Sequence record: PZ386973.1
Direction: 5' to 3' (one strand)
Length of the DNA: 64,000 bases
Origin: a phage
The notes below the pieces were generated by a model that saw only the letters and a list, made by a program, of their open reading frames with translations, searched no databases and was not told where the DNA came from. How positions within the stretch are numbered: the first letter of the stretch is position 1; the number at the start of each line of letters is the position of its first letter. Positions 1-64,000 of this stretch are shown here, in pieces. A program made the position numbers and the translations under genes.

Positions 1-1393
1 TAGTTGTGGACATACGGTCAATAGCACCACGCTTAAAATTAAGCATATCTACAGACTTATCATATTGTCCTGCACTAAATTTCTTAGCATTTGAAGATAC
101 CAGTGCTCGAGTATTGGTAATTGCTAAGAAATTACCATTAATAACTCCTGAATCTAACCAACGCACAACCGCCGTAGTTTTACCTGTACCTAGACTTGCT
201 TTTACAAAAGTCATATAACCTTCTGGTGGTACAGTATTTAATTTCAAGAAGTTATCAGTCTCTAAAGAGTTAGTTTCTAGCTTTTTAAGTGGAATACCTT
301 TTAAAACATCCGGTATATCACGTTTAGAATTATTAACAAACGCTTTCAGAGCCTGTTTACGACCATTATTAAAGTAGTCTTGAATATTACGACTATTATC
401 TTTAGTTGCAATATATTCTGATAAGGCTGGACGAATTTCTTTTTCTAGCCATGCAAAATCAACACCATCCTCTAAAGCCCTGTGATAGAGTTTAGGAATA
501 ATACGTAGATACACTCCATCCTCAGCTTCTTCTAGTTCGCTGATAGTTTCTTCTACTTTATCAGAGGCAGCTTTTTTACCCTTAATTTGGTCGAGTAAAG
601 AGTAGAACTCTTCTTTAAACTCACCTCTAGTTGTTTCATAGTCAACCAGATTATTGGGTAAATTTACTTTAGAACCCTTAACAAATACCAGACGTGAAGC
701 ACCCTCCGCTTTAAACGGATCTACTATACCATCAGTAAATAAAGGATCTGCAAAATAATGGAGCTGTACGGAAGAGTAATAAGCTAAGTCGGCAATATCA
801 AAGCCATACTTTTGTCTACTACTTTCGTTGATAGATGTAAATAAGAATTTGATTTGACCCTGAGTTACTTTAACATTAGATTCTAGTATTAAGTGCATTC
901 GGATACCTGGTTTTAGCCCAGCCGAAGACGATGCATGAGCGATAAACCCTGCATCAAGAGGAAACATATCCTCACTAATACTATTTAACATTCTAATAAT
1001 ATGTCGAGCCATGCCAACAAGATCAAACTTGTTACAACCACCTGTATCTACAATACCATCCACGTCCATTGCAATTATATGGCTTGGATTAGATACATTA
1101 AAGTTGCCCTTCTTACGTCGCACATTATTTTTAGGTGCAAGACATCGACCTCGTACCGCAACGATATGAGGGTCAGACGTTAAACGTCTCATAAGAGGAA
1201 GCATTTCTACTAGGGTTTGAGGATCAACTTCATCAATTACATCAAACTTGAAGGGCATTGAAGCTGGTTTACCTTCAGGATGCTTTGAGGAAAATCTTTT
1301 AGCAAAAAGATAATCTTCTGCTTTAACTTCTCGCCAATTGCCTGTGGCTAAATCGCGATGAAATCCTGCATGACCTTGTAGGATTGAGAACAC
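1..1393 (-). CDS. replication-associated P-loop NTPase (N-terminal part; C-terminus lies beyond position 1)
   Basis: Stop-free minus-strand frame from a GTG at 1393 (AGGAG 7 nt upstream) to the window edge; Walker-A-like SLGTGKTT; absent from the ORF track because it runs off the window. Confidence 0.55.
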   Translation of the reverse strand, partial: MFSILQGHAGFHRDLATGNWREVKAEDYLFAKRFSSKHPEGKPASMPFKFDVIDEVDPQTLVEMLPLMRRLTSDPHIVAVRGRCLAPKNNVRRKKGNFNVSNPSHIIAMDVDGIVDTGGCNKFDLVGMARHIIRMLNSISEDMFPLDAGFIAHASSSAGLKPGIRMHLILESNVKVTQGQIKFLFTSINESSRQKYGFDIADLAYYSSVQLHYFADPLFTDGIVDPFKAEGASRLVFVKGSKVNLPNNLVDYETTRGEFKEEFYSLLDQIKGKKAASDKVEETISELEEAEDGVYLRIIPKLYHRALEDGVDFAWLEKEIRPALSEYIATKDNSRNIQDYFNNGRKQALKAFVNNSKRDIPDVLKGIPLKKLETNSLETDNFLKLNTVPPEGYMTFVKASLGTGKTTAVVRWLDSGVINGNFLAITNTRALVSSNAKKFSAGQYDKSVDMLNFKRGAIDRMSTT

Positions 1394-2016
1394 AACAATA
1401 CTCCTGTGTTGGAAATGAAATAAGTTTTCTTTAGGACTATTCAGAAAGAATAGAACAACTGTTACTGTCAATTTCTCAACAAATTAATCGCAAATACTGA
1501 AGTGGGGTGGCAACTTCCACTTTCACGCTGCGCTGCTGCCTCATTATACCGCACAAATCCTTGAGGATGGCCGCTAAGCCAGATTTGCTCACCTAATGCT
1601 TCATATACTAGCTCATACTAGATGCAATATAACTTACAGAATCACGTCTCGGTAGTTTTTCACTCCTCCCATCTCACTTCACAACCACCTCATACTAGGT
1701 TGCTTCGAGGCCTTACCAGGGTTCCTATGGGACGCAGATCGCTAAGTATTCTATTAACTATTTGTTTAAAAACTAACACGTAACAGTTAAAACAACCCTT
1801 AATGGGGCAGCCTAACTGTTCCGTATCGCGGATTGTAAACAAGAAAAATTAGCAAAATCAATTTTTACTAATGTCTCTCAATTCAATATAAATATTATAT
1901 CAAGATTTTGGGCATCCTGCAAGTAAAATTTTCCGGATGGTGCTATCATTGGTCTTGAGTACGGATAAAACCGAGCCAAAATGACTCGGTAATCAGAGTT
2001 CAGCTAATAAAAATCA

Positions 2017-2406
2017 TTAGTCATTTAGGCCAGGAACATAGATCCCAACACGGTTTAATTGTTCTTTAGCTTCTTTAAGAATATCTGGAGTGTACTCCCA
2101 AACATCATCTTCCACCTGTAAAAGATGGGGCGAACAACCATCATCCGGCACACGACATATGGCCAGACCACGTGGATGGAACAAAGAGAAATTTAGGGCA
2201 ACAATCAAGCCCATAGCAGACAATTCATTCCAATCCAATTCCCATTCCCCGGCATATCCAGACAGGAAAACACCAATGCAGGGATCATCTATTTGCTGCT
2301 CCGGAAAAGTGAAGGAGGCTTGTCTTACCCCCAACCAACGTTGTAGTAGCTTCTCCGCACGTCTCACCAAACTAGGGTCAATCTGACGCCAATATACTTG
2401 TTCCAT
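2017..2406 (-). CDS. hypothetical protein, paralog of 2416-2844
   Basis: Track ORF; shares an MGL(I/V)xALN...(I/V)PGL pattern with the adjacent ORF. Confidence 0.45.
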   Translation of the reverse strand: MEQVYWRQIDPSLVRRAEKLLQRWLGVRQASFTFPEQQIDDPCIGVFLSGYAGEWELDWNELSAMGLIVALNFSLFHPRGLAICRVPDDGCSPHLLQVEDDVWEYTPDILKEAKEQLNRVGIYVPGLND

Positions 2407-2415
2407 TCTGCCCCC

Positions 2416-2844
2416 TTAAGCAGTTAAACCTGGGATCATATACCCGAAACGTCGAAGTTTCTGAATCCCCTCATTTACTTCTTCCGGTGAGTAAGACCAA
2501 CCATAACGTTCATTAACCTGAAAACCAGGGGATTCACTAGTCTTATAGTTAACAACGAGGCGATGCTTAGCAGGCATAAACAGCTTATAGTTTAACGCAA
2601 AAACTAAGCCCATTTCATCTAACTCTTTCCAGCCAACAATTTCTTCAAGACCCTCCTCTACCTGAACAATTAAACCAATACAGAGGGCCTCATCAATATC
2701 ATCTTTAAAAGCAAAGGAGATTTCGTTATTCTCACACCATATTTTCAAGGAATTAATAGCCTCATTATACAGGCTAGCCGGGAGAGTACGCCAAAAGTTA
2801 ACCAAAATTGGGTTAGCTTCTTTAGAGAATACATTATTGAACAT
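2416..2844 (-). CDS. hypothetical protein, paralog of 2017-2406
   Basis: Track ORF; tandem duplicate-like. Confidence 0.45.
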   Translation of the reverse strand: MFNNVFSKEANPILVNFWRTLPASLYNEAINSLKIWCENNEISFAFKDDIDEALCIGLIVQVEEGLEEIVGWKELDEMGLVFALNYKLFMPAKHRLVVNYKTSESPGFQVNERYGWSYSPEEVNEGIQKLRRFGYMIPGLTA

Positions 2845-2846
2845 AC

Positions 2847-3353
2847 TTACACCTTAAATTGTTGTAAGGATTTACACATTTCAAGATCCGGGCTAAATTC
2901 TAGCATATAGCTAACAGCTTTTAAATCTTGAAGATTTATCCCAGTCCTACCGTTGACTATAACTGTTGGATACTGATACATCATAGCACCAGCATCATCA
3001 AGCACACACCAATGTTTGAGCTTATGCTTTTCAACGAAGCGAAGAACAGAATTACCCCTAGATAATCCACCACCAGTAAAATCCGTTGTACCAAGAAAAC
3101 GATCGATAAGACCTAATCCGGTCATAATTCGAACGTTCTCCATTTCATTTTTAACAGAAAACCACGAAGATACCCCAACAATCATTATTGAAGAGGGACG
3201 AATAAAATCCTGAAAAGCCTTGAGAAGTGGCTTAAAAACCCAATCACTTCCGAAGAAGATCTTTTCATCATCCGGCGCATGGTGGTGCGAGATGCTCGAA
3301 TTGAGCACCCCATCAATATCTAGAAAAATAACTGGAGTATTACTTATTTCCAT
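2847..3353 (-). CDS. HAD-superfamily phosphatase-like protein
   Basis: N-terminal FLDIDGVL (DxDG motif I). Confidence 0.55.
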   Translation of the reverse strand: MEISNTPVIFLDIDGVLNSSISHHHAPDDEKIFFGSDWVFKPLLKAFQDFIRPSSIMIVGVSSWFSVKNEMENVRIMTGLGLIDRFLGTTDFTGGGLSRGNSVLRFVEKHKLKHWCVLDDAGAMMYQYPTVIVNGRTGINLQDLKAVSYMLEFSPDLEMCKSLQQFKV

Positions 3354-3522
3354 TTTTGTTCCTTTCTAAGAACGTATCATACTCAACCGTATCAACATAT
3401 ATGACACCATAGTCATCGGATTTATAGTCCATTTCCCACAGCTCACAGCGATAACACCAACTACCATCCGCCCATACAAATATATCATCGGGATGTGTAT
3501 ATACAGATTTAACTATAGACAT
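3340..3522 (-). CDS. hypothetical small protein
   Basis: Track ORF, overlaps its neighbours in operon fashion. Confidence 0.35.
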   Translation of the reverse strand: MSIVKSVYTHPDDIFVWADGSWCYRCELWEMDYKSDDYGVIYVDTVEYDTFLERNKNGNK

Positions 3523-4337
3523 ATTTGTTTCCCTGGCATATAAGGTCTACCCTCTAAATGAGCTTCCACACGAGCAATAAAATCAGGATCACTGAAAGCA
3601 TCTACCGCACCTTTACTCCAGTAAGGGACCCCACGTTCTTCCAGCTGGTACATCTCACTACGAGTCATACCTTGATAGCCGGGCTCCGCTGCTAGAGCAC
3701 TATCATAGTAGTTAACAACCATAAGTTTCGCAGCAGTCAAATTAAGAACAGGAAATAATTCCCAGTAGAAGTTAATTACTTGGTTAGAGCAACCAACTAC
3801 AATAATCATATCTTGACTGGTAATACTGTCAAAAACATTATACATTTCTGCGTATGCAGGAGCATGCTCTCCAAAGAAGATTACATTAGGTTTAGCCCAT
3901 TTATAATCATCCGGATCGATAGAACTGTATCCTACATCAATAATCCGTTTATTGCTACTATTGTATCTATCAGCTACAACAACCTCTTTTAAATATCCGT
4001 GAATGTGCAGAATGTCACTATGTGGAACGCCAGCACGCTCAATAAGGTCATCAACGTTGGTAGTCAAGTTTACTACTTGACCAGGGTATTGTTTATGCCA
4101 TTCACCAATACGCAAATGCGCAAGATTGGGTTCGACAGTTTTTAGCTCTTCACGACGCTTGTTATAAAACATATGGGTTTTATGGTAAAAATTACCACGA
4201 AAGGCATGAATATTACATACTTCTTCTAGATCATAATCATCCCACAATGCTTTACCACTAGCAGTATCAGTACGAAAAGCTCGTACACCACTTTCAACGC
4301 TCAAACCTGCACCGCTAATAATAATTACTCTACGCAT
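3513..4337 (-). CDS. Sir2-like NAD-binding protein
   Basis: GAGLSVESGVRAFR (sirtuin GAGIS..SG motif), TTNVDDL (TQNID-like), HIHG catalytic His; no Zn-ribbon cysteines seen. Confidence 0.6.
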   Translation of the reverse strand: MRRVIIISGAGLSVESGVRAFRTDTASGKALWDDYDLEEVCNIHAFRGNFYHKTHMFYNKRREELKTVEPNLAHLRIGEWHKQYPGQVVNLTTNVDDLIERAGVPHSDILHIHGYLKEVVVADRYNSSNKRIIDVGYSSIDPDDYKWAKPNVIFFGEHAPAYAEMYNVFDSITSQDMIIVVGCSNQVINFYWELFPVLNLTAAKLMVVNYYDSALAAEPGYQGMTRSEMYQLEERGVPYWSKGAVDAFSDPDFIARVEAHLEGRPYMPGKQICL

Positions 4338-4551
4338 TTTTCACCTGTTCTCTGAAGTTTTGCCCAATGCTGTCTAATAGCTCAGCTAATTCTTTATTGC
4401 CTTTCTCCATTAAGGTATTAGCAATAACTTCTAGCATAGTAGCACAGGATTCAACACCATCCTTATAGCCAGTTTCCCACTGCTGCATTAATGCATTTTC
4501 CAAAGCGGCATTTAAACCATTATCTGGTAGCATCGGCTTCGAGAATGCCAT
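4330..4551 (-). CDS. hypothetical protein
   Basis: Track ORF. Confidence 0.4.
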   Translation of the reverse strand: MAFSKPMLPDNGLNAALENALMQQWETGYKDGVESCATMLEVIANTLMEKGNKELAELLDSIGQNFREQVKNA

Positions 4552-4723
4552 AAAGTTTCTCCTCTAGTTCCATAACACGATTTTCATAAGAGGCACGCAA
4601 CTTTTCAATTGCCAGCGCACGCACTGTAACCTCATTAGAATTAATAGCTAATTGGGCCAGGTCTTCTGTTTCCATACGTCCATTGTAAATTAAGCGATAT
4701 TTAAGATGTTTTACGTTTTTCAT
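4520..4723 (-). CDS. hypothetical protein
   Basis: Track ORF. Confidence 0.4.
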   Translation of the reverse strand: MKNVKHLKYRLIYNGRMETEDLAQLAINSNEVTVRALAIEKLRASYENRVMELEEKLYGILEADATR

Positions 4724-4732
4724 TCTTGTTCC

Positions 4733-5014
4733 TTAGTTCTGTACTGTAAATTTATTCTTATCACAGTAAGCATAATAATACCCATACATACGATAAATTT
4801 TCACAGCCTTAGTAGACCCCTTCGATTCTTCATAATCAATCCAGAGCCACTTGTCTTTACCTACATAATGTACCCGAAACTTCTTAACTTTCTTATCATT
4901 CCATGTTGCAACAACACGACGATAATCAAATCCGCCCAACCAATCTAGAGCCTTACGTTCTTCACTAGGCTCTCCAAGATGGGAGACATCTACTTTAGGA
5001 AGCAATTCGCTCAT
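4733..5014 (-). CDS. hypothetical protein
   Basis: Track ORF. Confidence 0.4.
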   Translation of the reverse strand: MSELLPKVDVSHLGEPSEERKALDWLGGFDYRRVVATWNDKKVKKFRVHYVGKDKWLWIDYEESKGSTKAVKIYRMYGYYYAYCDKNKFTVQN

Positions 5015-5113
5015 AGCTTTCTCCTCTCAAATTTATAAATCTATTATATATAAATTTTTGGCTGAAAGCAAATAAAATAAAAGCCAGGTCGACTAGCAAC
5101 CCGGCTGATTAGC

Positions 5114-6991
5114 TTATTTAGCTCGAATATCCTGATGTTTCACTCTGCCCATCACCTCGTGCTGTTTGCCGGGGTTAAATGGACGAGCACCTGGATTTCC
5201 AAGATACCCACAAACTCGACGAGTTACTTCAAGAGTTTCGGGGTCATGATTACCACAGATAGGGCACTTAAATCCATCTTCGGATGCTATTGTTTCACCT
5301 AAGAATCCACATTTACCACAAGAATCCACTGGAGTATTAATACCGAAGTAATGAACCTTACTAGCAGCATAATTAATAACCCATTCCAGTGCATCTGGGA
5401 ATCGTTTCATATCCGGTAGTTCCACATAGGAAATGCATCCACCAGAAGCAATCGGCGTAAAATTAGATTCATAGTCGAACTTCACGTTTGGAGCAACCTT
5501 ACGCTCCACATCTAGGTGGTGCGAGTTAGTGTAGTAACCTTTACTAAGAATATCTTCATGCTCCGGGAAATATTCACGATCTAAACGGCAGAAACGATCA
5601 CATAAGGATTCAGATGGTGTAGCATACAGACTATAGCCTAACTGAGTCTCTTCCTTCTTCTGATCCACTCTATCCCGCATATATTGTAGAACACGTTGTA
5701 CAAACTTAATACAGGTCTCGGACATTGTATCTACATCTTTGCCAAACATAAATTGTAGCATCTCATGGCAACCAATATATCCCAGAGATACAGAAGCACG
5801 GTTATAGAAATGATCAAATACATATTCATCAGGCCCCAAGCGTAGTCCAAAGGCTCCTGACATATAGAGGATGGGTGCGGCTTTAGCTTGAATGTATTTT
5901 AAGCGATCAACTCTCCACTCCAGTGCTTTAAGCGCGGTATCCACACGTAGCTCAAGCAAATCAAAGAATAGATCAATGTTCCCTTCAGCTTCGATAGCAA
6001 TTCTAGGCAAGTTTACAGAAACAACACCTAAGTTATTACGACCGGCAGTTTCTCCATCTTCTGCAGCAGCTAGGAACGAACGGCAGCCCATAGAAACTTT
6101 ATAGTCACCAGTAACTTCCACAACCTTATCATAGCTGATGTAATCAGGATACATACGTTCAGCAGTACATTTCATAGCTAACTTCTTGATGTCATAATTA
6201 ACATCCCCTGGTTTCATATTTACGCCATCACGAAGTACAAATACCAGTTTCGGGAAGATAGCTGTACGTTTATTGATACCTAAACCATCCATGCGTACTT
6301 TCAGTATTGCTTTCTGTACTAGACGTGCTTCCCAAGAAGTTCCTAGACCAAAACCAAAGGTAATAAATGGACTCTGACCATTAGAGTTGAACATGGTATT
6401 GATTTCATATTCTAAACCCTGACAAGCGTCATAGACTTCTTTTTCAGTCATCTCCGTAGCCATTACGGATGCTTTAGCTTCATCCTTAGTCCAACGTTTT
6501 GCAAACGCATGATTTTTGTCATAGGATTTACGAACATAAGGGGCTAATACTTCATCAAGGCGATCTACAGAAGTACCACCATACTGATGGGAGCTAACCT
6601 GAGTAATAATTTGAGCAGTAATAGCCGCCGCAGTAGTGATAGAGTTTGGAGTGCTAATTTCAGCATTACCAACTTTCATACCATTCTTCAACATATCTTC
6701 CAGAGCTACCAGACAACAGTTAGTCATGCCTAATGCAGCATAATCAGCATCATGGAAATGAATATCCCCAATCATATGAGCATTTCGAATCTGAATTGGC
6801 ATTTCTTCTAGAATTAGATACTTACTCAATTCACCTGCAAGCATATCCCTTTGTGTAGGGAAACGTTCTGAGGGTTTATTGGCATTATTAAATAGCAGTT
6901 CTTCATCTGCTGACCCTTCGATAATCTCTTTGCAGTTTCTAATTAACGCCTGCATTTCTTTATATTTTAGTTCTTCATTACGATTCATCAC
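5114..6991 (-). CDS. nrdD: anaerobic ribonucleoside-triphosphate reductase (class III)
   Basis: 625 aa; C-terminal glycyl-radical motif RRVCGYLG preceded by CGKCGF...CPICG zinc ribbon. Confidence 0.88.
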   Translation of the reverse strand: MMNRNEELKYKEMQALIRNCKEIIEGSADEELLFNNANKPSERFPTQRDMLAGELSKYLILEEMPIQIRNAHMIGDIHFHDADYAALGMTNCCLVALEDMLKNGMKVGNAEISTPNSITTAAAITAQIITQVSSHQYGGTSVDRLDEVLAPYVRKSYDKNHAFAKRWTKDEAKASVMATEMTEKEVYDACQGLEYEINTMFNSNGQSPFITFGFGLGTSWEARLVQKAILKVRMDGLGINKRTAIFPKLVFVLRDGVNMKPGDVNYDIKKLAMKCTAERMYPDYISYDKVVEVTGDYKVSMGCRSFLAAAEDGETAGRNNLGVVSVNLPRIAIEAEGNIDLFFDLLELRVDTALKALEWRVDRLKYIQAKAAPILYMSGAFGLRLGPDEYVFDHFYNRASVSLGYIGCHEMLQFMFGKDVDTMSETCIKFVQRVLQYMRDRVDQKKEETQLGYSLYATPSESLCDRFCRLDREYFPEHEDILSKGYYTNSHHLDVERKVAPNVKFDYESNFTPIASGGCISYVELPDMKRFPDALEWVINYAASKVHYFGINTPVDSCGKCGFLGETIASEDGFKCPICGNHDPETLEVTRRVCGYLGNPGARPFNPGKQHEVMGRVKHQDIRAK

Positions 6992-7097
6992 ACCCTCCTT
7001 CTCTAACTAAGACTACTATTATAACTCATTCGAGGGCGGATGTCAACAATATTTTACTATAAAGTTCTGTAACATGATCTGAGTCAAAAAATTTTAT

Positions 7098-7126
7098 TTG
7101 CCAACCTCTATTAAAAATTGTATAAT
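7098..7126 (+). promoter_or_regulatory. sigma70-type promoter (TTGCCA-N17-TATAAT)
   Basis: Hexamers with 17-nt spacer upstream of the phoH-like gene. Confidence 0.5.
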
Positions 7127-7238
7127 CACGCACTCGTGTATGCGATATAAAATGATTGTCTAGTATCACACATCTACCATTAAAAGCAAGCAAATTTTTT
7201 ATTTAAATGCAATATCATAGGCTTATTTAAAATTGTAG

Positions 7239-7267
7239 TTGCTTTTTACTGTATATATTGGTATAAT
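7239..7267 (+). promoter_or_regulatory. sigma70-type promoter (TTGCTT-N17-TATAAT)
   Basis: Second tandem promoter upstream of the phoH-like gene. Confidence 0.5.
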
Positions 7268-7340
7268 ATATTTGTAAGTTGATAAACAAGATCTTTTTGT
7301 TGATCCTCTGTTAGCGAAGTACACTATAGGAGTGTTATTT

Positions 7341-8093
7341 ATGGGAAAAGCACGTCAAAAAAGAGAGAACCGCAATGGTTCAAGAAAGCGTGGCAACAAA
7401 TATGAGAATAACGTAATTCAGGCTGATTTTTCTAATGATTACGCTAACCCAGTTGCTAAATCCCTAGTAGGTAAAAACCGCGAGCAAAAATCATATATCA
7501 ATATGATCAAGAACAACACAGTGACTGTGGGTATCGGTGAGCCAGGTACTGGTAAAACCTTTATTCCGTCTGTTCTTGCAGCTCAGGAACTCGTAGACAT
7601 TCACTCAGATATTGAGCAAGTGATTCTCGTACGTCCTAATGAACCTCTAGGTAAGTCTCTTGGTATGCTTCCTGGTGATCTAGCGGAAAAGCTAGAGCCT
7701 TGGTTGGAGCCAATAGCTGATGGTATGAAATGGGCCATCGGCGACCATGCATATAAAGGATATGTCGAACGTCAGAAAATTAAATTTTTGGCTATCGAAC
7801 ATGCTCGTGGCAGAACTTTCAACAACTCCTATGTAATTGTCGATGAAGCTCAGAATATTTCCGTTGAGGCAATGATTTGTCTCCTAACTCGTGTAGGACA
7901 AGATTGCCGTTTAATTATCTGCGGAGATATAGCTCAGAAAGACATTAAAGGTGACTCAGGTCTAGCACTACTTATGGAAGTCTATGAGAAATACGAAAAT
8001 GCCCCATTCTCAATGATCGAATTGATTGATAACGTTCGTTCTGTTGAGTCTAAAGCATTCTATGATATTTTTAAAGACATGGGGAAGGTGTAA
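7341..8093 (+). CDS. phoH: PhoH-like ATPase
   Basis: Walker A GEPGTGKT and VDEAQN; ATG at 7341 with AGGAG upstream (track start 7332 is a GTG). Confidence 0.8.
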   Translation: MGKARQKRENRNGSRKRGNKYENNVIQADFSNDYANPVAKSLVGKNREQKSYINMIKNNTVTVGIGEPGTGKTFIPSVLAAQELVDIHSDIEQVILVRPNEPLGKSLGMLPGDLAEKLEPWLEPIADGMKWAIGDHAYKGYVERQKIKFLAIEHARGRTFNNSYVIVDEAQNISVEAMICLLTRVGQDCRLIICGDIAQKDIKGDSGLALLMEVYEKYENAPFSMIELIDNVRSVESKAFYDIFKDMGKV

Positions 8094-8094
8094 T

Positions 8095-8316
8095 ATGGGA
8101 AACGTCGTTCATCTGAGCCGTAAAACTAAAATACATCGTACTTCACTGAGTGCTGCTAATATGATTACACGTAGGGAAGGGGAAGAAAGTCCTAAGACAA
8201 CCCTAGCGTGGAAAATTGTAACCTCAAATCCAAATAAACCATTCAATTATAACGAGCTGAGCACCTCCATAGATATTCTATTAAAAGAAGTAGCTAGAGC
8301 TAAAGTAATTGAATAA
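8095..8316 (+). CDS. hypothetical small protein
   Basis: In-frame ATG at 8095 directly after the phoH stop; the longer track ORF overlaps phoH. Confidence 0.4.
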   Translation: MGNVVHLSRKTKIHRTSLSAANMITRREGEESPKTTLAWKIVTSNPNKPFNYNELSTSIDILLKEVARAKVIE

Positions 8317-8458
8317 GCTAAAAAGCTAGACTGACAACACAGAAGGCCTGGGTATGAAAATACTCGGGCCTTTTCTATCAGAAAATTTTATTTGCCTAAT
8401 GACCGATAATAAAGTAGAATATTTCCTAAATCCTGATAACTATAAAAAGGAAAACCAA

Positions 8459-10789
8459 ATGAGCCATCGTATTGAAAAAGTAATTAAACGTGACGGTACT
8501 GTAGAAGACTTTGCTCCTGAAAAAATCAATGGTTGGGCAGAGTATGGTTGCAAAACAGTTGATGTAAGTTGGTCAGCCATTACTATGGCTGCTCAAAAAA
8601 CTCTGCCTAAAGGGGTTGTAGATTCCGACACTCTGATGGACGCATTAATTAAAGCTGCTGAAAGTCTTATCAAAGATAACCCAGCATACGACGTGCCGGC
8701 AAAGGAATTACGTCTTGCGCAAATGCGTAAACGCCTCTATGATTCCTTCGAACCGCCTTCTCTGCGCTTCTTCCATGACCATATGGTTAGCGTAGGTGCA
8801 TGGGAAGACATGAGTGCATGGATTACCGATGAGCAATTTGAAGCTCTGAATCAGGTTATCGACCATGATCGTGATCGTCTTTTTACTAGTGGTGGACTGA
8901 AGCAGTTCTTTGATAAGTATTCCCGTCGTAATATAGCCACTGGTGAAATTTATGAAACCCCGCAATTTGCCTACATGGGTATGGCAATGGCGATGCTATC
9001 TCAACCTAACTGGACAATTCTAGATGCAATCGACCTCTACAACGCAATGTCGCTCCACAAAATCAACGTTCCTACGCCGCCACTGGTTGGTCTGCGCTCT
9101 AGTGACCGCGGATTTGCTAGTTGCTGCCTCGTGGATTCCACTGACACATTGGATTCAATCGACACCGCCGAGCACATCGTCTTCAAAATGGTCGCAGCCA
9201 GAGCGGGAATCGGGTATCATCTTGAAAGCCGATCAATTGCTGATCCGGTGCGAAATGGGGCATTCCCGCATTCCGGAAAACTGCCATATTATCGACACAT
9301 TGATCGATCAGTAAAAGCGAACACTCAGCAAACCCGTGGTGGTTCTGCTACTGTATCTTACCCGTACTTCGATCCTGAAATCATTCAGTTGATGCAGGTT
9401 AAGCAACAACGTGCTACAGACGAGAATAAAATCGACAAGATGGATTATTCTCTGAGCTTCAATAATCTTTTGTTAAAACGTTATCTGAAAAACGAAGATA
9501 TTACGCTAATGTCGTACTTCTATGCCCCAGAAGTTCATGAAGCGTTTTATAGTGATGACGAGGCTAAATTTGAAGAAATCTATGTGGCAGCGGAGAAACG
9601 TGTGGCATCTCTTACAAAGATCGACCACGAAGGAAAAACAGTTCCAGCAGCTCCTAAAGTCTCTGCAAAAGAAATCCTAGATACCTGGCTGCGTATCCGA
9701 ATGGAAACAGGACGTATGTATGCTCATCACATTGGGGAATCTAATCGTCATGGTAACTTCCTTGATCCGATCCGTATGACAAACCTTTGTGTTGAAATTA
9801 CTCAGCCTACACGCCCGTTCCACCATATCACAGAACTGTATAAGACAAAAGAGCAGCTTGATCAAATGAAGCCAGAGGATATTGGTGAAGTATCTCTGTG
9901 TAACTTAGGCGGTGTTGTACTTGGACGCATGGAATCTCTGGCTGAGTGGGAAAAGACTTGCTATATTCTTCTGAAATTCGTTGATACCATCATTGAAATT
10001 CAGGATTATCCATTCCCAACTATGGAATATACGGCTAAGAAACGTCGTAACGTTGGTATTGGTCTGATGAACGCAGCAGGTGCAATGGCAGCGGAAGGTT
10101 TGGCTTATGAAGGCGTTGAAGCGCGTAACTGGATTCATCGTGAAGCTGAAAAACTGTCCTACTTCCTGCATAAAGCCTCTGTACGCCTAGCCAAAGAGCA
10201 AGGTGCATGTGAATGGTTTGACCGTACTAAACCGTCTAAAGGAATACTGGTAATCGACACGTACAAGAAAACTGTTGATGAACTGGTATCAGTAGGTCTA
10301 GAAATGGATTGGGAATCTCTACGTGCAGATATTCTGAAATATGGTATGCGTAACTCTGTTCTGACTGCTCAGATGCCTGGAGAAAGTTCTTCTGTACTGT
10401 TGGGTGTTACTAACTCTATCGAACCGCCTCGTAAGATTGTATCTATCAAGGGTAGTGCGGTGAATAAAGTAATTGCAATTGCTCCAGGTGCAACCGATTG
10501 GGAAACGTTAATGAGCTATAAACTGGCTTATGATGTAGATCGTATCGAGTGGATCAAATGGGTAGCAACTATGCAGAAATTCTTCAGTCAGTCTATCAGT
10601 ACGAATATGTACTATGACTACACCAAGTTTGAGAATGAAATCATTCCTGGCCCAGTAGTAGTTCGTGATTTCATGACTGCTGTTAAGTATGGGTGGAAAA
10701 CTTGGTATTATGCTAACTTCAACACTGCAAATGGTGGAGGTGCTGGAGAAGAAGCAGCCGGTTGTGCATCCGGTGGTTGTACTATTTAA
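8459..10789 (+). CDS. nrdA: ribonucleotide reductase large subunit (class Ia)
   Basis: ATP-cone-like N-terminus (VIKRDGTVEDF), CNLG active-site region, C-terminal Cys pair; ATG 8459 with AAGGA upstream. Confidence 0.88.
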   Translation: MSHRIEKVIKRDGTVEDFAPEKINGWAEYGCKTVDVSWSAITMAAQKTLPKGVVDSDTLMDALIKAAESLIKDNPAYDVPAKELRLAQMRKRLYDSFEPPSLRFFHDHMVSVGAWEDMSAWITDEQFEALNQVIDHDRDRLFTSGGLKQFFDKYSRRNIATGEIYETPQFAYMGMAMAMLSQPNWTILDAIDLYNAMSLHKINVPTPPLVGLRSSDRGFASCCLVDSTDTLDSIDTAEHIVFKMVAARAGIGYHLESRSIADPVRNGAFPHSGKLPYYRHIDRSVKANTQQTRGGSATVSYPYFDPEIIQLMQVKQQRATDENKIDKMDYSLSFNNLLLKRYLKNEDITLMSYFYAPEVHEAFYSDDEAKFEEIYVAAEKRVASLTKIDHEGKTVPAAPKVSAKEILDTWLRIRMETGRMYAHHIGESNRHGNFLDPIRMTNLCVEITQPTRPFHHITELYKTKEQLDQMKPEDIGEVSLCNLGGVVLGRMESLAEWEKTCYILLKFVDTIIEIQDYPFPTMEYTAKKRRNVGIGLMNAAGAMAAEGLAYEGVEARNWIHREAEKLSYFLHKASVRLAKEQGACEWFDRTKPSKGILVIDTYKKTVDELVSVGLEMDWESLRADILKYGMRNSVLTAQMPGESSSVLLGVTNSIEPPRKIVSIKGSAVNKVIAIAPGATDWETLMSYKLAYDVDRIEWIKWVATMQKFFSQSISTNMYYDYTKFENEIIPGPVVVRDFMTAVKYGWKTWYYANFNTANGGGAGEEAAGCASGGCTI

Positions 10790-10796
10790 TAAAAAC

Positions 10797-10826
10797 AAGG
10801 AGATCTTCGGGTCTCCTTTTTCTTTG
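10797..10826 (+). terminator. rho-independent terminator
   Basis: Hairpin AGGAGATCTTCGGGTCTCCT followed by a T-run. Confidence 0.6.
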
Positions 10827-10835
10827 AAATTTTAC

Positions 10836-10864
10836 TTGCTAATCTCTACCAGATTTGCTATAAT
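10836..10864 (+). promoter_or_regulatory. early promoter module (TTGCTA-N17-TATAAT)
   Basis: Member of the repeated promoter family upstream of nrdB. Confidence 0.55.
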
Positions 10865-10895
10865 ATTCCTGAAATAGTGAGAAAGAGGAAAATCA

Positions 10896-12041
10896 ATGAC
10901 TACTTTACTAAACCTGAATTGGGACCATACTAACGCTGACCTTTTCCTGGGAGATTCTCTCGGTGTCGCAGATTATGTACGCGTAGCACATCCAGAACTA
11001 GAACGTCTGGCACTTCTGCAACGCTCTCAATTTTGGACTGAAACTGAAATCAGTCTGGAAGCAGATAAGAAACAATGGCCTAATCTCCCACGTGAAATTC
11101 AGGAAATTACACTCCTGAACTTAGCATGGCAGACTCAAACTGATTCCTTTATCAGTCGTGCCCCTGAAGCAGCTATTATGCCGCTTGTAAGTCGTCCAGA
11201 ATTGGAAGGAATGTTAAAGCAGTGGAGCTACTTCGAAGACCTGCATAGTCGTGCTTATAGTAATATTATTCGTAATGTGTTGACTGACCCAGCAGAATTT
11301 ATTGATTCTGTAACTAAAAACCAAGAAGCATTCGCACGAATCGCTGATTCTGTTGAACTATTCGATGAACTGTACCAGTTAGGTCAGTATTTCATTGCAG
11401 TACGCGATCATCGTGGCGACAATACTTATCCAGAAACTGAGTTCCCTGAAGTTAAACGTGAAACTCAGGCTAAACTATTAGACGCTTACTTTGCTATCTA
11501 TGGTCTGGAAGCAATGCAGTTTTACGCATCATTTGCATGTACCTTTGCATTAGCAGAGAACGATATTCTGCAAGGTATTGCTAAAAATCTGCAATTAATC
11601 GCTAAAGATGAAGCTCTGCACACTCAGATGTCCAAAGCAATCATCCAGATTATGTTCCAGCAGTTTGACAAAGACCTGGTGGATGAAGCAGTGGCTAAAG
11701 CACCAGCACAGCTCCTGAAAACTCTGAAAACTGAAATTGAATGGGGTCATTTCATTTTCAAAGGTCGTAGTCTGATTGGCTTGAATGCAGAACTTCTAGA
11801 AGAATATCTGTACTTTGTGGGGCGTAATGCATTTATGCACATCGGTGTAGAATGGCCTAGTCACTTACCAGTAATCACCAAAAACCCTATTCCGTGGATC
11901 ATGAACTGGTTGGATACTACTTCTCTACAGCCTGCTCCGCAAGAAATCCAGATTGGTGCAGCTTACCGTGTAGGTCAGGTAACTGAGACCTCTACGGATA
12001 CCCTGAAAGATCTGGGTAATGAATTTGGAGATTTCTTATGA
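10896..12041 (+). CDS. nrdB: ribonucleotide reductase small subunit
   Basis: Ferritin-like di-iron protein (EALH motifs); immediately follows nrdA. Confidence 0.85.
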   Translation: MTTLLNLNWDHTNADLFLGDSLGVADYVRVAHPELERLALLQRSQFWTETEISLEADKKQWPNLPREIQEITLLNLAWQTQTDSFISRAPEAAIMPLVSRPELEGMLKQWSYFEDLHSRAYSNIIRNVLTDPAEFIDSVTKNQEAFARIADSVELFDELYQLGQYFIAVRDHRGDNTYPETEFPEVKRETQAKLLDAYFAIYGLEAMQFYASFACTFALAENDILQGIAKNLQLIAKDEALHTQMSKAIIQIMFQQFDKDLVDEAVAKAPAQLLKTLKTEIEWGHFIFKGRSLIGLNAELLEEYLYFVGRNAFMHIGVEWPSHLPVITKNPIPWIMNWLDTTSLQPAPQEIQIGAAYRVGQVTETSTDTLKDLGNEFGDFL

Positions 12042-12571
12042 TTACAGCAATGTATGCAGTTGGGCCGAATGGGGAGTTCGGCCTCCGCGGTAAACTTCCA
12101 TGGGGTTCTTTCAAAGAAGAACTAGATGCTTTCTATTCTCAACTGGACGTGTTGAATCCAGATAACATCATTATTGGTGCGGGTACTTATTTAGCTCTTC
12201 CATACGCCGTTAGGGAACGTATGATTGGAGCCTCCGACCTATTTATTCGTGCAGATCGTCCACTGCCAGACGATATTACACATGATATTTACACCCCAAT
12301 TTCTAGGATTGGGGATACATTGCCCACGTTCTTAAAAGATCAGCAAACAGTAGTTCTAGGCGGAGCTAATCTTCTTTTGGAAATGTACCAGCACGGGCAC
12401 ATAGAAAGTGCTTTTGTATCTACAATCTTTAGCGAACAGAAGCTAGAGGCAGATATACACCTAGATAGCACAATCCTGGATTATAATTATGAATCCACTA
12501 GATTAGTTTATGCAGTTGGCGCTAACAGTGATAACAGCCTGCGATTTGTACAGGAATTGGTTACTTATTAA
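12038..12571 (+). CDS. folA: dihydrofolate reductase
   Basis: N-terminal AVGPNGEFG...LPW pattern; overlaps nrdB stop and thyA start (ATGA). Confidence 0.75.
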   Translation: MITAMYAVGPNGEFGLRGKLPWGSFKEELDAFYSQLDVLNPDNIIIGAGTYLALPYAVRERMIGASDLFIRADRPLPDDITHDIYTPISRIGDTLPTFLKDQQTVVLGGANLLLEMYQHGHIESAFVSTIFSEQKLEADIHLDSTILDYNYESTRLVYAVGANSDNSLRFVQELVTY

Positions 12572-13410
12572 TGCAACAATACTTAAAAATTCTAACAGAT
12601 GTAATTTTATTGGGTGAACCACGTAACGATCGTACGGGAACAGGCACAGTTTCAATTTTCGATTCCTATGCTAAGTTCGACCTACGTGAAGGATTCCCTG
12701 CCGTAACCACTAAACGTCTAGCTTGGAAATCGGTAGTTGGGGAACTCTTATGGTTTTTATCTGGATCTACAAATCTTCATGATCTACGTGTATTCACATT
12801 TGGTCGTGACGAAGGACAGTGGACCATCTGGACTCCAAATTATGAAGACCAAGCTATAAGTATGGGGTATGATAAGGGTAATCTAGGACCAGTATATGGT
12901 AAACAGTGGCGTAACTTTGGTGGACGAGATCAGATTCTAGAACTTATTGAGGGACTCAAGAATAATCCTCATGGCCGCAGACATCTAGTTTCTGCATGGA
13001 ATGTTGCTGAACTTGATAAAATGGCATTACCACCCTGTCACTACGGCTTCCAGTGCTATGTAAGTAACGATGGATACCTAGATCTTAAATGGACACAACG
13101 TTCTGTAGATTGTTTCCTCGGTTTACCTTTCAATATTGCTAGTTATGCTTTATTAACGCATATAATAGCAAAACTGACAGGATTAAAACCTCGTTATCTT
13201 ATCTTTAGTGGCGGTGATACTCATATCTATAATGACCACATGGAACAGGTAGAAGAACAGGTAAAACGTAAACCTCGTCCTTTACCGACTCTAGTAATGC
13301 CAGAATTTGTAGATCTTTACGACTTACTAGAAAATAATACGGCAGCTTGGTCATTCCATTTAGAGGGGTACGATCCTCACCCAGCTCTTAAAGCTAAGAT
13401 GTCTTCTTAA
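12571..13410 (+). CDS. thyA: thymidylate synthase
   Basis: RTGTGT, LPPCH active-site Cys, DxHIY motifs. Confidence 0.9.
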   Translation: MQQYLKILTDVILLGEPRNDRTGTGTVSIFDSYAKFDLREGFPAVTTKRLAWKSVVGELLWFLSGSTNLHDLRVFTFGRDEGQWTIWTPNYEDQAISMGYDKGNLGPVYGKQWRNFGGRDQILELIEGLKNNPHGRRHLVSAWNVAELDKMALPPCHYGFQCYVSNDGYLDLKWTQRSVDCFLGLPFNIASYALLTHIIAKLTGLKPRYLIFSGGDTHIYNDHMEQVEEQVKRKPRPLPTLVMPEFVDLYDLLENNTAAWSFHLEGYDPHPALKAKMSS

Positions 13411-13415
13411 CTCAA

Positions 13416-13440
13416 ATAGCCCTTCGGGGCTATTATATCT
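13416..13440 (+). terminator. terminator hairpin
   Basis: ATAGCCCTTCGGGGCTAT with TTCG tetraloop, then a U-rich stretch. Confidence 0.5.
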
Positions 13441-13449
13441 AAATTTCAT

Positions 13450-13478
13450 TTGCTTACTGAGTGAAATTTAGATATAAT
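13450..13478 (+). promoter_or_regulatory. early promoter module
   Basis: TTGCTT-N17-TATAAT followed by TTTATAAATCGGAGA. Confidence 0.5.
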
Positions 13479-13502
13479 ATATTTTATAAATCGGAGACAA
13501 CT

Positions 13503-13757
13503 ATGGGACTCTTTAAAAAGAAAGTTTATTTAACACAAAGTCAAGAACGTAGGTTCTTAGCTCTGTCTCAGTATTATCACTTACCTTTCGATCATTTTGT
13601 AGAACGGGCGTTAGAACAATTCCTAGAAAAGGAATTAAAGGCAATTAGACCTGAACCGCCAAGAGTACCAAATGATGCACAGAGAGGTCATCCATGTATT
13701 CCTCCTATGCCGCCAATTCCTCCAGCGACTAGGGTAATTATAGAAGGCGAAAACTAA
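13503..13757 (+). CDS. hypothetical protein (Pro-rich C-terminus)
   Basis: ATG 13503 after GGAGA; the track start 13461 lies inside the promoter. Confidence 0.45.
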   Translation: MGLFKKKVYLTQSQERRFLALSQYYHLPFDHFVERALEQFLEKELKAIRPEPPRVPNDAQRGHPCIPPMPPIPPATRVIIEGEN

Positions 13758-14026
13758 TGTCTATTCTTTTATCTGCTTTAGAAGCAAAACAAAATACTAT
13801 TGCTGTTATTAAACAGGAAGTACTTAATCTAGAGTCACTTATTGCCGTAGAGATTGATAAAGCAATCAAAGAAAAAGAATTTAACTGCCATATTCAGGGA
13901 TTAACTGAATATTCAGAAAACGCCAGAAACAGCGTTATGCAACGACTCACTAAACTAGGCTATGTCGTAGAAGCTAAGTATGAGCAGCGTGAAGGTTTTT
14001 GGCTTGAAATTGACTGGAGCAAATAA
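13757..14026 (+). CDS. hypothetical protein
   Basis: Track ORF, ATGA overlap. Confidence 0.45.
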   Translation: MSILLSALEAKQNTIAVIKQEVLNLESLIAVEIDKAIKEKEFNCHIQGLTEYSENARNSVMQRLTKLGYVVEAKYEQREGFWLEIDWSK

Positions 14027-14502
14027 TGTCGGTTTTCCACATTTACACAGATGGTGCTTGTAAGTCTAACCCAGGTCCAGGTGCTTGGGGTTTTATTGTC
14101 TATGATGATAACGACGATCGTTTAGGTTCTAAATCGGGTTATAGTCCTAAAACTACAAATAATGAGATGGAACTCACAGCTATTGTAGAAGCTCTACGTT
14201 GGTCTGTTAAAAAAGATAATAGACCAATTGCTATCTATACTGACTCTGCTTATTGCAAAAATGGCATGGAAAGTTGGATGTTTTCTTGGCAAAGGAAAGG
14301 CTGGAAGAAAGCAGATGGTGAAGTTCCTCTTAATCTAGAACTTTGGCAGGAAGCATTTAGATTAACACAGCAGTATATTAACTTTCATAATACTAACCCT
14401 ACCTTTATTAAGGTTAAAGGACATTCTGGTATTAGTGGTAATGAAGCTGTAGATGCCTTATGTAATACAGTTATTACTGAAGCTGAAATGGCTGAGATGT
14501 AA
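14026..14502 (+). CDS. rnhA: ribonuclease H
   Basis: YTDGAC...ELTA...TDS...GH..GNE...D pattern of RNase HI. Confidence 0.8.
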   Translation: MSVFHIYTDGACKSNPGPGAWGFIVYDDNDDRLGSKSGYSPKTTNNEMELTAIVEALRWSVKKDNRPIAIYTDSAYCKNGMESWMFSWQRKGWKKADGEVPLNLELWQEAFRLTQQYINFHNTNPTFIKVKGHSGISGNEAVDALCNTVITEAEMAEM

Positions 14503-14522
14503 TAAATAAATTAAAAATTCTC

Positions 14523-14551
14523 TTGCTTAAAGCTCTCTAATTTAGTATAAT
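14523..14551 (+). promoter_or_regulatory. early promoter module
   Basis: TTGCTT-N17-TATAAT. Confidence 0.55.
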
Positions 14552-14578
14552 ATTCGTATTGAAAGTGAGGAGGGCTTT

Positions 14579-14863
14579 ATGCGGATTTATAACTCAAATT
14601 CATTAGGATTTAAACCATTGAGAAAACGTGCACAATCACCTCGTCAAATAAGAAAGGCTAATATTGGTGAGCCAGAAACACGTCTTCCACCTCCTCCAGA
14701 ACAACGTTTAGTTTATCTGGACGAAGAATTAGCTGAACGCGAAAGAAAAGCTCAAGAAGAGATTGAGCGTAAGAAAATGTGTACTGCTCCAGCCTACTCC
14801 AAGGGGGCTTATCAGTATATCTATACAGCCGAGGAGGCTAAAGATGCGGGGCGTAAAAAATGA
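14579..14863 (+). CDS. hypothetical protein
   Basis: Track ORF downstream of promoter. Confidence 0.45.
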   Translation: MRIYNSNSLGFKPLRKRAQSPRQIRKANIGEPETRLPPPPEQRLVYLDEELAERERKAQEEIERKKMCTAPAYSKGAYQYIYTAEEAKDAGRKK

Positions 14864-15309
14864 AGATTACTGAATTTAAAGGTACTTATAGTTTCTTATC
14901 TAACTTTTATTTATCACCAATTACTTTCGAATATCTAAATGAGATATGGCATGCTGATACTGTAGAACATGCCTTTCAGGCTATGAAATCCGACCAAAAA
15001 GATGATGTAGCTCATGTACTGCGCTCCCTAAGTGCAGGAGTTGCCAAACGTAGGGGACGTAAATTAACTCTGCGCTCTGACTGGGATAAGGTAAAAGATG
15101 ATGTAATGCTAGAGCTTTTACGGTTAAAGTTTGCAATCCCTGATTTGAGAGACAAACTGTTAGCAACAAAAAATGCAACTTTGGTCGAAGGAAATACCTG
15201 GGGAGATACATATTGGGGTGTTTGCCGAGGCATCGGGGATAATACTTTAGGAGTTCTTTTGATGCAGGTAAGGTCTGAAATTAAAAGAAGCTTACAGTTA
15301 ATAAATTAA
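14860..15309 (+). CDS. NADAR-domain (YbiA-like) protein
   Basis: YSFLSNFY...HAEHAFQAMK...GNTWGDTYWG pattern. Confidence 0.6.
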   Translation: MKITEFKGTYSFLSNFYLSPITFEYLNEIWHADTVEHAFQAMKSDQKDDVAHVLRSLSAGVAKRRGRKLTLRSDWDKVKDDVMLELLRLKFAIPDLRDKLLATKNATLVEGNTWGDTYWGVCRGIGDNTLGVLLMQVRSEIKRSLQLIN

Positions 15310-15317
15310 AAATTCAT

Positions 15318-15346
15318 TTGCTAAACGCTTCAAATTCTCGTATAAT
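15318..15346 (+). promoter_or_regulatory. early promoter module
   Basis: AAAAATTCATTTGCTA...TATAAT...CATAAATTGAT. Confidence 0.6.
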
Positions 15347-15384
15347 ATACTTCATAAATTGATAAACAAAAAGGAAAATAAATA

Positions 15385-15900
15385 ATGGCTAAGCAGAAAA
15401 ACGCAAAAACTCAAGCAGCTCCGGCAGTTAAAACTTTCCCTCAGACTGAGGCTAATCGCAAAGCTCGTCTGGAACGCCACCTGCGCAAGCATCCTACCGA
15501 TGCTCAGGCTGCGCAAGCACTGAATAACCCGGCTCCGATTCGCCAGAAACCTAAGGCTAAGAATACTGCTCGTTCTGTAGCCCGCCTTGTAACCTATGTG
15601 CAGGGTTATGGTCACAAATCTGTTCCAGTAACACTGAGTTTCAATGCTGGGGCTGAATTGTTCCCTCGTAATGGCATGGCTATGAAAGACTATGAGAAGG
15701 CAGTTAACCAGAAGCGTAAACCAACGGCAGATGTACTTCGTGACACTCGTGGCCAGTTTGGTTCTGTTAAACCAAATATTTTTGGCGTAGAATATAGCAA
15801 AGATAACGTTCGTGCTCTGTGCTACGGTGTAGGAATTAAGTTCACCGGCGATTCTGCTCGTAAATCTGCTAAACCAGCTCGCAAGCGTAAAGCGAAGTAA
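15385..15900 (+). CDS. basic, Lys/Arg/Ala-rich protein
   Basis: Track ORF; highly basic termini. Confidence 0.5.
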   Translation: MAKQKNAKTQAAPAVKTFPQTEANRKARLERHLRKHPTDAQAAQALNNPAPIRQKPKAKNTARSVARLVTYVQGYGHKSVPVTLSFNAGAELFPRNGMAMKDYEKAVNQKRKPTADVLRDTRGQFGSVKPNIFGVEYSKDNVRALCYGVGIKFTGDSARKSAKPARKRKAK

Positions 15901-15963
15901 TAGATAAATAGGGGCAGAAGCCCCTACAATCTACTAATTCTCTAACTAATCAAGGATATTTTT

Positions 15964-16179
15964 ATGTTCTCTAAGAAACCACGTTCCGTTACTGAAATCG
16001 TTGCTTCCTTTACCACTATCACTGATGAGCTTCAAGCTCGTATTGAGGCTGATCAAAAAATTGCTGCGGATATTCAGAAACAGCAGGAAGAACTCGCTTT
16101 AAAGTTGGCTGAAACCAACAAGAGTGAAAAATCTGCCCAAACTATTATGGAAAATATCCTTAAACTGCTGGGCAAGTAA
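15964..16179 (+). CDS. hypothetical protein
   Basis: Track ORF. Confidence 0.45.
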   Translation: MFSKKPRSVTEIVASFTTITDELQARIEADQKIAADIQKQQEELALKLAETNKSEKSAQTIMENILKLLGK

Positions 16180-16187
16180 TTTAAATC

Positions 16188-16212
16188 AGGGGGCGAAAGC
16201 CCCTCTTATTTG
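16188..16212 (+). terminator. terminator hairpin
   Basis: AGGGGGCGAAAGCCCCCT then CTTATTT. Confidence 0.5.
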
Positions 16213-16220
16213 GAGAAACT

Positions 16221-16457
16221 ATGCGTAATTTTGTAGCAAAGAATGATTTTAACCGTGCTAGCACCCATAAGTCAGCTAGGGATTATACACGACTTTCTAG
16301 TCATGAGGTAATGGATACCTGTTATGAAGAGCTGGAAGGTAGCTGGAATGAATGGCCCGACTTCTCTATGGAAGAGAACTGGGATGTCAGTGAGGATATG
16401 CTTCCTGGTTTTAAAGACCCCAAGAAGTGGGAGTCTATTAAAGAGACAGCTCTTTAA
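16221..16457 (+). CDS. hypothetical acidic protein
   Basis: Track ORF. Confidence 0.45.
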   Translation: MRNFVAKNDFNRASTHKSARDYTRLSSHEVMDTCYEELEGSWNEWPDFSMEENWDVSEDMLPGFKDPKKWESIKETAL

Positions 16458-16485
16458 TAGTTTTCTACACAATAAAGGATAAGTT

Positions 16486-17187
16486 ATGAAAGTAAAACCA
16501 TTTGGTATGCTAGATATTGAATCTCTAGGAACCCCTGGAGATTGTGGTACTACCCATATCGCAATGCCTTCATTCGCTTTTGTGGCTATGCATGGAATTG
16601 ATAAAGACCCTGATCTAGTATTTGTTACTTTAGATGTACAAGATCAACTTAATTCTGGTGCCAAAGTTACAGCATCTACTCTAGCATTCTGGATGGATCA
16701 GGCTAAACATAGCCCGTCTGCTATTCACATTATGGAAGCTATGAAGGAACGTAATCCAAAACTGATTGCCTTCCAAAATGGTAAACATCATTGCACTAAT
16801 AAATTAGGCTCAAACTATGCTGCCTTCTCTATGGCTCAAAATATTATGGAGTTGGCTCTAGGCGAAAATGCTTTGTATTATGGCAATGGCCCAGAGTTTG
16901 ATATGACTATCTACTCTGCAAACACGTTCCATGCTGGAACCAATGAAGAGGTAGTTCCGTGGAAATTCTGGAATTTGGGTAATGTTCGATCTCTTCGTAA
17001 TCTCTGGATGCAAGCTGGATACAGTTATAAAGCTCTAGAGACAGAAGGTATTAGCTGGGCAATAGCTAAAATGGAGAAGATGGACACTATTCGTTATGGG
17101 ATCTATCCGGTTAAGCATGATCCTGCATTTGATGCCTTAGTTGAAAGCTATTGTGTTGCAGCTATGATCGAAAAAATGAAAATTTGA
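16486..17187 (+). CDS. DEDDh-type 3'-5' exonuclease-like protein
   Basis: MLDIESLG (DxE), internal EFD and C-terminal HDPAFDA. Confidence 0.55.
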   Translation: MKVKPFGMLDIESLGTPGDCGTTHIAMPSFAFVAMHGIDKDPDLVFVTLDVQDQLNSGAKVTASTLAFWMDQAKHSPSAIHIMEAMKERNPKLIAFQNGKHHCTNKLGSNYAAFSMAQNIMELALGENALYYGNGPEFDMTIYSANTFHAGTNEEVVPWKFWNLGNVRSLRNLWMQAGYSYKALETEGISWAIAKMEKMDTIRYGIYPVKHDPAFDALVESYCVAAMIEKMKI

Positions 17188-17188
17188 T

Positions 17189-17217
17189 TTGCCTCCGGCT
17201 CCAAAATTCTGTATAAT
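17189..17217 (+). promoter_or_regulatory. early promoter module
   Basis: TTGCCT-N17-TATAAT. Confidence 0.5.
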
Positions 17218-17257
17218 ATATTCATAAATTTGAGAAAACAATAAAAGGAAAACAAAT

Positions 17258-17440
17258 ATGCCAGTATCTAAAAATGTTCGTAAAAATGGTAAGAAAGCTA
17301 CTCGTAATCTGGGTATCCGTCGTATGGCTGAACGTCAATCAGGTGTCCAGAAAATCTTTGATCTGCTAAATCGTGCTAATCCTAAAATTGATAACAGTAA
17401 CGATACTGTTCTACGCACTCTGCTGGCAATTGGTCTGTAA
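17258..17440 (+). CDS. hypothetical small basic protein
   Basis: Track ORF. Confidence 0.4.
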   Translation: MPVSKNVRKNGKKATRNLGIRRMAERQSGVQKIFDLLNRANPKIDNSNDTVLRTLLAIGL

Positions 17441-17493
17441 TAGACCAAATTTAAACAAATTCAAATCTCAAACCTCATATAAGGAAGCAAATA

Positions 17494-18132
17494 ATGACTA
17501 CTCGTATTTCTAAAACTCGCGCTCTGGCAACTATCAAATCTCTGGAAGCTAAAATCCGTAAAGCTACTGAACAGCAGCTTCTGATCGCTGTTGGTGAAGG
17601 TAAGGATAAAAATAAGGTTGTAGTTGGCGCTGCAATCGAAGTAGACGATCTGTCTGCTCGTATTAAGGCAGATTTCCAATCTCTCCTGGATATGATGTCC
17701 CAGCGTGACCGTATCAAAGCTGCTCTGATTAAGAGCAATGCGGAAACAGTAGTTGAGATTGGTTCTCGTAAGATGACTGTTGCGGAAGCAATTGAAGCTA
17801 AACGTTCTATGGAGCTTAAAGCTCAGCTGCTGGCTAACATGCGTAAGCAGTTCCATGCCGCAACGGTTAAGTTTAATACCCAGAAAGCACAGTTTGATGC
17901 TAAATATGAGCGTTTGCAGGATAGCATGGCTACCCGCGATAAGAAAACTTCCGAAGATGAAGTTAAAATGCAGCTCAACCTGCTGGAACTCAAGAATACC
18001 CCATTCTTGATTGATCCGCTGGAACTGGAGAAGCTGATTAAGCAGCATGACGAGGAATATCAGGACTTTGCAACAAATGTTGACTTTGTTCTGTCCGAGT
18101 CTAACGCCTCTACTTTCATTGAAGTAGAGTAA
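17494..18132 (+). CDS. hypothetical helical protein
   Basis: Track ORF with AAGGA RBS; the antisense 237-aa ORF was rejected. Confidence 0.5.
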   Translation: MTTRISKTRALATIKSLEAKIRKATEQQLLIAVGEGKDKNKVVVGAAIEVDDLSARIKADFQSLLDMMSQRDRIKAALIKSNAETVVEIGSRKMTVAEAIEAKRSMELKAQLLANMRKQFHAATVKFNTQKAQFDAKYERLQDSMATRDKKTSEDEVKMQLNLLELKNTPFLIDPLELEKLIKQHDEEYQDFATNVDFVLSESNASTFIEVE

Positions 18133-18515
18133 TGATTTGAAAGCTAGTAAATCGGTAGACGAAAGCCCAAGCATCTTACCTCGCAGCAGCGGTTGAAATA
18201 CGAGGTTAAATAAGACCGCTGACCATACTATAAAGTATAATCTATTGGAGATTATGTTTATTACACCAGCCTTTTAAGCTGACACGTAAGAACAAAGCGT
18301 CGTTGATATTACCGACACAACTTCAAAGATCAACATTTAAGTATGAAAGCTGAAAAGTTTAAAGAACTCAAACTTCTAAACTTCTAAAGCTAAAAGATGC
18401 AAAGTATTCGTTGATGATTCAAACCCTAGATCAAAGGTACATGGCTCATAAGATATGGCCTGTGGCGCCTCTAGGCTGTTTATCGGTTTACTAGTTTCAC
18501 AATTTAAAAATGTAT

Positions 18516-18544
18516 TTGCTAATTTATTAAGTTATCTGTATAAT
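18516..18544 (+). promoter_or_regulatory. early promoter module
   Basis: TTGCTA-N17-TATAAT. Confidence 0.55.
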
Positions 18545-18574
18545 ATATTTTTAAATTGATGAAACGAGGCTATT

Positions 18575-19396
18575 ATGGGTAAATTACAAAAACAAATACT
18601 ACCATATATAGATTATATTCGAGAAATTATAGAGTATAATCCTTATACCGGTAAATTATTTTATAAGCCTAATAAATACAAGAATAAAACTTGGCACACC
18701 CTATATGCTGGGAGAGAAATATGTAGTAAGAACTCTGATGGGTACATCAGGGTTAGTTTGCTATTAGATAATAAACCCACAATTATTTATGGACACCGAA
18801 TAGCGTGGTTGCTCCATTATGGTGAAGAGCCGCCTTATATGATCGACCATATAAATACCATACCGTGGGATAACAGAATTATTAATCTAAGAGAGACAAA
18901 TTTTAAGTTAAATAGGATTAATACTAGTAAAACCGTAGGTGTAGAACTCCTCCCCGAGGGTTTTGTGTATAGCATTACATTAGGTGGAAAGTTTTTCGTA
19001 TCTCCTGGCTTCACCACTTTCGAACAAGCTAAAGTAGAAAGAGAAAAACTAGTAAATGGTTTATGTAATGCAGAAATTGGGAAGCAGACCAATATTCTAA
19101 TAGACGATGTTAGAGATTTACCTGAAATGTCCATTATTTGTCGTACAGTTATAGGTGCGCTGGAACTATCAGATGTGTTTAGTTTTACAGGATCCTATTT
19201 ATTTATGGACTCAGATTTAGGAGATCCAGAGGTACAAGGAAAAGATTTATTAGATCATATACTATCATTAGGTCAAAGACCCCTAAAAGTGATTCTAGTA
19301 ACATCTAATCCTGTTGACGCAGAGTACATGAGAGGTACTCTTACGTCTTATGGATACCGAGAAAATCCCAATAGATTAGAATATGATCTATTTTAA
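18575..19396 (+). CDS. HNH homing-endonuclease-like protein with C-terminal extension
   Basis: GHRIAWLLHYG...IDHIN...NLRETN HNH-type motif in the N-terminal half. Confidence 0.65.
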   Translation: MGKLQKQILPYIDYIREIIEYNPYTGKLFYKPNKYKNKTWHTLYAGREICSKNSDGYIRVSLLLDNKPTIIYGHRIAWLLHYGEEPPYMIDHINTIPWDNRIINLRETNFKLNRINTSKTVGVELLPEGFVYSITLGGKFFVSPGFTTFEQAKVEREKLVNGLCNAEIGKQTNILIDDVRDLPEMSIICRTVIGALELSDVFSFTGSYLFMDSDLGDPEVQGKDLLDHILSLGQRPLKVILVTSNPVDAEYMRGTLTSYGYRENPNRLEYDLF

Positions 19397-19408
19397 GGAG
19401 TAAAAAGA

Positions 19409-19858
19409 ATGAAGGCAGCTTTGCTTTTAGTAGCTGCCCTTACCTTTAGCTTTAGTAGTCAGGCATCGCACGATGCAAAAGAAATAGATTGCATTGCTAA
19501 AAATATCTATTTCGAAAGTCGTGGTGAGGGCATAAAGGGAATGACGGCGATTGCACACGTTACTAAAAACCGTGTAAACTCCGGTAAATTCCCAGATTCC
19601 TACTGTAAAGTAGTATATCAGTCTAACCAGTTCTCTTGGGTATCTAAGAGACCAAAAGTTGATAAAACTGATGAGGCTTGGCAAACCGCCAAGAATTTAG
19701 CTAGAGTGATATACTACGTTGATTTACCACAAGATCCTACACATGGAGCTTTATACTTCCATAGTGGTAAAGATAAACCGTACTGGACAAAGAAGTTTAA
19801 GAAAACAACTAAGATTAAGGGACATACATTCTATAAACCTGTTGCCACTAAAACTTAA
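19409..19858 (+). CDS. secreted SleB-like cell-wall hydrolase
   Basis: Signal peptide MKAALLLVAALTFSFSSQA; NIYFESRGEG...VTKNRV...QFSW hydrolase pattern. Confidence 0.65.
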   Translation: MKAALLLVAALTFSFSSQASHDAKEIDCIAKNIYFESRGEGIKGMTAIAHVTKNRVNSGKFPDSYCKVVYQSNQFSWVSKRPKVDKTDEAWQTAKNLARVIYYVDLPQDPTHGALYFHSGKDKPYWTKKFKKTTKIKGHTFYKPVATKT

Positions 19859-19866
19859 AAATTTAC

Positions 19867-19895
19867 TTGCTTAAATACTTAAATTTCCGTATAAT
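19867..19895 (+). promoter_or_regulatory. early promoter module
   Basis: TTGCTT-N17-TATAAT. Confidence 0.55.
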
Positions 19896-19926
19896 ACTTC
19901 CATAAATTAATGAGAGGAAGCGAAAT

Positions 19927-20097
19927 ATGAAATCAGTTGTAATTATTGGTGTTAACACTCGCGGTATTCGTACTACGAAAACTGTTAAAACTTCTAACAT
20001 TGCTGAAATCACTACGAACCCTAAAAAGTTTGATTTCGCCAAAGTCTCAGCAGTTATGACAGAACAATCTTTTAACCAAGCATTGGGGATGAAATAA
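19927..20097 (+). CDS. hypothetical small protein
   Basis: ATG after GAGGAAG; about 56 codons; below the track length threshold. Confidence 0.35.
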   Translation: MKSVVIIGVNTRGIRTTKTVKTSNIAEITTNPKKFDFAKVSAVMTEQSFNQALGMK

Positions 20098-20531
20098 TGG
20101 GTACGAACATGATTCGTGTACTACGAGAGTTGATTGAAGATGCTCGTAAACGTGGAGATACTGTATCGGTTAAGCACCTAAGTACGATTCTAGGTGACTT
20201 GCAACGTATTAACAAGGATTGCATAACTAAGCTGGAATTTACTAACTGGCTGAAATCCCAGTTCAAGGCAATTGAGAATACACAGACTGCTGCTGAAAAA
20301 GCAAATGTCGAATATATTCCTGATGATGAATATCTAGATCTTTTAGCAGGTTTAGAGTATGAATACGCTTTGCAACAGCTGACTGAAACCGAAATTCGTA
20401 AATACTTTGCAGAACTAGTTAAATTAAACCCAGGTATTACCAAAGCCCTACTAATGAAAACTATTAAGGCAGAGTTCCCAGGGCGTTATGATGGTAAAAC
20501 AACTGCTTTGATTGCTAGTGAATTTTTCTAA
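20097..20531 (+). CDS. hypothetical protein
   Basis: Track ORF. Confidence 0.5.
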   Translation: MGTNMIRVLRELIEDARKRGDTVSVKHLSTILGDLQRINKDCITKLEFTNWLKSQFKAIENTQTAAEKANVEYIPDDEYLDLLAGLEYEYALQQLTETEIRKYFAELVKLNPGITKALLMKTIKAEFPGRYDGKTTALIASEFF

Positions 20532-20539
20532 AAATTCAT

Positions 20540-20568
20540 TTGCTAAATGCTTATAAATTCTGTATAAT
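20540..20568 (+). promoter_or_regulatory. early promoter module
   Basis: Reads into the 900-nt non-coding RNA region. Confidence 0.55.
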
Positions 20569-20801
20569 ATATTCATAAATTAGAGAACAGCGAGCCGATT
20601 ACGCTGAGTGCAGAATCCCAACCGGAGCGCATTGAATAGAGTCGGTGGGTTAGTTGTAAAACTAGTACACAGGGGGCGGCAATCCCGGTTAGTGGCTAGA
20701 ACGTGTAAAATGGGGCGTCTGAAACCTCTCCCTTAAACTCTTCTCTAATCTATAAATAGTGGGGTGTGGAAATCACTTATGTAGTAACACTGCCGTCCTA
20801 A

Positions 20802-20888
20802 GTTAATTGGTAGACTTCTGCACGCGGAGATTATATCTCCAGATGCGGAAAGTGCAGGTTCGAATCCTGCGGTCGGTAAGAACTGGAT
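20802..20888 (+). tRNA. tRNA-like element (isotype unresolved)
   Basis: GGTTCGAATCC T-loop; acceptor GCCGTCC/GGTCGGT has one mismatch; anticodon arm not resolved. Confidence 0.35.
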
Positions 20889-21380
20889 AACTGGTGCTTT
20901 TAACGTAAAAGCTTCCGAGGTTAGTTGCGCACTGCCTAAACCACGCGGTAGTTGGTTCCAGGCTAACCAACCCGTCTGCTGAATAGTTTTATTACGATTT
21001 AGCTATGTCCAGGCTAAAGAAGAACTTTAGAAGGTATTCTAGGATAGTGAAGTTCTTTCTCCATATCGGAGTAGTTTTTCAGGCTATCCACAAAGTGGGA
21101 AATGCTGACATGAGAGATGTCACTAATGGTGCACAATAGCACAGGTAATTCGCGATAACTCCTGTTGAGTAGCAGCAAAAGGCGGGAAGTCATGACCCCA
21201 AGCCTAACCGAGTCCTCAATATACCGCAGGACATAACCACTAAGTCACCCTGACTTAAACTGGAAAATAATAGACGTTACTGTATTTTGTCTTGAAATAC
21301 TTAATGAGTGAGACTTATGACTCTCCCGGTATCGTCTGTATTTTTAAGAATTTTTACGAGAGTTCTTAAAAATACTTAAA

Positions 21381-21452
21381 CGGGGTGTAGTCTAAGGGAG
21401 AGGCAGGAGTCTTCTAAATTCCTTTATGCAGGTTCGAATCCTGTCACCTCGG
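21381..21452 (+). tRNA. tRNA-Arg (anticodon TCT)
   Basis: 7-bp acceptor, T-arm GCAGG-TTCGAAT-CCTGT, anticodon loop CTTCTAA, encoded CCA. Confidence 0.7.
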
Positions 21453-21489
21453 CCAATTTTATTAACTGTAACTAAAACAAAGGAAATAT

Positions 21490-22437
21490 ATGTTTGCTAC
21501 TAAAAATATGAAAGAACTGACTTCTGAGCAGAAAGTAATTCGTACTATTAAACGTTGGGGTATTGGTGCTGTAGTTGGTTTAGCAGGTTTAATCCTAGCT
21601 TTTAATTCATATACTATTGTTTCTGATGGTACGGTTAAAACCCAAACATTCCTGGGTAAAGTAGACCCTAATCCAGTATTGCCAGGTTTCCATCTTGTAA
21701 ACCCGTTTGCATCTTTCGATACTTTTAGTACAAAAGATATTGCTGTAAAATTAGATAAACTTCAGGTTCCTAGTCAGGATAAGTTTAAATCCACTGTTGA
21801 CCTGACTGTTATGTTGCAGTTTGATGGTTCTAAGGCACCTATTAACCGTATTAATGCGGGTACTCAGGATCAGGCACTAGACAAGTATGTAACTGAAAAA
21901 TTACTATCTACTATTCGTGAGTTTGGTAAGTCTGTACCTAAAGCACAAGATTTGTTTGATGCTAAAATTCAGGCTCAATTGCAAACTGCAATTCAACAGG
22001 AAGTTGAAGAGTATGCACGCCCATATGGTTACACAGTTAAGCAGGTGTTCCTTCAGGATATTACTTTGCCACCGGTAATCATGGAACAGGTACAGAATAC
22101 CAAAGTTCGTGAAGAGCAAGTTAATGCTGCGAAAGCTGAACTGGCTCGTGTTGAACAGGAAGCACAGCAAAAAGTTAAACAAGCAGAAGCAGATCGTGAA
22201 GCTCGCAACAACCAAGCTATTGCTAATGAACGTGACGCAGATGCTAAACTGTACGCAGCTAAGAAAGAAGCTGAAGCTAACGCCGCATTGCAACGTACCA
22301 TTACTCCTGAGATGATTCGCTGGAAGCAACTGGAAGTTGAAATGATTCGTGCTCAGAAATACCAAGGTGGTGTACCACAGACGGTAGTTGGTACTGGTTA
22401 TGATGGCCAGATGATTATGGATATGCGTAACAAGTAA
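21490..22437 (+). CDS. SPFH/band-7 (prohibitin-like) membrane protein
   Basis: N-terminal TM helix, central SPFH-like region, Ala/Glu/Gln-rich coiled coil. Confidence 0.65.
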   Translation: MFATKNMKELTSEQKVIRTIKRWGIGAVVGLAGLILAFNSYTIVSDGTVKTQTFLGKVDPNPVLPGFHLVNPFASFDTFSTKDIAVKLDKLQVPSQDKFKSTVDLTVMLQFDGSKAPINRINAGTQDQALDKYVTEKLLSTIREFGKSVPKAQDLFDAKIQAQLQTAIQQEVEEYARPYGYTVKQVFLQDITLPPVIMEQVQNTKVREEQVNAAKAELARVEQEAQQKVKQAEADREARNNQAIANERDADAKLYAAKKEAEANAALQRTITPEMIRWKQLEVEMIRAQKYQGGVPQTVVGTGYDGQMIMDMRNK

Positions 22438-22514
22438 TAGTTACACGTAATCTTCGAACCAAGCCTGCGTTTCCCTCGAGAGCGCGGGCTTTTCTGTATT
22501 TAAGGCAAAAGAAA

Positions 22515-22549
22515 AAGCCCCTTACCTTTCGGCAGGGGCTTTTGTTTTT
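22515..22549. terminator. bidirectional terminator
   Basis: GCCCCTTACCTTTCGGCAGGGGC flanked by A-run and T-run between convergent genes. Confidence 0.6.
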
Positions 22550-22756
22550 GGTTTAGAACCACACTCTCGGTATACAGCAACCACCCATACGGGAGGCCAA
22601 TCTTGACTGAAAATCTACTCTAGGGGGCAGGATAAGAGTAGGCTTAAAGGCAAACGGATTGAACGCCGGTATTTGCGTAAACATTGCTGGAGAGCAACAA
22701 CGTGCTACAGGCATTGGGCAGCACGAAACAGATTTTCTGCAACACATAATTCCTCC

Positions 22757-23173
22757 TTAGGAGTTATTACCGCTATTTTGAGCTTTTGCAATTTGGCTTT
22801 GGCAGAAGCTATTAAACTTACCCATAAGTGATACAAGCTGCCTCCCATCCTCTGTCTTTGCGAAGTCTTCGAAAAGGGCTAGTACTGCCTGTCCTTCCGC
22901 AGAAACCTGCGGTTGTTGGGTTTGCTGCTGAACTTGCTGCTGAGGCACCTGTTGCTGCATTTGTTGAGGCATTTGCGACTGCCCGCTCATTTGCTGCATC
23001 ATTTGCATAGGACTTACACTTCCAGGGTTTTGCTGGAGTTGTTGCTGCATCTGTTGCGCTTCTGCTAAACGCTGTTGCAATTGTTGTAAGTAGGGGTTAT
23101 CCAGACCCGGAATGGGCTGCTGGGAGCCCATACTTTGATTAAGTCCGTTATTTACAAAACCATATTTACTCAT
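22757..23173 (-). CDS. Gln-rich low-complexity protein
   Basis: Track ORF; GGGGAGGAG RBS; QQLQQ repeats. Confidence 0.5.
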   Translation of the reverse strand: MSKYGFVNNGLNQSMGSQQPIPGLDNPYLQQLQQRLAEAQQMQQQLQQNPGSVSPMQMMQQMSGQSQMPQQMQQQVPQQQVQQQTQQPQVSAEGQAVLALFEDFAKTEDGRQLVSLMGKFNSFCQSQIAKAQNSGNNS

Positions 23174-23194
23174 AATGGGCTCCTCCCCTTAATA

Positions 23195-24181
23195 TTAAGC
23201 CGGCAGTTTAGCCTGCAGACCAGCCAGAGTCTGAGTGATCGCACCAAGACTTACAGCGATTTGATTAATTACCTGACCATTAGCACCGTTACCCGCAGCG
23301 ATTGCCTCACGTAGGCGACATGCATCTAACTCATCCTGAATACGCGCAGTAGTTACACCAGCGATCGCAGTCTGAAGTTCACAGCAACATTCAGAGATCT
23401 GACGTTCCAGAGAATTCTGGTTAGCACACATCTGAGCCTGAACAGCGGCAAACTGGTTATTAGTTTGTAAAGTCTGCTGGAAAGCGATCTGTGCAGAATC
23501 AAACTTATCTTGTGCACGAGCTATCTGGTTAGCTGCGAAAGATTGATCAATCTGGCGAGAAAGATCGAACTGACCCTGAATAACGTTGCGAGTTTCCTGG
23601 CAGATCTGATTAGACAGATTAGCACCTGTACCATAGATCGTAGTTAGTACAGACTGAGTATCACGGCTCTGGTTTTGGGATGTCTGGCTAAAACCATTGT
23701 TAACTGCGCTTAAAACAGCTCCAGTACCCTGGTTAGCTTCTGTACGAGTAGTGTTAATAGCTGCTAGAATACTAGCGGTATCTTGGTTCTGAAGTACTGC
23801 ATCAACTGCGGTACCATCACCAACTACACCACGTCCACCGAATCCACCGAAACCACCGAATCCGCCTGTTAATAGAGCACCGATTAGGATAGCTCCGAAT
23901 AGTCCCATACCTTCACCACCGAAAGCACCTGCGTTTGCTGGGTAACCACCCAGTAGGCCAGGGAGGCCACTAGTAAATACGTTTACTGGTTCTTGCATTT
24001 TATGTTTTCCATATTTATGACAATGTTCATCATCGTCATCTTCTTCATCATCGTGTTCACGATGCTTTTCTTCGTAGGCTCTGACCTTCTCCCACTTTTT
24101 CTTATCTGATTCCTCGTGACGGTGCAGTTCTGCTGCAACGCTAGCGACGGTCTCAGGACTCTTAGCTACTTCTTCTGTCAT
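23195..24181 (-). CDS. acidic, Gly-zipper membrane protein, Q/N/S/T-rich
   Basis: ATG at 24181 after AGGAGG; DDEEDDDDEH stretch; GLFGAILIGALLTGGFGGFGGFGG segment. Confidence 0.5.
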   Translation of the reverse strand: MTEEVAKSPETVASVAAELHRHEESDKKKWEKVRAYEEKHREHDDEEDDDDEHCHKYGKHKMQEPVNVFTSGLPGLLGGYPANAGAFGGEGMGLFGAILIGALLTGGFGGFGGFGGRGVVGDGTAVDAVLQNQDTASILAAINTTRTEANQGTGAVLSAVNNGFSQTSQNQSRDTQSVLTTIYGTGANLSNQICQETRNVIQGQFDLSRQIDQSFAANQIARAQDKFDSAQIAFQQTLQTNNQFAAVQAQMCANQNSLERQISECCCELQTAIAGVTTARIQDELDACRLREAIAAGNGANGQVINQIAVSLGAITQTLAGLQAKLPA

Positions 24182-24243
24182 TTTTTGACACCTCCTAGTA
24201 TATAGAAAATGTGTGTCTCTTTGATCACTCATCCATAACATAT

Positions 24244-24272
24244 ACTTTACACTACCCCAGCGAAAATGTCAA
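24244..24272 (-). promoter_or_regulatory. minus-strand promoter (TTGACA-N17-TAAAGT)
   Basis: Different hexamer type from the plus-strand early promoter family. Confidence 0.4.
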
Positions 24273-24388
24273 GGGGTCTTTAAAAATTGCCCCCGGATTT
24301 TTAGTGGGGTCACAAATTTTGGTCCTCACCACTTATATGCTACCCTTAAGTGCCCTATGATTTTCCTCTAAAAAGTTAAAAAATTTGA

Positions 24389-24417
24389 TTGCTTGAATGC
24401 TAAATTCTCTGTATAAT
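24389..24417 (+). promoter_or_regulatory. early promoter module
   Basis: TTGCTT-N17-TATAAT. Confidence 0.55.
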
Positions 24418-24447
24418 GTATCTATAAATTTGAGAGAGGAACCAAAT

Positions 24448-24966
24448 ATGAATGTTGACGAGCTAACACAGCACCTCTTATCTAGAGGATTTGATACAGA
24501 TAAATATCATTGCTGGTTAAGTCCGGAAGGATGGCTAACAGTCCCGTTGTATGATTTCTCTGGGATGTTGAGGGGCTATCAGACGTATAATCCTTCTGCT
24601 CCAAAAGGTCATGGTAAGTGCCCCTTTGAGGCTAAATATTTTACCTGCTCTACTACACAGTGTGTATGGGGGCTAGAAACTCTCAATGGAGATGAAAAAG
24701 TAGTATTGATCGCTGAATCTGTATTTAAGGCAGTTGCGTTACACAACGCTGGTTATCCAGCCCTGGCAATGTTGGGTTCTTCTCCAGGAAAAGCGTTATT
24801 AAAGCAACTGAAATTATTACCTTTTAAATTGGTAGCTGTCGGAGATAATGATCCTGCGGGTGAAAAATTTGCTAGAAAATTAAACGGCTTTGTTTCTCCC
24901 GTAGATGTGGATGAGATGTCTACCGAAAACTTGAAAAATTTTCTTGCTATGAAGCTAAATTTCTAA
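24448..24966 (+). CDS. Toprim-domain protein
   Basis: LIAESVFKAVAL...VAVGDNDPAGEKFA (E plus DxD Toprim signature); ATG 24448 after the promoter module. Confidence 0.5.
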   Translation: MNVDELTQHLLSRGFDTDKYHCWLSPEGWLTVPLYDFSGMLRGYQTYNPSAPKGHGKCPFEAKYFTCSTTQCVWGLETLNGDEKVVLIAESVFKAVALHNAGYPALAMLGSSPGKALLKQLKLLPFKLVAVGDNDPAGEKFARKLNGFVSPVDVDEMSTENLKNFLAMKLNF

Positions 24967-24972
24967 TATAAT
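24944..24972 (+). promoter_or_regulatory. early promoter overlapping the 3' end of the Toprim gene
   Basis: TTGCTA-N17-TATAAT; -35 lies inside the coding sequence; drives the tRNAs at 24988. Confidence 0.45.
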
Positions 24973-24987
24973 ATATCTTATAAATTC

Positions 24988-25078
24988 GGAAGATTAACCC
25001 TAAAGGTAAGGGAGCTGTTTGCTAAACAGCCAGTAACTGTGGAAACATGGTGTGCCAGTTCGAGTCTGGCATCTTCCT
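24988..25078 (+). tRNA. tRNA-Ser (anticodon GCT)
   Basis: Acceptor GGAAGAT/ATCTTCC, anticodon loop TTGCTAA, long variable arm, T-arm GCCAG-TTCGAGT-CTGGC. Confidence 0.7.
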
Positions 25079-25087
25079 CCAGATTTT

Positions 25088-25162
25088 GGTTCTCAAGCTC
25101 ATATGGTATGAGCACCCGGCTCATAACCGGAAGGTACGTAGGTTCGAATCCTCGGGGAGCCA
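25088..25162 (+). tRNA. tRNA with CAT anticodon (Met or Ile2)
   Basis: Acceptor GGTTCTC/GGGAGCC with G-U pairs, D-stem GCTC/GAGC, loop CTCATAA; T-stem pairing weak. Confidence 0.55.
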
Positions 25163-25383
25163 CCAACTTAATTAGGGGATTACAAGTGGAATTATACATA
25201 GTTTATGTTGTGTTTATTCAAGATAGAGAATACCCGGATGAATATAAAAAAGGATATAGGTTAGCCAGAGCTACCTCTGAGGCCCAAGCTATGGATAAAG
25301 TGGCAGATTATATGATTATGGTAGAAAACGTATACTATATCGACTCCCTTGAAGCCTCAAAAGTAATTGACTAAGGAGACTAT

Positions 25384-25569
25384 ATGTCTAAGTTTCAAGA
25401 ACTCAAGCAAGAGCTAGAAGAATGTGCCTGCCCTGAATGTAGGGGGATTGGTGAAAGTTCTGATGCAGAAGCAGGAGATACTTTTTGCAATATCTGGATT
25501 TGTTCAAATTGCAACGGTACAGGTATTAATCCTAACTGCGGTATTTCCCTAGATATTGAACGAGGATAA
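25384..25569 (+). CDS. small Cys-rich (zinc-ribbon-like) protein
   Basis: CACPEC...CSNCNG. Confidence 0.4.
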   Translation: MSKFQELKQELEECACPECRGIGESSDAEAGDTFCNIWICSNCNGTGINPNCGISLDIERG

Positions 25570-25671
25570 TACCTGTGAAACTAAAAGATTATTATATTGG
25601 TTGGTTTGTGGGACTAGTAGTAGGATTTTCACTAGGCTATAATATGTATCAACTAATAAACTGATTACATG

Positions 25672-25745
25672 GGGGGTGTAATCGAATTGGCATAGGTACT
25701 GGACTTAAAATTCAGGTTTTGTGGGTTCGAATCCCACCACCCCTA
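25672..25745 (+). tRNA. tRNA, anticodon read as TAA (Leu-type) on a class I body
   Basis: Acceptor GGGGGTG/CACCCCT, T-arm GTGGG-TTCGAAT-CCCAC, loop CTTAAAA, A73, short variable loop. Confidence 0.55.
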
Positions 25746-25763
25746 CCAAATTAAGGAATTAAG

Positions 25764-25931
25764 ATGTATAGACCTCCTCCGCCACCAACACGTCGTTCTA
25801 GGGAAGTCATCCTTATGGAATTGACGAAAAACTTCAAGGCGACTCTTGAGGATAGAGACTTAGGCACAGATGAAGACGTTGATTTCATTTGTAAACTATT
25901 AAAAATGAAACTGGAGAAACAACATGGCTAA
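25764..25931 (+). CDS. hypothetical small protein
   Basis: ATG after AAGGA; 55 codons. Confidence 0.4.
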   Translation: MYRPPPPPTRRSREVILMELTKNFKATLEDRDLGTDEDVDFICKLLKMKLEKQHG

Positions 25932-26130
25932 TCCTGAAATTACCATGCAACGACTCATGACTAAAGGCATGATAGCCGAGGCAGGTATTGAACAAGAAGT
26001 AAAAGGCTATTACGAACAGATTAAGACTATTATAGACTCTGCTAAAAACACCGGAGAAAAAGAACACGGTGCAGCAATTATGGCTATAACTCTTATTAGT
26101 CTAGACTTGGCCGAAGAATCTGGAGTTTAG
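25924..26130 (+). CDS. hypothetical protein
   Basis: Track ORF. Confidence 0.45.
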   Translation: MANPEITMQRLMTKGMIAEAGIEQEVKGYYEQIKTIIDSAKNTGEKEHGAAIMAITLISLDLAEESGV

Positions 26131-26160
26131 CTCCTCCAAACAGAATTTTTAAAAATGTAC

Positions 26161-26190
26161 TTGCTTTTTGTCTTAAATTTCTGATATAAT
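26161..26190 (+). promoter_or_regulatory. early promoter module
   Basis: TTGCTT-N18-TATAAT. Confidence 0.5.
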
Positions 26191-26220
26191 AGTCATATAA
26201 ATTGATGAAGGAGTTAACTA

Positions 26221-26496
26221 ATGCAAAATCGTGTTGTAGCAACTGGTATTGAAAGTGCAATCTGTAAATCCTGGGAAGGCTGGGAAGGTGAGATTGAATG
26301 GCTTTATTTCTACGATGTAGAACTCCTGCCGGAAGTTAAAGCTAAATGCGTTGAAGCTGGTATGGCTCCAGATGCAAAAGCTGATATTGATATTTCAATG
26401 TCTGAACTTAAAGGTCGTGTAGTTACCGTTAGTAATGAGGGGGAAGAAGTTTTTGAACTTCCGTTCTCCTTAGCTGTCACTCCTAAGTTCGACTAA
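26221..26496 (+). CDS. hypothetical protein
   Basis: Track ORF. Confidence 0.45.
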   Translation: MQNRVVATGIESAICKSWEGWEGEIEWLYFYDVELLPEVKAKCVEAGMAPDAKADIDISMSELKGRVVTVSNEGEEVFELPFSLAVTPKFD

Positions 26497-26532
26497 CTAA
26501 TACAGCACTGAGCAAGTTCTTCAAAATCTGAC

Positions 26533-26561
26533 TTGCTCAGTGCCCTAAAACTTGATATAAT
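26533..26561 (+). promoter_or_regulatory. early promoter module
   Basis: TTGCTC-N17-TATAAT inside a hairpin-forming region. Confidence 0.5.
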
Positions 26562-26624
26562 AGTTATCTAATTTGGAAACATATTTAAAAGTGTTTAAAC
26601 AAGTATTTGAATGCTTCTAAATAT

Positions 26625-26709
26625 GGGCGTTTATTCCGTAAGTGGTAGCGGAGGGGATTGTAAATCCCTGGTCATTGCGACTCGAGTGGTTCGACTCCAT
26701 TAACGCCCA
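26625..26709 (+). tRNA. tRNA-Tyr (anticodon GTA)
   Basis: Acceptor GGGCGTT/AACGCCC, loop TTGTAAA, long variable arm, encoded CCA. Confidence 0.75.
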
Positions 26710-26720
26710 CCAAATTTAAT

Positions 26721-26792
26721 GCACCTATCGTCTAATGGCTAGGACATCAGGATTTCAATCTGAGAATCGGAGTTCAATTCTCCGTGGGTGTA
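26721..26792 (+). tRNA. tRNA-Glu (anticodon TTC)
   Basis: Full cloverleaf traced (72 nt); loop ATTTCAA; T-arm CGGAG-TTCAATT-CTCCG. Confidence 0.7.
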
Positions 26793-26802
26793 CCAATTTC
26801 TG

Positions 26803-26877
26803 CATTCCTAGAGTGTTACTGGACAGCATGTCGGTCTCCAAAACCGTACGGTCTAGGTTCGAGTCCTAGTGGGTTTG
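26803..26877 (+). tRNA. tRNA-like element (possible Trp, CCA anticodon)
   Basis: T-arm CTAGG-TTCGAGT-CCTAG and loop CTCCAAA present; acceptor pairing not confirmed. Confidence 0.35.
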
Positions 26878-26886
26878 CCAAAATTT

Positions 26887-26958
26887 GCACCTTTAGCTGA
26901 GATGGATTAGCGCTTGCCTGAAGAGCTTGAGAGGTTCGTTCGATTCGAACAGGGTGCA
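26887..26958 (+). tRNA. tRNA-Phe (anticodon GAA)
   Basis: Acceptor GCACCTT/AGGGTGC, D-stem GCTG/TAGC, loop CTGAAGA; two anticodon-stem mismatches. Confidence 0.55.
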
Positions 26959-26978
26959 CCAATTTGAAGGAGATGCTG

Positions 26979-27251
26979 ATGCATCCTGAAAACTTCTTTA
27001 TTTACTGCGCGGATAAGTCGCTGAAACGTAGAATTAACAAAGTCTATCATTATCGTGCTAGTCAACAGCCTTATATATACGCTTTTGACGGTGATCACAT
27101 TCCACTAGAACAATTATCCTGTGATTACATGATATTGAAGAACTTTGACGAGACAAAGATCTCAAGCGTTCATAATCGACAGAATCCATTAACGTGGAAA
27201 TATAAGAAGAAAAAGAAAGGCATCAAATTCTTAAAAAATGTAGTTGCTTAG
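26979..27251 (+). CDS. hypothetical protein
   Basis: ATG with AAGGAG 6 nt upstream. Confidence 0.4.
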   Translation: MHPENFFIYCADKSLKRRINKVYHYRASQQPYIYAFDGDHIPLEQLSCDYMILKNFDETKISSVHNRQNPLTWKYKKKKKGIKFLKNVVA

Positions 27252-27272
27252 TTTCCAAAAGTTCTGTATAAT
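27244..27272 (+). promoter_or_regulatory. early promoter module
   Basis: TTGCTT-N17-TATAAT. Confidence 0.55.
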
Positions 27273-27320
27273 AATTACATAAATTGAACTGGAGAAGCAA
27301 CATGACAGAACAAGATAAAT

Positions 27321-27393
27321 CGACCGTTGGCTGAATGGCTTAGGCGAAGGATTGCAAATCCTTTTTATGTGAGTTCAAATCTCATGCGGTCGT
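27321..27393 (+). tRNA. tRNA-Cys (anticodon GCA)
   Basis: Acceptor CGACCGT/GCGGTCG, anticodon stem AAGGA/TCCTT, loop TTGCAAA. Confidence 0.7.
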
Positions 27394-27548
27394 CCAATTT
27401 GCTGAAAGAATTGTTAAATCAATTCAGGCACGCGTAGGAACACTGTCTCCGTAATTGAAAGATGAGACACGGTTTGGAGAGGTATGCCGCTACACGCTAC
27501 GGTGCTAACTCCGTCTAGGTGAAAATCCTAGTCAGCAATATAAATTTA

Positions 27549-27628
27549 GGGTCGTTAGCCAAGCGGTTTGGCGGTGGACTGTTAATCCATGTCGAAAGAC
27601 AACGTAGGTTCGAATCCTACACGGCCCG
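27549..27628 (+). tRNA. tRNA with GTT anticodon and 13-nt variable arm
   Basis: Acceptor GGGTCGT/ACGGCCC, D-stem GCCA/TGGC, anticodon stem GTGGA/TCCAT, loop CTGTTAA. Confidence 0.55.
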
Positions 27629-27733
27629 CCAAATTCTGTGTAGAGTTAAGTAAACCGGTAGCCAACCAGCTATCATTGCTGACATCGAATTCAGCCACAG
27701 ATACCATTTTCATTAATAACTGAGGAAACAAGC

Positions 27734-27919
27734 ATGTCCAAGAATGTAATTGCGCAGCTAGAAGTTCATCGTGATAGCACTATCAATAATATTGAAGTTG
27801 AGAAGAAATACATCGAAGAACTTAAACATGATATACTAGTAAGTCTCAACCGTCTTAATGTACGAAAAGAGTTTCTTAAAGAACTTAATGCAGCTATTGA
27901 AAAACTCAAAGCTGAGTAA
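27734..27919 (+). CDS. hypothetical small protein
   Basis: Track ORF. Confidence 0.4.
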   Translation: MSKNVIAQLEVHRDSTINNIEVEKKYIEELKHDILVSLNRLNVRKEFLKELNAAIEKLKAE

Positions 27920-27927
27920 ATAAATTA

Positions 27928-28001
27928 TGCGACCGGGGCTGGCTTGGTAATGGTACTCCCCTGTCACGGGAGAGAATGTGGGTTCAAATCCCATCGGTCG
28001 C
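27928..28001 (+). tRNA. tRNA-Asp (anticodon GTC)
   Basis: Acceptor GCGACCG/CGGTCGC, anticodon stem CTCCC/GGGAG, loop CTGTCAC. Confidence 0.75.
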
Positions 28002-28022
28002 GCCAAATAAGGTAGGTTAGCT

Positions 28023-28181
28023 ATGGAACGTAGGGAGTTTACTCCAGAAGAGATAGAGCAGATAAAAGAATCTGCTATGAAAAATGCTAGAATATCTCTG
28101 TCACTGGAAGGTATCATTATTAGTGACGTAAACTTTGAAAAAATCAAAGCCATAGCTGATGAACTGGAAAAAGTAATTTAA
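28023..28181 (+). CDS. hypothetical small protein
   Basis: ATG 28023; 52 codons. Confidence 0.4.
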   Translation: MERREFTPEEIEQIKESAMKNARISLSLEGIIISDVNFEKIKAIADELEKVI

Positions 28182-28182
28182 T

Positions 28183-28255
28183 ACATCCATAGCTCAATGG
28201 TTAGAGCTACCGCCTCTTAAGCGGAGGGTTCTAGGTTCAAGTCCTAGTGGGTGTA
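28183..28255 (+). tRNA. tRNA-Lys (anticodon CTT)
   Basis: Acceptor ACATCCA/TGGGTGT, D-stem GCTC/GAGC, loop CTCTTAA. Confidence 0.65.
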
Positions 28256-28284
28256 CCAAATTAAACTAGCACGAGAAATATGCT

Positions 28285-28632
28285 ATGATTAATGCTAAAG
28301 AAGAGTTGTTACTTGCCCTAAAGAATACTAAGTCTGAAGTTAAGTGTATTAAGATAGAATTCGGTTATTATGGGGATAAAGAAGTTTGGGTATTACCCGT
28401 AGGTTATACAGAAAAAGATATTGAAGATTTTCTAGATAATCTAGACTTTAAATATGATTCTGGTTTCGGCGGACAACTGCTTTATGGTAACGTATGGTTT
28501 ACTGATGGAACTTGGTTAGAACGTGGTGAATATGATGGTTCTGAATGGTGGGAATATAAGACTACACCAGCAATCCCAGAAGAATGCCGAACAATTAATG
28601 GTGAAGTAGATCGTACTTTACTATTAAATTAA
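28285..28632 (+). CDS. hypothetical protein
   Basis: Track ORF. Confidence 0.45.
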   Translation: MINAKEELLLALKNTKSEVKCIKIEFGYYGDKEVWVLPVGYTEKDIEDFLDNLDFKYDSGFGGQLLYGNVWFTDGTWLERGEYDGSEWWEYKTTPAIPEECRTINGEVDRTLLLN

Positions 28633-28640
28633 CAAAATTT

Positions 28641-28741
28641 CAGTGCAGAACACGGAGCTAGCAATTCGGAAGTGCTGACTCATGATAAGCTGCCTATGTA
28701 CTTGCGAAGCGGTCGTGTCCAAGACTCGGACTCTTGCACTG
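28641..28741 (+). ncRNA. candidate structured RNA closed by a long-range stem
   Basis: 5' CAGTGCA (28641-28647) pairs with 3' TGCACTG (28735-28741); no ORF. Confidence 0.3.
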
Positions 28742-28754
28742 AAAACAATCAAAC

Positions 28755-28875
28755 ATTCTAGCGTGGTTGATGGGGAAACCAGCTTGGCTAGGGCAGAAGC
28801 TCGTTCGATTCGAGTGGAAGAATGGTTCTCGTAAGTCCGCACAAGTGATAACAGGTTCGAGTCCTGTCTAGAATG
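28755..28875 (+). tRNA. tRNA-like element with two tandem T-arm hairpins
   Basis: ATTCTAG...CTAGAAT outer pairing; GCTCG-TTCGATT-CGAGT and ACAGG-TTCGAGT-CCTGT; too long for a canonical tRNA. Confidence 0.3.
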
Positions 28876-28884
28876 ACACTATAA

Positions 28885-29010
28885 AGTTTACTTATTGAGT
28901 AGGTTCCGATAGATCGGCGGGTCTATTCTGGCATTTAAGAGAGGTCTCGCAAACTTCTTTGTCAGCCGTGGGGTTCATAGCCTCCAGGTGGCCTACACAA
29001 TAAGTAAATT
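28885..29010 (+). ncRNA. candidate structured RNA closed by a 12-13 bp long-range stem
   Basis: AGTTTACTTATTG (28885-28897) pairs with CAATAAGTAAATT (28998-29010). Confidence 0.3.
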
Positions 29011-29024
29011 TATTAAAAATTCAT

Positions 29025-29053
29025 TTGCTATTCTGCTTAATTATCTGTATAAT
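29025..29053 (+). promoter_or_regulatory. early promoter module
   Basis: AAAAATTCATTTGCTA...TATAAT. Confidence 0.55.
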
Positions 29054-29085
29054 ATATTTTATAAAGTGAAGAGAAGGAAAGCAAA

Positions 29086-29244
29086 ATGAAACACAAGATA
29101 GCTCAAGTTTTTATGGCATTATGGTGTATGCCAATAGCTATAACAGCATTTAATCTAGATACTCTTACTATAGAAGAAAAATGTATCGGATTAGTTAGCG
29201 GCTTTAGTATGCTGGGCTTATCTTTGCTGTGGTTAAAGAAATAA
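29086..29244 (+). CDS. small hydrophobic membrane protein
   Basis: ATG after AGGAAAG; 52 codons with two hydrophobic segments; the overlapping minus-strand track ORF was rejected. Confidence 0.45.
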   Translation: MKHKIAQVFMALWCMPIAITAFNLDTLTIEEKCIGLVSGFSMLGLSLLWLKK

Positions 29245-29248
29245 TATT

Positions 29249-29323
29249 CTCCGTGTAGCTCAGTTTGGCCAGAGCGTTTCGTTTGGGGCGATAGGGTCGG
29301 GGGTTCAAATCCTCCCACGGAGA
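29249..29323 (+). tRNA. tRNA-Pro (anticodon TGG)
   Basis: Acceptor CTCCGTG/CACGGAG, D-arm GCTC...GAGC, loop TTTGGGG. Confidence 0.65.
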
Positions 29324-29333
29324 CCAAACAATT

Positions 29334-29407
29334 GCGGGTTAGATCTCTGGTAGAGATCGCTAGTCTCATAAGCTAGAAAGAGGTAGGTTCGATTCCTGCA
29401 CCCGCTT
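29334..29407 (+). tRNA. tRNA with CAT anticodon (Met, fMet or Ile2)
   Basis: T-arm GTAGG-TTCGATT-CCTGC, loop CTCATAA; acceptor end pairing ambiguous at position 1. Confidence 0.5.
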
Positions 29408-29430
29408 CCATTTTAATAGAGGATTTCGAA

Positions 29431-29598
29431 ATGAAAGTATTTCGATTAGTAGTAAGTGATAAACGTTTAGGTAAGAATACATCAAAATCCTTACTCGCTC
29501 ATTACGGTAAAAATTGGGATGAAGTAATGGTAGAGTTTAGTACTAATCACCCTTACCTGAAAGTTCACTCTATTAAAGAAGTATACAATGGTTACTAA
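29431..29598 (+). CDS. hypothetical small protein
   Basis: ATG 29431; 55 codons. Confidence 0.4.
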   Translation: MKVFRLVVSDKRLGKNTSKSLLAHYGKNWDEVMVEFSTNHPYLKVHSIKEVYNGY

Positions 29599-29599
29599 T

Positions 29600-29675
29600 A
29601 GATCGCTAGCTCAATAGGTTTAGTAGCATCCGACTTTTAATCGGAAGGTTCTGGGTTCAAGTCCCAGGCGATCTA
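29600..29675 (+). tRNA. tRNA-Lys (anticodon TTT)
   Basis: Acceptor AGATCGC/GCGATCT, anticodon stem TCCGA/TCGGA, loop CTTTTAA. Confidence 0.75.
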
Positions 29676-29696
29676 CCAATTTCAAGAAAAACGCAG

Positions 29697-29725
29697 TTGC
29701 TTGATGCTTAATTTCTTGTTATAAT
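29697..29725 (+). promoter_or_regulatory. early promoter module
   Basis: TTGCTT-N17-TATAAT followed by a GATGAGGATTTCTCCTCATC hairpin. Confidence 0.55.
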
Positions 29726-29963
29726 ATTTATATAAATTGATGAGGATTTCTCCTCATCATAGTTCACTAAGGTATTAGCTCGACCTAGGACTGGCTGCCA
29801 AAAAGCACGATCCCTACGATTCGGGAGAAGTTCTAGATTAGTCCACTAGATTCAGCGGCAACTGAATAGTGTATCGGGTTTGCGAGATGACGTAGTTCCT
29901 TCCGCTCGAAGCGAAGGTGCTGTAGTTACGCCGAGCTAATAGCCTTAGTAAATTAAAGAATTT

Positions 29964-30039
29964 GGGGGATGGGTCTGCTAGGAGTGGACACCTCGCTTGC
30001 ACCGAGGACATCAGAACGATTCGAATTCGTTATCCTCCA
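29964..30039 (+). tRNA. tRNA-Ala (anticodon TGC)
   Basis: Acceptor GGGGGAT/ATCCTCC, anticodon stem CCTCG/CGAGG, loop CTTGCAC. Confidence 0.65.
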
Positions 30040-30047
30040 CCAAATAC

Positions 30048-30121
30048 GCGTGATTGATGGAATGGGCATACATACCGTCCTTAGAAGTCGGGTTTTGAGG
30101 GTTCGAATCCCTTGTCACGCA
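30048..30121 (+). tRNA. tRNA, anticodon read as TAG (Leu-type) on a class I body
   Basis: Acceptor GCGTGAT/GTCACGC, T-arm GAGGG-TTCGAAT-CCCTT, loop CTTAGAA, A73; D-arm pairing unclear. Confidence 0.5.
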
Positions 30122-30236
30122 CCAAATTTGATGGTCAGAGTAAATTAAACCTACTATCTCGGTTGAGCTGTTTTAATGGGTTCGAATCCCAGCGAGGCGT
30201 AACTGCCTGGCGTGATAGAGGCATCATCTTATTATT

Positions 30237-30324
30237 GGAAGAGCAAATCGAATTGGCGACGAAAACCGCTTGGAAAGTGGCTGACTGGTAAAACGGCTTG
30301 AGAGTTCAAATCTCTTCTCTTCCG
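30237..30324 (+). tRNA. tRNA-Ser (anticodon GGA)
   Basis: Acceptor GGAAGAG/CTCTTCC, loop TTGGAAA, long variable arm. Confidence 0.6.
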
Positions 30325-30339
30325 CCAAACAATTTATAT

Positions 30340-30431
30340 GGTAGGTCAATCCAAAGGCTGGCGCTGGACTCCGACTTGAAATCGGTTGATCGTAGTGATA
30401 CGGTGTAAGGGTTCGATCCCCTTACCTACCT
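30340..30431 (+). tRNA. tRNA-Ser (anticodon TGA)
   Basis: Acceptor GGTAGGT/ACCTACC, anticodon stem CCGA/TCGG, loop CTTGAAA, long variable arm. Confidence 0.65.
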
Positions 30432-30439
30432 CCAAATCT

Positions 30440-30570
30440 TGGAATATGCCGGAATTAGTAGACGGGACTGCCGAATAGGTTTACTAGGAACATCCACTCC
30501 TAGAAATATACCTTAAAGGCGGTTGAGATAAATGGTCTATCTCGTGAAGGTTCAAGTCCTTCTATTCCTT
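30440..30570 (+). tRNA. tRNA-like element (Leu-type D-arm, over-length)
   Basis: GCCGGAATTAGTAGACGGG resembles a Leu D-arm; T-arm GAAGG-TTCAAGT-CCTTC; 131 nt, no clean cloverleaf. Confidence 0.3.
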
Positions 30571-30684
30571 GATACATCAATGGCTCAAAGTGTAACGGTG
30601 CTATTTGATGCTCTTGGAAAGACTTTCCCGACAGGCGTTCGGGGGTAAGCTTCTGAGGCTAGAATAGAAGAGTTTCTGAGAGCC

Positions 30685-30804
30685 GCCACAATTGAAAATT
30701 CGTACTCGTCTTGAGCTGCGTGCAATAGGAGATAACTTGATTAGTATTCTAGAACATGCTAATTGAGGATGGTTTCGCTAACCCTGCGAGTTTTCAATTG
30801 TGGC
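30685..30804 (+). ncRNA. candidate structured RNA closed by a perfect 14-bp long-range stem
   Basis: GCCACAATTGAAAA (30685-30698) is the exact reverse complement of TTTTCAATTGTGGC (30791-30804). Confidence 0.35.
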
Positions 30805-30873
30805 TATATCATAATTGGTTAATGATCCTGATTGTGAATCAGGCCTATGTGGATTCGAATTCCACTAGCCACC
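30800..30873 (+). tRNA. tRNA-His (anticodon GTG)
   Basis: Acceptor GTGGCTA/TAGCCAC, anticodon stem CCTGA/TCAGG, loop TTGTGAA, C73. Confidence 0.7.
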
Positions 30874-30901
30874 CCAAATTAACTTAAATAGGAAATAAAA
30901 T

Positions 30902-31099
30902 ATGGCTGATTTCTGCAAACAATGCTCTATTGATATGTGGGGCAGAGATACTGGTGATCTTTCTGGTTTGATTACAGAAGCCGAAGTTAAAGAAGGTTAT
31001 GGTGCAGTTGTGATTTGCGAAGGATGCGGAGTTATTCGAGTGGATCATGAAGGCAAACGTTTAGAAGAGCAGGAAAATTTAGGAGAAACAAATGAGTAA
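30902..31099 (+). CDS. small Cys-rich protein
   Basis: CKQC...CEGCG. Confidence 0.45.
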   Translation: MADFCKQCSIDMWGRDTGDLSGLITEAEVKEGYGAVVICEGCGVIRVDHEGKRLEEQENLGETNE

Positions 31100-31328
31100 T
31101 GCCTTAATTAGTGAAATTATGTTAACACGTCTTGCAGAATTACAAACTCTTCGAGATGAATCTCAGAATAACTTAGCCTACCATAAACAGATGGTAGATA
31201 CTCTTACTACTCGTATTGAAACTTACGAGCGCGATATTGCAGCATTACAAGCCCTTTTCTCTGTGTCAGCACCCGATACGTTAGAACAGCCTCCTGTGTC
31301 TCAGCCGGTAGAAACAGCATCTAGTTAA
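31092..31328 (+). CDS. hypothetical protein
   Basis: Track ORF. Confidence 0.45.
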   Translation: MSNALISEIMLTRLAELQTLRDESQNNLAYHKQMVDTLTTRIETYERDIAALQALFSVSAPDTLEQPPVSQPVETASS

Positions 31329-31337
31329 TAGCATTCT

Positions 31338-31410
31338 TGGAGTGTAGATCAATTGGCAGATCGTCGGCCTCTGACTCCGAAGGTTCCTGGTTCGATCCCA
31401 GGCACTCCAG
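31338..31410 (+). tRNA. tRNA-Gln (anticodon CTG, tentative)
   Basis: Acceptor TGGAGTG/CACTCCA, T-arm CCTGG-TTCGATC-CCAGG, loop CTCTGAC. Confidence 0.6.
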
Positions 31411-31419
31411 CCAAACAAT

Positions 31420-31492
31420 TGGAGAGTAGTGTAACGGTTAGCACAACGGCCTTTGACTCCGTTAATGGTAGGTTCGATTCCTCCTTCTCCAG
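31420..31492 (+). tRNA. tRNA-Gln (anticodon TTG)
   Basis: Acceptor TGGAGAG/TTCTCCA, D-stem GTGT/GCAC, loop CTTTGAC. Confidence 0.6.
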
Positions 31493-31503
31493 CCAAATAA
31501 TAG

Positions 31504-31576
31504 GCGGTTAAGCACACGGGTTGTGTCGCAGGCCTTCCAAGCCTCGCTGAGTAGGGTTCGATTCCCTCTAGCCGCT
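31504..31576 (+). tRNA. tRNA-Gly (anticodon TCC)
   Basis: Acceptor GCGGTTA/TAGCCGC, loop CTTCCAA. Confidence 0.6.
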
Positions 31577-31595
31577 CCAACTTTAAGGAAACGTT

Positions 31596-31847
31596 ATGCA
31601 CGTTTTTGAGTTTCGTAATAAAAGTACCGATAAACGAGTTATTGTTATTGGAGAAACATACCGAGCATACGAACAAACTGACGGCTCTGTTATCCTGAAT
31701 GATGAGAAAGGAGGTTTTAGCTTTTATCCAGAAGAACCTTATGAAGAGTTTCGAAAACAATTTAACCTAGACTGGAGAAAGCATTTAAACACTGTTGCTT
31801 CATCTGTAGTATTGCCAACTACCAGTACTGTACCCCCTAATGGCTGA
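31596..31847 (+). CDS. hypothetical protein
   Basis: Track ORF; the minus-strand track ORF 31281-31760 across the tRNAs was rejected. Confidence 0.45.
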   Translation: MHVFEFRNKSTDKRVIVIGETYRAYEQTDGSVILNDEKGGFSFYPEEPYEEFRKQFNLDWRKHLNTVASSVVLPTTSTVPPNG

Positions 31848-32004
31848 CAACCTAAAAGTAAAGATCGATAAACAAAAGAAACGTGTAGAAGTAGAGATTG
31901 GTGAAGAACGTGTAGCCTTCACCTTTGAATTTCTTCAGCAGTTGGCAATGACAGTTATGACTGATAAGTCTCCTGTTATTGAAAAAGAAATCCCGTTGAA
32001 ATAA
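31840..32004 (+). CDS. hypothetical small protein
   Basis: ATG 31840 overlapping the upstream stop; 54 codons. Confidence 0.4.
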   Translation: MADNLKVKIDKQKKRVEVEIGEERVAFTFEFLQQLAMTVMTDKSPVIEKEIPLK

Positions 32005-32012
32005 CGGGTTTT

Positions 32013-32084
32013 GCTCCTAAAGCATTGCTGGCGATGCAGTTGCCTTGTAAGCATCTGAACCGGGTTCGATTCCTGGTGGGAGCA
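32013..32084 (+). tRNA. tRNA-Thr (anticodon TGT)
   Basis: Acceptor GCTCCTA/TGGGAGC, D-stem GCAT/ATGC, loop CTTGTAA. Confidence 0.65.
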
Positions 32085-32102
32085 CCAAATTTAAAAATTC
32101 AT

Positions 32103-32131
32103 TTGCCTTCTCTCTTATTTATTGTTATAAT
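32103..32131 (+). promoter_or_regulatory. early promoter module
   Basis: TTGCCT-N17-TATAAT. Confidence 0.55.
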
Positions 32132-32161
32132 ATTTATATAAATTAATGAGAGGGAAACCAA

Positions 32162-32455
32162 ATGAAACGTTATCTTTCTGTATTATTCCAAGCTGGTGGT
32201 CAACGCTATACTTACGAATTTCCTAGCTCTTGGAAAATAAAAGAAGGTGATCAAGTAGTAGTGTTAACACCACGTGAAGGGTATAAAGTAGTAACGGTTA
32301 AACAAGTATTTCCAAAAGATCATGAACCGGCTAAAGGCATTCGCTATAAGATGATTCATGGTGTGGTTCGTCAAGTACCACGAGCGGAAGTAGAAATCAG
32401 AGTAGATAAAGATGGTAAACTTAAGTATACTTCTTGCTTAGATGAGTTACTATAA
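32162..32455 (+). CDS. hypothetical protein
   Basis: Track ORF. Confidence 0.45.
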   Translation: MKRYLSVLFQAGGQRYTYEFPSSWKIKEGDQVVVLTPREGYKVVTVKQVFPKDHEPAKGIRYKMIHGVVRQVPRAEVEIRVDKDGKLKYTSCLDELL

Positions 32456-32661
32456 TGAGGATTACTTTCACAGAAAAGATCATGAGTAATGGTGTTATGA
32501 TCATTACCGCATGGGATGGTAATCAGTGGTGTAGTGTTTCAGGTATTAAGCCCGAAGAACAAACACTAGAAAATATCTCAAAGATTAAGCGAAGAATGGC
32601 AGAACGTGCACGACTTCCAGGTGCGCCTAGAAATGGTAAACGTTCTGCAATTAAATGTTAA
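32455..32661 (+). CDS. hypothetical protein
   Basis: Track ORF, ATGA overlap. Confidence 0.4.
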   Translation: MRITFTEKIMSNGVMIITAWDGNQWCSVSGIKPEEQTLENISKIKRRMAERARLPGAPRNGKRSAIKC

Positions 32662-32662
32662 T

Positions 32663-32736
32663 GCTTCGGTAGCTTAGCGATCTAAAGCACTCGGCTGATA
32701 ACCGAGAGATCGGGGGTTTAAATCCCTCCCGGAGTA
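32663..32736 (+). tRNA. tRNA-Ile (anticodon GAT)
   Basis: Acceptor GCTTCGG/CCGGAGT, anticodon stem CTCGG/CCGAG, loop CTGATAA; unusual T-loop TTTAAAT. Confidence 0.6.
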
Positions 32737-32835
32737 CCAAATTTAGGAATTAAGACTATGCGTCCAGGAAAGTTTAAAAAAGCTAATTGGTCTAAAGAGT
32801 ATAAAGAATACTTACTTAGTCTAATAAAACATAAT

Positions 32836-32908
32836 AGTTAGTTGGCAGAGTGGTTATGCACCTCCTTCATACGGAGCGACTACAGTGGTTCAAATCCACT
32901 ACTAACTA
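32836..32908 (+). tRNA. tRNA with CAT anticodon (Met or Ile2)
   Basis: Acceptor AGTTAGT/ACTAACT, loop TTCATAC. Confidence 0.6.
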
Positions 32909-32934
32909 CCAAATTCTAACATCGGGGAGATCTA

Positions 32935-33303
32935 ATGAAAGCATATCAAAATCTTAAATCTGGCGTAATTAACCTTGTTCATGAAAATCAGATTATTCAG
33001 CTATACTCCGACAACGGTGAACTTAAACAGAAAGTTCTAGTTGAAGATCTAGAAGGTATCACCCCACAATTCGATCCTGAAGCCTTCCGTGAAGTCAAAG
33101 TGGAAGTCGCCCCTCAAATCGAAGGTGGTCAGCACCTAAATGTCAATGTGTTAAGCCGTGATCAGCTTTTGGATGCGCAGAAACATCCTGAAAAATATCC
33201 TCAGTTGACCATCCGTGTCTCTGGCTACGCTGTTCGATTTAACGCACTGACTCGTGAACAACAGAACGACGTTATTAGTCGTACATTTACTCAGGCGATG
33301 TAA
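32935..33303 (+). CDS. grcA: autonomous glycyl-radical cofactor (GrcA/YfiD-like)
   Basis: C-terminal [27 protein letters not shown] matches the glycyl-radical signature RVSGYAV. Confidence 0.7.
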
Positions 33304-33384
33304 TGGGGTTTGGATACGATTTCTCCGAGCTACATGAGGTAGTCGAGCAAACTCCATTTATCTCCCAAGTTTTAGGAGAAATGT

Positions 33385-33690
33385 GTGGATCGAGCATTAA
33401 GACGCCATCACCGGCAACGTGTGAAGAACAACCGTAAGAAGTATTGGACAGTCTTTCCACATGAAGAAAGCCCTAAGCGGTTAGGTATTATCACTACTAC
33501 TCCTTGCATCTGTTCTTGTTGGATGTGTGGGAACCCTCGCAAATATTATAAGAATAGTAAAGCAGGTATGAAAACCTCGGAGATCAGGAAAATGGAAGCG
33601 ATGATTGCGGACATCACCTATACTGGTGGTATTTCAAATGATGAATTTGATGGCTTCGTAGCGTTCGAAGATGAACGCCCCGATCTGTAA
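33385..33690 (+). CDS. hypothetical basic, Cys-containing protein
   Basis: Track ORF. Confidence 0.45.
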   Translation: MDRALRRHHRQRVKNNRKKYWTVFPHEESPKRLGIITTTPCICSCWMCGNPRKYYKNSKAGMKTSEIRKMEAMIADITYTGGISNDEFDGFVAFEDERPDL

Positions 33691-33699
33691 TTAATAACA

Positions 33700-33736
33700 A
33701 ACCCCAGCTATTGAATAAGTAGTCTGGGGTTTTTCT
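33700..33736 (+). terminator. rho-independent terminator
   Basis: CCCCAG...CTGGGG stem followed by TTTTT. Confidence 0.6.
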
Positions 33737-33811
33737 GTATAAAGGTACATAATATATGTATAATAAAATTCATCCACATTAGGTTAATTTAAAAGACTTA
33801 ATGGAGGTAAT

Positions 33812-34159
33812 ATGAGCCGTACTTATCGTAAACAATCTGGTGATCAGTGGTGGAAGTCTAAAGAACAATTCTCTCAAGAATATTCTTTCCTCAAAGAAAA
33901 TGGCTACTGGATTCGTGTTATTTATGCCAAATCCTGGGACGACATCAAAAAAGAAATGAAGGAAGCAACCATTCGTAATGAGAAAAAGGATGGTTATAAC
34001 TGGAATTCTATTAGTAAGAATGTTAAGTGGCATTCTAATAAAATGGTTCGTCAAGGGAATCGTCAAGAACTCCACCGCGTGATGAAAGATCCAGAAAATT
34101 ATGATTATAATCGCGATCATGACATGCGTAAACGTGGGTTATGGTGGTGCTATGACTAA
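33812..34159 (+). CDS. hypothetical protein
   Basis: Track ORF after GGAGG. Confidence 0.45.
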   Translation: MSRTYRKQSGDQWWKSKEQFSQEYSFLKENGYWIRVIYAKSWDDIKKEMKEATIRNEKKDGYNWNSISKNVKWHSNKMVRQGNRQELHRVMKDPENYDYNRDHDMRKRGLWWCYD

Positions 34160-34176
34160 ATTCTGAAATAATTCAT

Positions 34177-34205
34177 TTGCTAAACCTCTCTTTTCTTGTT
34201 ATAAT
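34177..34205 (+). promoter_or_regulatory. early promoter module
   Basis: TTGCTA-N17-TATAAT. Confidence 0.55.
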
Positions 34206-34235
34206 ATGTTTATAAATTGATGAGAGAGGTTTGAA

Positions 34236-34517
34236 ATGAAAACTCGTCTAGACTGTGCTGTTCATGTTCTTGAACATGATGTTGCGGGAACCTGTATGTC
34301 TTACCACGAAGCAGGTCGTTTAATTAAAGAACGTGTGGCAGATGTGTGCGGATTGAAGATTACTGCTGAGGAAGCTGATGATCTTTTAGGTCAAGCACTG
34401 GAGAAAACCGAAATGTTTCTCTGTGATTCTTGTTCTTGGTGGTGTGAAGCCCACGAACGTTCTTTCAACGATTATGATGTATGTCGTGATTGTAGTGGGG
34501 AGGATGAAGATGAATAA
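34236..34517 (+). CDS. Cys-rich hypothetical protein
   Basis: Track ORF; CDSCSWWC...CRDC. Confidence 0.45.
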   Translation: MKTRLDCAVHVLEHDVAGTCMSYHEAGRLIKERVADVCGLKITAEEADDLLGQALEKTEMFLCDSCSWWCEAHERSFNDYDVCRDCSGEDEDE

Positions 34518-34809
34518 GTTTATTATTGCACTGATGATCTCCGCAGTTAGTTTCGGTTCTCTGGCGTCTACCAAAGTTTCTATGAAAAATGGTAATGTTA
34601 AAGTCCAACAGAACGGCATTATTACCGAGTATGGTAAAGTTCGTGATGTTAAGGAACGTAATGGTAAAGTAGAAATATATACTAATAAAAACTTCTCTAC
34701 TCCAGCCGTTACTATTAGCAAACGCGGTGAAATAACCACTCAACGTACTAATAGCTCCAGTTCTTTTACTTGTCGTTATGATTGCGACTTTGAAGGTGAA
34801 GATGAATAA
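34510..34809 (+). CDS. secreted small protein
   Basis: ATG 34510; signal-peptide-like MNKFIIALMISAVSFGSLAS. Confidence 0.45.
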   Translation: MNKFIIALMISAVSFGSLASTKVSMKNGNVKVQQNGIITEYGKVRDVKERNGKVEIYTNKNFSTPAVTISKRGEITTQRTNSSSSFTCRYDCDFEGEDE

Positions 34810-35221
34810 TTTAGACCCTAGAATTAAATTTGCAATTACAGAAATCCAAGATCAAATTGATGAGGACTTCACCGTTTGGTCAAGGTCTGGTAATGGAGAA
34901 TATTGCCAGCTTTATAGCCTGAAAATGGGTATCTCAATTGAGCTTAATATCAACTCTGAAGGTAGAGTAGAGGCCCAACCCATGTTCAGTGTTCCAGGCT
35001 TCTCTGGATTTGTTGCAGGTATAAAATTGTGTCTACCAAATAACCATCTTCATCGAGTTATTTGTCAGTTAGAGACTATTAAGCATTTCTTGCCAGAAGG
35101 TAATATTAATGACTACTACCATGAAGTTGTAGCAGCTCATATGATGAAAGAAAGTAAACGTCGGAGAGAAGAACGTGAAAAGACTAAACATCAACAGCAC
35201 AGTGCAGATTCCAGCAACTAA
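34802..35221 (+). CDS. hypothetical protein
   Basis: In-frame ATG 34802. Confidence 0.45.
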   Translation: MNNLDPRIKFAITEIQDQIDEDFTVWSRSGNGEYCQLYSLKMGISIELNINSEGRVEAQPMFSVPGFSGFVAGIKLCLPNNHLHRVICQLETIKHFLPEGNINDYYHEVVAAHMMKESKRRREEREKTKHQQHSADSSN

Positions 35222-35471
35222 GGATGTTCTAACATTCCTACGTAGTGAGAATACCCAGTTTTGGCATGACTATATTCAGGAAAATAAAAATAATCCAGAT
35301 GTAGTTGCTTTTGCCAAAAAACGTATTGGTGAATATAAAGATCCAGAGATTAAAGATGGGATGATTACCATGCAATTATGGATAGCTATGAAAACCTTTG
35401 GACCCACTATGAGTCTAGGATTTACTCCACTGTTTACTAATATTCTAGTTAATGAAAAGGATCTGAAATGA
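35175..35471 (+). CDS. hypothetical protein
   Basis: Track ORF. Confidence 0.4.
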   Translation: MKRLNINSTVQIPATKDVLTFLRSENTQFWHDYIQENKNNPDVVAFAKKRIGEYKDPEIKDGMITMQLWIAMKTFGPTMSLGFTPLFTNILVNEKDLK

Positions 35472-35752
35472 TTATCTCTCCATTTGCTCTTTGGTTCGTC
35501 ATTGGATCTGTGGTTGCTATTTACAGCTTGATTGATGATCTGTATATTTCTAAGAATAAAGATGTAATATTATACGTTATACATAAAACTCGACCGTTAG
35601 ATCTGCCACCTCTTGATGATAAAACATTACTCAGATGTGCTAGATCTATGATATTTATTGTGGATATTCTTCTAGGCCCAACATCTGTGTTTTTCTTTTA
35701 TAGAAAAACTCGTAATATGAAAAAATTTAAAGCTGAAATGCAGAATACCTAA
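35468..35752 (+). CDS. hypothetical membrane protein
   Basis: Track ORF with hydrophobic N-terminus. Confidence 0.45.
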   Translation: MIISPFALWFVIGSVVAIYSLIDDLYISKNKDVILYVIHKTRPLDLPPLDDKTLLRCARSMIFIVDILLGPTSVFFFYRKTRNMKKFKAEMQNT

Positions 35753-35862
35753 AGAACTCGCGTAGGACCGAGTTGCGTCACCTGCAACTGTTACGGATAA
35801 GGGAGTCGTGCCCCTTAGTGCGGTAAGTGGTGAGGTGGCTGCTAGCCCTAACTGGAGATAAT

Positions 35863-36207
35863 ATGACTATATTACTAATTCTTGTTACAACTTGGTTTTT
35901 AATTGGTGCTGGATATGCGATAGCTATTATTAGACATTTGGACGAATACTCTGCTGAATGGTTTGTTAAGTATCTACGTATTGATGATCAAGAGCAGAAG
36001 TTTAAAGATGAAAAGCAGAAAAAAGCAGTAAATAATATGACAGCCAAAGAATGCTTGTTCTACATGCGTATTGTAGGGTTCTTTGGACTATTAGTTGCTG
36101 GCCCAATTGGTTCTACCATTGCCCCATATAAAGAAACAGTTGCTGACATCAAATTGTGGAGAAATGCAGGGGTACTACGCAAAGCTAGAGAAACTAATAT
36201 TACATAA
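35863..36207 (+). CDS. hypothetical membrane protein
   Basis: ATG 35863 after GGAGA; two predicted TM helices. Confidence 0.45.
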   Translation: MTILLILVTTWFLIGAGYAIAIIRHLDEYSAEWFVKYLRIDDQEQKFKDEKQKKAVNNMTAKECLFYMRIVGFFGLLVAGPIGSTIAPYKETVADIKLWRNAGVLRKARETNIT

Positions 36208-36250
36208 GATTGATGCTAAATCAACTTACTAGCAAAAGCAAATAATGACA

Positions 36251-36288
36251 AAGCCCAGCCTGCACTTTTGCGACTGGGCTATTTTTAT
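36251..36288 (+). terminator. rho-independent terminator
   Basis: AGCCCAG...CTGGGCT stem followed by ATTTTT. Confidence 0.55.
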
Positions 36289-36301
36289 AATAAAATTTTA
36301 G

Positions 36302-36330
36302 TTGCTTAGATGCCCAAACTTTTGTATAAT
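36302..36330 (+). promoter_or_regulatory. early promoter module
   Basis: TTGCTT-N17-TATAAT. Confidence 0.55.
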
Positions 36331-36361
36331 ATGTTTATAGATTGAGGCAAGAGGATTAAAT

Positions 36362-37060
36362 ATGAGGATTATTTCTAAGTTCGCCGATGTGTATGATTTG
36401 CAGAACAGTTTGTTCGACCCAGATCGTGTGTGGGAACGTAAAACTGAGGAGTTGCTGGTTAAAGTAACCGATGACGCAGAAAAGAACATTGTGCATACTC
36501 GCCAGGTATTTCGTGATGGTTCGCTATCTTTCCGTGGTGATTTCGAATATTTTGTAAACCCACTATTTGTTGCAGGTGAGGTTTACTGGTTACACGAGCT
36601 GTACTGCTGGCATCCAGCATTTAGCTTCAAAACGTTTAATCTCGACACTATGTTTGATAAAATGGAAGAGATGGGATTACATGCTCGCTCTTACTTAATG
36701 GATAAGAGTCGCGGAGATGTTCGTGAAACAATGCGTGATTTGCTCGCTGAAGCAAAACCTAAAGCAGAACGTATCTTATCCGAACTGCGTGTACCGATTG
36801 CATATGTGAAAGGTATTAAAAAGAACGATAACGATGATGTTCGTAACTTCGTAATTCAGACTAACATTCGTTTCCATCAGTCCGGTATTCCGTGGCAGGA
36901 AATTGAAAGTAACTTATACCGTTTACACCAAGTTCTCGAACAGTATATCTTCGGTGTACTAGGAACTGGTGAGCCTGATATGATTAAAGTATCAGATAAA
37001 GACAGGTTAGCAGCGCATGGATTTGATACAAAAACTTCTTTCAGGAATATGGCACGGTAA
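36362..37060 (+). CDS. hypothetical protein
   Basis: Track ORF. Confidence 0.5.
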   Translation: MRIISKFADVYDLQNSLFDPDRVWERKTEELLVKVTDDAEKNIVHTRQVFRDGSLSFRGDFEYFVNPLFVAGEVYWLHELYCWHPAFSFKTFNLDTMFDKMEEMGLHARSYLMDKSRGDVRETMRDLLAEAKPKAERILSELRVPIAYVKGIKKNDNDDVRNFVIQTNIRFHQSGIPWQEIESNLYRLHQVLEQYIFGVLGTGEPDMIKVSDKDRLAAHGFDTKTSFRNMAR

Positions 37061-37466
37061 GTGGTATATCCTGGGAGCAGGTCTAGCGATAGGCATCGGA
37101 TTCGGTGCTTATCACTTAGTAGATAAAGTGGAGACTTTAGCCGGAGATCTTGCGGTAGCTACTAAAAAGATCTCTTCTCTAGAAACTTCCCTTAATAAGG
37201 TGAAAGCTGAGAGCGAACTTCGTGAGACTAGAATGAATCAGTATTTCACAATGAATAATATTTCGCAAGCAGATCTAGACAAAAAGATTAAGCAGTTAGA
37301 TAAAGCGCTTAGTCGCCAAGATATTATAGCTGCAAAGCCTGGATTGGTAACATTAATTGCTAAAAAGCAGAGTAAAGAGTTCGAGGAAAGATTAGCGTGT
37401 TTAACTGGAAACTTGGAATACTGCTCGCAGCCGCAATCACAATCACAGGCTGTGCAGAAGAAATAA
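37017..37466 (+). CDS. hypothetical membrane-anchored coiled-coil protein
   Basis: Track ORF; start uncertain. Confidence 0.4.
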   Translation: MDLIQKLLSGIWHGKWYILGAGLAIGIGFGAYHLVDKVETLAGDLAVATKKISSLETSLNKVKAESELRETRMNQYFTMNNISQADLDKKIKQLDKALSRQDIIAAKPGLVTLIAKKQSKEFEERLACLTGNLEYCSQPQSQSQAVQKK

Positions 37467-37750
37467 AACCAGAGCCATCTCATGAGTTAAAGCAAGCTCA
37501 TGTAGACTGGCCTAAAGGACTTCAACCTTGTAGCTTTAACTTTAGGTTTGAAAAGAAATTAGCTACAAATGGAGAAGATGGCGTAGTAGTTGTTATACCA
37601 TACAAAGATTGGAATGCAAAAGCAAAATGTGAGGAAGCAGTTTACTCTTACATTTCACGACTGACTGGTATGGTCTGCTTCTATCGTCAAGATTTACAAG
37701 AAAAACGTTGCTTAGTTTACTATCCACCCATTACAAATAGGAAAGATTAA
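37397..37750 (+). CDS. putative lipoprotein
   Basis: Lipobox-like LAAAITITGC near the N-terminus. Confidence 0.45.
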   Translation: MFNWKLGILLAAAITITGCAEEIKPEPSHELKQAHVDWPKGLQPCSFNFRFEKKLATNGEDGVVVVIPYKDWNAKAKCEEAVYSYISRLTGMVCFYRQDLQEKRCLVYYPPITNRKD

Positions 37751-38502
37751 TGTCAGTATTAGTCGGTTTACATGGTGAAGCTGGTTCGGGAAAAGATACC
37801 GTTGCAAAATTAATTATCGATTGGTGTAGTGACACGTATCCAACGTGTTTATCCCGTCGTTACAGTTTTGCTAAGCCCGTTTATGAACTTGCATCCGTAA
37901 TCCTCGGTGTAACTCCAGAGTTTCTAGGAGAGCGCAGGGGAAAAGAGATTGATCAATGGTTTACGGTCACACAATCTCAATTGGAGCGAGCCAGAGATGT
38001 GTGGTTTAAGTACGGTATCGATAAGTTTGAAGACTTCTCGTACGTTTGGCCTATTTTTGAGGAAAAATATCTTAATCCTCAACAACTTATCTCAGAGAGT
38101 AAAGAAGACGGACTTTATAGTTTATTTATTTCTCCGAGAAAAATGTTACAGCTCGTAGGAACAGAGCTAGGAAGGCAGCTGGTGCATGAACGCATTTGGC
38201 TCATAATTCTGGAGCAATCCATCGCTAAAGACGACCCAGACGTCGCCATAATAACAGATGTTAGATTCCCCAATGAAGGAGAGCTACTCAGAGAAACAAA
38301 CCATTTAGATATGGATTCTTTGATAGTAAATGTAGTACCCGCTGAGCAGAAGTTCACTATTAAATCAGATCATCCATCTGAAAGTGGTATTCCTGCAAAA
38401 TATATTACTCACGAATTAGTTAATAAATTCGATGGTATCAATAACCTTAAACTAGAAGTTTATAACTTCTGTGACTTAGAGCTAGAACCACTAGTTGGAT
38501 AA
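37750..38502 (+). CDS. deoxynucleoside monophosphate kinase-like P-loop kinase
   Basis: N-terminal GLHGEAGSGKDT P-loop; about 250 aa. Confidence 0.6.
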   Translation: MSVLVGLHGEAGSGKDTVAKLIIDWCSDTYPTCLSRRYSFAKPVYELASVILGVTPEFLGERRGKEIDQWFTVTQSQLERARDVWFKYGIDKFEDFSYVWPIFEEKYLNPQQLISESKEDGLYSLFISPRKMLQLVGTELGRQLVHERIWLIILEQSIAKDDPDVAIITDVRFPNEGELLRETNHLDMDSLIVNVVPAEQKFTIKSDHPSESGIPAKYITHELVNKFDGINNLKLEVYNFCDLELEPLVG

Positions 38503-38514
38503 TCAAGGATCGCT

Positions 38515-39114
38515 ATGACTAATAAAAAAGAAGAAAAGACTAACCTGTTTCACTCCATTCGCCAATCTAACGAGTATACCTTTTTCTTTGATGAAGAGTT
38601 AGGCCCGCCGGATGAATACCGTGATTTATCAATGGTACTTATGCAGGCACATGAGGACGACGAAATTAATCTGATGATTAATGGCCCGGGTGGTTATGTT
38701 GATACTGCTGCACAGTTATCTAACTTAATTGCTAATTGCCGTGGAACAGTTATAGGACACCTGATTGGTCCTAGTGCTTCTGCTTACTGCACAATTTTCC
38801 TATCCTGTCATGGATGGGTAGTACATCCACATGCTACGCTAATGGGACACACGTTCTCTGGCGGATTCTGTGAGAAGGGTCAAGAAATCAAGAAAGCCTA
38901 TGAATCTTACAACAAGTTCGTAGAAGATATGATGCTAGATGTCTACTATCCGTTCTTCTCAATAGACGAAATCGACGAGATGGTAAAAGACAACAAAAAT
39001 ATCTATCTAGATAGCAAAGAAATCCATAAGCGTATTGAAATCTTGGCAAAATATCGATCTGAGCAATATAATAAAGCCCAGTTACCTCAATCAGAGGAGC
39101 ATAACGAAGAGTAA
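38515..39114 (+). CDS. ClpP/S49-like serine peptidase-like protein
   Basis: INGPGG and GPSASAY motifs. Confidence 0.45.
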   Translation: MTNKKEEKTNLFHSIRQSNEYTFFFDEELGPPDEYRDLSMVLMQAHEDDEINLMINGPGGYVDTAAQLSNLIANCRGTVIGHLIGPSASAYCTIFLSCHGWVVHPHATLMGHTFSGGFCEKGQEIKKAYESYNKFVEDMMLDVYYPFFSIDEIDEMVKDNKNIYLDSKEIHKRIEILAKYRSEQYNKAQLPQSEEHNEE

Positions 39115-39123
39115 GTAATTTTA

Positions 39124-39156
39124 AGCCAGGGTTTAACGACCCTGGCTTTTCTTTTA
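39124..39156 (+). terminator. rho-independent terminator
   Basis: GCCAGGGT...ACCCTGGC stem followed by TTTTCTTTT. Confidence 0.6.
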
Positions 39157-39217
39157 TCTAAAATTCTTCTTGACAACGACAAAATTTTATGCTCCAGAAG
39201 TGATCTTTAAAAACACA

Positions 39218-39246
39218 TTGTAATTTTCCTCCAAAATTAGTATAAT
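39218..39246 (+). promoter_or_regulatory. sigma70-type promoter (TTGTAA-N17-TATAAT)
   Basis: Upstream of the holin and endolysin pair; an additional TTGACA lies at 39170. Confidence 0.45.
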
Positions 39247-39270
39247 GGTACTGGTTAGAGGAGGTTACAA

Positions 39271-39927
39271 TTGGAAAAGTTCTTACAATTATTAACGGTA
39301 CTGCTCCAAGAAGCGAAAGATCCAGCATCGCTTCTTAAACGTCTGCTAACTATCTTAGTTGCTGTCATTATTTTCTTATTTGTTAGTAATACTAGCGAGG
39401 TGATGTCATTCTTAAAGACTTTCTCCACGTCTGCGGTTCTACAGGATGTTCAAACTCAAAGGATAGATAACTTTCCTAATGTAGCTAGAGAAAAGAGCAT
39501 GGTACTTTTTTCTCAAACGGGTGCGGATGCTGTTTTTGTCGTCAAGTATAAACCAGATGCTATTAATGATTATTCTAACATTATTGCATGGGAAAGCAAT
39601 GCGCAATTAGATAGGGCTGACTTGGCCGATAAAGCGGTAAATAAAACGTCTGAGCTATATAGACGTCACTTGGAGGGCTTTAACTACGCATCGGATTTAA
39701 GTGTAAAAGTAAATAAATACATGGGGTTAAATATACCTGCGTTTAAGAACGTTACTTTTAATTACATATACACTTGTCCGTATTTCAATCTAAACAATAT
39801 CTATGCTGGATATATTGGTATTGCTTGGAAAGATAACCCTGTAGATGCAGCCGATTCTGAGAAATTTAAGGAATATTTAACAAAGCTCTGTTCACCACAA
39901 CAGAGATCTTTAGGTAGATCAATATGA
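39271..39927 (+). CDS. holin-like membrane protein
   Basis: TTG start after GAGGAGG; 218 aa with a TM segment; directly precedes the endolysin. Confidence 0.55.
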   Translation: MEKFLQLLTVLLQEAKDPASLLKRLLTILVAVIIFLFVSNTSEVMSFLKTFSTSAVLQDVQTQRIDNFPNVAREKSMVLFSQTGADAVFVVKYKPDAINDYSNIIAWESNAQLDRADLADKAVNKTSELYRRHLEGFNYASDLSVKVNKYMGLNIPAFKNVTFNYIYTCPYFNLNNIYAGYIGIAWKDNPVDAADSEKFKEYLTKLCSPQQRSLGRSI

Positions 39928-40337
39928 GTTTTAAATTTGGTAAAAATAGCGAAAAACAATTAGCTACCGTTAAGCCAGAGCTACAAAAAGTAGCTCGTAG
40001 AGCTTTAGAATTATCTCCATATGATTTCACGATCGTACAGGGTATTCGTACAGTAGCACAAAGTGCCCAGAATATTGCTAATGGTACTTCATTTTTAAAA
40101 GATCCTAGTAAAAGCAAGCATATTACTGGGGATGCCCTTGATTTTGCTCCATACATTAATGGCAAAATTGATTGGAATGATTTAGAAGCATTTTGGGCAG
40201 TTAAAAAGGCTTTTGAACAAGCTGGTAAAGAACTGGGCATTAAACTTCGCTTTGGTGCTGATTGGAATGCTTCGGGGGATTATCACGATGAAATAAAACG
40301 TGGTACCTATGATGGCGGTCATGTCGAACTAGTTTAA
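39924..40337 (+). CDS. endolysin (L-alanyl-D-glutamate peptidase-like)
   Basis: 137 aa; size and position match the T5-type endolysin as recalled; HITGDALD and GGHVE suggest metallopeptidase ligands. Confidence 0.6.
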   Translation: MSFKFGKNSEKQLATVKPELQKVARRALELSPYDFTIVQGIRTVAQSAQNIANGTSFLKDPSKSKHITGDALDFAPYINGKIDWNDLEAFWAVKKAFEQAGKELGIKLRFGADWNASGDYHDEIKRGTYDGGHVELV

Positions 40338-40348
40338 TTAATAACTTA

Positions 40349-40371
40349 GGCGGGAATATTCCCGCCTTTTT
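40349..40371 (+). terminator. rho-independent terminator
   Basis: GGCGGGAATATTCCCGCC followed by TTTTT. Confidence 0.65.
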
Positions 40372-40414
40372 AGGCAAAGGGGGCTTTAATAATTTTTGAA
40401 GATAGGAGAAAGCC

Positions 40415-40831
40415 ATGTTTGCAGAACTATTCACTATGATGCTGCTAGGTATCTGGAAAATAAGTCTAGTAGTATTCATTTTAATGATAGTCTTTACTAT
40501 CATTGCATTAACTACCCGAAATAGCTTATTAATAAAGGTTATTCACGGACTAGAGTATATAATTATGGGTTCATTCGGCGTTTGTAAATGCAATTGCCAT
40601 AGAGATACGAAATATTGTTGGTTATGGATGGAACTAGAGAATCCTATATCCATAGCTTTGGCTGTTTCATTCGGCATGATTCTTATGGCCCTTACTCTAG
40701 CATTAATACCTTTGATGTTAGCTGGGGGAGTTACAGCGTATTTCACCCTTTTCTCCCCGATACTTATGTACTCAATTTACCCAATAACTATGTATCTAGT
40801 TAGGAAAAGATTTATACATGCAGTAGATTAA
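40415..40831 (+). CDS. polytopic membrane protein
   Basis: Track ORF; several hydrophobic helices. Confidence 0.45.
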   Translation: MFAELFTMMLLGIWKISLVVFILMIVFTIIALTTRNSLLIKVIHGLEYIIMGSFGVCKCNCHRDTKYCWLWMELENPISIALAVSFGMILMALTLALIPLMLAGGVTAYFTLFSPILMYSIYPITMYLVRKRFIHAVD

Positions 40832-40844
40832 GATAAAAAAGTAG

Positions 40845-40873
40845 TTGACTTTTAGCCCTAGTTATTATATAAT
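40845..40873 (+). promoter_or_regulatory. early promoter module (TTGACT-N17-TATAAT)
   Basis: Followed by CATAAATTAGTTAAGAGAGG. Confidence 0.5.
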
Positions 40874-40906
40874 ATATACATAAATTAGTTAAGAGAGGTA
40901 TATATT

Positions 40907-41338
40907 ATGTCTGATCGTTTCTATACTCAAATGGCGGAACATTTTCGTATACCACATTACGAGCTAAACATTGCACTCCGTGATCATGACTCTCCTGAGT
41001 ACAAAAAGCTCGAAAAGAAAGCGGAAAAATCTATTGATACAAAGGTAGGTGCATCTATGTCTAAGGGCAAAAAGTTAACTCGTCTTGATCTTAATAAAAT
41101 TTTAACTGAACTTTTGGGTACTGATATTGAAGGTGCTAAATTACCGCTTCTTGTACTAGAGACTATGATTAAAAAGGTCAAAAATAAAGAATATAAGAAA
41201 GTAGAAGTCCCAGAAGGCAGATTAAAGGCTCCTTATCAGGAAGCATTAACCGAGTGTTTGGGTGTAAATCTTGATCTGAGCACCGCAACCGTAAAAACTA
41301 TGAAAAACTTCTTAGAGGCCATTAATAACTATGAGTAA
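40907..41338 (+). CDS. hypothetical protein
   Basis: Track ORF. Confidence 0.45.
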   Translation: MSDRFYTQMAEHFRIPHYELNIALRDHDSPEYKKLEKKAEKSIDTKVGASMSKGKKLTRLDLNKILTELLGTDIEGAKLPLLVLETMIKKVKNKEYKKVEVPEGRLKAPYQEALTECLGVNLDLSTATVKTMKNFLEAINNYE

Positions 41339-41621
41339 ACTAGTATATCTATTGAAAGGTTCCACTTGCAACCCTTGCAAAATGTTTGAGCCAGTATTTG
41401 ATAAAGTAGTCAGTGACTATAATTTGGAAATCCATAAAGAGACTGATAATACAGAATTAATGCAGAAATTTGGTGTACGCCAAGTTCCTGTAGTAGTTCT
41501 GGCGGATCGCTTACCTAATGGTCGAGTAGAAGCTAATCATATTCTGATTGGACGTCAGCTTCGTAAAGAAACTATGCACGAAGCTATTAAAAATTTCCTG
41601 GATGATAATCCAGAGGATTAA
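41331..41621 (+). CDS. thioredoxin/glutaredoxin-like protein
   Basis: CNPC redox motif near the N-terminus; about 96 aa. Confidence 0.5.
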   Translation: MSKLVYLLKGSTCNPCKMFEPVFDKVVSDYNLEIHKETDNTELMQKFGVRQVPVVVLADRLPNGRVEANHILIGRQLRKETMHEAIKNFLDDNPED

Positions 41622-41627
41622 TAAACC

Positions 41628-41660
41628 AAGCCTGATCTTAGCTGATCAGGCTTTTATTTT
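41628..41660 (+). terminator. rho-independent terminator
   Basis: AAGCCTGATC...GATCAGGCTT stem followed by a T-run. Confidence 0.6.
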
Positions 41661-41662
41661 AC

Positions 41663-41691
41663 TTGCTTTTTGCTAAAAATTTTGGTATAAT
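41663..41691 (+). promoter_or_regulatory. early promoter module
   Basis: TTGCTT-N17-TATAAT. Confidence 0.55.
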
Positions 41692-41718
41692 ATTTATATA
41701 AATTGATTGGAGGATTAA

Positions 41719-41964
41719 ATGTTAGCGGAACAAGCAAAACGTTTAGCTAGGATAAATAGAGCTGCTCTTCTCAAGAGCAGAAAGAAGCCGTATAGATACG
41801 TTAAAAGGCGGATTCTAGCTTCTGTAGAGGCTGGGGGTTCTTTTATACAATTTAATCGTGATGAAATTAGTTATGAAGCTATAAAAGCTCTTAATAAAGA
41901 GGGTTATACTCTAAAACTATCAAATAATTATGGTACAACTATTTTAAATGTTATTTGGGAATAA
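41719..41964 (+). CDS. hypothetical protein
   Basis: Track ORF. Confidence 0.4.
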   Translation: MLAEQAKRLARINRAALLKSRKKPYRYVKRRILASVEAGGSFIQFNRDEISYEAIKALNKEGYTLKLSNNYGTTILNVIWE

Positions 41965-41966
41965 TT

Positions 41967-42830
41967 ATGAAAAAAGAATTTAATGTACATAAAACACTAG
42001 TAGTACCTGATGATGTTAACCTATTCTTTGTTGGTGATATTCATGGATGCAACGATTTACTAGAAGATGCACTACAATTAGCTGCTTATAACGGCAAGAA
42101 AGATTGTGTTGTATGTGTGGGGGACTTAATTGACCGAGGCACACAAAACTTACAAGTTTTAGCCAAATTCTTATATAACCCACGCTTTATCAGTGTCCGT
42201 GGAAACCATGACCAGTTTATGATTGTAGGGGATTGGGCTAACTGGATGTATAACGGTGGTATGTGGGCTATGAATGAGCTAGATTCTGATACCATTACTA
42301 ATATAGCTAAGGATATGGCTGAAAAACTTCCAGTATTCCTGACCGTACTACATCGTGGTAAGAAATATGGTGTTGTTCATGGTGGTGTACCTTTTACATA
42401 CAAAGAATGTGGTAATGAAGTAGAAACCCCAGTATGGGATAATCTTATTGCACAAGTAGAAGCAGCCAAGGAAGACCCACGTGACCATCCTGGATACCAT
42501 ATTGAACCTTATTTATGGGATCGAGATGTAATCCAAGAAATAGGCTTCTACTTATCCAAAAATGGCGAGGAACATCCGTATTTCCAGCGTTATGCAGGAT
42601 TTAAGGAAAAATATATGGTAGAAGTGCCAGAAGTTAAAGGGGTAGATTATGTGTTTCATGGGCATACTGGAGTACCTTACCCGATTTTATACCAGAACCG
42701 TGTTTATCTTGATACTGGCGGTGTTTTCAACGGGCAGTTGACGGTTGCGCAAGTTAATGATGAAACTGGCAAAATCACCACATTTACCACGCTTCGAGAA
42801 GATAGCTGTGGTGTACAGAGGATTCTTTAA
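41967..42830 (+). CDS. Ser/Thr protein phosphatase (PPP-family metallophosphatase)
   Basis: GDIHG, GDLIDRG and GNHD motifs. Confidence 0.8.
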   Translation: MKKEFNVHKTLVVPDDVNLFFVGDIHGCNDLLEDALQLAAYNGKKDCVVCVGDLIDRGTQNLQVLAKFLYNPRFISVRGNHDQFMIVGDWANWMYNGGMWAMNELDSDTITNIAKDMAEKLPVFLTVLHRGKKYGVVHGGVPFTYKECGNEVETPVWDNLIAQVEAAKEDPRDHPGYHIEPYLWDRDVIQEIGFYLSKNGEEHPYFQRYAGFKEKYMVEVPEVKGVDYVFHGHTGVPYPILYQNRVYLDTGGVFNGQLTVAQVNDETGKITTFTTLREDSCGVQRIL

Positions 42831-43117
42831 TGAATGATAGAATGAAAGAAGTACAAGAAGAATTACGAGCAATGCGTATTGATGCCCTTCGTTGGAGGGC
42901 ATTAGTTAATGCTTTCGTCAAAGGAGATACCGGAGTAATATATTCTGGAATAGCAGTCAATTTTTGTTTTAATTCTCCTGCTGAAATAGAGATAGAAACA
43001 AGGCTTACTACCTACCTTAGTGAGGTAGACCTTAAGGAAGGAGAGACTTCCGAGGAGTTTAAAACTAGAGTATTAACTACCTGGGTTGATAATTTAATAC
43101 AAAAAAGGAGTAAGTGA
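42830..43117 (+). CDS. hypothetical protein
   Basis: Track ORF. Confidence 0.45.
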   Translation: MNDRMKEVQEELRAMRIDALRWRALVNAFVKGDTGVIYSGIAVNFCFNSPAEIEIETRLTTYLSEVDLKEGETSEEFKTRVLTTWVDNLIQKRSK

Positions 43118-43707
43118 TGAAGGTTAAATTCTGGTCAGACTTGCACTTAGACCACCCTGGAGCACTACGTTTCCGTCCGTGGTTTAAGAACATGAAAGAG
43201 CACGATGAGTATATTCTAGATACTTTATCCAAGCATATTGGTAAACGAACAAAACTTATTTTGCTAGGAGATATTGCAGTAGGTCGTGAAGGTCTGGCCA
43301 AATTAAAGTCGGTTATCCACAATGTCCCTAATCAACTCATTATGGGTAATCATGATGCGGAGCGTCAAGGACTGAGTATCAGGGACTTAGCGGAAGTTTA
43401 TGACGATATTCAAGCTCTAGGCAAACAGACTGGAGGTGGCAAAAAGTTTTGGCTATCTCACTGCCCTTTGCACCCTAATGAACTTCGTGGCAAACTAAAT
43501 ATTCACGGACATGTACATACTACTTCTTTACGTGATCCACGTTATATTAATGTCTCATTTGAAATGAGTAGAACTCCAATTCCACTAGAGGATATTGTGT
43601 CTGGTAAGTTTACTAGTTACGATAGAGTGGTTAATTGTACTACCGGCGAGGTATTACAAATAGGAGAAGACGTAGCTGCTGTATTGCGTGGCGATATAAA
43701 TGTCTAA
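43114..43707 (+). CDS. calcineurin-like metallophosphoesterase
   Basis: SDLHLDHP, LLGDIAVG, GNHD and HGHVH motifs. Confidence 0.6.
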   Translation: MMKVKFWSDLHLDHPGALRFRPWFKNMKEHDEYILDTLSKHIGKRTKLILLGDIAVGREGLAKLKSVIHNVPNQLIMGNHDAERQGLSIRDLAEVYDDIQALGKQTGGGKKFWLSHCPLHPNELRGKLNIHGHVHTTSLRDPRYINVSFEMSRTPIPLEDIVSGKFTSYDRVVNCTTGEVLQIGEDVAAVLRGDINV

Positions 43708-43815
43708 GTATATAGCTGAGGTTATTATTAAACGAATCATACAGGCGATAGCAATACTTATAATCATTTGTATTGCTATTGGCACAGGATTAGGCATTTT
43801 AATTGAAAGTTTTAT

Positions 43816-43844
43816 TTGCTAAAATGCTTAAGTTTCTGTATAAT
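43816..43844 (+). promoter_or_regulatory. early promoter module
   Basis: TTGCTA-N17-TATAAT. Confidence 0.55.
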
Positions 43845-43874
43845 TACTTTATAAATTGATGAGAAGGAATCAAA

Positions 43875-44306
43875 ATGAACAAAGTTGATAAAGCTCTAGT
43901 TTTCGCAGCAGCAGATAAGTTTGAACAAGTTAAGGCAACTTTCCAAACCTTGTTCCAGTCTTACGTTCAAGATAAGTCTAATCCTATTTCTGAACGCTTA
44001 ATGGTTTGGGAATGTCATGCTTGCAATGCCCTGCTAATTGCGGATTATCGTAGTGATATAGATAAAGATCTCTGTGAAATCCTCATCCCTGAGGAAGCAG
44101 AACGTTATCAGCTAATCTCTTTTCAAGATTTGGCAGAGCATATTATTCCTGATGATCTTTGGGACAAGTATTACGGAGACCCTGAGGATGAGGGGATGAC
44201 TCCAGAAGCATGTATTGAGTTAATCTGTAAGGATCATCCTGAAATTGCAGAAAAATTTGAAAAAGTTTTTGCTTCTGAGTTCTCTGGTGTTGTTAACGAT
44301 TGGTAA
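43875..44306 (+). CDS. hypothetical acidic protein
   Basis: Track ORF. Confidence 0.45.
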   Translation: MNKVDKALVFAAADKFEQVKATFQTLFQSYVQDKSNPISERLMVWECHACNALLIADYRSDIDKDLCEILIPEEAERYQLISFQDLAEHIIPDDLWDKYYGDPEDEGMTPEACIELICKDHPEIAEKFEKVFASEFSGVVNDW

Positions 44307-44324
44307 GTAATTAAAAAAATTCAG

Positions 44325-44353
44325 TTGCTTTAAGCCTTAAAATTCTGTATAAT
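44325..44353 (+). promoter_or_regulatory. early promoter module
   Basis: TTGCTT-N17-TATAAT. Confidence 0.55.
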
Positions 44354-44385
44354 AAGTTCATAAATTAATGAGAGAGGAAATTCTA

Positions 44386-44637
44386 ATGGAAAACATGACT
44401 AAAAATGAAATGGCTAACGTTCTGGCAATTCTCCTCGACATGCAGGGTTTTGAGGGTCAGCTCATGAAGATGTCTATTCCGGCAATGAAAAAGATGTATG
44501 ATTCTCTGAATAAGAATGCTATGGCATTCAACCTTGCAAAACAGGAAGCACGTTTTGCTAAAGAGCATCAAGCGACTGCCGAGCGTCGTGCAGCATCTTT
44601 TGAGCGTGAAGTTAAGCAACTGAAAGGTAAGAAATAA
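44386..44637 (+). CDS. hypothetical protein
   Basis: ATG 44386 after GAGAGAGG; the track ATG 44368 lies inside the promoter module. Confidence 0.45.
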   Translation: MENMTKNEMANVLAILLDMQGFEGQLMKMSIPAMKKMYDSLNKNAMAFNLAKQEARFAKEHQATAERRAASFEREVKQLKGKK

Positions 44638-44659
44638 GGACTAAGGGAGTATATAATTA

Positions 44660-44941
44660 ATGTTAATTGAAATTCTCATTGGGTTGCTAGTGCTTATGAC
44701 ACTAGTAGCGATTGGTGGGGTTATTGGTATTGTAAGCATGCGAAAAAATATAGAGAGTATGCTTACTACTAATAGTGGACTTCACTGCCGATTAATAGAA
44801 CAAGAACAAGATATTGAACTAGCACAGAGACGCTCAGATATTCTAAAAGAAAAACTAAACAATATTGAAGCAATAGTTGGGAATAATAAATTACCTGCTA
44901 AAGTAATGCGTACACAGATAATCACGGAGATTAAAAAATGA
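44660..44941 (+). CDS. membrane protein
   Basis: Track ORF with N-terminal TM helix. Confidence 0.45.
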   Translation: MLIEILIGLLVLMTLVAIGGVIGIVSMRKNIESMLTTNSGLHCRLIEQEQDIELAQRRSDILKEKLNNIEAIVGNNKLPAKVMRTQIITEIKK

Positions 44942-45183
44942 TGATGTTTATTCTAGCGTTTTATCTAATTGTGGTTGGTGTACTGGTTACTAAGTATCAC
45001 ACATGGGCACCAAAGAATGTAGGTAAGGTAGCACTGTTTGTTATCCCAGTTCCGCTTATTATCTTTTCTATGTTACTGGTGATGTTAATTGGTAAAGTAA
45101 CAAAAACTGATATTAAACGTATTGCTGATGAATTGCAACAGTCTTGTGATATGGTAGAGGATATTATTAAAGATGAAGCTTAA
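44938..45183 (+). CDS. membrane protein
   Basis: Track ORF with two TM helices. Confidence 0.45.
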   Translation: MMMFILAFYLIVVGVLVTKYHTWAPKNVGKVALFVIPVPLIIFSMLLVMLIGKVTKTDIKRIADELQQSCDMVEDIIKDEA

Positions 45184-45499
45184 TTTTAATGAATTAAATA
45201 CCTTACATGAGATATTACAATTTGTGAATAATAATATTAGTATTCCAGATGATACTCTAGAAGTTCTCATGTTAATCGAGAAAAAGGTAGGAATTGAAAT
45301 TGAGGACTCTTGGAAACCACTTTCTGTATTAACACCTCTTAATATGAAAGTGATTGTTAAAAATATTGATACTGGTGAAGAGTGTGAAATGATTCGTAAA
45401 GAACTAGCTAATAGCTATTCACCAAAGTCTGTAGTAATGTACCATGATGATACCGCTAAGACTCTACAGACAGCTAATTACGTATGGCGTCTTCCATGA
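45173..45499 (+). CDS. hypothetical protein
   Basis: Track ORF. Confidence 0.45.
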   Translation: MKLNFNELNTLHEILQFVNNNISIPDDTLEVLMLIEKKVGIEIEDSWKPLSVLTPLNMKVIVKNIDTGEECEMIRKELANSYSPKSVVMYHDDTAKTLQTANYVWRLP

Positions 45500-45598
45500 T
45501 TGATTTAGTACCAATTACTGCGGGGCTAATAGCACTATTAGTGCTTGCAGTTTTTATTATTGTGGAGCAGGCCAAAGTAATAAGGAGACTTAAAAACA

Positions 45599-45799
45599 AT
45601 GATAAAACGTCTTGTTTATCAAGCACCAAAGATTGTAACTGAGTATTTTGTATTACTGCCTCAGATTGTATTTCTAACAGCATTATTTAATATACTTTTC
45701 CGACATCTAGGAGTAACAGAAAACGTATTTTACACTTCTGAATTACTTCCTTTTATGTACGAAGGCATTATCACGGCGTTTAATGGGGTTCGTAAATGA
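45599..45799 (+). CDS. hypothetical small membrane protein
   Basis: Track ORF. Confidence 0.4.
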   Translation: MIKRLVYQAPKIVTEYFVLLPQIVFLTALFNILFRHLGVTENVFYTSELLPFMYEGIITAFNGVRK

Positions 45800-46257
45800 C
45801 AGCACTACAACAACTACAGAATTACTGGTTTGATAACCAATTTAATGATCTCTTCATCCAGTTGTTTGTCGAAACGAACGGGCGTTTTAACTACCGATTC
45901 TTTAATAAGTTTCATGAAACAAAATTCTCGCATACAGAAATTAACGCTGCAATTCAGGACTTAACAGGTTCTAAGGTAGTTCAGTATCGTGAAGTAGACT
46001 TTACACCAGATTGTTTTGGATTTGAATTGTTTAAGAAAGCGTATAAATTTGGCAAGTTTGAGGATGCTCGTCAATGGGTTCATGATTTCTGGTATAATAC
46101 TGATATTGTTCCTAGTCGTGTGCTGATTCTTAACTGGATTGCTAAACAACACCCACCTAAAGCTCAATCGTCCTTCTTACCAACTGACACAGGAAACCTT
46201 TACCATGACAGAAAAGAAAAATCCATTGCTGGAGCAGATGAAGGAATGGGAGAGTAA
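45796..46257 (+). CDS. hypothetical protein
   Basis: Track ORF. Confidence 0.45.
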   Translation: MTALQQLQNYWFDNQFNDLFIQLFVETNGRFNYRFFNKFHETKFSHTEINAAIQDLTGSKVVQYREVDFTPDCFGFELFKKAYKFGKFEDARQWVHDFWYNTDIVPSRVLILNWIAKQHPPKAQSSFLPTDTGNLYHDRKEKSIAGADEGMGE

Positions 46258-46576
46258 TATTGAATCTGGTCTAGTAGACGGAGAAGATATTGTTAACTCT
46301 ATGCTAGAAGTAACAGTGGATAATATTAACCCTATTTTGGCCGGAGAAACTTCAGATCTTATAGGACTTTCTAGTACCTTCGATTCTTTGGCTAAATTAG
46401 CTTTAGACGATGAAGAGATAACCAAAGAAGATCTCGCTACAGCTATGAATATGGCTATTAACGCTTACATTGGCAAACGTACCGATGAACTCGACAAACA
46501 AATCAAAAAGCGGGATACAACGTTAAATCTTATGGAAATGGCCACTATGTTAAGAAGTGGTAAACAACTTCATTAA
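46205..46576 (+). CDS. hypothetical protein
   Basis: Internal ATG of track ORF 46139-46576. Confidence 0.4.
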   Translation: MTEKKNPLLEQMKEWESNIESGLVDGEDIVNSMLEVTVDNINPILAGETSDLIGLSSTFDSLAKLALDDEEITKEDLATAMNMAINAYIGKRTDELDKQIKKRDTTLNLMEMATMLRSGKQLH

Positions 46577-46583
46577 TTTTAGA

Positions 46584-46612
46584 GGCCAGGACTTAATTGT
46601 TCTGGCCTTTTG
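46584..46612 (+). terminator. rho-independent terminator
   Basis: GGCCAG...CTGGCC stem followed by TTTTG. Confidence 0.55.
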
Positions 46613-46620
46613 TGTATATT

Positions 46621-47067
46621 ATGAGAGAAAAAGTAAATGAATTATTAATCGAGGAAGCTAACAACTTCCCAGTAAATAGATTCATCAAATCAGATGGATC
46701 TATTAATAGAACTAAGATTAAGCAGCTACATCCCGACTTTCAACAAGAAGCGCTAAACCTTATATTTATCAAGAAAGCTGTTGCAGCTCATGGGGCTTTC
46801 TTTGGGTATGAGCGTGTAAATTATAAAACAATGCAACAGCAGGTTGAGATCTATTGTCCAGACCACGATGGTTATTACTGGCAAACTGCTAGATCTCATT
46901 TAGAAGGGCATGGTTGTCGACTGTGCGCACACAAGGTTGTGCAGCGTGTCACGGATTATGGAACTTATACCGTACCAGCATGTTATCATAAATTTGTAAT
47001 TGACGATAATCATATAATTTGGTATAATAAGTTTTCAAAGTTAAGAATGGAGATAAATAGTGAGTAG
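46621..47067 (+). CDS. hypothetical Cys/His-containing protein
   Basis: ATG 46621 after the terminator; the track start 46597 lies inside the hairpin. Confidence 0.45.
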   Translation: MREKVNELLIEEANNFPVNRFIKSDGSINRTKIKQLHPDFQQEALNLIFIKKAVAAHGAFFGYERVNYKTMQQQVEIYCPDHDGYYWQTARSHLEGHGCRLCAHKVVQRVTDYGTYTVPACYHKFVIDDNHIIWYNKFSKLRMEINSE

Positions 47068-47353
47068 CTATATTGTATGGTCAAATCCATTAGCCGCACT
47101 TAGTAATAAACTATTTAAAACAGAATGGGGTAAAAACGAAATAGACTTAAGTAGTCGTCCAATACCAAACAAGCACCCATTAGTCCCTGAGCTATATAGG
47201 GTGGTTATAAATGACACAGAGTATTTGGTCGATAAATTTGATAGAAAACGTTTACTAGAGGGTATCTATGATAATTCTACATCAATGGATGAATTAATAG
47301 AGCATGCCCAAATATATGATAAAAGCTGGATGTTAATATGGAGATCATACTAA
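47060..47353 (+). CDS. hypothetical protein
   Basis: Track ORF. Confidence 0.45.
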   Translation: MSSYIVWSNPLAALSNKLFKTEWGKNEIDLSSRPIPNKHPLVPELYRVVINDTEYLVDKFDRKRLLEGIYDNSTSMDELIEHAQIYDKSWMLIWRSY

Positions 47354-47571
47354 TTATTTTAGGAGTTATGCTATTTATTGTAGCATTTGTATATTTTGCT
47401 ATTATGAGTAGAGCCAGAGAGTTAGAAAAAGATCTAACAAAATTACGAGGTGAGTTGGCAGCCCTTAAATTACAGCGTGAGGCTTTAAAGTTGTTTGTGG
47501 TTCAAGGTAGTGTAGAACATACACCAGAAGACTTCATTGCGTGTCTCAAACGTTATATGGGAATTAAATAA
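47338..47571 (+). CDS. membrane-anchored small protein
   Basis: Track ORF. Confidence 0.4.
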   Translation: MEIILIILGVMLFIVAFVYFAIMSRARELEKDLTKLRGELAALKLQREALKLFVVQGSVEHTPEDFIACLKRYMGIK

Positions 47572-47756
47572 TGGAAACACTTTTTCTTTTAATGCTCGTA
47601 GGTTCGTTAGTAGTTATATTAGCACTCCTATTAATCTGTAATATTCTTAATAATAAGAATTTAGGACTAAAGTGTGAAAACCAAATCCTCAACCGTGAAC
47701 TTAAACAATATAATCTAGCAGCACATAAGCTGCTAGACAAACTGGAGAATAAGTAA
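47571..47756 (+). CDS. membrane-anchored small protein
   Basis: Track ORF. Confidence 0.4.
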   Translation: METLFLLMLVGSLVVILALLLICNILNNKNLGLKCENQILNRELKQYNLAAHKLLDKLENK

Positions 47757-48361
47757 TGACTTTATATGCACAACAACCTGTTCAAGTAGTACCAGACCAT
47801 GAGTTAAATACTTGGGATTATAGCTTCAAAGATTTAACTGCTACTGTACAGTTCAAATCTATGAAATTAACCTTTGCACATACTGATATTAAAGCATGTA
47901 AAGATTTTGAAGGTAAACTAAAAGAAGCTCGTAAGATTTTTGGCAGGGCTCGCATCCCAGCTGATAATCTAATTAATACACTAATCGATGCTGGCTATAA
48001 ACTCGTGAAGACCGAGGTGAACCGTCCTGATACTCCTATAACTGTTGGAGGTTACTGGGCTAAAAGTGGTATAGCATTTAATCCTAAAATAACGTCGGAA
48101 ATGCACAATGTTCCATGCGGTGGCAATATAGAAAATAGTTCCTCATATCGAGTTGGTGAAGATTACGGCCCATCTGTACAGTTGAAACATACTCAAGAGG
48201 CTTTTGAATCTGACATGAAAAGCGTAGCACCTGCGGATACTAAAGGTTTTAGAAGTCCCATCTATGTTACTCACTTTAATAATCTTAGGCCTGGGAGTAT
48301 AAATGATACTATCCTTGAAGCGTTGGGAGCTGCTCTTAATGAAGATAAGAGAGGTAGTTAA
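47756..48361 (+). CDS. hypothetical protein
   Basis: Track ORF. Confidence 0.45.
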   Translation: MTLYAQQPVQVVPDHELNTWDYSFKDLTATVQFKSMKLTFAHTDIKACKDFEGKLKEARKIFGRARIPADNLINTLIDAGYKLVKTEVNRPDTPITVGGYWAKSGIAFNPKITSEMHNVPCGGNIENSSSYRVGEDYGPSVQLKHTQEAFESDMKSVAPADTKGFRSPIYVTHFNNLRPGSINDTILEALGAALNEDKRGS

Positions 48362-49092
48362 TGAAAGATTTGGCTGTAAAGTTTAAGAATATTCTAGCCC
48401 TCGCTAAGGGGGCTGATCATCGCTGTTTCTCTGATTTAACCACTGAAGAGAAACATGCAGTAATGTTTGTTTGCGAAATGTTCCCAGCTAGATGGGAGGG
48501 TGGTAAGATTAAGTATGATAACAAAGCAGCAAAAGCTGACCTTGCTTATTCTTACGTTGATATGAATAAACTCCTAAAGTCTTTAGACCCCACTGCTAAA
48601 GGTCACATGGGAAACTATATTCATGTTATCATTGATGAACCTCTCCCGGCTTATAGAGAAACATCCGCTAGAGAAGCATTAGAAGCATATCCAGAACAAT
48701 TATACATTCCGCCTAAGAAATGTAAGTTCGATCATCTTCCAGCGTTAGCATTTGAAACTAGTATCACGTTTGAAGATATTTATAGAACGATTGGAGCTGT
48801 AGTAGCACGGATTGCAGTGGCACATCATCGTGGCATAGAACTTACTACAGCGGAAGATTATATTCTATACGCTATCCATGATGAAAAGGACTCCTTCAAA
48901 CGTCTAATGGATGCTCTAGGATTAGGCAGTCTCACAGCGCTTGTGCTTAACCAGGCTCCTAGAACCAAGCGTTATGCAAAAGGATCTATTACTCTTGAAG
49001 AAACAGGGTCTACATCTTCATTCCTTGCTACATATATTTATTTAGCATCTAAAGGAATCTATCTAAAGGCTAGAAAGAATGTCACTATATAA
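48361..49092 (+). CDS. hypothetical protein
   Basis: Track ORF. Confidence 0.45.
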   Translation: MKDLAVKFKNILALAKGADHRCFSDLTTEEKHAVMFVCEMFPARWEGGKIKYDNKAAKADLAYSYVDMNKLLKSLDPTAKGHMGNYIHVIIDEPLPAYRETSAREALEAYPEQLYIPPKKCKFDHLPALAFETSITFEDIYRTIGAVVARIAVAHHRGIELTTAEDYILYAIHDEKDSFKRLMDALGLGSLTALVLNQAPRTKRYAKGSITLEETGSTSSFLATYIYLASKGIYLKARKNVTI

Positions 49093-49435
49093 AGTATATA
49101 TTCTTGCAAACAGGGATCTGACAAAGATCCCTAAGAGAACAAAGATCGGTATTAGCATGAATCCACATAATAGGATTCAAACACTAAACTTAGATAAGAT
49201 AGTCTATCGAGGTTTTGACGATTTATACGTGTATGGGGTCTATGAAACCCATAATCCTAGAGATCTAGAAGCCGCTGCTCATATCTACTTTAAGAAATAC
49301 CGTTGTAATTTAAAGGGATTCGAAGGATGTACAGAGTTCTTTGATATTCACCCACAACTTGCAGAACGATTCCTATTAAATACAGGAGCCAAGAAGATTT
49401 ACGATCCCAATACCAATCTCGAAGGAGATGTATAA
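49079..49435 (+). CDS. T5orf172/GIY-YIG-like domain protein
   Basis: YKVYILANRD...KIGISMNPHNRIQTL resembles the T5orf172 pattern as recalled. Confidence 0.45.
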   Translation: MSLYKVYILANRDLTKIPKRTKIGISMNPHNRIQTLNLDKIVYRGFDDLYVYGVYETHNPRDLEAAAHIYFKKYRCNLKGFEGCTEFFDIHPQLAERFLLNTGAKKIYDPNTNLEGDV

Positions 49436-49452
49436 ACATTAACAAAATCTTC

Positions 49453-49482
49453 TTGACAACTCATTGCGGCACATGTTATAAT
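49453..49482 (+). promoter_or_regulatory. consensus sigma70 promoter (TTGACA-N18-TATAAT) reading into the repeat field
   Basis: Canonical hexamers; no ORF downstream for about 1.4 kb. Confidence 0.5.
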
Positions 49483-49835
49483 AATCTCATAGATTAAAAA
49501 CAACTCTTGTTTTGAACTCTAGGGGCGATGATTATTACACTTAGTATTACGTCTATACGTTGCGACAGCACGAGTATAGATCTAATTACTAAGTCTTCCG
49601 TAATACTCACGCGCCCCACGAGTAAGCTCTCATGAAATGGGGGGACTATTTACTTTTAAAATATATGAAAATATTTAAAGGCAATATCTGTGTTCAAGAT
49701 GGTACACCTGTTGCCGCTCTTCTGCTAGGATGGCACAACACTTTCTTCTAGACTCCTAAGTTTATCACGAAATACCACACTTCTAGTGGGCGGTTCTCCT
49801 AAGTTTCTAGGAACATATACTAGGCGGTTAATACA

Positions 49836-49880
49836 GGGCGGTTATAGGGAGGGCGGTTATAGGGAGGGCGGTTATTTCTA
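49836..49880. repeat. tandem repeat, 3 copies of GGGCGGTTAT(A)GGGA
   Basis: Three adjacent copies read directly. Confidence 0.8.
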
Positions 49881-49917
49881 GAAGACATTTTTTGAAAACA
49901 CATTTCCAGAAATTACT

Positions 49918-50517
49918 GTCGGATTTGCACACTGCATTTCTAGAAATTTATGGTCGGATTTGCACAAACGCCTAAGTTTTTAGGAACATATAATCTCTTG
50001 AAAATAGCAGCATTATTTCGGGCCGAAGGCCCATGATTGCCTGAGTTTTTAGAGCCACAGAAATTTTCCCTTGTCAAGCTATTTTGCCACATTTAGCTAA
50101 TAAAATTTTACTTTTTCTGCACCTATCTCAAATCTTCTCCAATTATCTCAACTCTTCCCCAAAATCCCGGCAAATCTGGTGCTCCGCACCAACCATGCGC
50201 CCACATCCCTCTAGTCCCCAAAATTTCTTCGTTCTCTCAACTTCTCTCCAAACCTATACAATCACACACCCTCTAATCGAAGTCATAAAAATCTTGTCGG
50301 ATTCGCACATCTTAATCCTAGAAAAACCGTGTCGGATTTGCACATACCCCACAGGATTCGAACGCAGTTCGTGATTGCTGGAGTTTTTGGGAAAATTCAT
50401 TGTCGGATTCGCACACTATAAAAATTTTTAGGGTCGGATTTGCACACTACCAAAAATTGTCGGATTCGCACATACACGCCAGCACGTAACCCGTGGAGCA
50501 AATGTCGGATTTGCACA
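49918..50517. repeat. iteron array: 8 direct copies of GTCGGATT(T/C)GCACA
   Basis: Copies at 49918, 49963, 50296, 50331, 50402, 50433, 50459, 50504, all same orientation. Confidence 0.85.
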
Positions 50518-50522
50518 AAAGC

Positions 50523-50700
50523 GCAGGGCAATTGCCCTGCTAGTTTGAATGCGAATAAAAATGAGAATCATTATCATTTAAAAAGCGGAATGCGAATGAG
50601 AATCATTATCATTTACGAAAGGGAATGAGAACTATTCAGGAAGTGAAACGATTCTCATTTAGATAGTGAAATGCGAATGATAATGATTCGCATTTAAAAA
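50523..50700. repeat. 18-bp palindrome GCAGGGCAATTGCCCTGC plus direct and inverted copies of a GAATGCGAATGAGAATCATTATCATTTA unit
   Basis: Palindrome 50523-50540; repeat copies around 50547-50615 and inverted or palindromic copies 50646-50696. Confidence 0.75.
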
Positions 50701-50727
50701 CGGAAGTGAGAAACACTGTTATTTAAG

Positions 50728-50819
50728 TTATCCACAGACTTATCAACAGCACGATTTGACTTGACAAAATCCTAGCCATTTTGAGGCGTTATTAACAGAC
50801 TTATCCACAGCTTATCCTA
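50728..50819. promoter_or_regulatory. cluster of DnaA-box-like 9-mers (TTATCCACA and variants)
   Basis: TTATCCACA at 50728 and 50801; variants TTATCAACA, TTATTAACA, TTATCCTAC. Confidence 0.6.
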
Positions 50820-50835
50820 CTGTATAAATATACAG
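50796..50835. repeat. left arm of a 40-bp inverted repeat (partner 54682-54721)
   Basis: CAGACTTATCCACAGCTTATCCTACTGTATAAATATACAG; reverse complement matches the right arm at 39 of 40. Confidence 0.8.
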
Positions 50836-50986
50836 TATTCCTACGCAGTGAATAGTTCTAATATAGCGTTAAAACGTCCTAGATCGCATTCTAACGCGTT
50901 TAATTTTGGTGGGGATACTAAAACAAGGGGGTATTTATCTGGAGGGAGAAAAACGGGGATCAGATCCCCGTCGATTATTAGAAAAG

Positions 50987-51100
50987 AGGGCAATTATCCC
51001 GCTTTGCCATTTCGCGCCACTCATCCTGATGCCTAGACTTGCGACGGCGTACTAAAAACCGTTTATACCAGTGATTAAACCATCGTTTCATAAATCCTCC
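50987..51100 (-). CDS. small basic protein
   Basis: ATG after GAGGAGG; 37 codons; below track threshold. Confidence 0.3.
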
Positions 51101-51291
51101 TCAGGTAGTCGATGCGTGATCTTCTCCTCTTCCCCATAGGAATCGACCAAATGTTGATAATAACCATCGGCATCATAAATCACTTTATCATATTCGCCAC
51201 GCTCGACCGCTTGCCGATTCTCAGGTGTATCCGGCACATAGAAAACATCAACCATTGTGGTAGTTTTGGTCACAATAATTTTATTGCTCAT
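51088..51291 (-). CDS. hypothetical acidic protein
   Basis: Track ORF. Confidence 0.4.
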   Translation of the reverse strand: MSNKIIVTKTTTMVDVFYVPDTPENRQAVERGEYDKVIYDADGYYQHLVDSYGEEEKITHRLPEEDL

Positions 51292-51514
51292 AATAACGCT
51301 CCGTTATTAAAAATCCCCATATATTCCCGGCCAAATTTTACTAGTAACATAAGTTACTATCCCGGCAACAATTACGCTATAAACTATTAATAAGGTAAAC
51401 ATTAAACCAGACATAATAACTCCTAGTAAATATATTTTTGCCAATAGTGGCGAACGTTATCGCCACCAGCGGAATCATTAGCTGCCTCAGCATTACCAAC
51501 GAAAATATATAATC

Positions 51515-51874
51515 TCATTGTGCCACCTTTCGGAATGCTGTTTCAATACTATCCGCAGTGGATTGAATATATGCGCCTTTCATTATCAGGCGCTCAGTGC
51601 ACACCTTACGGAAGATATTAATAAAATCATCTTCATTTTCTGCGATTAATGCCTCCCCCATGACCTGAATATCACAAGATGCGAAAGTCAAAAATTGAAA
51701 CGCTAGTTCACGGGCAACGACCGCATTGATTTTATAATGCGCCTTGCCCTCATAAATATTAATAACGCCCTTGTAAGCCGGGGAAAGCTGATTTAAGTAG
51801 TTTGCTAACACTGCCGGACGGCAATTAGTAACAAAGCGATTGCCTTCATAAATTATCATTTGCATAGCTCCCAA
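51515..51874 (-). CDS. hypothetical protein
   Basis: Track ORF. Confidence 0.45.
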   Translation of the reverse strand: MGAMQMIIYEGNRFVTNCRPAVLANYLNQLSPAYKGVINIYEGKAHYKINAVVARELAFQFLTFASCDIQVMGEALIAENEDDFINIFRKVCTERLIMKGAYIQSTADSIETAFRKVAQ

Positions 51875-52101
51875 ATAGTTCCGCCGATAATCATTAGCTG
51901 ACTAATGATTATCAGAATAAAACCGATTGAAGGCAGGACGCCCCAATATTGGAACGCCCTTTTAATTTGTTGAATCATTTGTTAGCCTCCCAATTAGATA
52001 GCCAGATAATAACATAAAGATCCCCAGTAAAAGGGGATCATTTTTAAATAAGGTGGCGGTAAAACCGCCAACCATTGCAAGGGTAATAATAATAACGCTT
52101 T

Positions 52102-52314
52102 TCATAGTACCCCACGAAAGGCCGCGTAAAAGGTGGCAAAGTGTTTAACCGTTTCAGCGATCACGTTGCCGCGCTTATCAAATTTCTTTTCGGTAACACG
52201 AAAGGCATTTTTGTTACGTGCTACATATTCGATTTTACAATCAGGACGCTCAAACGTGTTTACATCCACCAGCTTAAAGCCTTTCGAACGTGCAAGAGAA
52301 ACGTTGCGAATCAT
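52102..52314 (-). CDS. hypothetical basic protein
   Basis: Track ORF. Confidence 0.4.
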   Translation of the reverse strand: MIRNVSLARSKGFKLVDVNTFERPDCKIEYVARNKNAFRVTEKKFDKRGNVIAETVKHFATFYAAFRGVL

Positions 52315-52317
52315 TTT

Positions 52318-52470
52318 TTATTCTCCTTTACTAGTCATGCAGCCCAGCAGATAAGAAAATGCAGCGATACCCGCGCCAATAATAACCGCGTGGACACCGA
52401 AAGCTATTGCAAAAAGGGATAAAATAGCGCCCAAGATACCTGCTAGAATAGCTCGAAAAATAACCATTTT
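52318..52470 (-). CDS. small hydrophobic membrane peptide
   Basis: 50 codons, two hydrophobic segments; one of several sub-threshold TM mini-ORFs between 51303 and 52470. Confidence 0.35.
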   Translation of the reverse strand, partial: KMVIFRAILAGILGAILSLFAIAFGVHAVIIGAGIAAFSYLLGCMTSKGE

Positions 52471-52513
52471 CATTCTCCTAGTTAGTGGGGCGAAAGTAAC
52501 GCCCCATTATTAA

Positions 52514-52746
52514 TTACATTAAAACAATTTTAGCGGCTTGTTTTTTGGTGCAATGTTCCGCTTTCAGGGTATCCAGCAAAAAGCCAGCCGTTTGCTGATC
52601 GATTTTATCGGCATTATATAGTTCCTGAATGGTGTTATAGGTTTTAGCAATGCCGAACTCCTGCACCATTTCATGAATGATGACGCGATTAGATACCCAA
52701 CCTTGCGCGGTGAACAGATGACTAGCAGAAGAATATGCAACCATTT
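52514..52746 (-). CDS. hypothetical protein
   Basis: Internal ATG with GGAGG RBS. Confidence 0.4.
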
Positions 52747-52811
52747 TAAGCCTCCAAATTTTTGGGAAAATTTTCAACCGTCCTCAAACGGTGTAAAGGC
52801 ATTATAACAAA

Positions 52812-52838
52812 AAAGGCCGCCATAATAGGCGGCCTTTA
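52812..52838 (-). terminator. intra-operon terminator/attenuator hairpin
   Basis: AAAGGCCGCCATAATAGGCGGCCTTT with a T-run on the minus strand. Confidence 0.45.
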
Positions 52839-52850
52839 CAAAACTTTACA

Positions 52851-53345
52851 TTAAACTACTTGTAAGGATTCAACATTGAAACATCGTTTTAATTCGTCAT
52901 GCAAAACAGCGTATTCCTCCCATCGGGTACTATCAGGAATATAAACAAGCTGTTTTAATCGGTTTGCATATATTACCGCTTTGTTATCAATTATCTCGAC
53001 GCCACCATATTTAATAACTAATTTCATGACGGAATTAATAGGATCGCCGCCGTTTACATATGTGCCGGACTTACTCAATTGATAATGATAAAGGCTTGCA
53101 TACACGTTGTCATTTTCAACCCATTCGCCAGTATCCTCATCTTCATACCCATCGCTACCAAAACGAGAAGCATTATCAATAGCCATTTCCTGAGCGAAAG
53201 CGTCGAGATCTGTACCAGCAGGAACAAAATATTCTTCGGTGTTCCCTTCCCCGCAGTACCCAGTATGGCAATCGACCAAAATGATCATATCGTGTTTTGC
53301 CGTGCTCACTTCTCCCAGTGAGAAGCCATATTTTTCCTCAGCCAT
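52851..53345 (-). CDS. hypothetical acidic protein
   Basis: Track ORF. Confidence 0.5.
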   Translation of the reverse strand: MAEEKYGFSLGEVSTAKHDMIILVDCHTGYCGEGNTEEYFVPAGTDLDAFAQEMAIDNASRFGSDGYEDEDTGEWVENDNVYASLYHYQLSKSGTYVNGGDPINSVMKLVIKYGGVEIIDNKAVIYANRLKQLVYIPDSTRWEEYAVLHDELKRCFNVESLQVV

Positions 53346-53410
53346 TTATTATCCTCCTATTAATTAATCAGGGAATAGTAAAGCGGGGAAACAATCCCCG
53401 CTAGATATTA

Positions 53411-54415
53411 TTATTCGCTTTCGGTGCTAGTGGTGAAGGTAGAAATATCGATACCTTTTACCATTTCATCAATCATTTCAGCGATGTTAAAACTTTGCAC
53501 CATTTCCAACATTGCCGCTTCCATAGCTGCCCCTGCTACCGCTTTCGCTTTCTGATTGCTTGGGGCATACTGGTCAACCGCTACGCTCAGCAGGTTGGCA
53601 ATTACTACTCGACCAATCGGCGTATCAATATAACCTTTAATCATGAACGGTGCTTTTTTAGCCGCTACTTTCGTAATTTGAGTCAGTGCAATTTTACCCG
53701 CTTCCAGTTTTGCAGCGTTTACAACAGCGGATTTATTAGCGGCAACAATATTAGCGATCTTGGTCATAGTATTTTTTCCTTTGTTTTCAGTAGTTTGAGT
53801 ATTAACGCTTTGAGTGTTAGAATTTACAACATGGTTTTCTGTATTGTCAACTGGTTTTAGCGTAAATCCAGCATTTGCAACATTTGATTCATTCCCATAC
53901 TCTAAATAATCGCTAGGGATCAACATGTTACCCGTTGACTTTTCAAAACACAAAACACCAGTTGTTTCTATTGCGTAACTATCCGCACCTTTATAGTTTG
54001 ATGATAGTTCACGCCAGATACTATTTAGTAACGATTCGACACTATCAAGCCTGATATTATTTATTTTTGTTGCTATTACCTGCTCTTTTTCTTGCACGTT
54101 ATATAATCGCGCAATGTAACCATTATTCGGCTCACTGTAACCAACAATGATAAAATCAATATCAGTTCCCCGACTGTTACGGAAAACGTGATAATCACGG
54201 TTGAAAATTACTAGTACCCTTGTCTGGTCTAGTAGTAATATGAAATCATTGACTGAATAATGAGTATCATTACTGTCTAAAATTTCATCATGAATCTTTT
54301 CAACCATGCTAGCGGTATGTTGTACACTTGCCGCGCTACTACCATCTAGCAGGTTGCGCAAACTACCCTTTACAATAGTTGCGTTTGCTGGTACTGCAAT
54401 TCTAGTAAAAGACAT
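53411..54415 (-). CDS. hypothetical two-domain protein with low-complexity linker
   Basis: Track ORF; first gene of the minus-strand cassette. Confidence 0.5.
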   Translation of the reverse strand: MSFTRIAVPANATIVKGSLRNLLDGSSAASVQHTASMVEKIHDEILDSNDTHYSVNDFILLLDQTRVLVIFNRDYHVFRNSRGTDIDFIIVGYSEPNNGYIARLYNVQEKEQVIATKINNIRLDSVESLLNSIWRELSSNYKGADSYAIETTGVLCFEKSTGNMLIPSDYLEYGNESNVANAGFTLKPVDNTENHVVNSNTQSVNTQTTENKGKNTMTKIANIVAANKSAVVNAAKLEAGKIALTQITKVAAKKAPFMIKGYIDTPIGRVVIANLLSVAVDQYAPSNQKAKAVAGAAMEAAMLEMVQSFNIAEMIDEMVKGIDISTFTTSTESE

Positions 54416-54681
54416 TCTCTTGTCTCCCTCGTTAATCGGTGAGTGAATGATAAAGGTATTTTCTTTCTAGGGGCAAATATTATTTTACCTTTTTATTTTC
54501 CTTGCCTAACGCCTAGTTTTATGCTAACCGCGCAGCGGTGCAATAAAGAGCAAACCACGGCGAAGCCACCAGGCCGACGCATCGAGGCTTTACTTTAATA
54601 TTACCCCACCGCATTTAGCTCGTTAGAAAGCGTTTTAGGCGGCCTAAAATTGATTGCAGTTGTTAACACTACCTTTTTACC

Positions 54682-54721
54682 CTGTATATTTATACAGTAG
54701 GATAACCTGTGGATAAGTCTG
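54682..54721. repeat. right arm of the 40-bp inverted repeat (partner 50796-50835)
   Basis: CTGTATATTTATACAGTAGGATAACCTGTGGATAAGTCTG. Confidence 0.8.
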
Positions 54722-54789
54722 TGTAAAACTCCTTATATCGCCGCCTATCGTGTCAAATTATTTTGTGCTGTGGATAACGTTGTGGATAA
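54699..54789. promoter_or_regulatory. cluster of DnaA-box-like 9-mers (TGTGGATAA orientation)
   Basis: TGTGGATAA at 54708, 54769, 54781; TAGGATAAC at 54699. Confidence 0.6.
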
Positions 54790-55150
54790 CTTAAATGATA
54801 GTGGTTCTCACTTAGGCCGATAGTTTCTTATAGTTATTATTTCTATCGGTTACGATTTCTTATAATTATTATTTCTCACTAATTTATATGTATATTATAT
54901 ATTATAGAATAGTTAGTTGGCTAATGAGATTTTCCGTGATTAATAGTCTGCTAATAGTTTAAGCCGTTACAATCCACCAGCATGATTATCATCCTAGCAA
55001 TTATTAGTCTGCTATCTTTCCGATGCATACTAACAAATAAAAGTCAATTAATTTAGTTCATAAAATAAGTAGTTATCCACTGGAAAATAAAAGTCAAGTG
55101 GATAACTAGGAAAATTTCATTTTTGCTTTTGGGGATAAGTTATCAACAAG
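54790..55150. promoter_or_regulatory. AT-rich region with an inverted DnaA-box pair (origin-like)
   Basis: Long A/T-rich tracts; TTATCCACT at 55073 and AGTGGATAA at 55097; no ORF. Confidence 0.4.
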
Positions 55151-55493
55151 GCTAGAATGCGCCTAAAACGCCCTAGAATGCGATGAAAGTTTTAGTCATG
55201 CCATTGCATTGCCTACCCTCGTTTATCTCTACCACGAGCTTTTTAGGTTTTGTCAAGTAGGGCAAAGCAAATATAAATGAAAAAATTACTTGCCTATCTG
55301 CTATGTTTTGTGGTATTCGCGCGCCCGTTTCTTTTAATTTTAGTGCGCCGCGCCCAGGTCGCCGCACGCCGTCCGGTGAATCGTGTCTTTACATTTCTTT
55401 ACAAAAATAAGGTTGCGCCATTTTCGGGAATCCCCTATTATTTATCACGTAGGGCGGCAATGACGAACTACACGGCGGGAAGTTTACCGCCAC

Positions 55494-55532
55494 GCTCTTT
55501 AAAAATTGGGTACATCTTAAAGCCTATCGGCG
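55494..55532. repeat. left arm of an imperfect inverted repeat flanking ORF 55564-55767
   Basis: TGGGTACATCTTAAAGCCTATCGGC core; partner 55773-55813. Confidence 0.65.
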
Positions 55533-55563
55533 GTAAACTTATACATTATAAGGAATCGACGAT

Positions 55564-55767
55564 ATGAAACAAACTTTATTGATCACTGGCAAGCCTAGCA
55601 AGGCACTAGATAGCAAAACAAAAAATTTGTTGACAGTAGCGCAAAGATCGGTAAAATACCGATTCAAGCAATACAAGAAAGGCCGCCAGCAAGGTCTAGA
55701 AATGATCTGGCGAAATATTATGATTGACTTGAAAGAAAATCATAAAAAATCTCAAAAAATTGTTTGA
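55564..55767 (+). CDS. small basic protein flanked by inverted repeats
   Basis: Track ORF; AAGGA RBS; Lys/Arg-rich. Confidence 0.4.
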   Translation: MKQTLLITGKPSKALDSKTKNLLTVAQRSVKYRFKQYKKGRQQGLEMIWRNIMIDLKENHKKSQKIV

Positions 55768-55772
55768 CAACC

Positions 55773-55813
55773 TAGCCGATAGGTTTTAAGATGTACCCAG
55801 TTCGATAAGAGCG
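55773..55813. repeat. right arm of the inverted repeat flanking ORF 55564-55767
   Basis: GCCGATAGGTTTTAAGATGTACCCAG core. Confidence 0.65.
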
Positions 55814-55997
55814 ATAACTTGATAAAATTTGACGGTCGGTGCTTACCATAATGCATCCCGCCCCCTAACTGGGATATAGCGGCCTACGTGGAGTTCTTTA
55901 AATTGATTTAACTGGCGAGCGGATTGTTACTTATTACCTGCTACTGTTTTCTAGCAGGTAATGCGGAACAATCCTCAAATAACTAGGAGTTTATATT

Positions 55998-56249
55998 ATG
56001 CAAAACGTTATCACCGCGCCGAAAGTTGGTCAGTCTGTTTTTATTCCTTTCGTTACCAAAACGGATGAATTAACCGGAAAGGCCGAACGTATTAAAGGTG
56101 CGGCGCTTATGCCGTTTGATACAATCGACGCGGTATATGCTGAAAATGAACGCAGTAACAACGGCAAACCCGTTTTTAACGTTCGTGTTAAATCCGGCGA
56201 CGTTGTAAAGGTTGTTCAACGCAACGAAAAATGGGAAGCTGTATTATAA
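55998..56249 (+). CDS. hypothetical protein
   Basis: Track ORF after AGGAG. Confidence 0.45.
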   Translation: MQNVITAPKVGQSVFIPFVTKTDELTGKAERIKGAALMPFDTIDAVYAENERSNNGKPVFNVRVKSGDVVKVVQRNEKWEAVL

Positions 56250-56350
56250 TCTAGTGTTAACTTTATATTCCCCTGAAATATGGGGAATATAACGATTAAC
56301 ATTAAGTTAATCATTAAATCCCTTAAATTAAACAAATAGGAGTTTTTACC

Positions 56351-56758
56351 ATGACTAACGTTAAAACCGCAAAATTCGCTTGGAATGAAGAAAACACTCA
56401 GAAAGCTGTTTCTATGTACCAGCAGTTAATCAATGAAAACGGTTTAGATTTCGCAAATAGTGACGGCCTGAAAGAAATTGCAAAAGCAGTTGGCGCGGCT
56501 TCTCCCGTATCCGTTCGGTCAAAATTGACCAGCGCGAAAGCGTATCAGAAAAGCGATAAGCCGCGCAAAGTTGGCGGTGGTAGCTCAATCCGCAAAGCGC
56601 ATTATGTACGCGTTATTGCTAAACATGCTATTGATTCCGGCATTATCAAAGACGCCGATGATCTGGCAAGCCTTGAAAGTGCTAAACTTGAAACGCTGGA
56701 CGCCGTGGCGCAACTGTTAGGCGTTGCCGATGAAGTGAAACAAGCCGCAGGAGAATAA
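56351..56758 (+). CDS. pre-early-region protein, possible A2 counterpart
   Basis: Track ORF after AGGAG; sits immediately upstream of the A1-like gene; assignment by position and size only. Confidence 0.4.
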   Translation: MTNVKTAKFAWNEENTQKAVSMYQQLINENGLDFANSDGLKEIAKAVGAASPVSVRSKLTSAKAYQKSDKPRKVGGGSSIRKAHYVRVIAKHAIDSGIIKDADDLASLESAKLETLDAVAQLLGVADEVKQAAGE

Positions 56759-56846
56759 TTATATACATTGCCCTTCCTAGTGGGAGGGCAATAATATAAC
56801 TGTTTAGCGATAGTTATTTTCTTCCCTTAAATCAGGAGTTTTAAAA

Positions 56847-57044
56847 ATGATTTTCTTTCCTACTGAGTCATTAATTTTAGGCTTGTTTATTATGGCGGCC
56901 TCGTTATTACTCGCTTATTTTCAAAATGATTTAGATTCATATTATTTTAAACGTAAATCTAAGTTAGCAAAGCGTTTAGGTCTGATTTGTTTTATTGCCG
57001 CCGTTGCTTGTGGTGTTAGTTCTAGCCTTATGCCTTTAAATTAA
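56847..57044 (+). CDS. small membrane protein
   Basis: Track ORF with hydrophobic helices. Confidence 0.3.
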   Translation: MIFFPTESLILGLFIMAASLLLAYFQNDLDSYYFKRKSKLAKRLGLICFIAAVACGVSSSLMPLN

Positions 57045-57118
57045 TGTTGCAAATTATAACGCCTATTATTCAAGGCGTTATATTTGGCAATATTGCCGTT
57101 ATTAACTTAATCCCTTTA

Positions 57119-58798
57119 ATGGAGTTTATTACTATGATTATTTCCGCAGAAAAACAAACCGTTATCCTGAAAATGGCCGCTGACTTTAATTTCTATGGTA
57201 AACGTCTGCGCGCCACTAAACTGGAGGTCTGCGACGATATATCAAAAGCGGTCTACGATACAACAAAACACTCGACCGCTATCTGCGACTGGCTGGAAGC
57301 AAATAAACCAGTTAAACCGAAAGCGGCGAAAGTAGCAAAAGCCATTAAAAACGATGAGCGTCCAGAAGCGGCGGGGATTGTTTCTAGCACGGTTGAACAG
57401 TGGGAAGTAAAACAAGGCAAACGCTTTATTATTACGTCGATTCAGAATAATACTTTCCCGCATAAAAACTTTTTAGCCTCATTGGAAAAATTCGCTGAAT
57501 ATATCGGTGCTGATTTGCTTGTTTCTAAGTATATTTATAATAAAAACGGCTTCCAAAATGGCGAGGGTGCGGATGGAATCAAATATGATTCCGCGTTCGA
57601 TAAATATATTTGCAGCAAAAACGTGTTTTTAAATAACCGCCGTTTTGCTTTCATGGCTGAAATTAATGTTTTGCCAACAGCAGACTATCCGCTTTCTGGA
57701 TTCGCTGAAACTGCAACGGCGCTTAATCTGGAAGGTCTGGCAATCGGTCATGCTAAAATCACCGCTGAAAGCGTGCCAGCTCTCAAAGGTGAAGTAGTAC
57801 GCCGCATGTATTCAACCGGAACGGCAACGCTCAAAAACTACATTCAGCAGAAAGCAGGGCAAAAAGCGGAAGCGCTTCATAACTTTGGTGCGCTGATTGT
57901 CGAGTTCGACGAGGACGGGGAGTTTTTTGTTCGCCAGCTTGAAACTATGGATGAAAGCGGGGTGTTTTATGATCTGAATGTTTGCGCTACTCCCGCCGGA
58001 TGCTATGAAACAACGGGGCATGTTTTAGGCTTGCAATATGGTGACATACACGCCGAAAAATTGGATGATGATTGTGCCGTTGCGTCATGGGCTGGCGAAA
58101 ATAGCTTGCTTGATATTCTTAAACCAAAATATCAGTTTGTGCATGATGTGCATGATTTTACATCGCGCAACCATCACAACCGCGCTTCGGGTGTATTCCT
58201 AGCAAAACAATATGCCGCCGGACGTGATAAAGTTCTGGATGATCTTATCGATACGGGGCGCGTGCTGGAATCGATGGAACGAGATTTTAGCCAAACAATC
58301 ATTGTTGAATCTAATCACGATCTGGCGCTATCCCGCTGGCTTGATGATCGTAATGCTAACATTAAAGACGATCCAGCAAACGCGGAACTATATCACCGCC
58401 TGAATGCCGAGATTTATGGAGCTATTGCAGAAAAAGACGATACTTTCAACGTGCTAGATTATGCATTGCGCAAGGTTGCAGGTTGTGAGTTTAACGCCAT
58501 TTTCCTAACAACTGACCAATCATTTAAAATTGCAGGCATCGAGTGTGGCGTACACGGTCACAACGGCATTAACGGCAGCCGTGGCAATCCTAAACAATTT
58601 AAGAAATTGGGCAAATTGAACACCGGACACACTCACACCGCCAGCATTTACGGCGGGGTATATACCGCTGGCGTTGCTGGTAGTCTCGATATGGGTTACA
58701 ACGTTGGCGCGTCAAGCTGGACGCAAACGCATTTAATTACCTATGCAAACGGGCAGCGCACTTTGATCGATTTTAAGAATGGTAAATTCTTTGCGTAA
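57119..58798 (+). CDS. A1: A1-like pre-early protein with metallophosphoesterase domain
   Basis: GDIHA, GHNG and GHTHT metallophosphatase motifs; about 555 aa from the internal ATG; matches T5 A1 as recalled. Confidence 0.6.
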   Translation: MEFITMIISAEKQTVILKMAADFNFYGKRLRATKLEVCDDISKAVYDTTKHSTAICDWLEANKPVKPKAAKVAKAIKNDERPEAAGIVSSTVEQWEVKQGKRFIITSIQNNTFPHKNFLASLEKFAEYIGADLLVSKYIYNKNGFQNGEGADGIKYDSAFDKYICSKNVFLNNRRFAFMAEINVLPTADYPLSGFAETATALNLEGLAIGHAKITAESVPALKGEVVRRMYSTGTATLKNYIQQKAGQKAEALHNFGALIVEFDEDGEFFVRQLETMDESGVFYDLNVCATPAGCYETTGHVLGLQYGDIHAEKLDDDCAVASWAGENSLLDILKPKYQFVHDVHDFTSRNHHNRASGVFLAKQYAAGRDKVLDDLIDTGRVLESMERDFSQTIIVESNHDLALSRWLDDRNANIKDDPANAELYHRLNAEIYGAIAEKDDTFNVLDYALRKVAGCEFNAIFLTTDQSFKIAGIECGVHGHNGINGSRGNPKQFKKLGKLNTGHTHTASIYGGVYTAGVAGSLDMGYNVGASSWTQTHLITYANGQRTLIDFKNGKFFA

Positions 58799-58851
58799 TT
58801 AAATTATTCCCTAGCGGCTTGAAATATAGCCGCTATTACAGGAGTCAAAAA

Positions 58852-59109
58852 ATGAAAGTTACATTACCCAAAACATTGGACGAAAAAGTATTCATTTCAC
58901 CGGATGAAATGGAATCTGATAAAGTTTACAGCTTCGGGCCTATCCTAGCCGCCAAAACTAATACGGATGGAATTATTACAGTCGATTATCGTGATAATGA
59001 TGTTGTCCCCTTTGACGATGATGACGCTTTTTATGAATGGTTGAGCGATAATAATTTACCCGTAAATGGTGAATTAACGCCGTATCAAATGCAAATTATT
59101 ATTAAATAA
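58852..59109 (+). CDS. hypothetical acidic protein
   Basis: ATG 58852 after CAGGAG. Confidence 0.4.
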   Translation: MKVTLPKTLDEKVFISPDEMESDKVYSFGPILAAKTNTDGIITVDYRDNDVVPFDDDDAFYEWLSDNNLPVNGELTPYQMQIIIK

Positions 59110-59147
59110 ATTAAATCCCCTATTAAACTAATTGGAGTTTTATAAAT

Positions 59148-59540
59148 ATGAAAAAGCAAAATATCCCATTCGATCGCGCTCAGTCCTCAATTGTTCTGGT
59201 TTATTCTAATGGCGAACGTTACCACGTCGAGGCGGGGCATGTTATTGATGACCTATTAGATTTCAATGACGCTGTGCAGGTTACTACCTTTGCCTATACA
59301 CAAGGCAAACTAACCAGCCATATTAAGGCAAAAGGCGTTTATGTTGACACGGTGAAACAAGAAACGATTATCATCGATGCCGTAAAATCCGGCCTAGCCT
59401 TTGCAGTTGTCGCGCCTTGCCTCGCTTGCCTTGATGATCAATTGATTAGTGCAAAGGTCTACACATGTGCGGGGATTCGTTCTAGCGTATCCGGTGAGGA
59501 TGTTAGTTTTATCGCTGATGCGTTGGCTTATGGTCTTTAA
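59148..59540 (+). CDS. hypothetical protein
   Basis: Track ORF. Confidence 0.45.
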   Translation: MKKQNIPFDRAQSSIVLVYSNGERYHVEAGHVIDDLLDFNDAVQVTTFAYTQGKLTSHIKAKGVYVDTVKQETIIIDAVKSGLAFAVVAPCLACLDDQLISAKVYTCAGIRSSVSGEDVSFIADALAYGL

Positions 59541-59627
59541 TAGTTGATTGAACACAGCCCGCTGATAAAGTATCATTAGTGGGCTGGATTGAATTAACTT
59601 AATCCCTTAAATGGAGAATGCAACAAA

Positions 59628-60362
59628 ATGAATCAAGTTAAAACGAATATTACCCGTAATTTCCCGCATATTTCCCGCGTTATGATTTGGGATCTGGACG
59701 GCACTATCATTAATTCTTTCCATCGTGTAGCGCCTTGTTTTGATAGCGAGGGCAATTTAGATTTAAATAAGTATAAAAATGAAGCCTGCAAACATCATTT
59801 AATAATGCAGGATTCATTATTGCCATTAGTTGAATATATGCGCCAGTGCATGAATGACGCTAACACGCTAAACATTATTTGCACCGCTCGACTAATGAGC
59901 AAATCAGATTATTATTTCTTGCGTAAACAAGGATTGCGAGGGCGTGGAAATAGTAATATCCGCGTGTTTTCCCGCGATACCCTGCACAAATACTTTAAAG
60001 CTGATAAGGTTAGCGAAATATACCACAGCAAGGACGCAGTATATAAAAGCCATTATTTTGAATTATTTAAACAATTATATCCGAACGCTGATTTTACAAT
60101 GATTGATGATCATAAAGGCGTGTTAGCGGCGGCGGCATCATACGGATTTAAAACGCTAGACGCGCAAGCCGTTAATGATATTCTATCAATCGGTGTTACA
60201 TTGATTGGTGAAACCTTTATTGATGAATCGCTCGACGATGATAATGATTATCAGTTCCTGGCCGACCGCCTGCAATTATGTTGGGAAGGTATGACCGAGG
60301 AAGAACGCGCAGAATATAGTTGCAGCCCGCAACAATATATTGAGAAATTAAAAGTTGCGTAA
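59628..60362 (+). CDS. dmp: HAD-family 5'-deoxyribonucleotidase-like protein
   Basis: MIWDLDGTIINS (DxDGT motif I); 244 aa; matches T5 dmp as recalled. Confidence 0.6.
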   Translation: MNQVKTNITRNFPHISRVMIWDLDGTIINSFHRVAPCFDSEGNLDLNKYKNEACKHHLIMQDSLLPLVEYMRQCMNDANTLNIICTARLMSKSDYYFLRKQGLRGRGNSNIRVFSRDTLHKYFKADKVSEIYHSKDAVYKSHYFELFKQLYPNADFTMIDDHKGVLAAAASYGFKTLDAQAVNDILSIGVTLIGETFIDESLDDDNDYQFLADRLQLCWEGMTEEERAEYSCSPQQYIEKLKVA

Positions 60363-60380
60363 TAATTAAAGTTGAAATAG

Positions 60381-60417
60381 TTTCATCCTGCAATTAAAAT
60401 GGTTGCAGGATGAAACA
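60381..60417. terminator. bidirectional terminator hairpin
   Basis: GTTTCATCCTGCAA...TTGCAGGATGAAAC 14-bp stem between convergent genes. Confidence 0.55.
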
Positions 60418-60527
60418 ATTACCCTGCTAATAGTAACGGGGTGTGGCGGTTAGCAGACTAAGTATTTTCCCCCAACCCACTGGACACACCTCCATGTGTA
60501 ATCTTATGAAATTTGGCAAAAGGTTAA

Positions 60528-60773
60528 TTAGCGCATAGAAGGGTCATCAAACCGATGTTCGGGTCTAAACTCACGAAATCTCTTCCGCGACGCCCGAGAA
60601 CCGTCCGCCCACTCCCGTTCAAACTCCGCACGTTTTTCATCAAACCTCTGCTCCCTTTCCGCAATCTCCCGCGATACTTCCGCAATATATTTGCGATGCT
60701 TGTTAATGGCCGCAGTCATTCCGAAAACTCCCGCGATTATTCCGATAATAAAAGCAATTACAATACTAAACAT
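60528..60773 (-). CDS. small membrane protein
   Basis: Track ORF with N-terminal TM helix. Confidence 0.4.
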   Translation of the reverse strand: MFSIVIAFIIGIIAGVFGMTAAINKHRKYIAEVSREIAEREQRFDEKRAEFEREWADGSRASRKRFREFRPEHRFDDPSMR

Positions 60774-60960
60774 CTAGTTCTCTCTCAATTTGCAGAATAC
60801 GAGTGCTATCACAACGTTGCAGTTTTACTGATTTTTCTATAGCTAATTGTTGTTGTTTTACTCTGGCTTCTAGAGTTTTTAGGCGAACATACTCGGTATA
60901 AGAAACAAGGAAAATTGCCCGGACTAATATTACTATTAGTGTAGCTGCCAATTCCATCAT
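60766..60960 (-). CDS. small membrane protein
   Basis: Track ORF; followed by two more sub-threshold TM mini-ORFs around 60960-61207. Confidence 0.4.
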   Translation of the reverse strand: MMELAATLIVILVRAIFLVSYTEYVRLKTLEARVKQQQLAIEKSVKLQRCDSTRILQIERELDV

Positions 60961-61368
60961 TTACGTTTCTCCGTTAATAACGTTTCAATTCTAGCCAGGT
61001 GGTTATCTAAAATACATTGCCCAATAATCACAATCCCTAGTAGTGCAATAATTACCCATTCCATTAAATCCACCCCGCCATAGCTGCTAACCAAAAACCT
61101 ACGAAAATAAAGAATAGGATAGTCCCAAGTCCAAAACTATTAATCCAGCTATCATACACCTCTCCGCGTCTGCTCTTTCTTTTGTTTGACATATCTTTCA
61201 TGCTCCTATAAGTGTGGTATTTAAAATAGTCTATAATTTGTACACAACCAACCGTGCTTATAGACTCCTAGAAGGACTTCTACTTTTCCTACCTAGTGGT
61301 TTCTGCCAGTACACCATCCAAGAAATAAAAAATTTAGTTTACTTGGATGTCTTTTTGTTTTATACTAA

Positions 61369-61635
61369 TTACAAGTAATTAGATTGTTCTAGTTTAAATT
61401 TACAGTCACCATATTTAAGGTCAAACTGACTGAGATCCCACCACCCAAACTTAGTACGGAGCTGTACTACTGGAAAGCGATCTCCCTTAATACGAACTTT
61501 TTGAACCTTGAGGCCGTAATGTTCTTCTCCCGCACCCCCAAAAGATTTTACAAATCCCGTACAAAATGGTTTAGGAGCAGGTGCACAACCAGATAACATA
61601 ACTGCGGCAACTAGTGCAATCACAAACTTTTTCAT
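61369..61635 (-). CDS. llp: small lipoprotein, Llp-like (candidate receptor-blocking protein)
   Basis: Lipobox MKKFVIALVAAVMLSGC; divergent from and adjacent to the receptor-binding-like gene. Confidence 0.55.
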   Translation of the reverse strand: MKKFVIALVAAVMLSGCAPAPKPFCTGFVKSFGGAGEEHYGLKVQKVRIKGDRFPVVQLRTKFGWWDLSQFDLKYGDCKFKLEQSNYL

Positions 61636-61720
61636 ATTTATCTCTCCATTTCTAATTTATGAATCTATTATAGCAAAATAGAGAGATAAAAGCAAATACA
61701 TTTTTATAATAGGAGATTAT

Positions 61721-63508
61721 ATGGGTTTTTTCGCTGGAAAATATAGTGATGGTAAAACTGTATTATCACTAAACAAAGTGAATGGTGGGGATATTAATGC
61801 CCACAAAACTCCTAATGCCAATACTATATTTCACTCTGATATGCCATTTGTTCTAGTTGAGAGTACTTATGAAAGTGCACTTTCTAATGCTGGAAATGGC
61901 TTTTTTGTATGTCAGATGCCTTCTGTGATAGCTAACCTAAAAAGTAATGATCCTGGTAGGGTTATACTAACCGCTGTTGAGATAAATGGTACACATAGAG
62001 CTTTTCTTAACGGTACTCAATCCCAGGTTGGGCAATTTCTTGCATTTTTTGAAGATCCCCCTATTGGTAGGGCTGGTGCTGAACTAGGCCTTACGTCAGC
62101 TTTTGCATCTGGTAATAGTTTGGCACATGGTACTTACACTTATAACTCCAGTCTAGGCCATGAAGAGTCAATAGCTAGACAAGGTACTGGTGGTACTATA
62201 TCACAGGCTTCTGGATTTAACTTATACAGACCTGGAGGGGCATATGCCGGTGAAGCTATCGGTAGAGCATGGACTTTAGCAGGATTTCCAGCTGGAGCAT
62301 CTAAAGTATCGATAAATAGTGGTAATGTTGACTTCTGGCACCCTAATTGGCAAGCTCCTATAGGGGCTGGGAAAAGGGGTCATAATTGGTTTTATGTTTG
62401 TAATTCCAATATACGTGGGTATGCAGGTAAAAAAGGTACTACGCCAAGTAATGTTAGTGTCCTATATAATTCTTCAACCTATCCAAATAAGGTTTATGTA
62501 TGCAGAGGCTCGACATCTAACTTAGCATCACAAGCAGCAAAGAAGATGTATGTGCAGGATAGTTATAATGTTACTCCTACCAAAGTTATTTGGTATGTGC
62601 TGAATCTTAGATACTCTAATGGTAGTATGAGCGTTGCTAGTAATCCCTTTACTGGATCCGATATTCTTATAAGCCCCTCTAATTTTACTATAAAAGGTGT
62701 TAGTCTTCCAAATACTAGTTACAAATTCATTAATCAGAATGCTTTTGGTAACTTATCGTCTAGACCTGATATGGAGTACATTGGTAATAACGTTGCTTAT
62801 ACCGGAGTCTTTGGAGACACTACAGCAAGATGCGAGATTGTAGGTTCTAACAAAGGCTCTTTATGGTCTCCGGTAAATTATGGGGGCTCTAAATCTCAGA
62901 TAAGTATTTACAAATTTTCTGCTGGTAAACAATGGTATGTTAATTCCAATAATAATACTATAGGTAATGAGCATGGGGTTGTTTGGGGACCTTCTTCAGT
63001 ACCTTTACGATTACTGCCAAATAACGTAGCTAGTACTTACATAGGTGATGATATAAACCCCTCTTATCCAGGTACAGGAAATAAGTACGTAGGGCTATCT
63101 ACCGTAGGCCTTGGATTACCTAATGCAAACTCTACAGTAATCCTAACTACTGAGGTAGTTGCCGGAAATCTTAATACAGCAGGAGGTCCTATACGAACAT
63201 ATGGTGGCACTGCGTGGCAGGTGCAAGGTAGAAGACAACAAAGTTATACAGGTGGTGATGGGGTATTCCATCAAATATTAACTTTACCACCTAATCAGTT
63301 GGTGCCCTTCCATACTACAGCTTCTTATAGCTATACACAGCAGTGGGCTAGTCGACCTGATGATTTAACATTTACTAGAAGTGGATTTATTTATACTATT
63401 AAAAATTTGGGTAACGGTAACGCTGAGTTAGGTGTAGTTATACATGCAAATGAATCCGCCGCAGTTTTCTTACCGAGATTACGAGTAACAGTTCAACGCC
63501 TTACCTAA
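61721..63508 (+). CDS. receptor-binding tail protein-like (pb5/oad-like)
   Basis: 595 aa, Gly/Asn/Ser/Thr-rich; position next to the lipoprotein gene. Confidence 0.5.
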
Positions 63509-63528
63509 AGGAGGAAATATGGCAAATG

Positions 63529-64000
63529 ATGTATTAGTACCAGATCTTATGTCCCCTGAAGGGATGGATGTGATTGAAGCTTATTTACAGTGTGGCAGTG
63601 ATGTGCCTTCTGCCGCACGTAGCCTTGGAATGTCCGAAATTGCTTTCCGAGATATTATGAATCGTAGTGAAGTTAAGAACTACTTAAACGATATTTTTAT
63701 GGAGAGTGGATTCCGTAATAGGGATCGTTTGTTCGGTGTTCTAGATGAAGTTATTAAACGTAAACTAGAGGAGCTAGAAGAAACTGGCATGGGTTCTGAC
63801 CAGGATATTATGGATATTCTATGGAAGGCACACAAAATGAAGATGGAAGAAATGAAAATGATGGTAGAGTTAGAAAAAGCTAAAGCTGCTGTCCGTGCTC
63901 CTGCTAATCAGACCAATATCCAGAATAACATTATTGCTGGAGCTGGGGATCAAAACTACATGGACTTAATTACTTCCCTAGCTACTGGAGGTAAGAAGTA
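63529..64000 (+). CDS. hypothetical DNA-binding-like protein (possibly terminase small subunit; 3' end beyond window)
   Basis: ATG after AGGAGG; helical protein; no stop before the window edge. Confidence 0.4.

What the first reader, a model, noticed from the sequence alone, without database searches (positions are those of the whole stretch)
54780..55150. Origin-like module: AT-rich DNA flanked by inverted DnaA boxes
TGTGGATAA repeats at 54708, 54769 and 54781 are followed by a very AT-rich tract and an inverted pair TTATCCACT (55073) and AGTGGATAA (55097). This is the architecture of a DnaA-dependent unwinding element. It could recruit or titrate host DnaA, or serve as a phage origin.
Basis: inference. 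Interest (0 to 1): 0.6.

Follow-up and report, generated by a model that had tools for sequence, protein, structure and literature searches.

The report
T5 pre-early DnaA/LexA-box repeat module
The DnaA boxes are real, but they belong to an already described, still untested repeat module in the first-injected DNA of T5-like phages rather than to a replication origin, and next to them sits a consensus LexA (SOS) operator that I could not find reported.

Summary
There are three perfect DnaA boxes at 54708, 54769 and 54781. The window holds 6 perfect boxes against 0.6 expected by chance. The adjacent AT-rich tract is the least stable duplex in the whole window. One-mismatch boxes lie at 55073 and 55097.

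The window is a Tequintavirus, roughly Salmonella phage phB7. The site lies in the terminal repeat, which is the first-step-transfer (FST) DNA. It sits between the two divergent pre-early operons.

The three boxes belong to a 132-bp module at 54682-54813. This is Davison's "IRC-spacer-IRD". Its inverted twin at 50704-50835 lies in the injection-stop region. The DnaA boxes there were reported in 1987 and compared across 25 phages in 2020, so the finding is already known.

The origin reading is not supported:
- The AT tract is a variable-number repeat that T5 lacks.
- The region has no 13-mers and no GATC sites.
- The 55073/55097 pair is one of two alleles.
- A viable T5 mutant deletes the homologous region.
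- T5 origins were seen internally, and T5 encodes its own candidate initiator.

New here: each arm also carries a near-consensus LexA operator, plus Fur-box-like repeats. Perfect DnaA boxes with LexA-type sites recur in Proteus, Aeromonas and Vibrio T5-like phages whose DNA no longer aligns. They are absent from non-T5 phages that carry an A1 homologue.

The most likely role is a landing pad for host proteins that acts in DNA-transfer pausing or pre-early control. This is unproven.

The parts
54682..54813 (.). A2-side arm of the large inverted repeat (homologue of T5 'IRC-spacer-IRD', Repeat Region 2). It carries the three perfect boxes of the finding.
   Evidence: Inverted repeat I1. It is 83% identical to T5 6098-6228. 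It is present in all 31 unique close relatives and is far more conserved than its flanks.
54781..54789 (-). DnaA box slot 1 (TTATCCACA), the outer strong box.
   Evidence: Perfect in 22 of 29 unique A2-side arms and 24 of 30 inner arms.
54769..54777 (-). DnaA box slot 2 (TTATCCACA here; often degenerate in relatives). It lies 3 bp from slot 1, head to tail.
   Evidence: Perfect in 16 of 29 A2-side arms and 0 of 30 inner arms.
54720..54728 (-). DnaA box slot 3 (TTTTACACA; fits TTWTNCACA).
   Evidence: It fits the consensus in 27 of 29 A2-side arms.
54708..54716 (-). DnaA box slot 4 (TTATCCACA), the inner strong box. It starts 73 nt from slot 1, the same distance as in the other arm.
   Evidence: Perfect in 24 of 29 and 18 of 30 arms.
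54697..54705 (-). Fifth, degenerate box-like element (TTATCCTAC) that bridges slot 4 and the palindrome.
   Evidence: Read. TTATCCTAC occurs in 23 of 29 and 19 of 30 arms.
54680..54699 (.). LexA-operator-type palindrome CCCTGTATATTTATACAGTA (core CTGT-N8-ACAG).
   Evidence: It scores 22.1 bits on a matrix built from 19 E. coli LexA sites recalled from memory. Those sites score 13.4-24.0, and this is the second-best position in the window. It is nearly invariant among relatives. CTGTAT-N4-ATACAG gave 3 matches at up to one mismatch against 0.16 expected, two of them exact.
54791..54813 (-). Conserved GTGAGAAnCACTATCATTTAAG element next to slot 1. It is a degenerate copy of the Fur-box-like repeat of the injection-stop region.
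   Evidence: (I7, I20).
54815..54880 (.). AT-rich variable-number tandem repeat (~32-nt unit, 2 copies here). It overlaps the least stable duplex of the window (54819-54920).
   Evidence: Family D18. Copy number runs from 0 to about 8 among relatives, and the repeat is absent in T5-type phages.
54881..54960 (.). Conserved AT-rich block containing a promoter-like site on the - strand (TAGCCA-18-TATAAT, 54923..54894).
   Evidence: Any promoter function is inference only.
55073..55148 (.). Variable allele holding four one-mismatch DnaA-like boxes: 55073 (+), 55097 (-), 55130 (-), 55140 (+).
   Evidence: In T5, L019, L026 and L031 it is replaced by a box-free allele. This stretch corresponds to T5 'Repeat Region 1'.
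54416..54500 (-). Promoter region of the operon that starts with the T5.011 homologue, placed by homology to the T5 promoter annotated at 6411-6489.
   Evidence: The T5 promoter upstream of gene 011 is described as experimentally characterised in bioRxiv 10.64898/2026.04.02.716235.
53411..54415 (-). T5.011 homologue (DUF7566), first gene of the variable pre-early operon that the two arms bracket.
50704..50835 (.). Inner arm of the inverted repeat (homologue of T5 IRD'-spacer-IRC', in the injection-stop region). Boxes lie at 50728, 50740, 50789, 50801 and 50812 (+).
50818..50837 (.). LexA-operator-type palindrome TACTGTATAAATATACAGTA of the inner arm.
   Evidence: It scores 25.7 bits, the best position in the window and above all 19 reference sites.
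50535..50712 (.). Repeats with Fur-box-like 15-mers: TGAGAATCATTATCA at 50562 and 50597, TGATAATGATTCGCA at 50678.
   Evidence: (D2, I3, I4).
49910..50519 (+). Eight iterons TGTCGGATT(T/C)GCACA that straddle the inner boundary of the terminal repeat (about 50026).
   Evidence: D1. The boundary is placed by mapping to T5.
56351..56758 (+). A2 (DNA-binding protein, needed for second-step transfer).
57044..58798 (+). A1 (needed for host DNA degradation and second-step transfer).

Best explanation
The finding is one of two inverted copies of a conserved non-coding module in the first-step-transfer DNA (the terminal repeat) of a T5-like phage.

The module is an ordered row of recognition sequences for host DNA-binding proteins:
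- a strong DnaA box with a weaker neighbour 3 bp away;
- a fixed spacer;
- a second weak/strong pair (slot 1 to slot 4 is 73 nt, start to start, in both arms);
- a half box;
- a consensus LexA operator.

Fur-box-like repeats lie alongside the inner copy.

This DNA is in the cell before any phage protein is made, and the transfer pause occurs without protein synthesis. The module therefore most likely works by being bound at once by resident host DnaA, probably LexA, and possibly Fur. The resulting nucleoprotein complex marks or holds the entering DNA. The inner copy sits just inside the point where transfer pauses. The copy in the finding lies between the two divergent pre-early operons and acts as an auxiliary, dispensable partner; it may also insulate or tune pre-early transcription. 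It is not a replication origin.

**Shown:**
- the identity, position and conservation of the module;
- conservation of the motifs beyond alignable DNA;
- the absence of origin hallmarks.

**Inferred:**
- that DnaA and LexA actually bind;
- that binding contributes to pausing, anchoring or regulation.
For: **Identity and position**
- The region is about 90% identical to T5-like phages and 100% identical to Salmonella phage phB7 over the module.
- It maps into the T5 left terminal repeat between T5.011 and the A2/A1 operon.
- The element is the IRC-spacer-IRD / IRD'-spacer-IRC' repeat. Its DnaA boxes were described in 1987 and compared across 25 phages by Davison.

**Conservation among close relatives**
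- Both arms are present in every close relative, and 534 phage records match, mostly at two places each.
- The two arms share only motif blocks: the GTGAGAA element, the box pairs, TTGACA, and the box pair plus palindrome. The spacers between these blocks differ between arms but are conserved within each arm.
- The arms of one phage are no more alike than arms of different phages (0.752 against 0.749, p = 0.13). The constraint therefore falls on the motifs, not on arm-to-arm pairing.

**Conservation of motifs beyond alignable DNA**
- Klebsiella, Pantoea, Proteus, Aeromonas and Vibrio T5-like phages have A1 down to 31-34% identical. They still carry perfect TTATCCACA boxes and a CTGT-N8-ACAG palindrome at the same two positions.
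- Of 20 such loci, 19 have at least 2 perfect boxes and 18 have at least one LexA-type site of 17 bits or more in the 10 kb upstream of A1. The DNA downstream of the A1 start in these loci has none of either.
- The 13 control loci (A1-homologue loci not classed as T5-like) have almost none.

**Position relative to the pause**
- The estimated shear point of the first-step DNA (T5 ~9618) maps to about window 50630, roughly 75 nt beyond the inner arm.
- Davison cites an old report of a second, minor first-step band at about 5.8 kb, close to the arm that is homologous to the finding.
Against: - No experiment has tested binding or function. Skutel et al. 2023 say so explicitly, and a 2026 paper still calls the mechanism poorly understood.
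- T5 with the homologous arm deleted is viable, with only smaller plaques. That mutant lacks many genes too, so this copy is not essential.
- Protein bound to DNA already inside the cell does not by itself explain why DNA still in the capsid stops moving.
- T5's first major nick (annotated at T5 9748) lies at the same border and is an alternative cause of the pause.
- From my own knowledge, T5 plates on recA strains, so release of a LexA block by RecA-driven cleavage cannot be obligatory.
- I found no conserved promoter overlapping the LexA-type site.
Confidence: 0.6

Rival explanations
1. Phage replication origin. DnaA bound to the boxes opens the adjacent AT-rich tract, and replication starts there.
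For: - The region holds clustered high-affinity boxes in head-to-tail phasing.
- The least stable duplex of the 64-kb window starts about 30 bp from slot 1.
- Electron microscopy reported multiple origins in T5 (as cited), so a minor origin here cannot be strictly excluded.
Against: - The AT tract is a variable-number repeat that T5-type phages lack.
- The distal inverted boxes are allele-specific.
- There are no 13-mers and no GATC sites.
- The inner arm has the same boxes but no comparable AT tract.
- The homologous region is deleted in a viable T5 mutant.
- The element lies in the terminal repeat, which is expressed before any replication gene enters.
- Origins were mapped near the centre of the genome (as cited).
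- T5 has its own candidate initiator, D2, whose amber mutants make no DNA.
Confidence: 0.05
2. Transcriptional control element. DnaA and LexA bound between the divergent pre-early promoters, and at the far end of the variable operon, repress, activate or insulate pre-early transcription. This would couple it to the host's replication or SOS state.
For: - The arm lies in the roughly 1-kb non-coding gap between the two divergent operons. The other arm lies just past the terminator of the 011-017 operon, so the pair brackets that operon.
- Promoter-like sites are 3-fold enriched in 54300-55700 (13 found against 4.0 expected).
- DnaA and LexA are both known transcription regulators (established knowledge).
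- In this phage, a TTAACA-16-TATATT promoter-like site overlaps the LexA-type site.
Against: - That promoter-like site is not conserved in T5-type or Klebsiella-type arms.
- The T5 promoter annotated upstream of gene 011 (T5 6411-6489) starts about 180 nt from the arm, and P-H22 and P-D/E20 lie more than 1 kb away, so none overlaps it.
- The inner arm has no known promoter nearby.
- Host DNA is degraded within minutes, so sensing of host state would have only a short window.
Confidence: 0.2
3. The motifs are read by phage proteins (A2, A1/A2 or the terminase) for restart of transfer, cutting or joining of the terminal repeats, or packaging. On this view their likeness to host DnaA and LexA sites is coincidental.
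For: - A2 is a DNA-binding protein of unknown specificity that is required for second-step transfer.
- The module occurs only in phages with the T5-type A1/A2/dmp arrangement.
- Other conserved blocks in the module, such as GTGAGAAnCACT and the CTAGAAcGC/TCTAAGCG repeats, match no host site that I recognise.
Against: - The 9-mer and the 16-mer core stay exactly at the host consensus across phages whose A1 is only 31-43% identical. This is easier to explain by an unchanging host protein than by a diverging phage protein.
- The variants tolerated in slot 3 (TTTTACACA, TTTTGCACA, TTATTCACA) are those allowed by the DnaA consensus TTWTNCACA.
- The pause happens without phage protein synthesis.
Confidence: 0.1
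4. Recombination linkers. The two conserved arms mainly serve as homology for swapping the hypervariable gene cassette between them among co-infecting T5-like phages.
For: - Gene content between the arms is poorly conserved while the arms are conserved, and the distance between arms varies (1.7-4.3 kb in the loci).
Against: - Motif-level conservation persists in genera whose DNA no longer aligns.
- Box spacing is kept exactly in both arms.
- Arms in inverted orientation would invert the cassette rather than exchange it.
Confidence: 0.05

Closest known systems
T5 first-step-transfer repeat module IRC-spacer-IRD (Repeat Region 2) and its twin IRD'-spacer-IRC' in the injection-stop region (Heusterspreute 1987; Wang 2005; Davison 2015; Davison 2020, bioRxiv 10.1101/866236)
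   Same: - Same genomic position.
- Same inverted twin 3.85 kb away.
- Same paired boxes 3 bp apart with a fixed spacer.
- 83% identity to T5 6098-6228.
   Different: This phage has all four consensus slots filled in the A2-side arm; T5 lost one box there. [quoted passage not shown] It carries a 2-copy AT-rich tandem repeat and the allele with four extra box-like sites at 55073-55148. The published descriptions I could read do not mention the LexA-type operator, the Fur-like repeats or the Vibrio and Aeromonas relatives.
E. coli oriC and other DnaA-dependent origins (for example P1 oriR, pSC101)
   Same: Both have arrays of 9-mer DnaA boxes, with strong boxes flanking weaker ones, in head-to-tail phasing of about one helical turn. 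Both have an easily melted AT-rich stretch next to the outer box.
   Different: - No 13-mer repeats and no GATC cluster.
- The AT tract is not conserved.
- No initiator gene or plasmid-type iterons nearby.
- It lies in a terminal repeat between promoters.
- The homologous DNA is dispensable in T5.
Non-origin DnaA-binding loci (datA, DARS1/2) and DnaA boxes in promoters (dnaA, nrdAB, mioC, uvrB)
   Same: Both are clusters of DnaA boxes that act without starting replication. uvrB also combines DnaA and LexA sites (from my own knowledge).
   Different: No sequence similarity to any of 5,426 E. coli genomes. The element is phage-borne, duplicated in inverted orientation, and tied to a two-step DNA delivery system.
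SOS operators (LexA boxes) of E. coli, such as dinD, sulA, recN and colicin promoters
   Same: TACTGTATAAATATACAGTA differs from the textbook consensus TACTG(TA)5CAGTA at one position. It scores above all 19 reference sites.
   Different: It is not placed over a conserved promoter. It lies in a strictly lytic phage, next to DnaA boxes.

Membership tests
T5-type FST inverted-repeat module (IRC-spacer-IRD / IRD'-spacer-IRC') | Lies in the terminal repeat of a T5-like phage, in the non-coding gap between the divergent pre-early operons. | tested here: met
   The terminal repeat spans about 50026-60486, and the arm lies between the T5.011 homologue and the A2/A1 operon.
T5-type FST inverted-repeat module (IRC-spacer-IRD / IRD'-spacer-IRC') | Has an inverted partner of about 131 bp near the inner end of the terminal repeat. 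| tested here: met
   (I1: 132 nt, 79% complementary). Both arms were found in every related locus with enough flank.
T5-type FST inverted-repeat module (IRC-spacer-IRD / IRD'-spacer-IRC') | Two pairs of DnaA or DnaA-like boxes, 3 bp apart within a pair, with a fixed spacer between pairs. | tested here: met
   Boxes lie at 54781/54769 and 54720/54708. Slot 1 to slot 4 is 73 nt in both arms.
T5-type FST inverted-repeat module (IRC-spacer-IRD / IRD'-spacer-IRC') | Sequence homology to the T5 element. | tested here: met
   83% identity over 132 nt to T5 6098-6228, and 75% to T5 9411-9542.
DnaA-dependent replication origin (oriC type) | Cluster of DnaA boxes. | tested here: met
DnaA-dependent replication origin (oriC type) | Conserved AT-rich unwinding element with repeated 13-mer-type motifs next to the boxes. 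| tested here: not met
   An AT-rich, least-stable tract is present in this phage. It is a variable-number repeat that T5-type relatives lack, and it has no 13-mer-like match.
DnaA-dependent replication origin (oriC type) | GATC (Dam/SeqA) cluster, as in enterobacterial origins. | tested here: not met
   There are 0 GATC sites in 54681-55160, against a window average of 3.3 per kb.
DnaA-dependent replication origin (oriC type) | Replication starts at the site, or the site is needed for replication. | not testable with these tools
   Indirect evidence only. The homologous region is deleted in a viable T5 mutant. Origins were reported as internal or central (cited).
LexA operator (SOS box, Gammaproteobacteria type) | 16-nt core CTGT-N8-ACAG with an AT-rich centre, scoring within the range of known sites. 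| tested here: met
   The sites score 25.7 and 22.1 bits against 13.4-24.0 for 19 reference sites. The matrix was built from sites recalled from memory. The pattern is enriched over chance.
LexA operator (SOS box, Gammaproteobacteria type) | Overlaps a promoter that it represses. | tested here: inconclusive
   A promoter-like site overlaps it in this phage but is not conserved in T5-type or Klebsiella-type arms.
LexA operator (SOS box, Gammaproteobacteria type) | Bound by LexA. | not testable with these tools
   This needs a gel shift, footprint or ChIP.
Fur box | Match to the 7-1-7 motif TGATAATnATTATCA. | tested here: inconclusive
   One-mismatch copies lie at 50562 and 50597. The window total is only weakly above chance (4 against 0.91 expected; 2 of 100 shuffles reach 4). 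The same variant, TGAGAATnATTATCA, recurs near the modules of distant T5-like phages: 2.05 per 10 kb upstream against 0.49 downstream, and 0.09 in controls. The constant G in place of T may point to a different binding protein.

The most novel reading that the evidence does not exclude
The injection-stop architecture of all T5-like phages (Demerecviridae) is a composite landing pad for several abundant, invariant host DNA-binding proteins: DnaA, LexA and perhaps Fur. It is present twice, in inverted orientation. The LexA-type operator next to the DnaA boxes is conserved from Salmonella phages to Vibrio phages, and I did not find it in the literature I could search. It would be a previously unrecognised part of the signal that pauses or times DNA transfer, or that gates pre-early expression by host state (DNA damage, replication status, iron).
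Probability: 0.3. Interest if true: 0.7.

Novelty: already known. Interest (0 to 1): 0.4.

Why it matters
Why T5 DNA stops after 8% has entered, and how it restarts, has been open since the 1960s. The DnaA boxes are the only published molecular lead, and they have never been tested.

This analysis removes the origin reading. It shows that the constraint falls on the host-protein motifs themselves, because they persist across genera whose DNA no longer aligns.

It also adds a second host site, a consensus LexA operator, and possibly a third (Fur-like). These give cheap genetic tests in dnaA, lexA and fur host mutants and in box-scrambled phages. T5-like phages are widely used for biocontrol, and they are sensitive to restriction and CRISPR only in this first-entering DNA, so its control elements have practical weight.

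Tried and rejected
- **Plasmid or plasmid-prophage origin.** The iterons plus DnaA boxes suggested this at first. There was no match in 72,556 plasmids, and the region is plainly T5-like.
- **Derived from a host locus.** There was no meaningful similarity in 5,426 E. coli genomes.
- **Structured RNA.** No Rfam family reached its gathering score in 49500-56500. All nine weak hits are far below threshold.
- **Cruciform or arm-to-arm pairing.** The spacers differ between arms, and own-arm identity equals cross-phage identity.
- **LexA-regulated promoter.** The overlapping promoter-like site is not conserved.
- **E. coli-type unwinding element.** There are no 13-mers and no GATC sites.
- **Flanking proteins as a clue.** A2 has no Pfam hit, and the neighbours are DUFs.
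- **Literature not reached.**
  - Searches for LexA or SOS sites in T5-like phages found nothing relevant.
  - Davison 2015 and Bourguignon 1976 are not held in the library, so I cannot exclude an older mention of the palindrome as an SOS box.
  - A search for T5 growth on dnaA hosts found nothing.
Full report
**1. What is in the sequence**

The three perfect boxes are at 54708, 54769 and 54781, written as TGTGGATAA on the + strand.
- The one-mismatch inverted pair TTATCCACT / AGTGGATAA is at 55073 and 55097.
- Two further one-mismatch boxes are at 55130 and 55140.
- A perfect TTATCCACA occurs 6 times in the 64-kb window against 0.60 expected, and none of 100 shuffles reached 6.
- The stretch 54790-55130 is 72% A+T against 60.7% overall.
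- The 50-bp and 100-bp windows starting at 54861 and 54819 are the least stable duplex of the whole window.

The observation therefore holds.
- a 16-nt palindrome, CTGTATATTTATACAG (54682-54697), ten bases from the first box;
- a mirror-image box cluster at 50728, 50740 and 50801.

The two clusters are the arms of a 132-nt inverted repeat, 50704-50835 / 54682-54813, 79% complementary and 3.85 kb apart.

**2. Where this is**

The region 49500-56500 is about 90% identical to hundreds of T5-like phages and has no plasmid match. The module itself is 100% identical to Salmonella phage phB7, a Tequintavirus.

Mapping to T5 (NC_005859) puts T5 position 1 at window 60486 and the inner end of the terminal repeat near 50026. 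The finding therefore lies in the terminal repeat, which is the first-step-transfer DNA. This is the 8% of the genome that enters first and carries the pre-early genes.

The finding sits in the roughly 1-kb non-coding gap between two divergent operons:
- On one side is the T5.011 homologue (53411-54415, - strand) and its operon.
- On the other side is the operon that holds A2 (56351-56758) and A1 (57044-58798).

The other arm lies just past the end of the 011-017 operon, in the region that the T5 record annotates as the injection stop signal.

**3. It is a described element**

Davison (bioRxiv 10.1101/866236) names the two arms IRC-spacer-IRD (T5 Repeat Region 2) and IRD'-spacer-IRC' (Repeat Region 3).
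- He reports that DnaA boxes were seen there in 1987.
- He shows that 25 T5-like phages carry about eight boxes, in pairs 3 bp apart with a constant spacer.
- He proposes that membrane-bound DnaA holds the entering DNA.
- He also argues that an origin is unlikely, because T5 origins map near the centre of the genome and the replication genes arrive only with the second step.

Later papers repeat the idea and state that experimental tests are lacking.

**4. Tests of the origin reading**

- **The AT tract is not conserved.** An alignment of 31 unique close relatives shows that 54815-54880 is a tandem repeat of a ~32-nt unit. Copy number runs from 0 to about 8, and T5-type phages have none.
- **The distal pair is one of two alleles.** The segment with the 55073/55097 pair and the 55130/55140 boxes is one of two alternative alleles. 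T5, L019, L026 and L031 carry unrelated sequence there with no boxes.
- **Origin hallmarks are missing.** The 480 nt from 54681 to 55160 hold no GATC, against a window mean of 3.3 per kb. They also hold no match to the E. coli 13-mer.
- **The homologous region is dispensable in T5.**
  - A 2026 preprint (10.64898/2026.04.02.716235) describes a viable T5 mutant deleted from hegG to gene 017.
  - I mapped its junction primers to T5 5359-5393 and 9158-9186, so the deletion removes the homologous arm at T5 6098-6228.
  - The phage grows and makes smaller plaques.
- **T5 has its own candidate initiator.** This is the D2 helicase, and D2 amber mutants make no DNA. Multiple internal origins were seen by electron microscopy.

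Taken together, I put the origin reading at about 5%.

**5. What is conserved, and how**

The arm is much more conserved than its flanks. I aligned 29 unique A2-side arms and 30 unique inner arms in the same orientation. The two arm types share only discrete blocks:
- GTGAGAAnCACTnTCATTTAAG;
- box slot 1, then 3 bp, then slot 2;
- GCAC...TTGACA;
- slot 3, then GAC, then slot 4;
- GG, then TTATCCTA, then the palindrome.

The 22-nt stretch between TTGACA and slot 3 differs completely between the arm types, yet it is conserved within each type.

| Slot | Perfect TTATCCACA, A2-side arms (of 29) | Perfect TTATCCACA, inner arms (of 30) |
|---|---|---|
| 1 (outer, strong) | 22 | 24 |
| 2 (weak) | 16 | 0 |
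| 3 (weak) | 8 | 6 |
| 4 (inner, strong) | 24 | 18 |

The common slot-3 variants in the A2-side arm (TTTTACACA, TTTTGCACA) still fit the DnaA consensus TTWTNCACA.

Within a genome the two arms are no more alike than arms taken from different phages (0.752 against 0.749; permutation p = 0.13). There is therefore no gene conversion between arms and no selection for arm-to-arm pairing. The constraint is on the motifs.

**6. Distant relatives**

I used A1 to fetch first-step regions from other genera:
- Klebsiella phage KpGranit (A1 72% identical);
- Pantoea phage AAS21 (66%);
- Proteus phage Stubb (42%);
- Aeromonas phage AhSzq-1 (34.5%);
- Vibrio phage BBMuffin (33%);
- IMG/VR contigs down to 31%.

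Their non-coding DNA no longer aligns with the window. Each still has perfect TTATCCACA boxes at the same two places. The boxes are often in 3-bp-spaced pairs and sit next to a CTGT-N8-ACAG palindrome. In the Vibrio phage, for example, the sequence reads gagTTATCCACAaccTTATCCACCgcaaaaccaCTGTATATTTATACAG.

| Set | Loci | With 2 or more perfect boxes in 10 kb upstream of A1 | With at least one LexA-type site (17 bits or more) upstream |
|---|---|---|---|
| T5-like, distant genera | 20 | 19 | 18 |
| Control loci (A1 homologue, not classed as T5-like) | 13 | 2 | 2 |

The T5-like loci have no perfect box and no LexA-type site in the DNA downstream of the A1 start. The two control loci with hits are medium-sized contigs that may themselves be T5-like fragments. 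One environmental relative has 14 perfect boxes in 3.3 kb.

A recognition sequence that stays at the host consensus while the phage proteins diverge to about 30% identity points to invariant host proteins as the readers. This is an inference, not a demonstration.

**7. The palindrome is a LexA-type operator**

TACTGTATAAATATACAGTA (50818-50837) differs at one position from the textbook SOS box TACTG(TA)5CAGTA.

I built a weight matrix from 19 E. coli LexA sites that I recalled from the literature, so it is a lead rather than a curated test. The inner-arm site scores 25.7 bits and the A2-side site scores 22.1 bits. The reference sites score 13.4-24.0. These two sites are the top two positions of the window, and the next best scores 16.5 bits. 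CTGTAT-N4-ATACAG occurs 3 times at up to one mismatch, against 0.16 expected.

Davison's text calls these sequences palindromes (palC, palD) and does not mention LexA, SOS, Fur or Vibrio. Two full-text searches found no paper linking T5-like phages with LexA boxes. The 1987, 2005 and 2015 papers are not in the library, so prior notice cannot be excluded.

**8. Mechanism**

*Shown.* The element is a duplicated, ordered array of consensus host-protein sites in DNA that is inside the cell before any phage protein exists. The inner copy ends about 75 nt before the estimated shear point of first-step DNA (T5 ~9618, about window 50630).

*Inferred.* Resident DnaA, and LexA, bind at once and build a complex that helps to hold or mark the DNA at the pause, or that insulates and tunes pre-early transcription. 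The copy in the finding would be the auxiliary partner. This fits three observations:
- it is dispensable in T5;
- boxes have been lost from this arm in some phages;
- an old report describes a minor second first-step band near 5.8 kb (cited).

*Weak points.*
- Binding inside the cell does not by itself stop DNA that is still in the capsid.
- The first major nick of T5 (annotated at T5 9748) lies at the same border and is another candidate cause of the pause.
- From my own knowledge, T5 grows on recA hosts, so a LexA block that needs RecA-driven cleavage cannot be obligatory.
- No conserved promoter overlaps the operator.

I give 0.6 to the layered statement: a known host-factor landing pad that is not an origin and that acts in transfer pausing and/or pre-early control. 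Within that, I put about 0.7 on DnaA binding and about 0.35 on a direct role in the pause.

**9. Verdict**

- The element is already known.

The value added here has three parts:
- the origin reading is excluded with comparative and published genetic evidence;
- the constraint is shown to act at the level of the motifs across the family;
- a LexA-type operator, and possibly Fur-like sites, are added as testable parts of the T5 injection-stop architecture.

Noticed in passing
window 50818-50837 and 54680-54699: Near-consensus LexA (SOS) operators lie next to the DnaA boxes in both arms of the inverted repeat. They are conserved in Klebsiella, Pantoea, Proteus, Aeromonas and Vibrio T5-like phages. 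I did not find them mentioned in the literature I could search.
   Followed up: yes
window 50562-50576, 50597-50611, 50678-50692; also 60239-60253: Fur-box-like 15-mers (TGAGAATCATTATCA, one mismatch from TGATAATnATTATCA) lie in the injection-stop repeats, and a perfect TGATAATGATTATCA lies near the outer end of the terminal repeat, inside the dmp region. The same TGAGAATnATTATCA variant recurs near the modules of distant T5-like phages (2.05 per 10 kb upstream of A1 against 0.49 downstream, and 0.09 in controls). T5 receptors such as FhuA are Fur-regulated, which may or may not be relevant.
   Followed up: partly
window 54815-54880: An AT-rich tandem repeat of a ~32-nt unit (TTTCTTATAGTTATTATTTCTATCGGTTACGA). 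Copy number varies from 0 to about 8 among close relatives. It overlaps the least stable duplex in the window.
   Followed up: yes
window 49910-50519: Eight iterons, TGTCGGATT(T/C)GCACA, straddle the inner boundary of the terminal repeat (about 50026). Each contains ATTTGCACA, one mismatch from the DnaA consensus TTWTNCACA. The T5 major nick (T5 9748) maps to about window 50497, inside this array. They may be terminase or nicking signals.
   Followed up: no
window 54590-54680 and 50840-50930: The similarity between the arms continues in degenerate form beyond the 132 nt: CTAAAACGC..TTCTAACG..TAAAT..GGTGGGGTA. Related CCTAGAAcGC / TCTAAGCG / GGGGGT blocks follow the palindrome in Klebsiella, Pantoea, Proteus, Aeromonas and Vibrio phages. 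I recognise no known binding protein for them.
   Followed up: partly
L100 4400-7780 (IMG/VR contig 3300007965_000002) and L101: An uncultured T5-like relative (A1 34% identical) carries 14 perfect TTATCCACA boxes within 3.3 kb upstream of A1, together with a LexA-type site and Fur-like repeats. This is an extreme version of the same architecture.
   Followed up: partly
window 54960-55160 compared with L001 (T5) 5330-5420: There are two alternative alleles of this part of the non-coding region among close relatives. One has four DnaA-like boxes. The other has a CTTGAyTTTTAAAAGTCAAG palindrome and no boxes. In T5-type phages an HNH endonuclease gene with its own promoter is inserted just upstream.
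   Followed up: partly
window 43313-43321: This is the sixth perfect TTATCCACA of the window. It lies alone in the early region outside the terminal repeat and is compatible with chance (0.6 expected).
   Followed up: no
window 55493-55531 / 55775-55813: A 39-nt inverted repeat, 85% complementary, brackets the hdi (T5.008) homologue and the P-H22-like promoter (TTGACA-16-TAAAAT at 55630-55657). It is probably the IRA/IRA' pair of T5 Repeat Region 1.
   Followed up: no

What the first reader, a model, noticed from the sequence alone, without database searches (positions are those of the whole stretch)
55494..55813. Small basic ORF precisely flanked by an imperfect inverted repeat
The 67-aa Lys/Arg-rich ORF (55564-55767) sits between arms containing TGGGTACATCTTAAA(G/A)CCTATCGGC in inverted orientation (55494-55532 and 55773-55813). 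The arms could be twin operators for an autoregulated DNA-binding protein, an RNA stem enclosing the whole message, or the ends of a miniature element.
Basis: seen in the sequence. Interest (0 to 1): 0.55.

Follow-up and report, generated by a model that had tools for sequence, protein, structure and literature searches.

The report
RNA stem bracketing T5 hdi gene
This is the inverted repeat already annotated as IRA/IRA' in phage T5; it flanks hdi, a known inhibitor of host cell division, and its two arms change together across four phage lineages, so it most likely forms a long RNA helix closing off the hdi message, while its downstream arm also serves as the core of the strong promoter P-D/E20.

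Summary
The arms are 55493-55531 and 55775-55813 and flank a 67-aa ORF. It is the best inverted repeat of its size class in the window, and 0 copies are expected by chance.

All the parts are already known in T5. The window is a T5-like phage pre-early region. The repeat is T5's annotated "inverted repeat A/A'". The ORF is hdi (T5.008), which destabilises the FtsZ ring and is not a DNA-binding protein. The right arm lies on the spacer, -10 and start site of the classical promoter P-D/E20. P-H22 sits inside the ORF.

New here: the arms stay complementary while their sequence drifts.
- Arm identity between lineages falls to about 50%, but complementarity within each lineage is 89-100%.
- There are double substitutions and one matched 1-nt insertion in both arms.
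- In 48 sequences, 99.3% of core cells pair.
- Single changes are mostly G·U on the + strand (95 cells against 3 A·C).

The arms persist whatever ORFs lie between them, including DT57C, which lacks hdi. A conserved promoter-like module lies upstream of the left arm.

Best reading: a long-range mRNA helix, probably an RNase III or stability element. The operator and mobile-element readings are rejected. This is a moderately interesting new member of a known kind.

The parts
55413..55441 (+). Conserved promoter-like module upstream of the left arm: TTGCGC (55413-55418), 17-nt spacer, TATTAT (55436-55441). The inferred start site is near G55449. This is the candidate promoter for the hdi message.
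   Evidence: the -35-like hexamer, an invariant TATTAT and an invariant TTATC(T/A)CGTAGG(G/A)CGG block are kept in Tequintavirus, Epseptimavirus, Sugarlandvirus and the AAS21/KEY phages, while the spacer sequence differs. This is the usual signature of a promoter. Promoter activity itself is inferred, not shown. (H89): window 55440-55510 is 95.8% identical to Klebsiella phage Spivey.
55449..55492 (+). Conserved 5' leader with a small hairpin (GGCGG 55474-55478 pairing with CCGCC 55487-55491).
   Evidence: The hairpin appears in the minimum-free-energy and centroid folds. In L021/L025 the hairpin loop is inverted but the stem is kept.
55493..55531 (+). Left arm, equal to T5 'inverted repeat A''. 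Outer 7 nt at 55493-55499, core 28 nt at 55504-55531. It lies in the 5' untranslated region of hdi.
55550..55554 (+). Ribosome-binding site (AAGGA) of hdi.
   Evidence: Read directly from the sequence. TATAAGGAATCG is invariant in relatives.
55564..55767 (+). hdi (ortholog of T5 gene 008/T5p008), 67 aa. It is a host division inhibitor that acts on FtsZ.
   Evidence: 86% identity to T5p008. Pfam PF24188/DUF7416, E = 6e-37; phrog_4718. Function from PMC10714956. The protein is conserved where the DNA has diverged.
55630..55657 (+). Promoter P-H22 inside hdi: TTGACA, 16-nt spacer, TAAAAT, preceded by an A-tract.
   Evidence: 11 of 12 consensus matches; annotated 'promoter P-H 22' at the homologous T5 position; described as experimentally characterised.
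55764..55792 (+). Promoter P-D/E20: TTGACA, 17-nt spacer, TAAGAT. The inferred start site is A55799. It drives the genes 007, A2 and A1.
   Evidence: 10 of 12 consensus matches. T5P1/'promoter P-D/E 20' at T5 4664-4738, which maps onto window 55743-55817..
55775..55813 (+). Right arm, equal to T5 'inverted repeat A'. Core at 55775-55802, outer 7 nt at 55807-55813. It overlaps the last 12 nt of the P-D/E20 spacer, the -10 hexamer and the start-site region.

Best explanation
The two arms are the strands of a long-range RNA helix in the mRNA that carries hdi. The helix has a 28-bp core, plus a 7-bp outer helix in T5-type phages.

Transcription from a conserved promoter about 45 nt upstream of the left arm puts the left arm in the 5' untranslated region. 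The promoter is inferred. There is no room for another promoter between the arm (ends 55531) and the ribosome-binding site (55550). There is also no terminator between the stop codon and the right arm. Every message able to express hdi should therefore carry both arms, and the cassette becomes a closed loop.

Transcripts started at P-H22 (about 55662-55666) carry only the right arm. Transcripts started at P-D/E20 (about 55799) carry almost none of it. The duplex therefore marks only messages that come from upstream.

A near-perfect RNA duplex of 28 bp is the kind of substrate that E. coli RNase III cuts. This rests on established knowledge and was not tested here. The most likely function is processing or insulation. 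Cutting would release the small, toxic hdi cistron, with its ends still paired, from the downstream 007-A2-A1-dmp message, so that its stability or dosage is set separately.

What is shown: the repeat, its identity with IRA/IRA', the promoter overlap, the covariation and the predicted fold. What is inferred: the upstream promoter, helix formation in vivo, RNase III cleavage and the regulatory outcome.
For: (1) Identity of the parts. T5 records annotate inverted repeat A (4682-4706) and A' (4950-4974), promoter P-D/E20 (4664-4738), T5p008 (4715-4918) and P-H22 (4810-4867) at the homologous positions.

(2) Selection for complementarity. On 48 distinct Tequintavirus/Epseptimavirus sequences, 99.3% of core cells pair. 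Five pairs show changes on both sides (18 cells). None of 500 shuffles reaches the observed values, and controls with the partner slid by 1-3 columns pair only 29-42%. Specific events:
- C-G to U·G to U-A at 55513:55793.
- U-A changed to A-U at 55511:55795, separating Tequintavirus from Epseptimavirus.
- C-G changed to U-A in DT57C.
- U·G restored to C-G in oldekolle and DT57C.
- A matched 1-nt insertion in both arms of L032/L060.
- A-U changed to G-C within the AAS21 clade (L106).

(3) Four lineages have a repeat at the same place with different sequences. Left-arm identity between lineages falls to 13-15 of 28, while complementarity within each lineage is 89-100%.

(4) Strand asymmetry. In the core there are 95 G·U cells at 9 sites on the + strand, against 3 A·C cells at 3 sites, each in a single sequence, and no transversion mismatches inside the helix (the 7 'other' cells come from an alignment offset at the helix end in Epseptimavirus).

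(5) Folding. The + strand RNA folds to -128.7 kcal/mol (z = -10.9) with the helix in both the minimum-free-energy and centroid structures. The - strand folds to -112.4 kcal/mol. The helix is also predicted for Sugarlandvirus and AAS21. RNAalifold recovers it from scratch.

(6) The arms do not depend on what they enclose. They flank hdi alone, an extra ORF plus hdi, or the extra ORF alone.

(7) A promoter signature upstream of the left arm is conserved in all lineages.

(8) hdi RNA is made during infection: an LbuCas13a spacer against hdi counter-selects wild-type T5.
Against: - No transcript-end or RNase III data were available. A literature search for T5, RNase III and pre-early returned nothing.
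- The upstream promoter is only inferred.
- The strand asymmetry is statistically marginal when counted by sites: sign test p = 0.07, rank test on frequencies p = 0.047.
- AAS21 and KEY carry one C·A mismatch on the + strand.
- The co-changes, especially the matched insertion, could arise from template switching or gene conversion between the arms without any RNA role.
- The right arm is also constrained as a promoter, so its conservation is not independent evidence.
- The RNA model does not by itself explain why the 3' arm always covers the -10 and start site of the downstream promoter.
- Pairing over 243-410 nt must compete with translation and with a local 12-bp alternative pairing (55480-55491 with 55529-55540).
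- hdi is dispensable for growth in the laboratory.
Confidence: 0.5

Rival explanations
1. The arms work at the DNA level as two binding sites for a phage or host protein. One candidate is the A2 DNA-binding protein with A1, which dampens pre-early transcription. Binding at both arms would loop out P-H22 and cover the -10 of P-D/E20, shutting off the pre-early operon.
For: The right arm covers the spacer, -10 and start site of P-D/E20 in every lineage. P-H22 lies between the arms. A1-dependent dampening of pre-early promoters is reported. A2 diverges between lineages (66% identity to Sugarlandvirus), so co-evolution of the site and the protein is conceivable.
Against: No third copy of the arm motif exists in the window, including at the promoter of the divergent gene-011 operon. 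A binding site would be kept by sequence rather than by complementarity, yet single-sided changes are tolerated mainly when they give G·U on one strand. Matched transversions and a matched insertion fit pairing better than a shared recognition sequence.
Confidence: 0.15
2. The repeat has no function of its own. It is a quasi-palindrome kept uniform by template switching or gene conversion between the arms. Alternatively, the conserved flanks serve only as homology for swapping small-ORF cassettes between co-infecting phages.
For: Cassette content between the arms varies: hdi alone, the extra ORF plus hdi, or the extra ORF alone. The matched 1-nt insertion in both arms of L032/L060 is what template-switch correction would produce. 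A hairpin loop nearby is inverted in L021/L025.
Against: The repeat has persisted through divergence to about 50% arm identity across four lineages, always at the same position. G·U exceeds A·C, and there are no uncompensated transversions in 48 sequences. Arms of 25-39 nt lying 243-410 nt apart are poor substrates for frequent conversion. This last point is an inference.
Confidence: 0.15
3. The left arm is a vestigial or cryptic inverted copy of the P-D/E20 core that fires leftwards, giving divergent or antisense transcription.
For: Read on the - strand, the left arm carries the same TAAGAT and GTACCCA as the P-D/E20 -10 and start region.
Against: No -35-like hexamer lies 16-18 nt upstream on the - strand in T5-type or AAS21-type sequences (read). 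The promoter scan finds no - strand site there. This idea also does not explain covariation outside the -10.
Confidence: 0.05
4. One reading: the arms are operators bound by the ORF's own product, or the unit is a miniature inverted-repeat mobile element.
For: The ORF product is small and basic, and terminal inverted repeats flank it.
Against: Hdi acts on FtsZ (PMC10714956) and has no DNA-binding family match. DT57C keeps the arms without hdi. There is a single locus per terminal repeat in about 450 phage records, no other copies, no empty site and no target-site duplication.
Confidence: 0.03

Closest known systems
T5 'inverted repeat A / A'' in Repeat Region 1 of the left terminal repeat (GenBank AY587007; Davison preprint 10.1101/866236)
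   Same: It is orthologous. It has the same position between gene 007 and the upstream non-coding region, 24-25 of 25 identical core bases, and the same overlap with T5P1/P-D/E20 and T5p008.
   Different: Nothing structural differs. In T5 it is annotated only as a repeat. Davison calls the region 'untranslated' and assigns it no function. The covariation and RNA reading are added here.
Lambda sib/int retroregulation (from general knowledge, not tested here)
   Same: An RNase III-sensitive duplex exists only in transcripts from one promoter, so the origin of the transcript decides the fate of the message.
   Different: In lambda, the difference is at the 3' end (read-through against termination), the hairpin is local, and the outcome is 3' decay of int. 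Here the difference would be at the 5' end (which promoter fired), and the helix spans the whole cistron.
RNase III processing stalks of 16S and 23S rRNA, and the RNase III sites between phage T7 early genes (from general knowledge)
   Same: The rRNA stalks are long-range helices formed by sequences flanking a complete functional unit. The T7 sites cut a polycistronic early phage message into separate pieces whose ends remain structured.
   Different: The T7 sites are local hairpins and the rRNA stalks enclose non-coding RNA. Here the loop is a 1-2 ORF cassette, and the 3' strand doubles as a promoter core. Cleavage is not shown.
Promoter-early stem-loop (PeSL) cassettes of T4-type phages (from general knowledge)
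   Same: Early promoter sequence is combined with stem-forming sequence at the borders of small, variable early ORFs, and cassette content varies between relatives.
   Different: PeSLs are short local stem-loops repeated many times in direct orientation, and they act as recombination linkers. Here there is a single inverted pair that encloses the cassette.

Membership tests
T5 IRA/IRA' (annotated repeat of the T5 terminal repeat) | Same sequence and same position relative to A2, gene 007, T5p008 and promoters P-D/E20 and P-H22. | tested here: met
   the window aligns with T5 at 92% mean column identity, and the arms map onto T5 4682-4706 and 4950-4974.
Conserved RNA secondary-structure element | Pairing is kept through compensatory changes and exceeds the controls. 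| tested here: met
   99.3% of core cells paired, 5 pairs with double changes, 0 of 500 shuffles as high, slid controls 29-42%; four lineages with different arm sequences; recovered from scratch by RNAalifold.
Conserved RNA secondary-structure element | Strand-specific tolerance of G·U but not A·C, which separates RNA from double-stranded DNA symmetry. | tested here: inconclusive
   95 G·U cells at 9 sites against 3 A·C cells at 3 sites (p = 0.07 and 0.047). AAS21 and KEY carry one C·A. The events are not corrected for phylogeny.
E. coli RNase III substrate | About 20 bp or more of near-continuous double-stranded RNA. | tested here: met
   a 28-bp core with 2 G·U pairs is predicted in the minimum-free-energy and centroid structures.
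E. coli RNase III substrate | Cleavage in vivo or in vitro that depends on the rnc gene. | not testable with these tools
   This needs Northern blots or RACE in wild-type and rnc-mutant hosts, or an in vitro assay. No literature was found.
Known RNA family (Rfam) | A match to a curated covariance model. | tested here: not met
   no match overlaps 55440-55830 at E up to 1.
Autoregulatory operator pair | The enclosed gene encodes a DNA-binding protein, and the sites always accompany that gene. | tested here: not met
   Hdi is DUF7416 and an FtsZ inhibitor. DT57C has the arms without hdi.
Miniature inverted-repeat transposable element | Multiple dispersed copies, target-site duplication, and occupied versus empty sites among relatives. 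| tested here: not met
   only this pair in the window; one place per terminal repeat in about 450 records; arms present in all Tequintavirus, Epseptimavirus and AAS21-clade sequences, and by the repeat finder in Sugarlandvirus. The flanks CCGCCA|CGCTCTT and AAGAGCG|ATAACT are not duplicated.
Intrinsic terminator | A G+C-rich stem immediately followed by a run of U. | tested here: not met
   no terminator-like site here. The right arm is followed by ATAACTTGATAAAAT, and the loop is 243 nt.

The most novel reading that the evidence does not exclude
The element is dual-coded. On DNA, the right arm is the spacer, -10 and start site of one of the strongest known sigma-70 promoters. On RNA, the same bases form the 3' strand of a helix that exists only in messages started upstream. 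The phage would then use promoter choice to decide which transcripts acquire an RNase III or stability tag, a 5'-end version of lambda retroregulation. This would uncouple the dose of a toxic FtsZ inhibitor from the essential A1/A2 operon. The requirement that the arm end just at the P-D/E20 start site would explain why the arm and the promoter core coincide in all four lineages.
Probability: 0.25. Interest if true: 0.6.

Novelty: new member of a known kind. Interest (0 to 1): 0.4.

Why it matters
The repeat-rich non-coding parts of the T5 first-step-transfer DNA have been catalogued since the genome was sequenced in 2005, but no function has been assigned to Repeat Region 1.

Evidence that IRA/IRA' is kept for base pairing, probably in RNA, gives this region its first testable function. 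It also bears on how T5 sets the level of a toxic early protein, Hdi, that sits on top of two very strong promoters.

There is a practical point as well. The locus has resisted cloning and deletion. Anyone engineering hdi, P-H22 or P-D/E20 should know that changing the P-D/E20 core also changes one strand of a conserved helix.

Tried and rejected
- Rfam scan of 50000-60000 at E up to 1 gave nothing over the element.
- A second IMG/VR scan anchored on gene 007 returned the same roughly 30 genomes as the scan anchored on A2. The one metagenome scan added 18 loci.
- I looked for a third copy of the arm motif at other pre-early promoters and found none. A general-operator model was therefore marked down.
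- I looked for a -35 element that would make the left arm a leftward promoter and found none.
- Terminator reading: there is no U-tract.
- Mobile-element reading: there are no extra copies and no empty sites.
- A local 12-bp alternative pairing (55480-55491 with 55529-55540) is lost in L021/L025, where the hairpin loop is inverted. It is therefore not the conserved feature.
- Davison 2015 (PMC4743489) is not held.
- The original P-D/E20 sequence could not be found in the open-access text. The promoter assignment therefore rests on the GenBank AY692264 annotation and on the 2026 preprint.
- No paper links T5 pre-early RNA with RNase III.

Full report
**What is in the sequence.** The inverted repeat is real. 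Its arms are 55493-55531 and 55775-55813 (39 nt, 85% complementary, 243 nt apart). Pair by pair it consists of a 7-bp outer helix, a 4x4 internal loop and a 28-bp core (55504-55531 with 55775-55802). The core has 26 Watson-Crick and 2 G·U pairs on the + strand. The 25-nt core occurs only twice in the 64-kb window even with three mismatches allowed, against 0 expected. It is the longest inverted repeat in the window with arms up to 800 nt apart. The 67-aa ORF 55564-55767 has an AAGGA ribosome-binding site at 55550-55554. The left arm ends 33 nt before its ATG and the right arm starts 8 nt after its stop codon.

**Where the window comes from, and what is already known.** Megablast places the region in T5-like phages: 451 records, mostly Tequintavirus and Epseptimavirus. 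It lies in the pre-early (first-step-transfer) region upstream of gene 007, A2 and A1.

The three T5 GenBank records are decisive.
- AY587007 annotates 'inverted repeat A' (4682-4706) and 'inverted repeat A'' (4950-4974), plus putative pre-early promoters T5P1 and T5P2.
- AY692264 annotates 'promoter P-D/E 20' (4664-4738), CDS T5p008 (4715-4918) and 'promoter P-H 22' (4810-4867).
- The window aligns with these records at 92% mean column identity, so these features map one to one.

In the window, the promoter scan finds TTGACA-16-TAAAAT at 55630-55657 (P-H22, inside the ORF) and TTGACA-17-TAAGAT at 55764-55792 (P-D/E20). The right arm therefore covers the last 12 nt of the P-D/E20 spacer, its -10 hexamer and the start-site region; the start is inferred at A55799. 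A 2026 preprint describes both promoters as experimentally characterised and as overlapping the gene.

The ORF is 86% identical to T5p008 and belongs to Pfam DUF7416 and phrog_4718. T5.008 is Hdi, shown experimentally to destabilise FtsZ rings and to give T5 a competitive advantage (PMC10714956). It is toxic when expressed alone. Davison's preprint lists IRA/IRA' in 'Repeat Region 1', notes that it is conserved, and proposes no function.

**Evidence from relatives.** I collected 61 unique upstream regions. They were anchored on the neighbouring genes A2 or 007 rather than on the ORF itself. The sources were IMG/VR, metagenomes and GenBank phages.

An unbiased search for the best long-range inverted repeat recovers the homologous pair in every Tequintavirus, Epseptimavirus and AAS21-clade sequence. 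In Sugarlandvirus, the repeat finder finds it at the same position.

The content between the arms varies:
- hdi alone, with 241-261 nt between the arms;
- an extra 46-57-aa ORF plus hdi, with 398-410 nt (L060, L073, UTK0009, Sugarlandvirus);
- the extra ORF alone in DT57C, with 217 nt;
- two small ORFs in Pantoea phage AAS21 and Erwinia phage KEY, with 341-344 nt.

The arms are therefore not tied to hdi.

The arm sequence drifts, but the arms stay complementary. Left-arm identity between lineages falls to 13-15 of 28, while complementarity within each lineage stays at 89-100%. In each lineage the right arm again covers the spacer end, the -10 and the start region of the promoter upstream of gene 007. 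That promoter is TTGACA-17-TATTAT in Sugarlandvirus and TTGCAA-17-CATAAT in AAS21.

Within the Tequintavirus/Epseptimavirus set the specific events are as follows:
- C-G, U·G and U-A states at one pair;
- a U-A to A-U exchange separating the two genera;
- C-G changed to U-A in DT57C, which also turns the -10 into TAAAAT;
- a U·G restored to C-G twice;
- a 1-nt insertion present in both arms of L032/L060.

L106 shows an A-U to G-C exchange relative to AAS21.

The formal count on 48 distinct sequences gives 99.3% of core cells paired, 5 pairs with changes on both sides, 0 of 500 shuffles reaching the observed values, and 29-42% pairing when the partner is slid by 1-3 columns.

**RNA or DNA?** Single-sided changes in the core give 95 G·U cells at 9 sites on the + strand. 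Only 3 A·C cells occur at 3 sites, each in a single sequence, and there are no uncompensated transversions. The sign test gives p = 0.07 and the rank test on frequencies p = 0.047.

The + strand RNA of 55449-55830 folds to -128.7 kcal/mol (z = -10.9) with the helix in both the minimum-free-energy and centroid structures. The - strand folds 16 kcal/mol less well. The Sugarlandvirus and AAS21 units fold the same way. RNAalifold recovers the helix from scratch.

A promoter signature lies upstream of the left arm in every lineage: a conserved -35-like hexamer, a variable 16-17-nt spacer, an invariant TATTAT and an invariant TTATCTCGTAGGGCGGCAA. The first 60 nt after it are 96% identical between the window and a Klebsiella phage whose proteins are only 55-66% identical.

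There is no space for a promoter between the arm and the ribosome-binding site, and no terminator after the stop codon. Any hdi-competent message should therefore carry both arms. This is an inference. hdi RNA exists during infection, because a Cas13a spacer against it counter-selects wild-type T5.

**Proposed mechanism.** The best-supported reading is a long-range helix in upstream-initiated mRNA that closes off the hdi cassette. Transcripts from P-H22 carry only the 3' arm, and those from P-D/E20 carry almost none of it. The duplex therefore marks only messages from upstream.

From general knowledge, a 28-bp near-perfect duplex is an RNase III substrate. Cleavage would separate the toxic hdi cistron from the 007-A2-A1-dmp message and leave its ends paired. 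That would set its stability independently of the operon. I put 0.5 on 'functional RNA helix' and roughly 0.3 on the specific RNase III step.

**Weak points.**
- There are no transcript data.
- The strand asymmetry is marginal and is not corrected for phylogeny.
- AAS21 and KEY carry a C·A mismatch.
- Template switching between the arms could generate the matched changes.
- The RNA model alone does not explain why the 3' arm always coincides with the promoter core.

**Rivals.**
- A DNA-level pair of protein sites that loops and represses the tandem promoters, for example A1/A2-mediated shut-off, remains possible at 0.15. It is weakened because no third copy of the motif occurs at the other pre-early promoter, and because what is conserved is pairing rather than sequence.
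- A neutral quasi-palindrome or recombination linker is put at 0.15.
- A cryptic leftward promoter lacks a -35 element (0.05).

**Verdict.** The parts (IRA/IRA', hdi, P-H22, P-D/E20) are already known. The added value is evidence that the repeat is kept for base pairing, probably as RNA, across four Demerecviridae lineages. This is a new member of a known kind, of moderate interest.

Noticed in passing
window 55396-55510: A non-coding block conserved far beyond its surroundings. It is 95.8% identical over 71 nt to Klebsiella phage Spivey, whose neighbouring proteins are only about 55-66% identical. It consists of an A/T-rich block, TTGCGC-17-TATTAT and an invariant TTATC(T/A)CGTAGGGCGGCAA leader start. 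It is probably an unannotated pre-early promoter plus leader for hdi.
   Followed up: partly
window 55493-55510; L086 992-1009 and 1395-1412; L088 892-910 and 1381-1399: The motif CGCTCTTTAAAAAT(T)TGG sits just 5' of the left arm in all lineages. In Epseptimavirus-type, Sugarlandvirus and AAS21/KEY phages a second, direct copy sits just 3' of the right arm, about 10 nt into P-D/E20-type transcripts. In T5-type phages that position instead holds the inverted AAGAGCG, which forms the outer 7-bp helix. Its function is unknown.
   Followed up: partly
window 55921-55943 / 55952-55974: A 23-bp hairpin (87% complementary) in the 5' untranslated region of gene 007, just upstream of its ribosome-binding site. 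Hairpins with different sequences occupy the same place in L037, L040, DT57C and AAS21/KEY. This suggests a second structured element with covarying arms.
   Followed up: partly
window 55645-55663 (inside hdi): The -10 of P-H22 (TAAAAT) lies in the loop of a small inverted repeat, ATCGGTA-AAA-TACCGAT. Epseptimavirus sequences have ATCTGTA...TACAGAT, a matched change made through synonymous codons (Ser and Arg). Other sequences carry mismatches, so the constraint is weak.
   Followed up: partly
L060 911-1069; L073 914-1072; L110 1298-1471; L088 963-1130; L109 1027-1197: A family of 46-57-aa ORFs of unknown function (phrog_21018 and phrog_25172; shared ...DG..I/L motif near the C-terminus). They are inserted between the left arm and hdi in some phages. 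In DT57C one replaces hdi.
   Followed up: partly
window 54707-54791 and 55070-55154: Paired DnaA-box-like repeats (TGTGGATAA / TTATCCAC, for example CTGTGGATAACGTTGTGGATAACT) arranged as direct and inverted repeats. They correspond to Davison's IRC-spacer-IRD region, which he proposes as part of the injection stop signal.
   Followed up: no
window 55280-55319: A third element with the T5 promoter signature: AAAAAATTAC-TTGCCT-18-TATTCG with a TG one base before the -10. It shares the A-tract/-35 repeat with P-H22 and P-D/E20 (D4) and is conserved in T5. It may be an additional upstream promoter.
   Followed up: no
L021/L048 and L025/L056, homologous to window 55474-55491: The loop of the leader hairpin is inverted (GGCGG-GAAGTTTA-CCGCC becomes GGCGG-TAAACTTC-CCGCC) while the stem is kept. 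This is an example of inversion mediated by a palindrome.
   Followed up: no
L095, between the left arm and the hdi ribosome-binding site (homologous to window ~55541-55549): A (TA)n expansion (TATTATATATATATATAAGG) lengthens the space between the left arm and the ribosome-binding site by about 10 nt without touching either arm.
   Followed up: no

What the first reader, a model, noticed from the sequence alone, without database searches (positions are those of the whole stretch)
55998..60362. A1-like and dmp-like pre-early block
A roughly 555-aa metallophosphoesterase-motif protein and a 244-aa HAD nucleotidase follow a 135-aa protein in the same order I recall for T5 A2, A1 and dmp. These genes mediate host DNA degradation and second-step DNA transfer in T5.
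Basis: partly seen in the sequence, partly recalled or inferred. Interest (0 to 1): 0.45.

Follow-up and report, generated by a model that had tools for sequence, protein, structure and literature searches.

The report
T5-type pre-early host-takeover gene block
This stretch is the well-known "first-injected" gene block of a T5-like phage: A2, A1 and dmp, which destroy host DNA and pull in the rest of the phage genome. It is 95-99% identical in protein sequence to phage T5 itself, so it is ordinary.

Summary
The observation and the interpretation both hold. Window 55998-60362 (+) carries seven co-oriented genes colinear with T5 genes T5.007 to dmp. These are T5.007 (83 aa, 88-89% aa identity), A2 (135 aa, 99.3%) and the T5.005 membrane protein (65 aa, 97%). 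They continue with A1 (true start 57134, 554 aa, 95-96%), an 85-aa gene in place of T5.003, T5.002 (130 aa, 92-93%) and dmp (244 aa, 96%).

The order A2, small gene, A1, small gene(s), dmp persists in Klebsiella, Serratia and Vibrio Demerecviridae. By homology the block lies at the outer end of the terminal-repeat (first-step-transfer) region, about 50052-60486. That region is present once here, in a collapsed, permuted assembly.

Function is inferred from T5 genetics. A1 is necessary and sufficient for host DNA degradation, A1 plus A2 are required for second-step transfer, and Dmp dephosphorylates dNMPs.

Novelty: already known. The only unexplained item is a conserved AAUCCC box, preceded by hairpins, upstream of the ribosome-binding sites of these genes.

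The parts
55460..55567 (+).
   Evidence: 33/35 aa identical to T5.009
55564..55767 (+). hdi (T5.008, host division inhibitor) homolog, 67 aa
   Evidence: 87% aa identity to T5.008, E 6e-43. Function from Annor et al. 2026
55630..55657 (+). sigma-70 promoter-like site (TTGACA-16-TAAAAT, 11/12) inside hdi; positional equivalent of T5 promoter P_H22
   Evidence: Consensus scan. T5 P_H22 (4799-4873) maps to about window 55628-55702 through the colinear alignment. Not tested experimentally here
55764..55792 (+). second promoter-like site (TTGACA-17-TAAGAT, 10/12) just after hdi
   Evidence: Consensus scan; consensus match only
55921..55974 (+). 23-nt-arm hairpin in the leader of the 83-aa gene
   Evidence: Inverted repeat I7; fold -29.4 kcal/mol, z -4.6
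55998..56249 (+). T5.007 homolog, 83 aa, Pfam DUF7177; function unknown, dispensable in T5
   Evidence: Pfam E 1.8e-41; 89% identity to T5.007; dN/dS 0.11
56351..56758 (+). A2 (T5.006) ortholog, 135 aa; dsDNA-binding protein required for second-step transfer
   Evidence: 99.3% aa identity to T5 A2; PHROG 1725, E 4e-52; dN/dS 0.027
56847..57044 (+). T5.005 homolog, 65 aa, two hydrophobic segments (membrane protein)
   Evidence: 96.9% identity; PHROG 4820
57134..58798 (+). A1 (T5.004) ortholog, 554 aa. N-terminal helical region of about 70 aa, conserved middle domain at about 90-295, C-terminal metallophosphoesterase domain at about 297-554. Catalytic codons: D304 58043-58045, H306 58049-58051, D338 58145-58147, D341 58154-58156, N394/H395 58313-58318, H474 58553-58555, H499/H501 58628-58636
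58852..59109 (+). 85-aa gene of unknown function (PHROG 8297) occupying the slot where T5 has T5.003
   Evidence: No BLASTP match to any T5 pre-early protein; PHROG E 1.5e-49; present in 182 phage records
59148..59540 (+). T5.002 homolog, 130 aa, function unknown
   Evidence: 92% identity; PHROG 4576; dN/dS 0.04
59628..60362 (+). dmp (T5.001) ortholog, 244 aa; HAD-superfamily deoxynucleoside-5'-monophosphatase. Motif codons: D22 59691-59693, D24 59697-59699, T86 59883-59885, K140 60045-60047, D160/D161 60105-60110
   Evidence: 95.9% identity to T5 Dmp; homologs carry PF26880 Phage_T5_dNMPase; motifs invariant in 30 sequences; HAD fold by Foldseek
60376..60420 (.). 18-nt-arm hairpin 14 nt after the dmp stop codon; probable end of the operon (no clean U-tract)
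   Evidence: Inverted repeat I17; -24.7 kcal/mol, z -6.3
60486..60486 (.). Position homologous to nucleotide 1 of the T5 genome (outer end of the terminal repeat)
   Evidence: blastn T5 1-1376 to window 60486-59104. The same window stretch continues colinearly into T5 110785-111531

Best explanation
The block is the leftward pre-early (first-step-transfer) operon of a T5-like siphovirus (Demerecviridae, Markadamsvirinae, Tequintavirus-like). It is orthologous gene for gene to T5 T5.007-A2-T5.005-A1-[slot]-T5.002-dmp.

Proposed working, by transfer from T5. The terminal repeat is the first about 8% of the genome to enter the cell. Host sigma-70 RNA polymerase transcribes the operon from strong promoters around hdi.

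A1 is a two-metal metallophosphoesterase-fold protein of the Mre11/SbcD/PolD-DP1 structural class. It brings about rapid degradation of the host chromosome, most likely as the DNase itself.

Dmp is a HAD phosphatase with an Asp nucleophile at D22. It strips the phosphate from the released dNMPs, so they leave the cell as nucleosides instead of being recycled.

[quoted passage not shown] A1 also dampens pre-early transcription.

Shown here: orthology, synteny, intact catalytic motifs, folds, purifying selection, and position at the repeat end by homology. Inferred from T5 experiments: all activities and phenotypes.
For: Full-length BLASTP identities of 89-99% to the T5 proteins, in T5 order. 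465 T5-like phage records match the DNA, 315 over at least 80% of it; the best is Salmonella phage SCF at 93.3%.

PHROG hits: A1 5e-244, A2 4e-52, dmp 1e-57. dN/dS against T5 is 0.027-0.12 for every gene.

Dmp: the DxDxT, T, K and DD motifs are invariant in 30 homologs. All top Foldseek hits are HAD phosphatases. The family is PF26880 Phage_T5_dNMPase.

The order A2, small gene, A1, small gene(s), dmp is kept in Klebsiella Sugarlandvirus, Serratia Slocum and Vibrio Thalassavirus, where A1 is only 33% identical.

T5 nucleotide 1 maps to window 60486 and T5 10219 maps to window 50052.

T5 functions come from Annor et al. 2026, Davison 2020 and PMC13250531.
Against: Nothing here is experimental for this phage.

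Curated profile libraries do not recognise the three proteins. The local Pfam copy has no Metallophos, HAD or PF26880 hit at E <= 0.1. NCBIfam has none. The PDB sequence search finds nothing.

Nuclease activity of purified A1 has not been demonstrated, even for T5. How phage DNA escapes A1 is unknown.

Only one copy of the repeat is in the window, so its terminal-repeat status is by homology only.

T5.003 is replaced, and T5 hegG is absent from the FST-equivalent region just upstream of the block.
Confidence: 0.94

Rival explanations
1. Same genes, different mechanism for A1. A1 is not itself the DNase. It activates or redirects a host nuclease, or acts mainly through its RNA-polymerase and membrane interactions. 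On this reading the metallophosphoesterase site serves another substrate or is structural, as in Vps29 and the polymerase B-subunits.
Against: All metal-binding residues of motifs I-V are invariant across 33 homologs, including ones from unrelated phage types. Inactive MPE folds normally lose these residues (general knowledge). A1 alone is sufficient for chromosome digestion when expressed in E. coli (abstract).
Confidence: 0.2
2. Davison's model. A1, with A2, is a site-specific restriction-like endonuclease. It cuts the first-step DNA near the injection stop signal to free it from membrane-bound DnaA. It degrades host DNA only because the host carries the sites.
For: Proposed in 10.1101/866236. 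DnaA-box-like TTATCCACA repeats do occur in the window's repeat regions at 50727-50811 and 54707-54791.
Against: The fold is that of an MPE phosphodiesterase or exonuclease, not a PD-(D/E)xK or HNH restriction fold. A1-core homologs also occur in phages with no two-step injection, such as T7-like contigs, Caulobacter, Flavobacterium and cyanophages. There is no experimental support.
Confidence: 0.07
3. The resemblance is superficial or the genes are decayed: a chance juxtaposition of an MPE protein and a HAD protein, or pseudogenised remnants.
For: None, beyond the failure of the generic Pfam and NCBIfam profiles.
Against: 95-99% full-length identity to the T5 proteins with E = 0. The reading frames are intact, dN/dS is 0.03-0.05, and all catalytic residues are retained.
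Confidence: 0.01

Closest known systems
Escherichia phage T5 pre-early genes T5.001-T5.007 (dmp, A1, A2) in the left/right terminal repeat, NC_005859
   Same: Same genes, order and strand. Protein identity: 99.3% (A2), 95% (A1), 96% (dmp), 97% (T5.005), 92% (T5.002), 89% (T5.007). Same distance of dmp from the repeat end (about 124 nt). Same upstream hdi and T5.009 genes, with a promoter-like site at the P_H22 position.
   Different: About 87% nucleotide identity only. T5.003 is replaced by an unrelated 85-aa gene. The HNH gene hegG (T5.010) is absent. The repeat is represented once, in a permuted or collapsed sequence. The receptor-binding protein next door is only 31% identical to T5 pb5.
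Other Tequintavirus-like phages (Salmonella phage SCF, Escherichia phages DaisyDussoix/Bas31, BB1, OSYSP)
   Same: 90-93% nucleotide identity across the whole block. Identical gene content, including the 85-aa slot gene.
   Different: No record in the phage collection is closer than 93.3% over the block, or about 92% over the surrounding 24.5 kb. This is therefore a distinct strain or species, not a new kind.
Calcineurin-like metallophosphoesterase nucleases (Mre11/SbcD, PolD DP1 proofreading exonuclease, MJ0936 phosphodiesterase)
   Different: 9-17% sequence identity, and no hit to the Pfam Metallophos profile. A1 carries an about 290-aa N-terminal extension (helical region plus conserved middle domain). 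That extension was not searched for a structural match on its own: no per-domain fold search was run. No Rad50/SbcC partner gene is annotated next to A1 in the records examined.
HAD-superfamily phosphatases (e.g. T4 polynucleotide kinase/phosphatase domain, AphA, MDP-1)
   Same: Dmp has the DxDxT nucleophile motif, the Thr, Lys and DD motifs, and a Rossmannoid HAD core.
   Different: 10-19% identity and only modest TM-scores (0.4-0.5). Dmp has its own Pfam family (PF26880). It also has a C-terminal helical tail (about 195-244) that is absent from the shorter family members.

Membership tests
T5 A1 family (PHROG 1745 'DNA transfer protein') | Full-length sequence homology to T5 A1 | tested here: met
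   95.1% identity over 554/556 aa, E = 0; PHROG E 5e-244
T5 A1 family (PHROG 1745 'DNA transfer protein') | Located in the pre-early region beside A2 and dmp | tested here: met
   Colinear with T5 1-5419. Same synteny in three other Demerecviridae genera
T5 A1 family (PHROG 1745 'DNA transfer protein') | Required for host DNA degradation, second-step transfer and pre-early shut-off | not testable with these tools
   Needs phage genetics; known for T5 only
Calcineurin-like metallophosphoesterase superfamily (A1 C-terminal domain) | Motifs DxH / GDxxD / GNH(D/E) / H / GHxH | tested here: met
   GD304IH306, HD338VHD341, SN394H395D396, H474, GH499TH501; all invariant in 33 sequences
Calcineurin-like metallophosphoesterase superfamily (A1 C-terminal domain) | MPE alpha/beta sandwich fold | tested here: met
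Calcineurin-like metallophosphoesterase superfamily (A1 C-terminal domain) | Match to the Pfam Metallophos sequence profiles | tested here: not met
   No Metallophos-type hit at E <= 0.1. Membership therefore rests on motifs plus predicted fold, not on a curated profile
Calcineurin-like metallophosphoesterase superfamily (A1 C-terminal domain) | Metal-dependent phosphoester hydrolysis (here DNase) | not testable with these tools
   Not yet shown in vitro, even for T5 A1
T5 A2 (PHROG 1725 'DNA binding protein') | Sequence homology to T5 A2 | tested here: met
   134/135 aa identical; PHROG E 4e-52; dN/dS 0.027
T5 A2 (PHROG 1725 'DNA binding protein') | Dimeric dsDNA binding and association with A1 | not testable with these tools
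   Biochemistry reported for T5. No Pfam, NCBIfam or PDB relative was found to give a fold
Phage_T5_dNMPase (PF26880) / T5 Dmp | Sequence homology to T5 Dmp | tested here: met
   95.9% identity over 244 aa. All 50 homologs found carry precomputed PF26880, named. The local Pfam copy gave no hit
HAD superfamily (dmp) | Four catalytic motifs: DxDx(T/V), S/T, K/R, (D/E)D | tested here: met
   D22-L-D24-G-T26, T86, K140 and D160-D161 are invariant in 30 sequences of 41-90% identity
HAD superfamily (dmp) | Rossmannoid HAD fold | tested here: met
   AF2 pLDDT 84. The top 20 Foldseek PDB hits are all HAD phosphatases, probability 1.0, E 1e-4 to 2e-3, TM 0.4-0.5
HAD superfamily (dmp) | 5'-dNMP phosphatase activity | not testable with these tools
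   Enzymology known for T5 Dmp only
T5-type first-step-transfer terminal repeat | Block lies within a direct terminal repeat of about 10 kb that enters first | tested here: inconclusive
   Homology places T5 LTR 1-10219 at window 60486-50052. The window holds one copy, flanked by both unique ends, so the repeat is collapsed. Physical ends cannot be read from this sequence

The most novel reading that the evidence does not exclude
The intergenic spacers of this operon share a fixed architecture: stop codon, a strong hairpin, an unpaired AAUCCC(U/C)U box, then GGAG and AUG. The box is essentially confined to pre-early genes in the 64-kb window. It is conserved upstream of the orthologous genes in T5, Sugarlandvirus and Serratia phage Slocum, and more weakly in a Vibrio Thalassavirus.

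It could be a pre-early-specific post-transcriptional signal. Candidates are a translational operator or anti-SD-like tuner, or a processing or stability element. Such a signal might underlie the ordered expression, or the A1-dependent shut-off, of pre-early proteins. I found no mention of it in the T5 papers available here.
Probability: 0.3. Interest if true: 0.4.

Novelty: already known. Interest (0 to 1): 0.1.

Why it matters
It matters little as a discovery. The finding correctly recognises one of the oldest known phage host-takeover modules. Its value is in annotation. It marks the window as a T5-like (Demerecviridae) genome. It locates the probable terminal-repeat / first-step-transfer region at about 50052-60486. 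It also fixes the true A1 start.

The A1 mechanism is still open: whether it is a direct DNase, and how phage DNA is spared. This ortholog adds nothing new to that question beyond confirming that the metal-site residues are invariant across the family.

Tried and rejected
- **The 584-aa reading of the A1 ORF (start 57044).** Rejected. The extension is interrupted by stop codons in T5 and DaisyDussoix, and a GGAG precedes the ATG at 57134.
- **The 96-aa TTG-start reading of 58819-59109.** Replaced by the 85-aa ATG start at 58852. This matches PHROG 8297 positions 1-85 and the annotated homologs.
- **Rfam scan of 49500-61800.** Only sub-threshold hits.
- **Intrinsic terminators in the intergenic hairpins.** The scan found none on the + strand in the intergenic spacers, and overall no more than in shuffled sequence. 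The hairpins lack U-tracts.
- **Literature on the leader box.** Two text searches within papers and two library searches found no description.
Full report
**What is there**

Between 55998 and 60362 the + strand carries seven consecutive ORFs:
- 83 aa (55998-56249)
- 135 aa (56351-56758)
- 65 aa (56847-57044)
- a large ORF ending at 58798
- a small ORF ending at 59109
- 130 aa (59148-59540)
- 244 aa (59628-60362)

Megablast of 55500-60900 against 50,697 phage records finds 465 matching records. 315 of them cover at least 80% of the query, and all listed are T5-like phages of Salmonella, Escherichia and relatives. The best is Salmonella phage SCF at 93.3%. The annotations under the matches read A1 / DNA transfer protein, A2 / DNA-binding protein and deoxynucleoside-5'-monophosphatase.

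**Direct comparison with T5**

I fetched the T5 left terminal repeat (NC_005859 1-12000) and ran BLASTP for each window ORF against each T5 pre-early protein. Identities:

| Window ORF | T5 protein | Identity |
|---|---|---|
| 83 aa | T5.007 | 89% |
| 135 aa | A2 | 99.3% |
| 65 aa | T5.005 | 96.9% |
| large ORF | A1 | 95.1% over the full length |
| 130 aa | T5.002 | 92% |
| 244 aa | Dmp | 95.9% |

Order and orientation are those of T5 read on its minus strand. The ORF at 58819/58852-59109 has no T5 counterpart. It occupies the slot of T5.003, matches PHROG 8297, and occurs in 182 phage records. This fits the report that T5.003 is among the least conserved pre-early genes.

**Gene boundaries**

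The mechanical A1 ORF starts at 57044 (584 aa), but the real start is the ATG at 57134 (554 aa):
- GGAG lies 9 nt upstream.
- The 30-codon extension is broken by stop codons in T5 and in DaisyDussoix.
- All 32 homologs aligned begin at or near that Met.

**Are the genes functional?**

Codon-wise comparison with T5 gives dN/dS of 0.027 (A2), 0.052 (A1) and 0.049 (dmp), and 0.04-0.12 for the small genes, at dS of 0.25-1.0. All are under strong purifying selection.

**A1**

A database search found 840 relatives. An alignment of 33 of them, spanning 42-94% identity, shows the residues of the five metallophosphoesterase motifs to be invariant: G303-D304-x-H306, H337-D338-x-x-D341, N394-H395-D396, H474 and H499-x-H501.

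This agrees with the description of A1 as a predicted metallo-phosphatase resembling double-strand-break-repair and proofreading nucleases.

**Dmp**

Fifty relatives were found, all carrying PF26880, which is named Phage_T5_dNMPase. In an alignment of 30, the four HAD motifs are invariant: D22-x-D24-x-T26, T86, K140 and D160-D161. The model has pLDDT 84. All its top Foldseek hits are HAD phosphatases, including the T4 polynucleotide kinase phosphatase domain and AphA. 'HAD nucleotidase' is correct.

**A2**

A2 differs from T5 A2 at one residue. No fold or profile information could be added.

**Context**

- T5 nucleotide 1 aligns to window 60486.
- The same alignment block from the T5 right end runs without a break from the unique region (T5.159-162) into dmp.
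- T5 position 10219, the inner end of the repeat, maps to window 50052. The T5 unique left region continues beyond it.

The window therefore holds the whole terminal-repeat-equivalent (first-step-transfer) region once, joined to both unique ends. This means a collapsed, circularly permuted assembly. The block is the outermost operon of that region, and dmp ends about 124 nt from the position of the genome end.

Upstream, the same strand carries the T5.009 and hdi homologs. It also has a near-consensus sigma-70 site at the position of T5 promoter P_H22.

T5 hegG is absent. Downstream lie small membrane-protein genes, an Llp/Cor-type lipoprotein gene and a receptor-binding protein gene.

**Conservation of the module**

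The order A2, small gene, A1, small gene(s), dmp is retained in Klebsiella phage pzk-kv7 (Sugarlandvirus; A1 73% identical), Serratia phage Slocum (61.5%) and Vibrio phage Chester (Thalassavirus; 33%).

**How it works**

This is inferred from T5. [quoted passage not shown] Dmp converts dNMPs to nucleosides that are excreted; it enhances virulence but is dispensable. A1 also associates with RNA polymerase and dampens pre-early promoters.

Whether A1 is itself the DNase has not been shown in vitro. The invariant metal site argues that it is. I put about 0.7 on the direct-nuclease mechanism, conditional on the orthology, which is near certain.

**Verdict**

The feature is already known and ordinary for a T5-like genome.

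**Side observations**

Each spacer in the block contains a strong hairpin, with z between -3.8 and -6.9. The hairpin before dmp keeps its pairing through double changes at 5 of 9 pairs across six phages.

Between the hairpin and the Shine-Dalgarno GGAG lies a box, AAUCCC(U/C)U. It is nearly identical over 24 nt before A1 and before dmp (D11):
- The composite pattern [AT]A[AT]CCC-N5-22-GGAG-N5-11-ATG followed by an ORF has only four hits in the 64-kb window. All four are in this block.
- Among GGAG-ATG sites with ORFs of at least 40 aa, WWCCC occurs upstream in 7 of 15 inside the repeat-equivalent region and in 1 of 36 outside it (Fisher p = 4e-4).
- The box recurs before the orthologous genes of T5, pzk-kv7 and Slocum, and more weakly in Chester.

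I could not find it described, and its function is unknown.

A1-core homologs also occur well outside Demerecviridae. One example is a 46-kb T7-like contig, where the gene sits between the primase-helicase and DNA polymerase genes. Others are in Caulobacter, Flavobacterium and Synechococcus phages.

Noticed in passing
window 55429, 56317, 56821, 57109, 59114, 59601 (+): A conserved leader box AATCCC(T/C)T lies 5-22 nt upstream of the GGAG of T5.009, A2, T5.005, A1, T5.002 and dmp. The 24-nt copies before A1 (57101-57124) and dmp (59593-59616) are near-identical. The box is confined to the pre-early region in this window (7/15 sites inside versus 1/36 outside, p = 4e-4). It is conserved in T5, Sugarlandvirus and Serratia Slocum. 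Function unknown; not found in the literature searched.
   Followed up: partly
window 56262-56304, 56767-56817, 57042-57095, 59542-59599, 55921-55974: Every intergenic spacer of the operon holds a strong hairpin without a U-tract (z -3.8 to -6.9). The hairpin before dmp shows compensatory changes at 5 of 9 pairs across six phages. These are possibly processing or stability elements rather than terminators.
   Followed up: partly
window 58852-59109 (+): An 85-aa gene (PHROG 8297) sits where T5 has the unrelated T5.003. This looks like a variable slot between A1 and T5.002. The gene is present in 182 phage records, in two divergence classes (over 90% and about 45-57% identity).
   Followed up: partly
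window ~50052-60486: The whole T5 terminal-repeat-equivalent (first-step-transfer) region is present once, flanked by homologs of both unique ends. The sequence is therefore a collapsed, permuted assembly, and the true genome ends are not represented.
   Followed up: yes
window 54416-55460: A non-coding stretch of about 1 kb lies between the two divergent pre-early arms. The T5 HNH endonuclease gene hegG (T5 5411-5929) has no counterpart here.
   Followed up: partly
window 50704-50835 and 54682-54813: A 132-nt inverted repeat (79% complementary) brackets the other pre-early arm. It contains TTATCCACA (DnaA-box consensus) repeats at 50727-50811 and 54707-54791. TGTCGGATT(T/C)GCACA repeats lie at 49911-50519 in the injection-stop-signal-like region. 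This matches Davison's description of T5 repeat regions 2 and 3.
   Followed up: no
window 55493-55531 and 55775-55813: A 39-nt inverted repeat (85% complementary) flanks the hdi gene. The right arm overlaps a promoter-like site (TTGACA-17-TAAGAT).
   Followed up: no
L005 10001-11650 (Logan SRR26425195 contig, 46,225 bp); one search hit list: A1-core homologs (about 45% identity, lacking the T5 N-terminal region; some relatives have an N-terminal HTH) occur outside Demerecviridae. One is in a T7-like contig, between the primase/helicase genes and the ligase/DNA polymerase/T7-type RNA polymerase genes. Others are in Caulobacter, Flavobacterium, Cellulophaga, Rhizobium and Synechococcus phages. 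1135 phage records match in total.
   Followed up: partly
window 61721-63508 (+) and 61369-61635 (-): The receptor-binding protein is only 31% identical to T5 pb5, but 99.2% identical to that of Escherichia phage phiP4. The pre-early block's best match is a different phage (SCF, 93%). The genome is therefore mosaic, with a probably non-FhuA receptor type. An Llp/Cor-like lipoprotein gene is adjacent.
   Followed up: partly
window 53411-54415 (-): In the T5.011 homolog (toxic in T5, function unknown), the C-terminal about 130 residues are nearly identical to T5, but the N-terminal about 200 residues are strongly diverged (61% overall).
   Followed up: no
window 57044-57133 (+): In this phage the A1 reading frame is open for 30 extra codons upstream, overlapping the stop of the 65-aa gene. 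An automatic annotator would probably call a 584-aa protein. The extension is not conserved.
   Followed up: yes
window 21381-32911 (+): A cluster of 22 tRNA genes, as in the T5 early region.
   Followed up: no
L007 1829-5223 (GCA_040384205.1 contig, 103.7 kb): A distant Demerecviridae-like contig has the dmp-family gene upstream of A1 on the same strand. That is the reverse of the T5 order. A DUF7566 gene lies between them.
   Followed up: no
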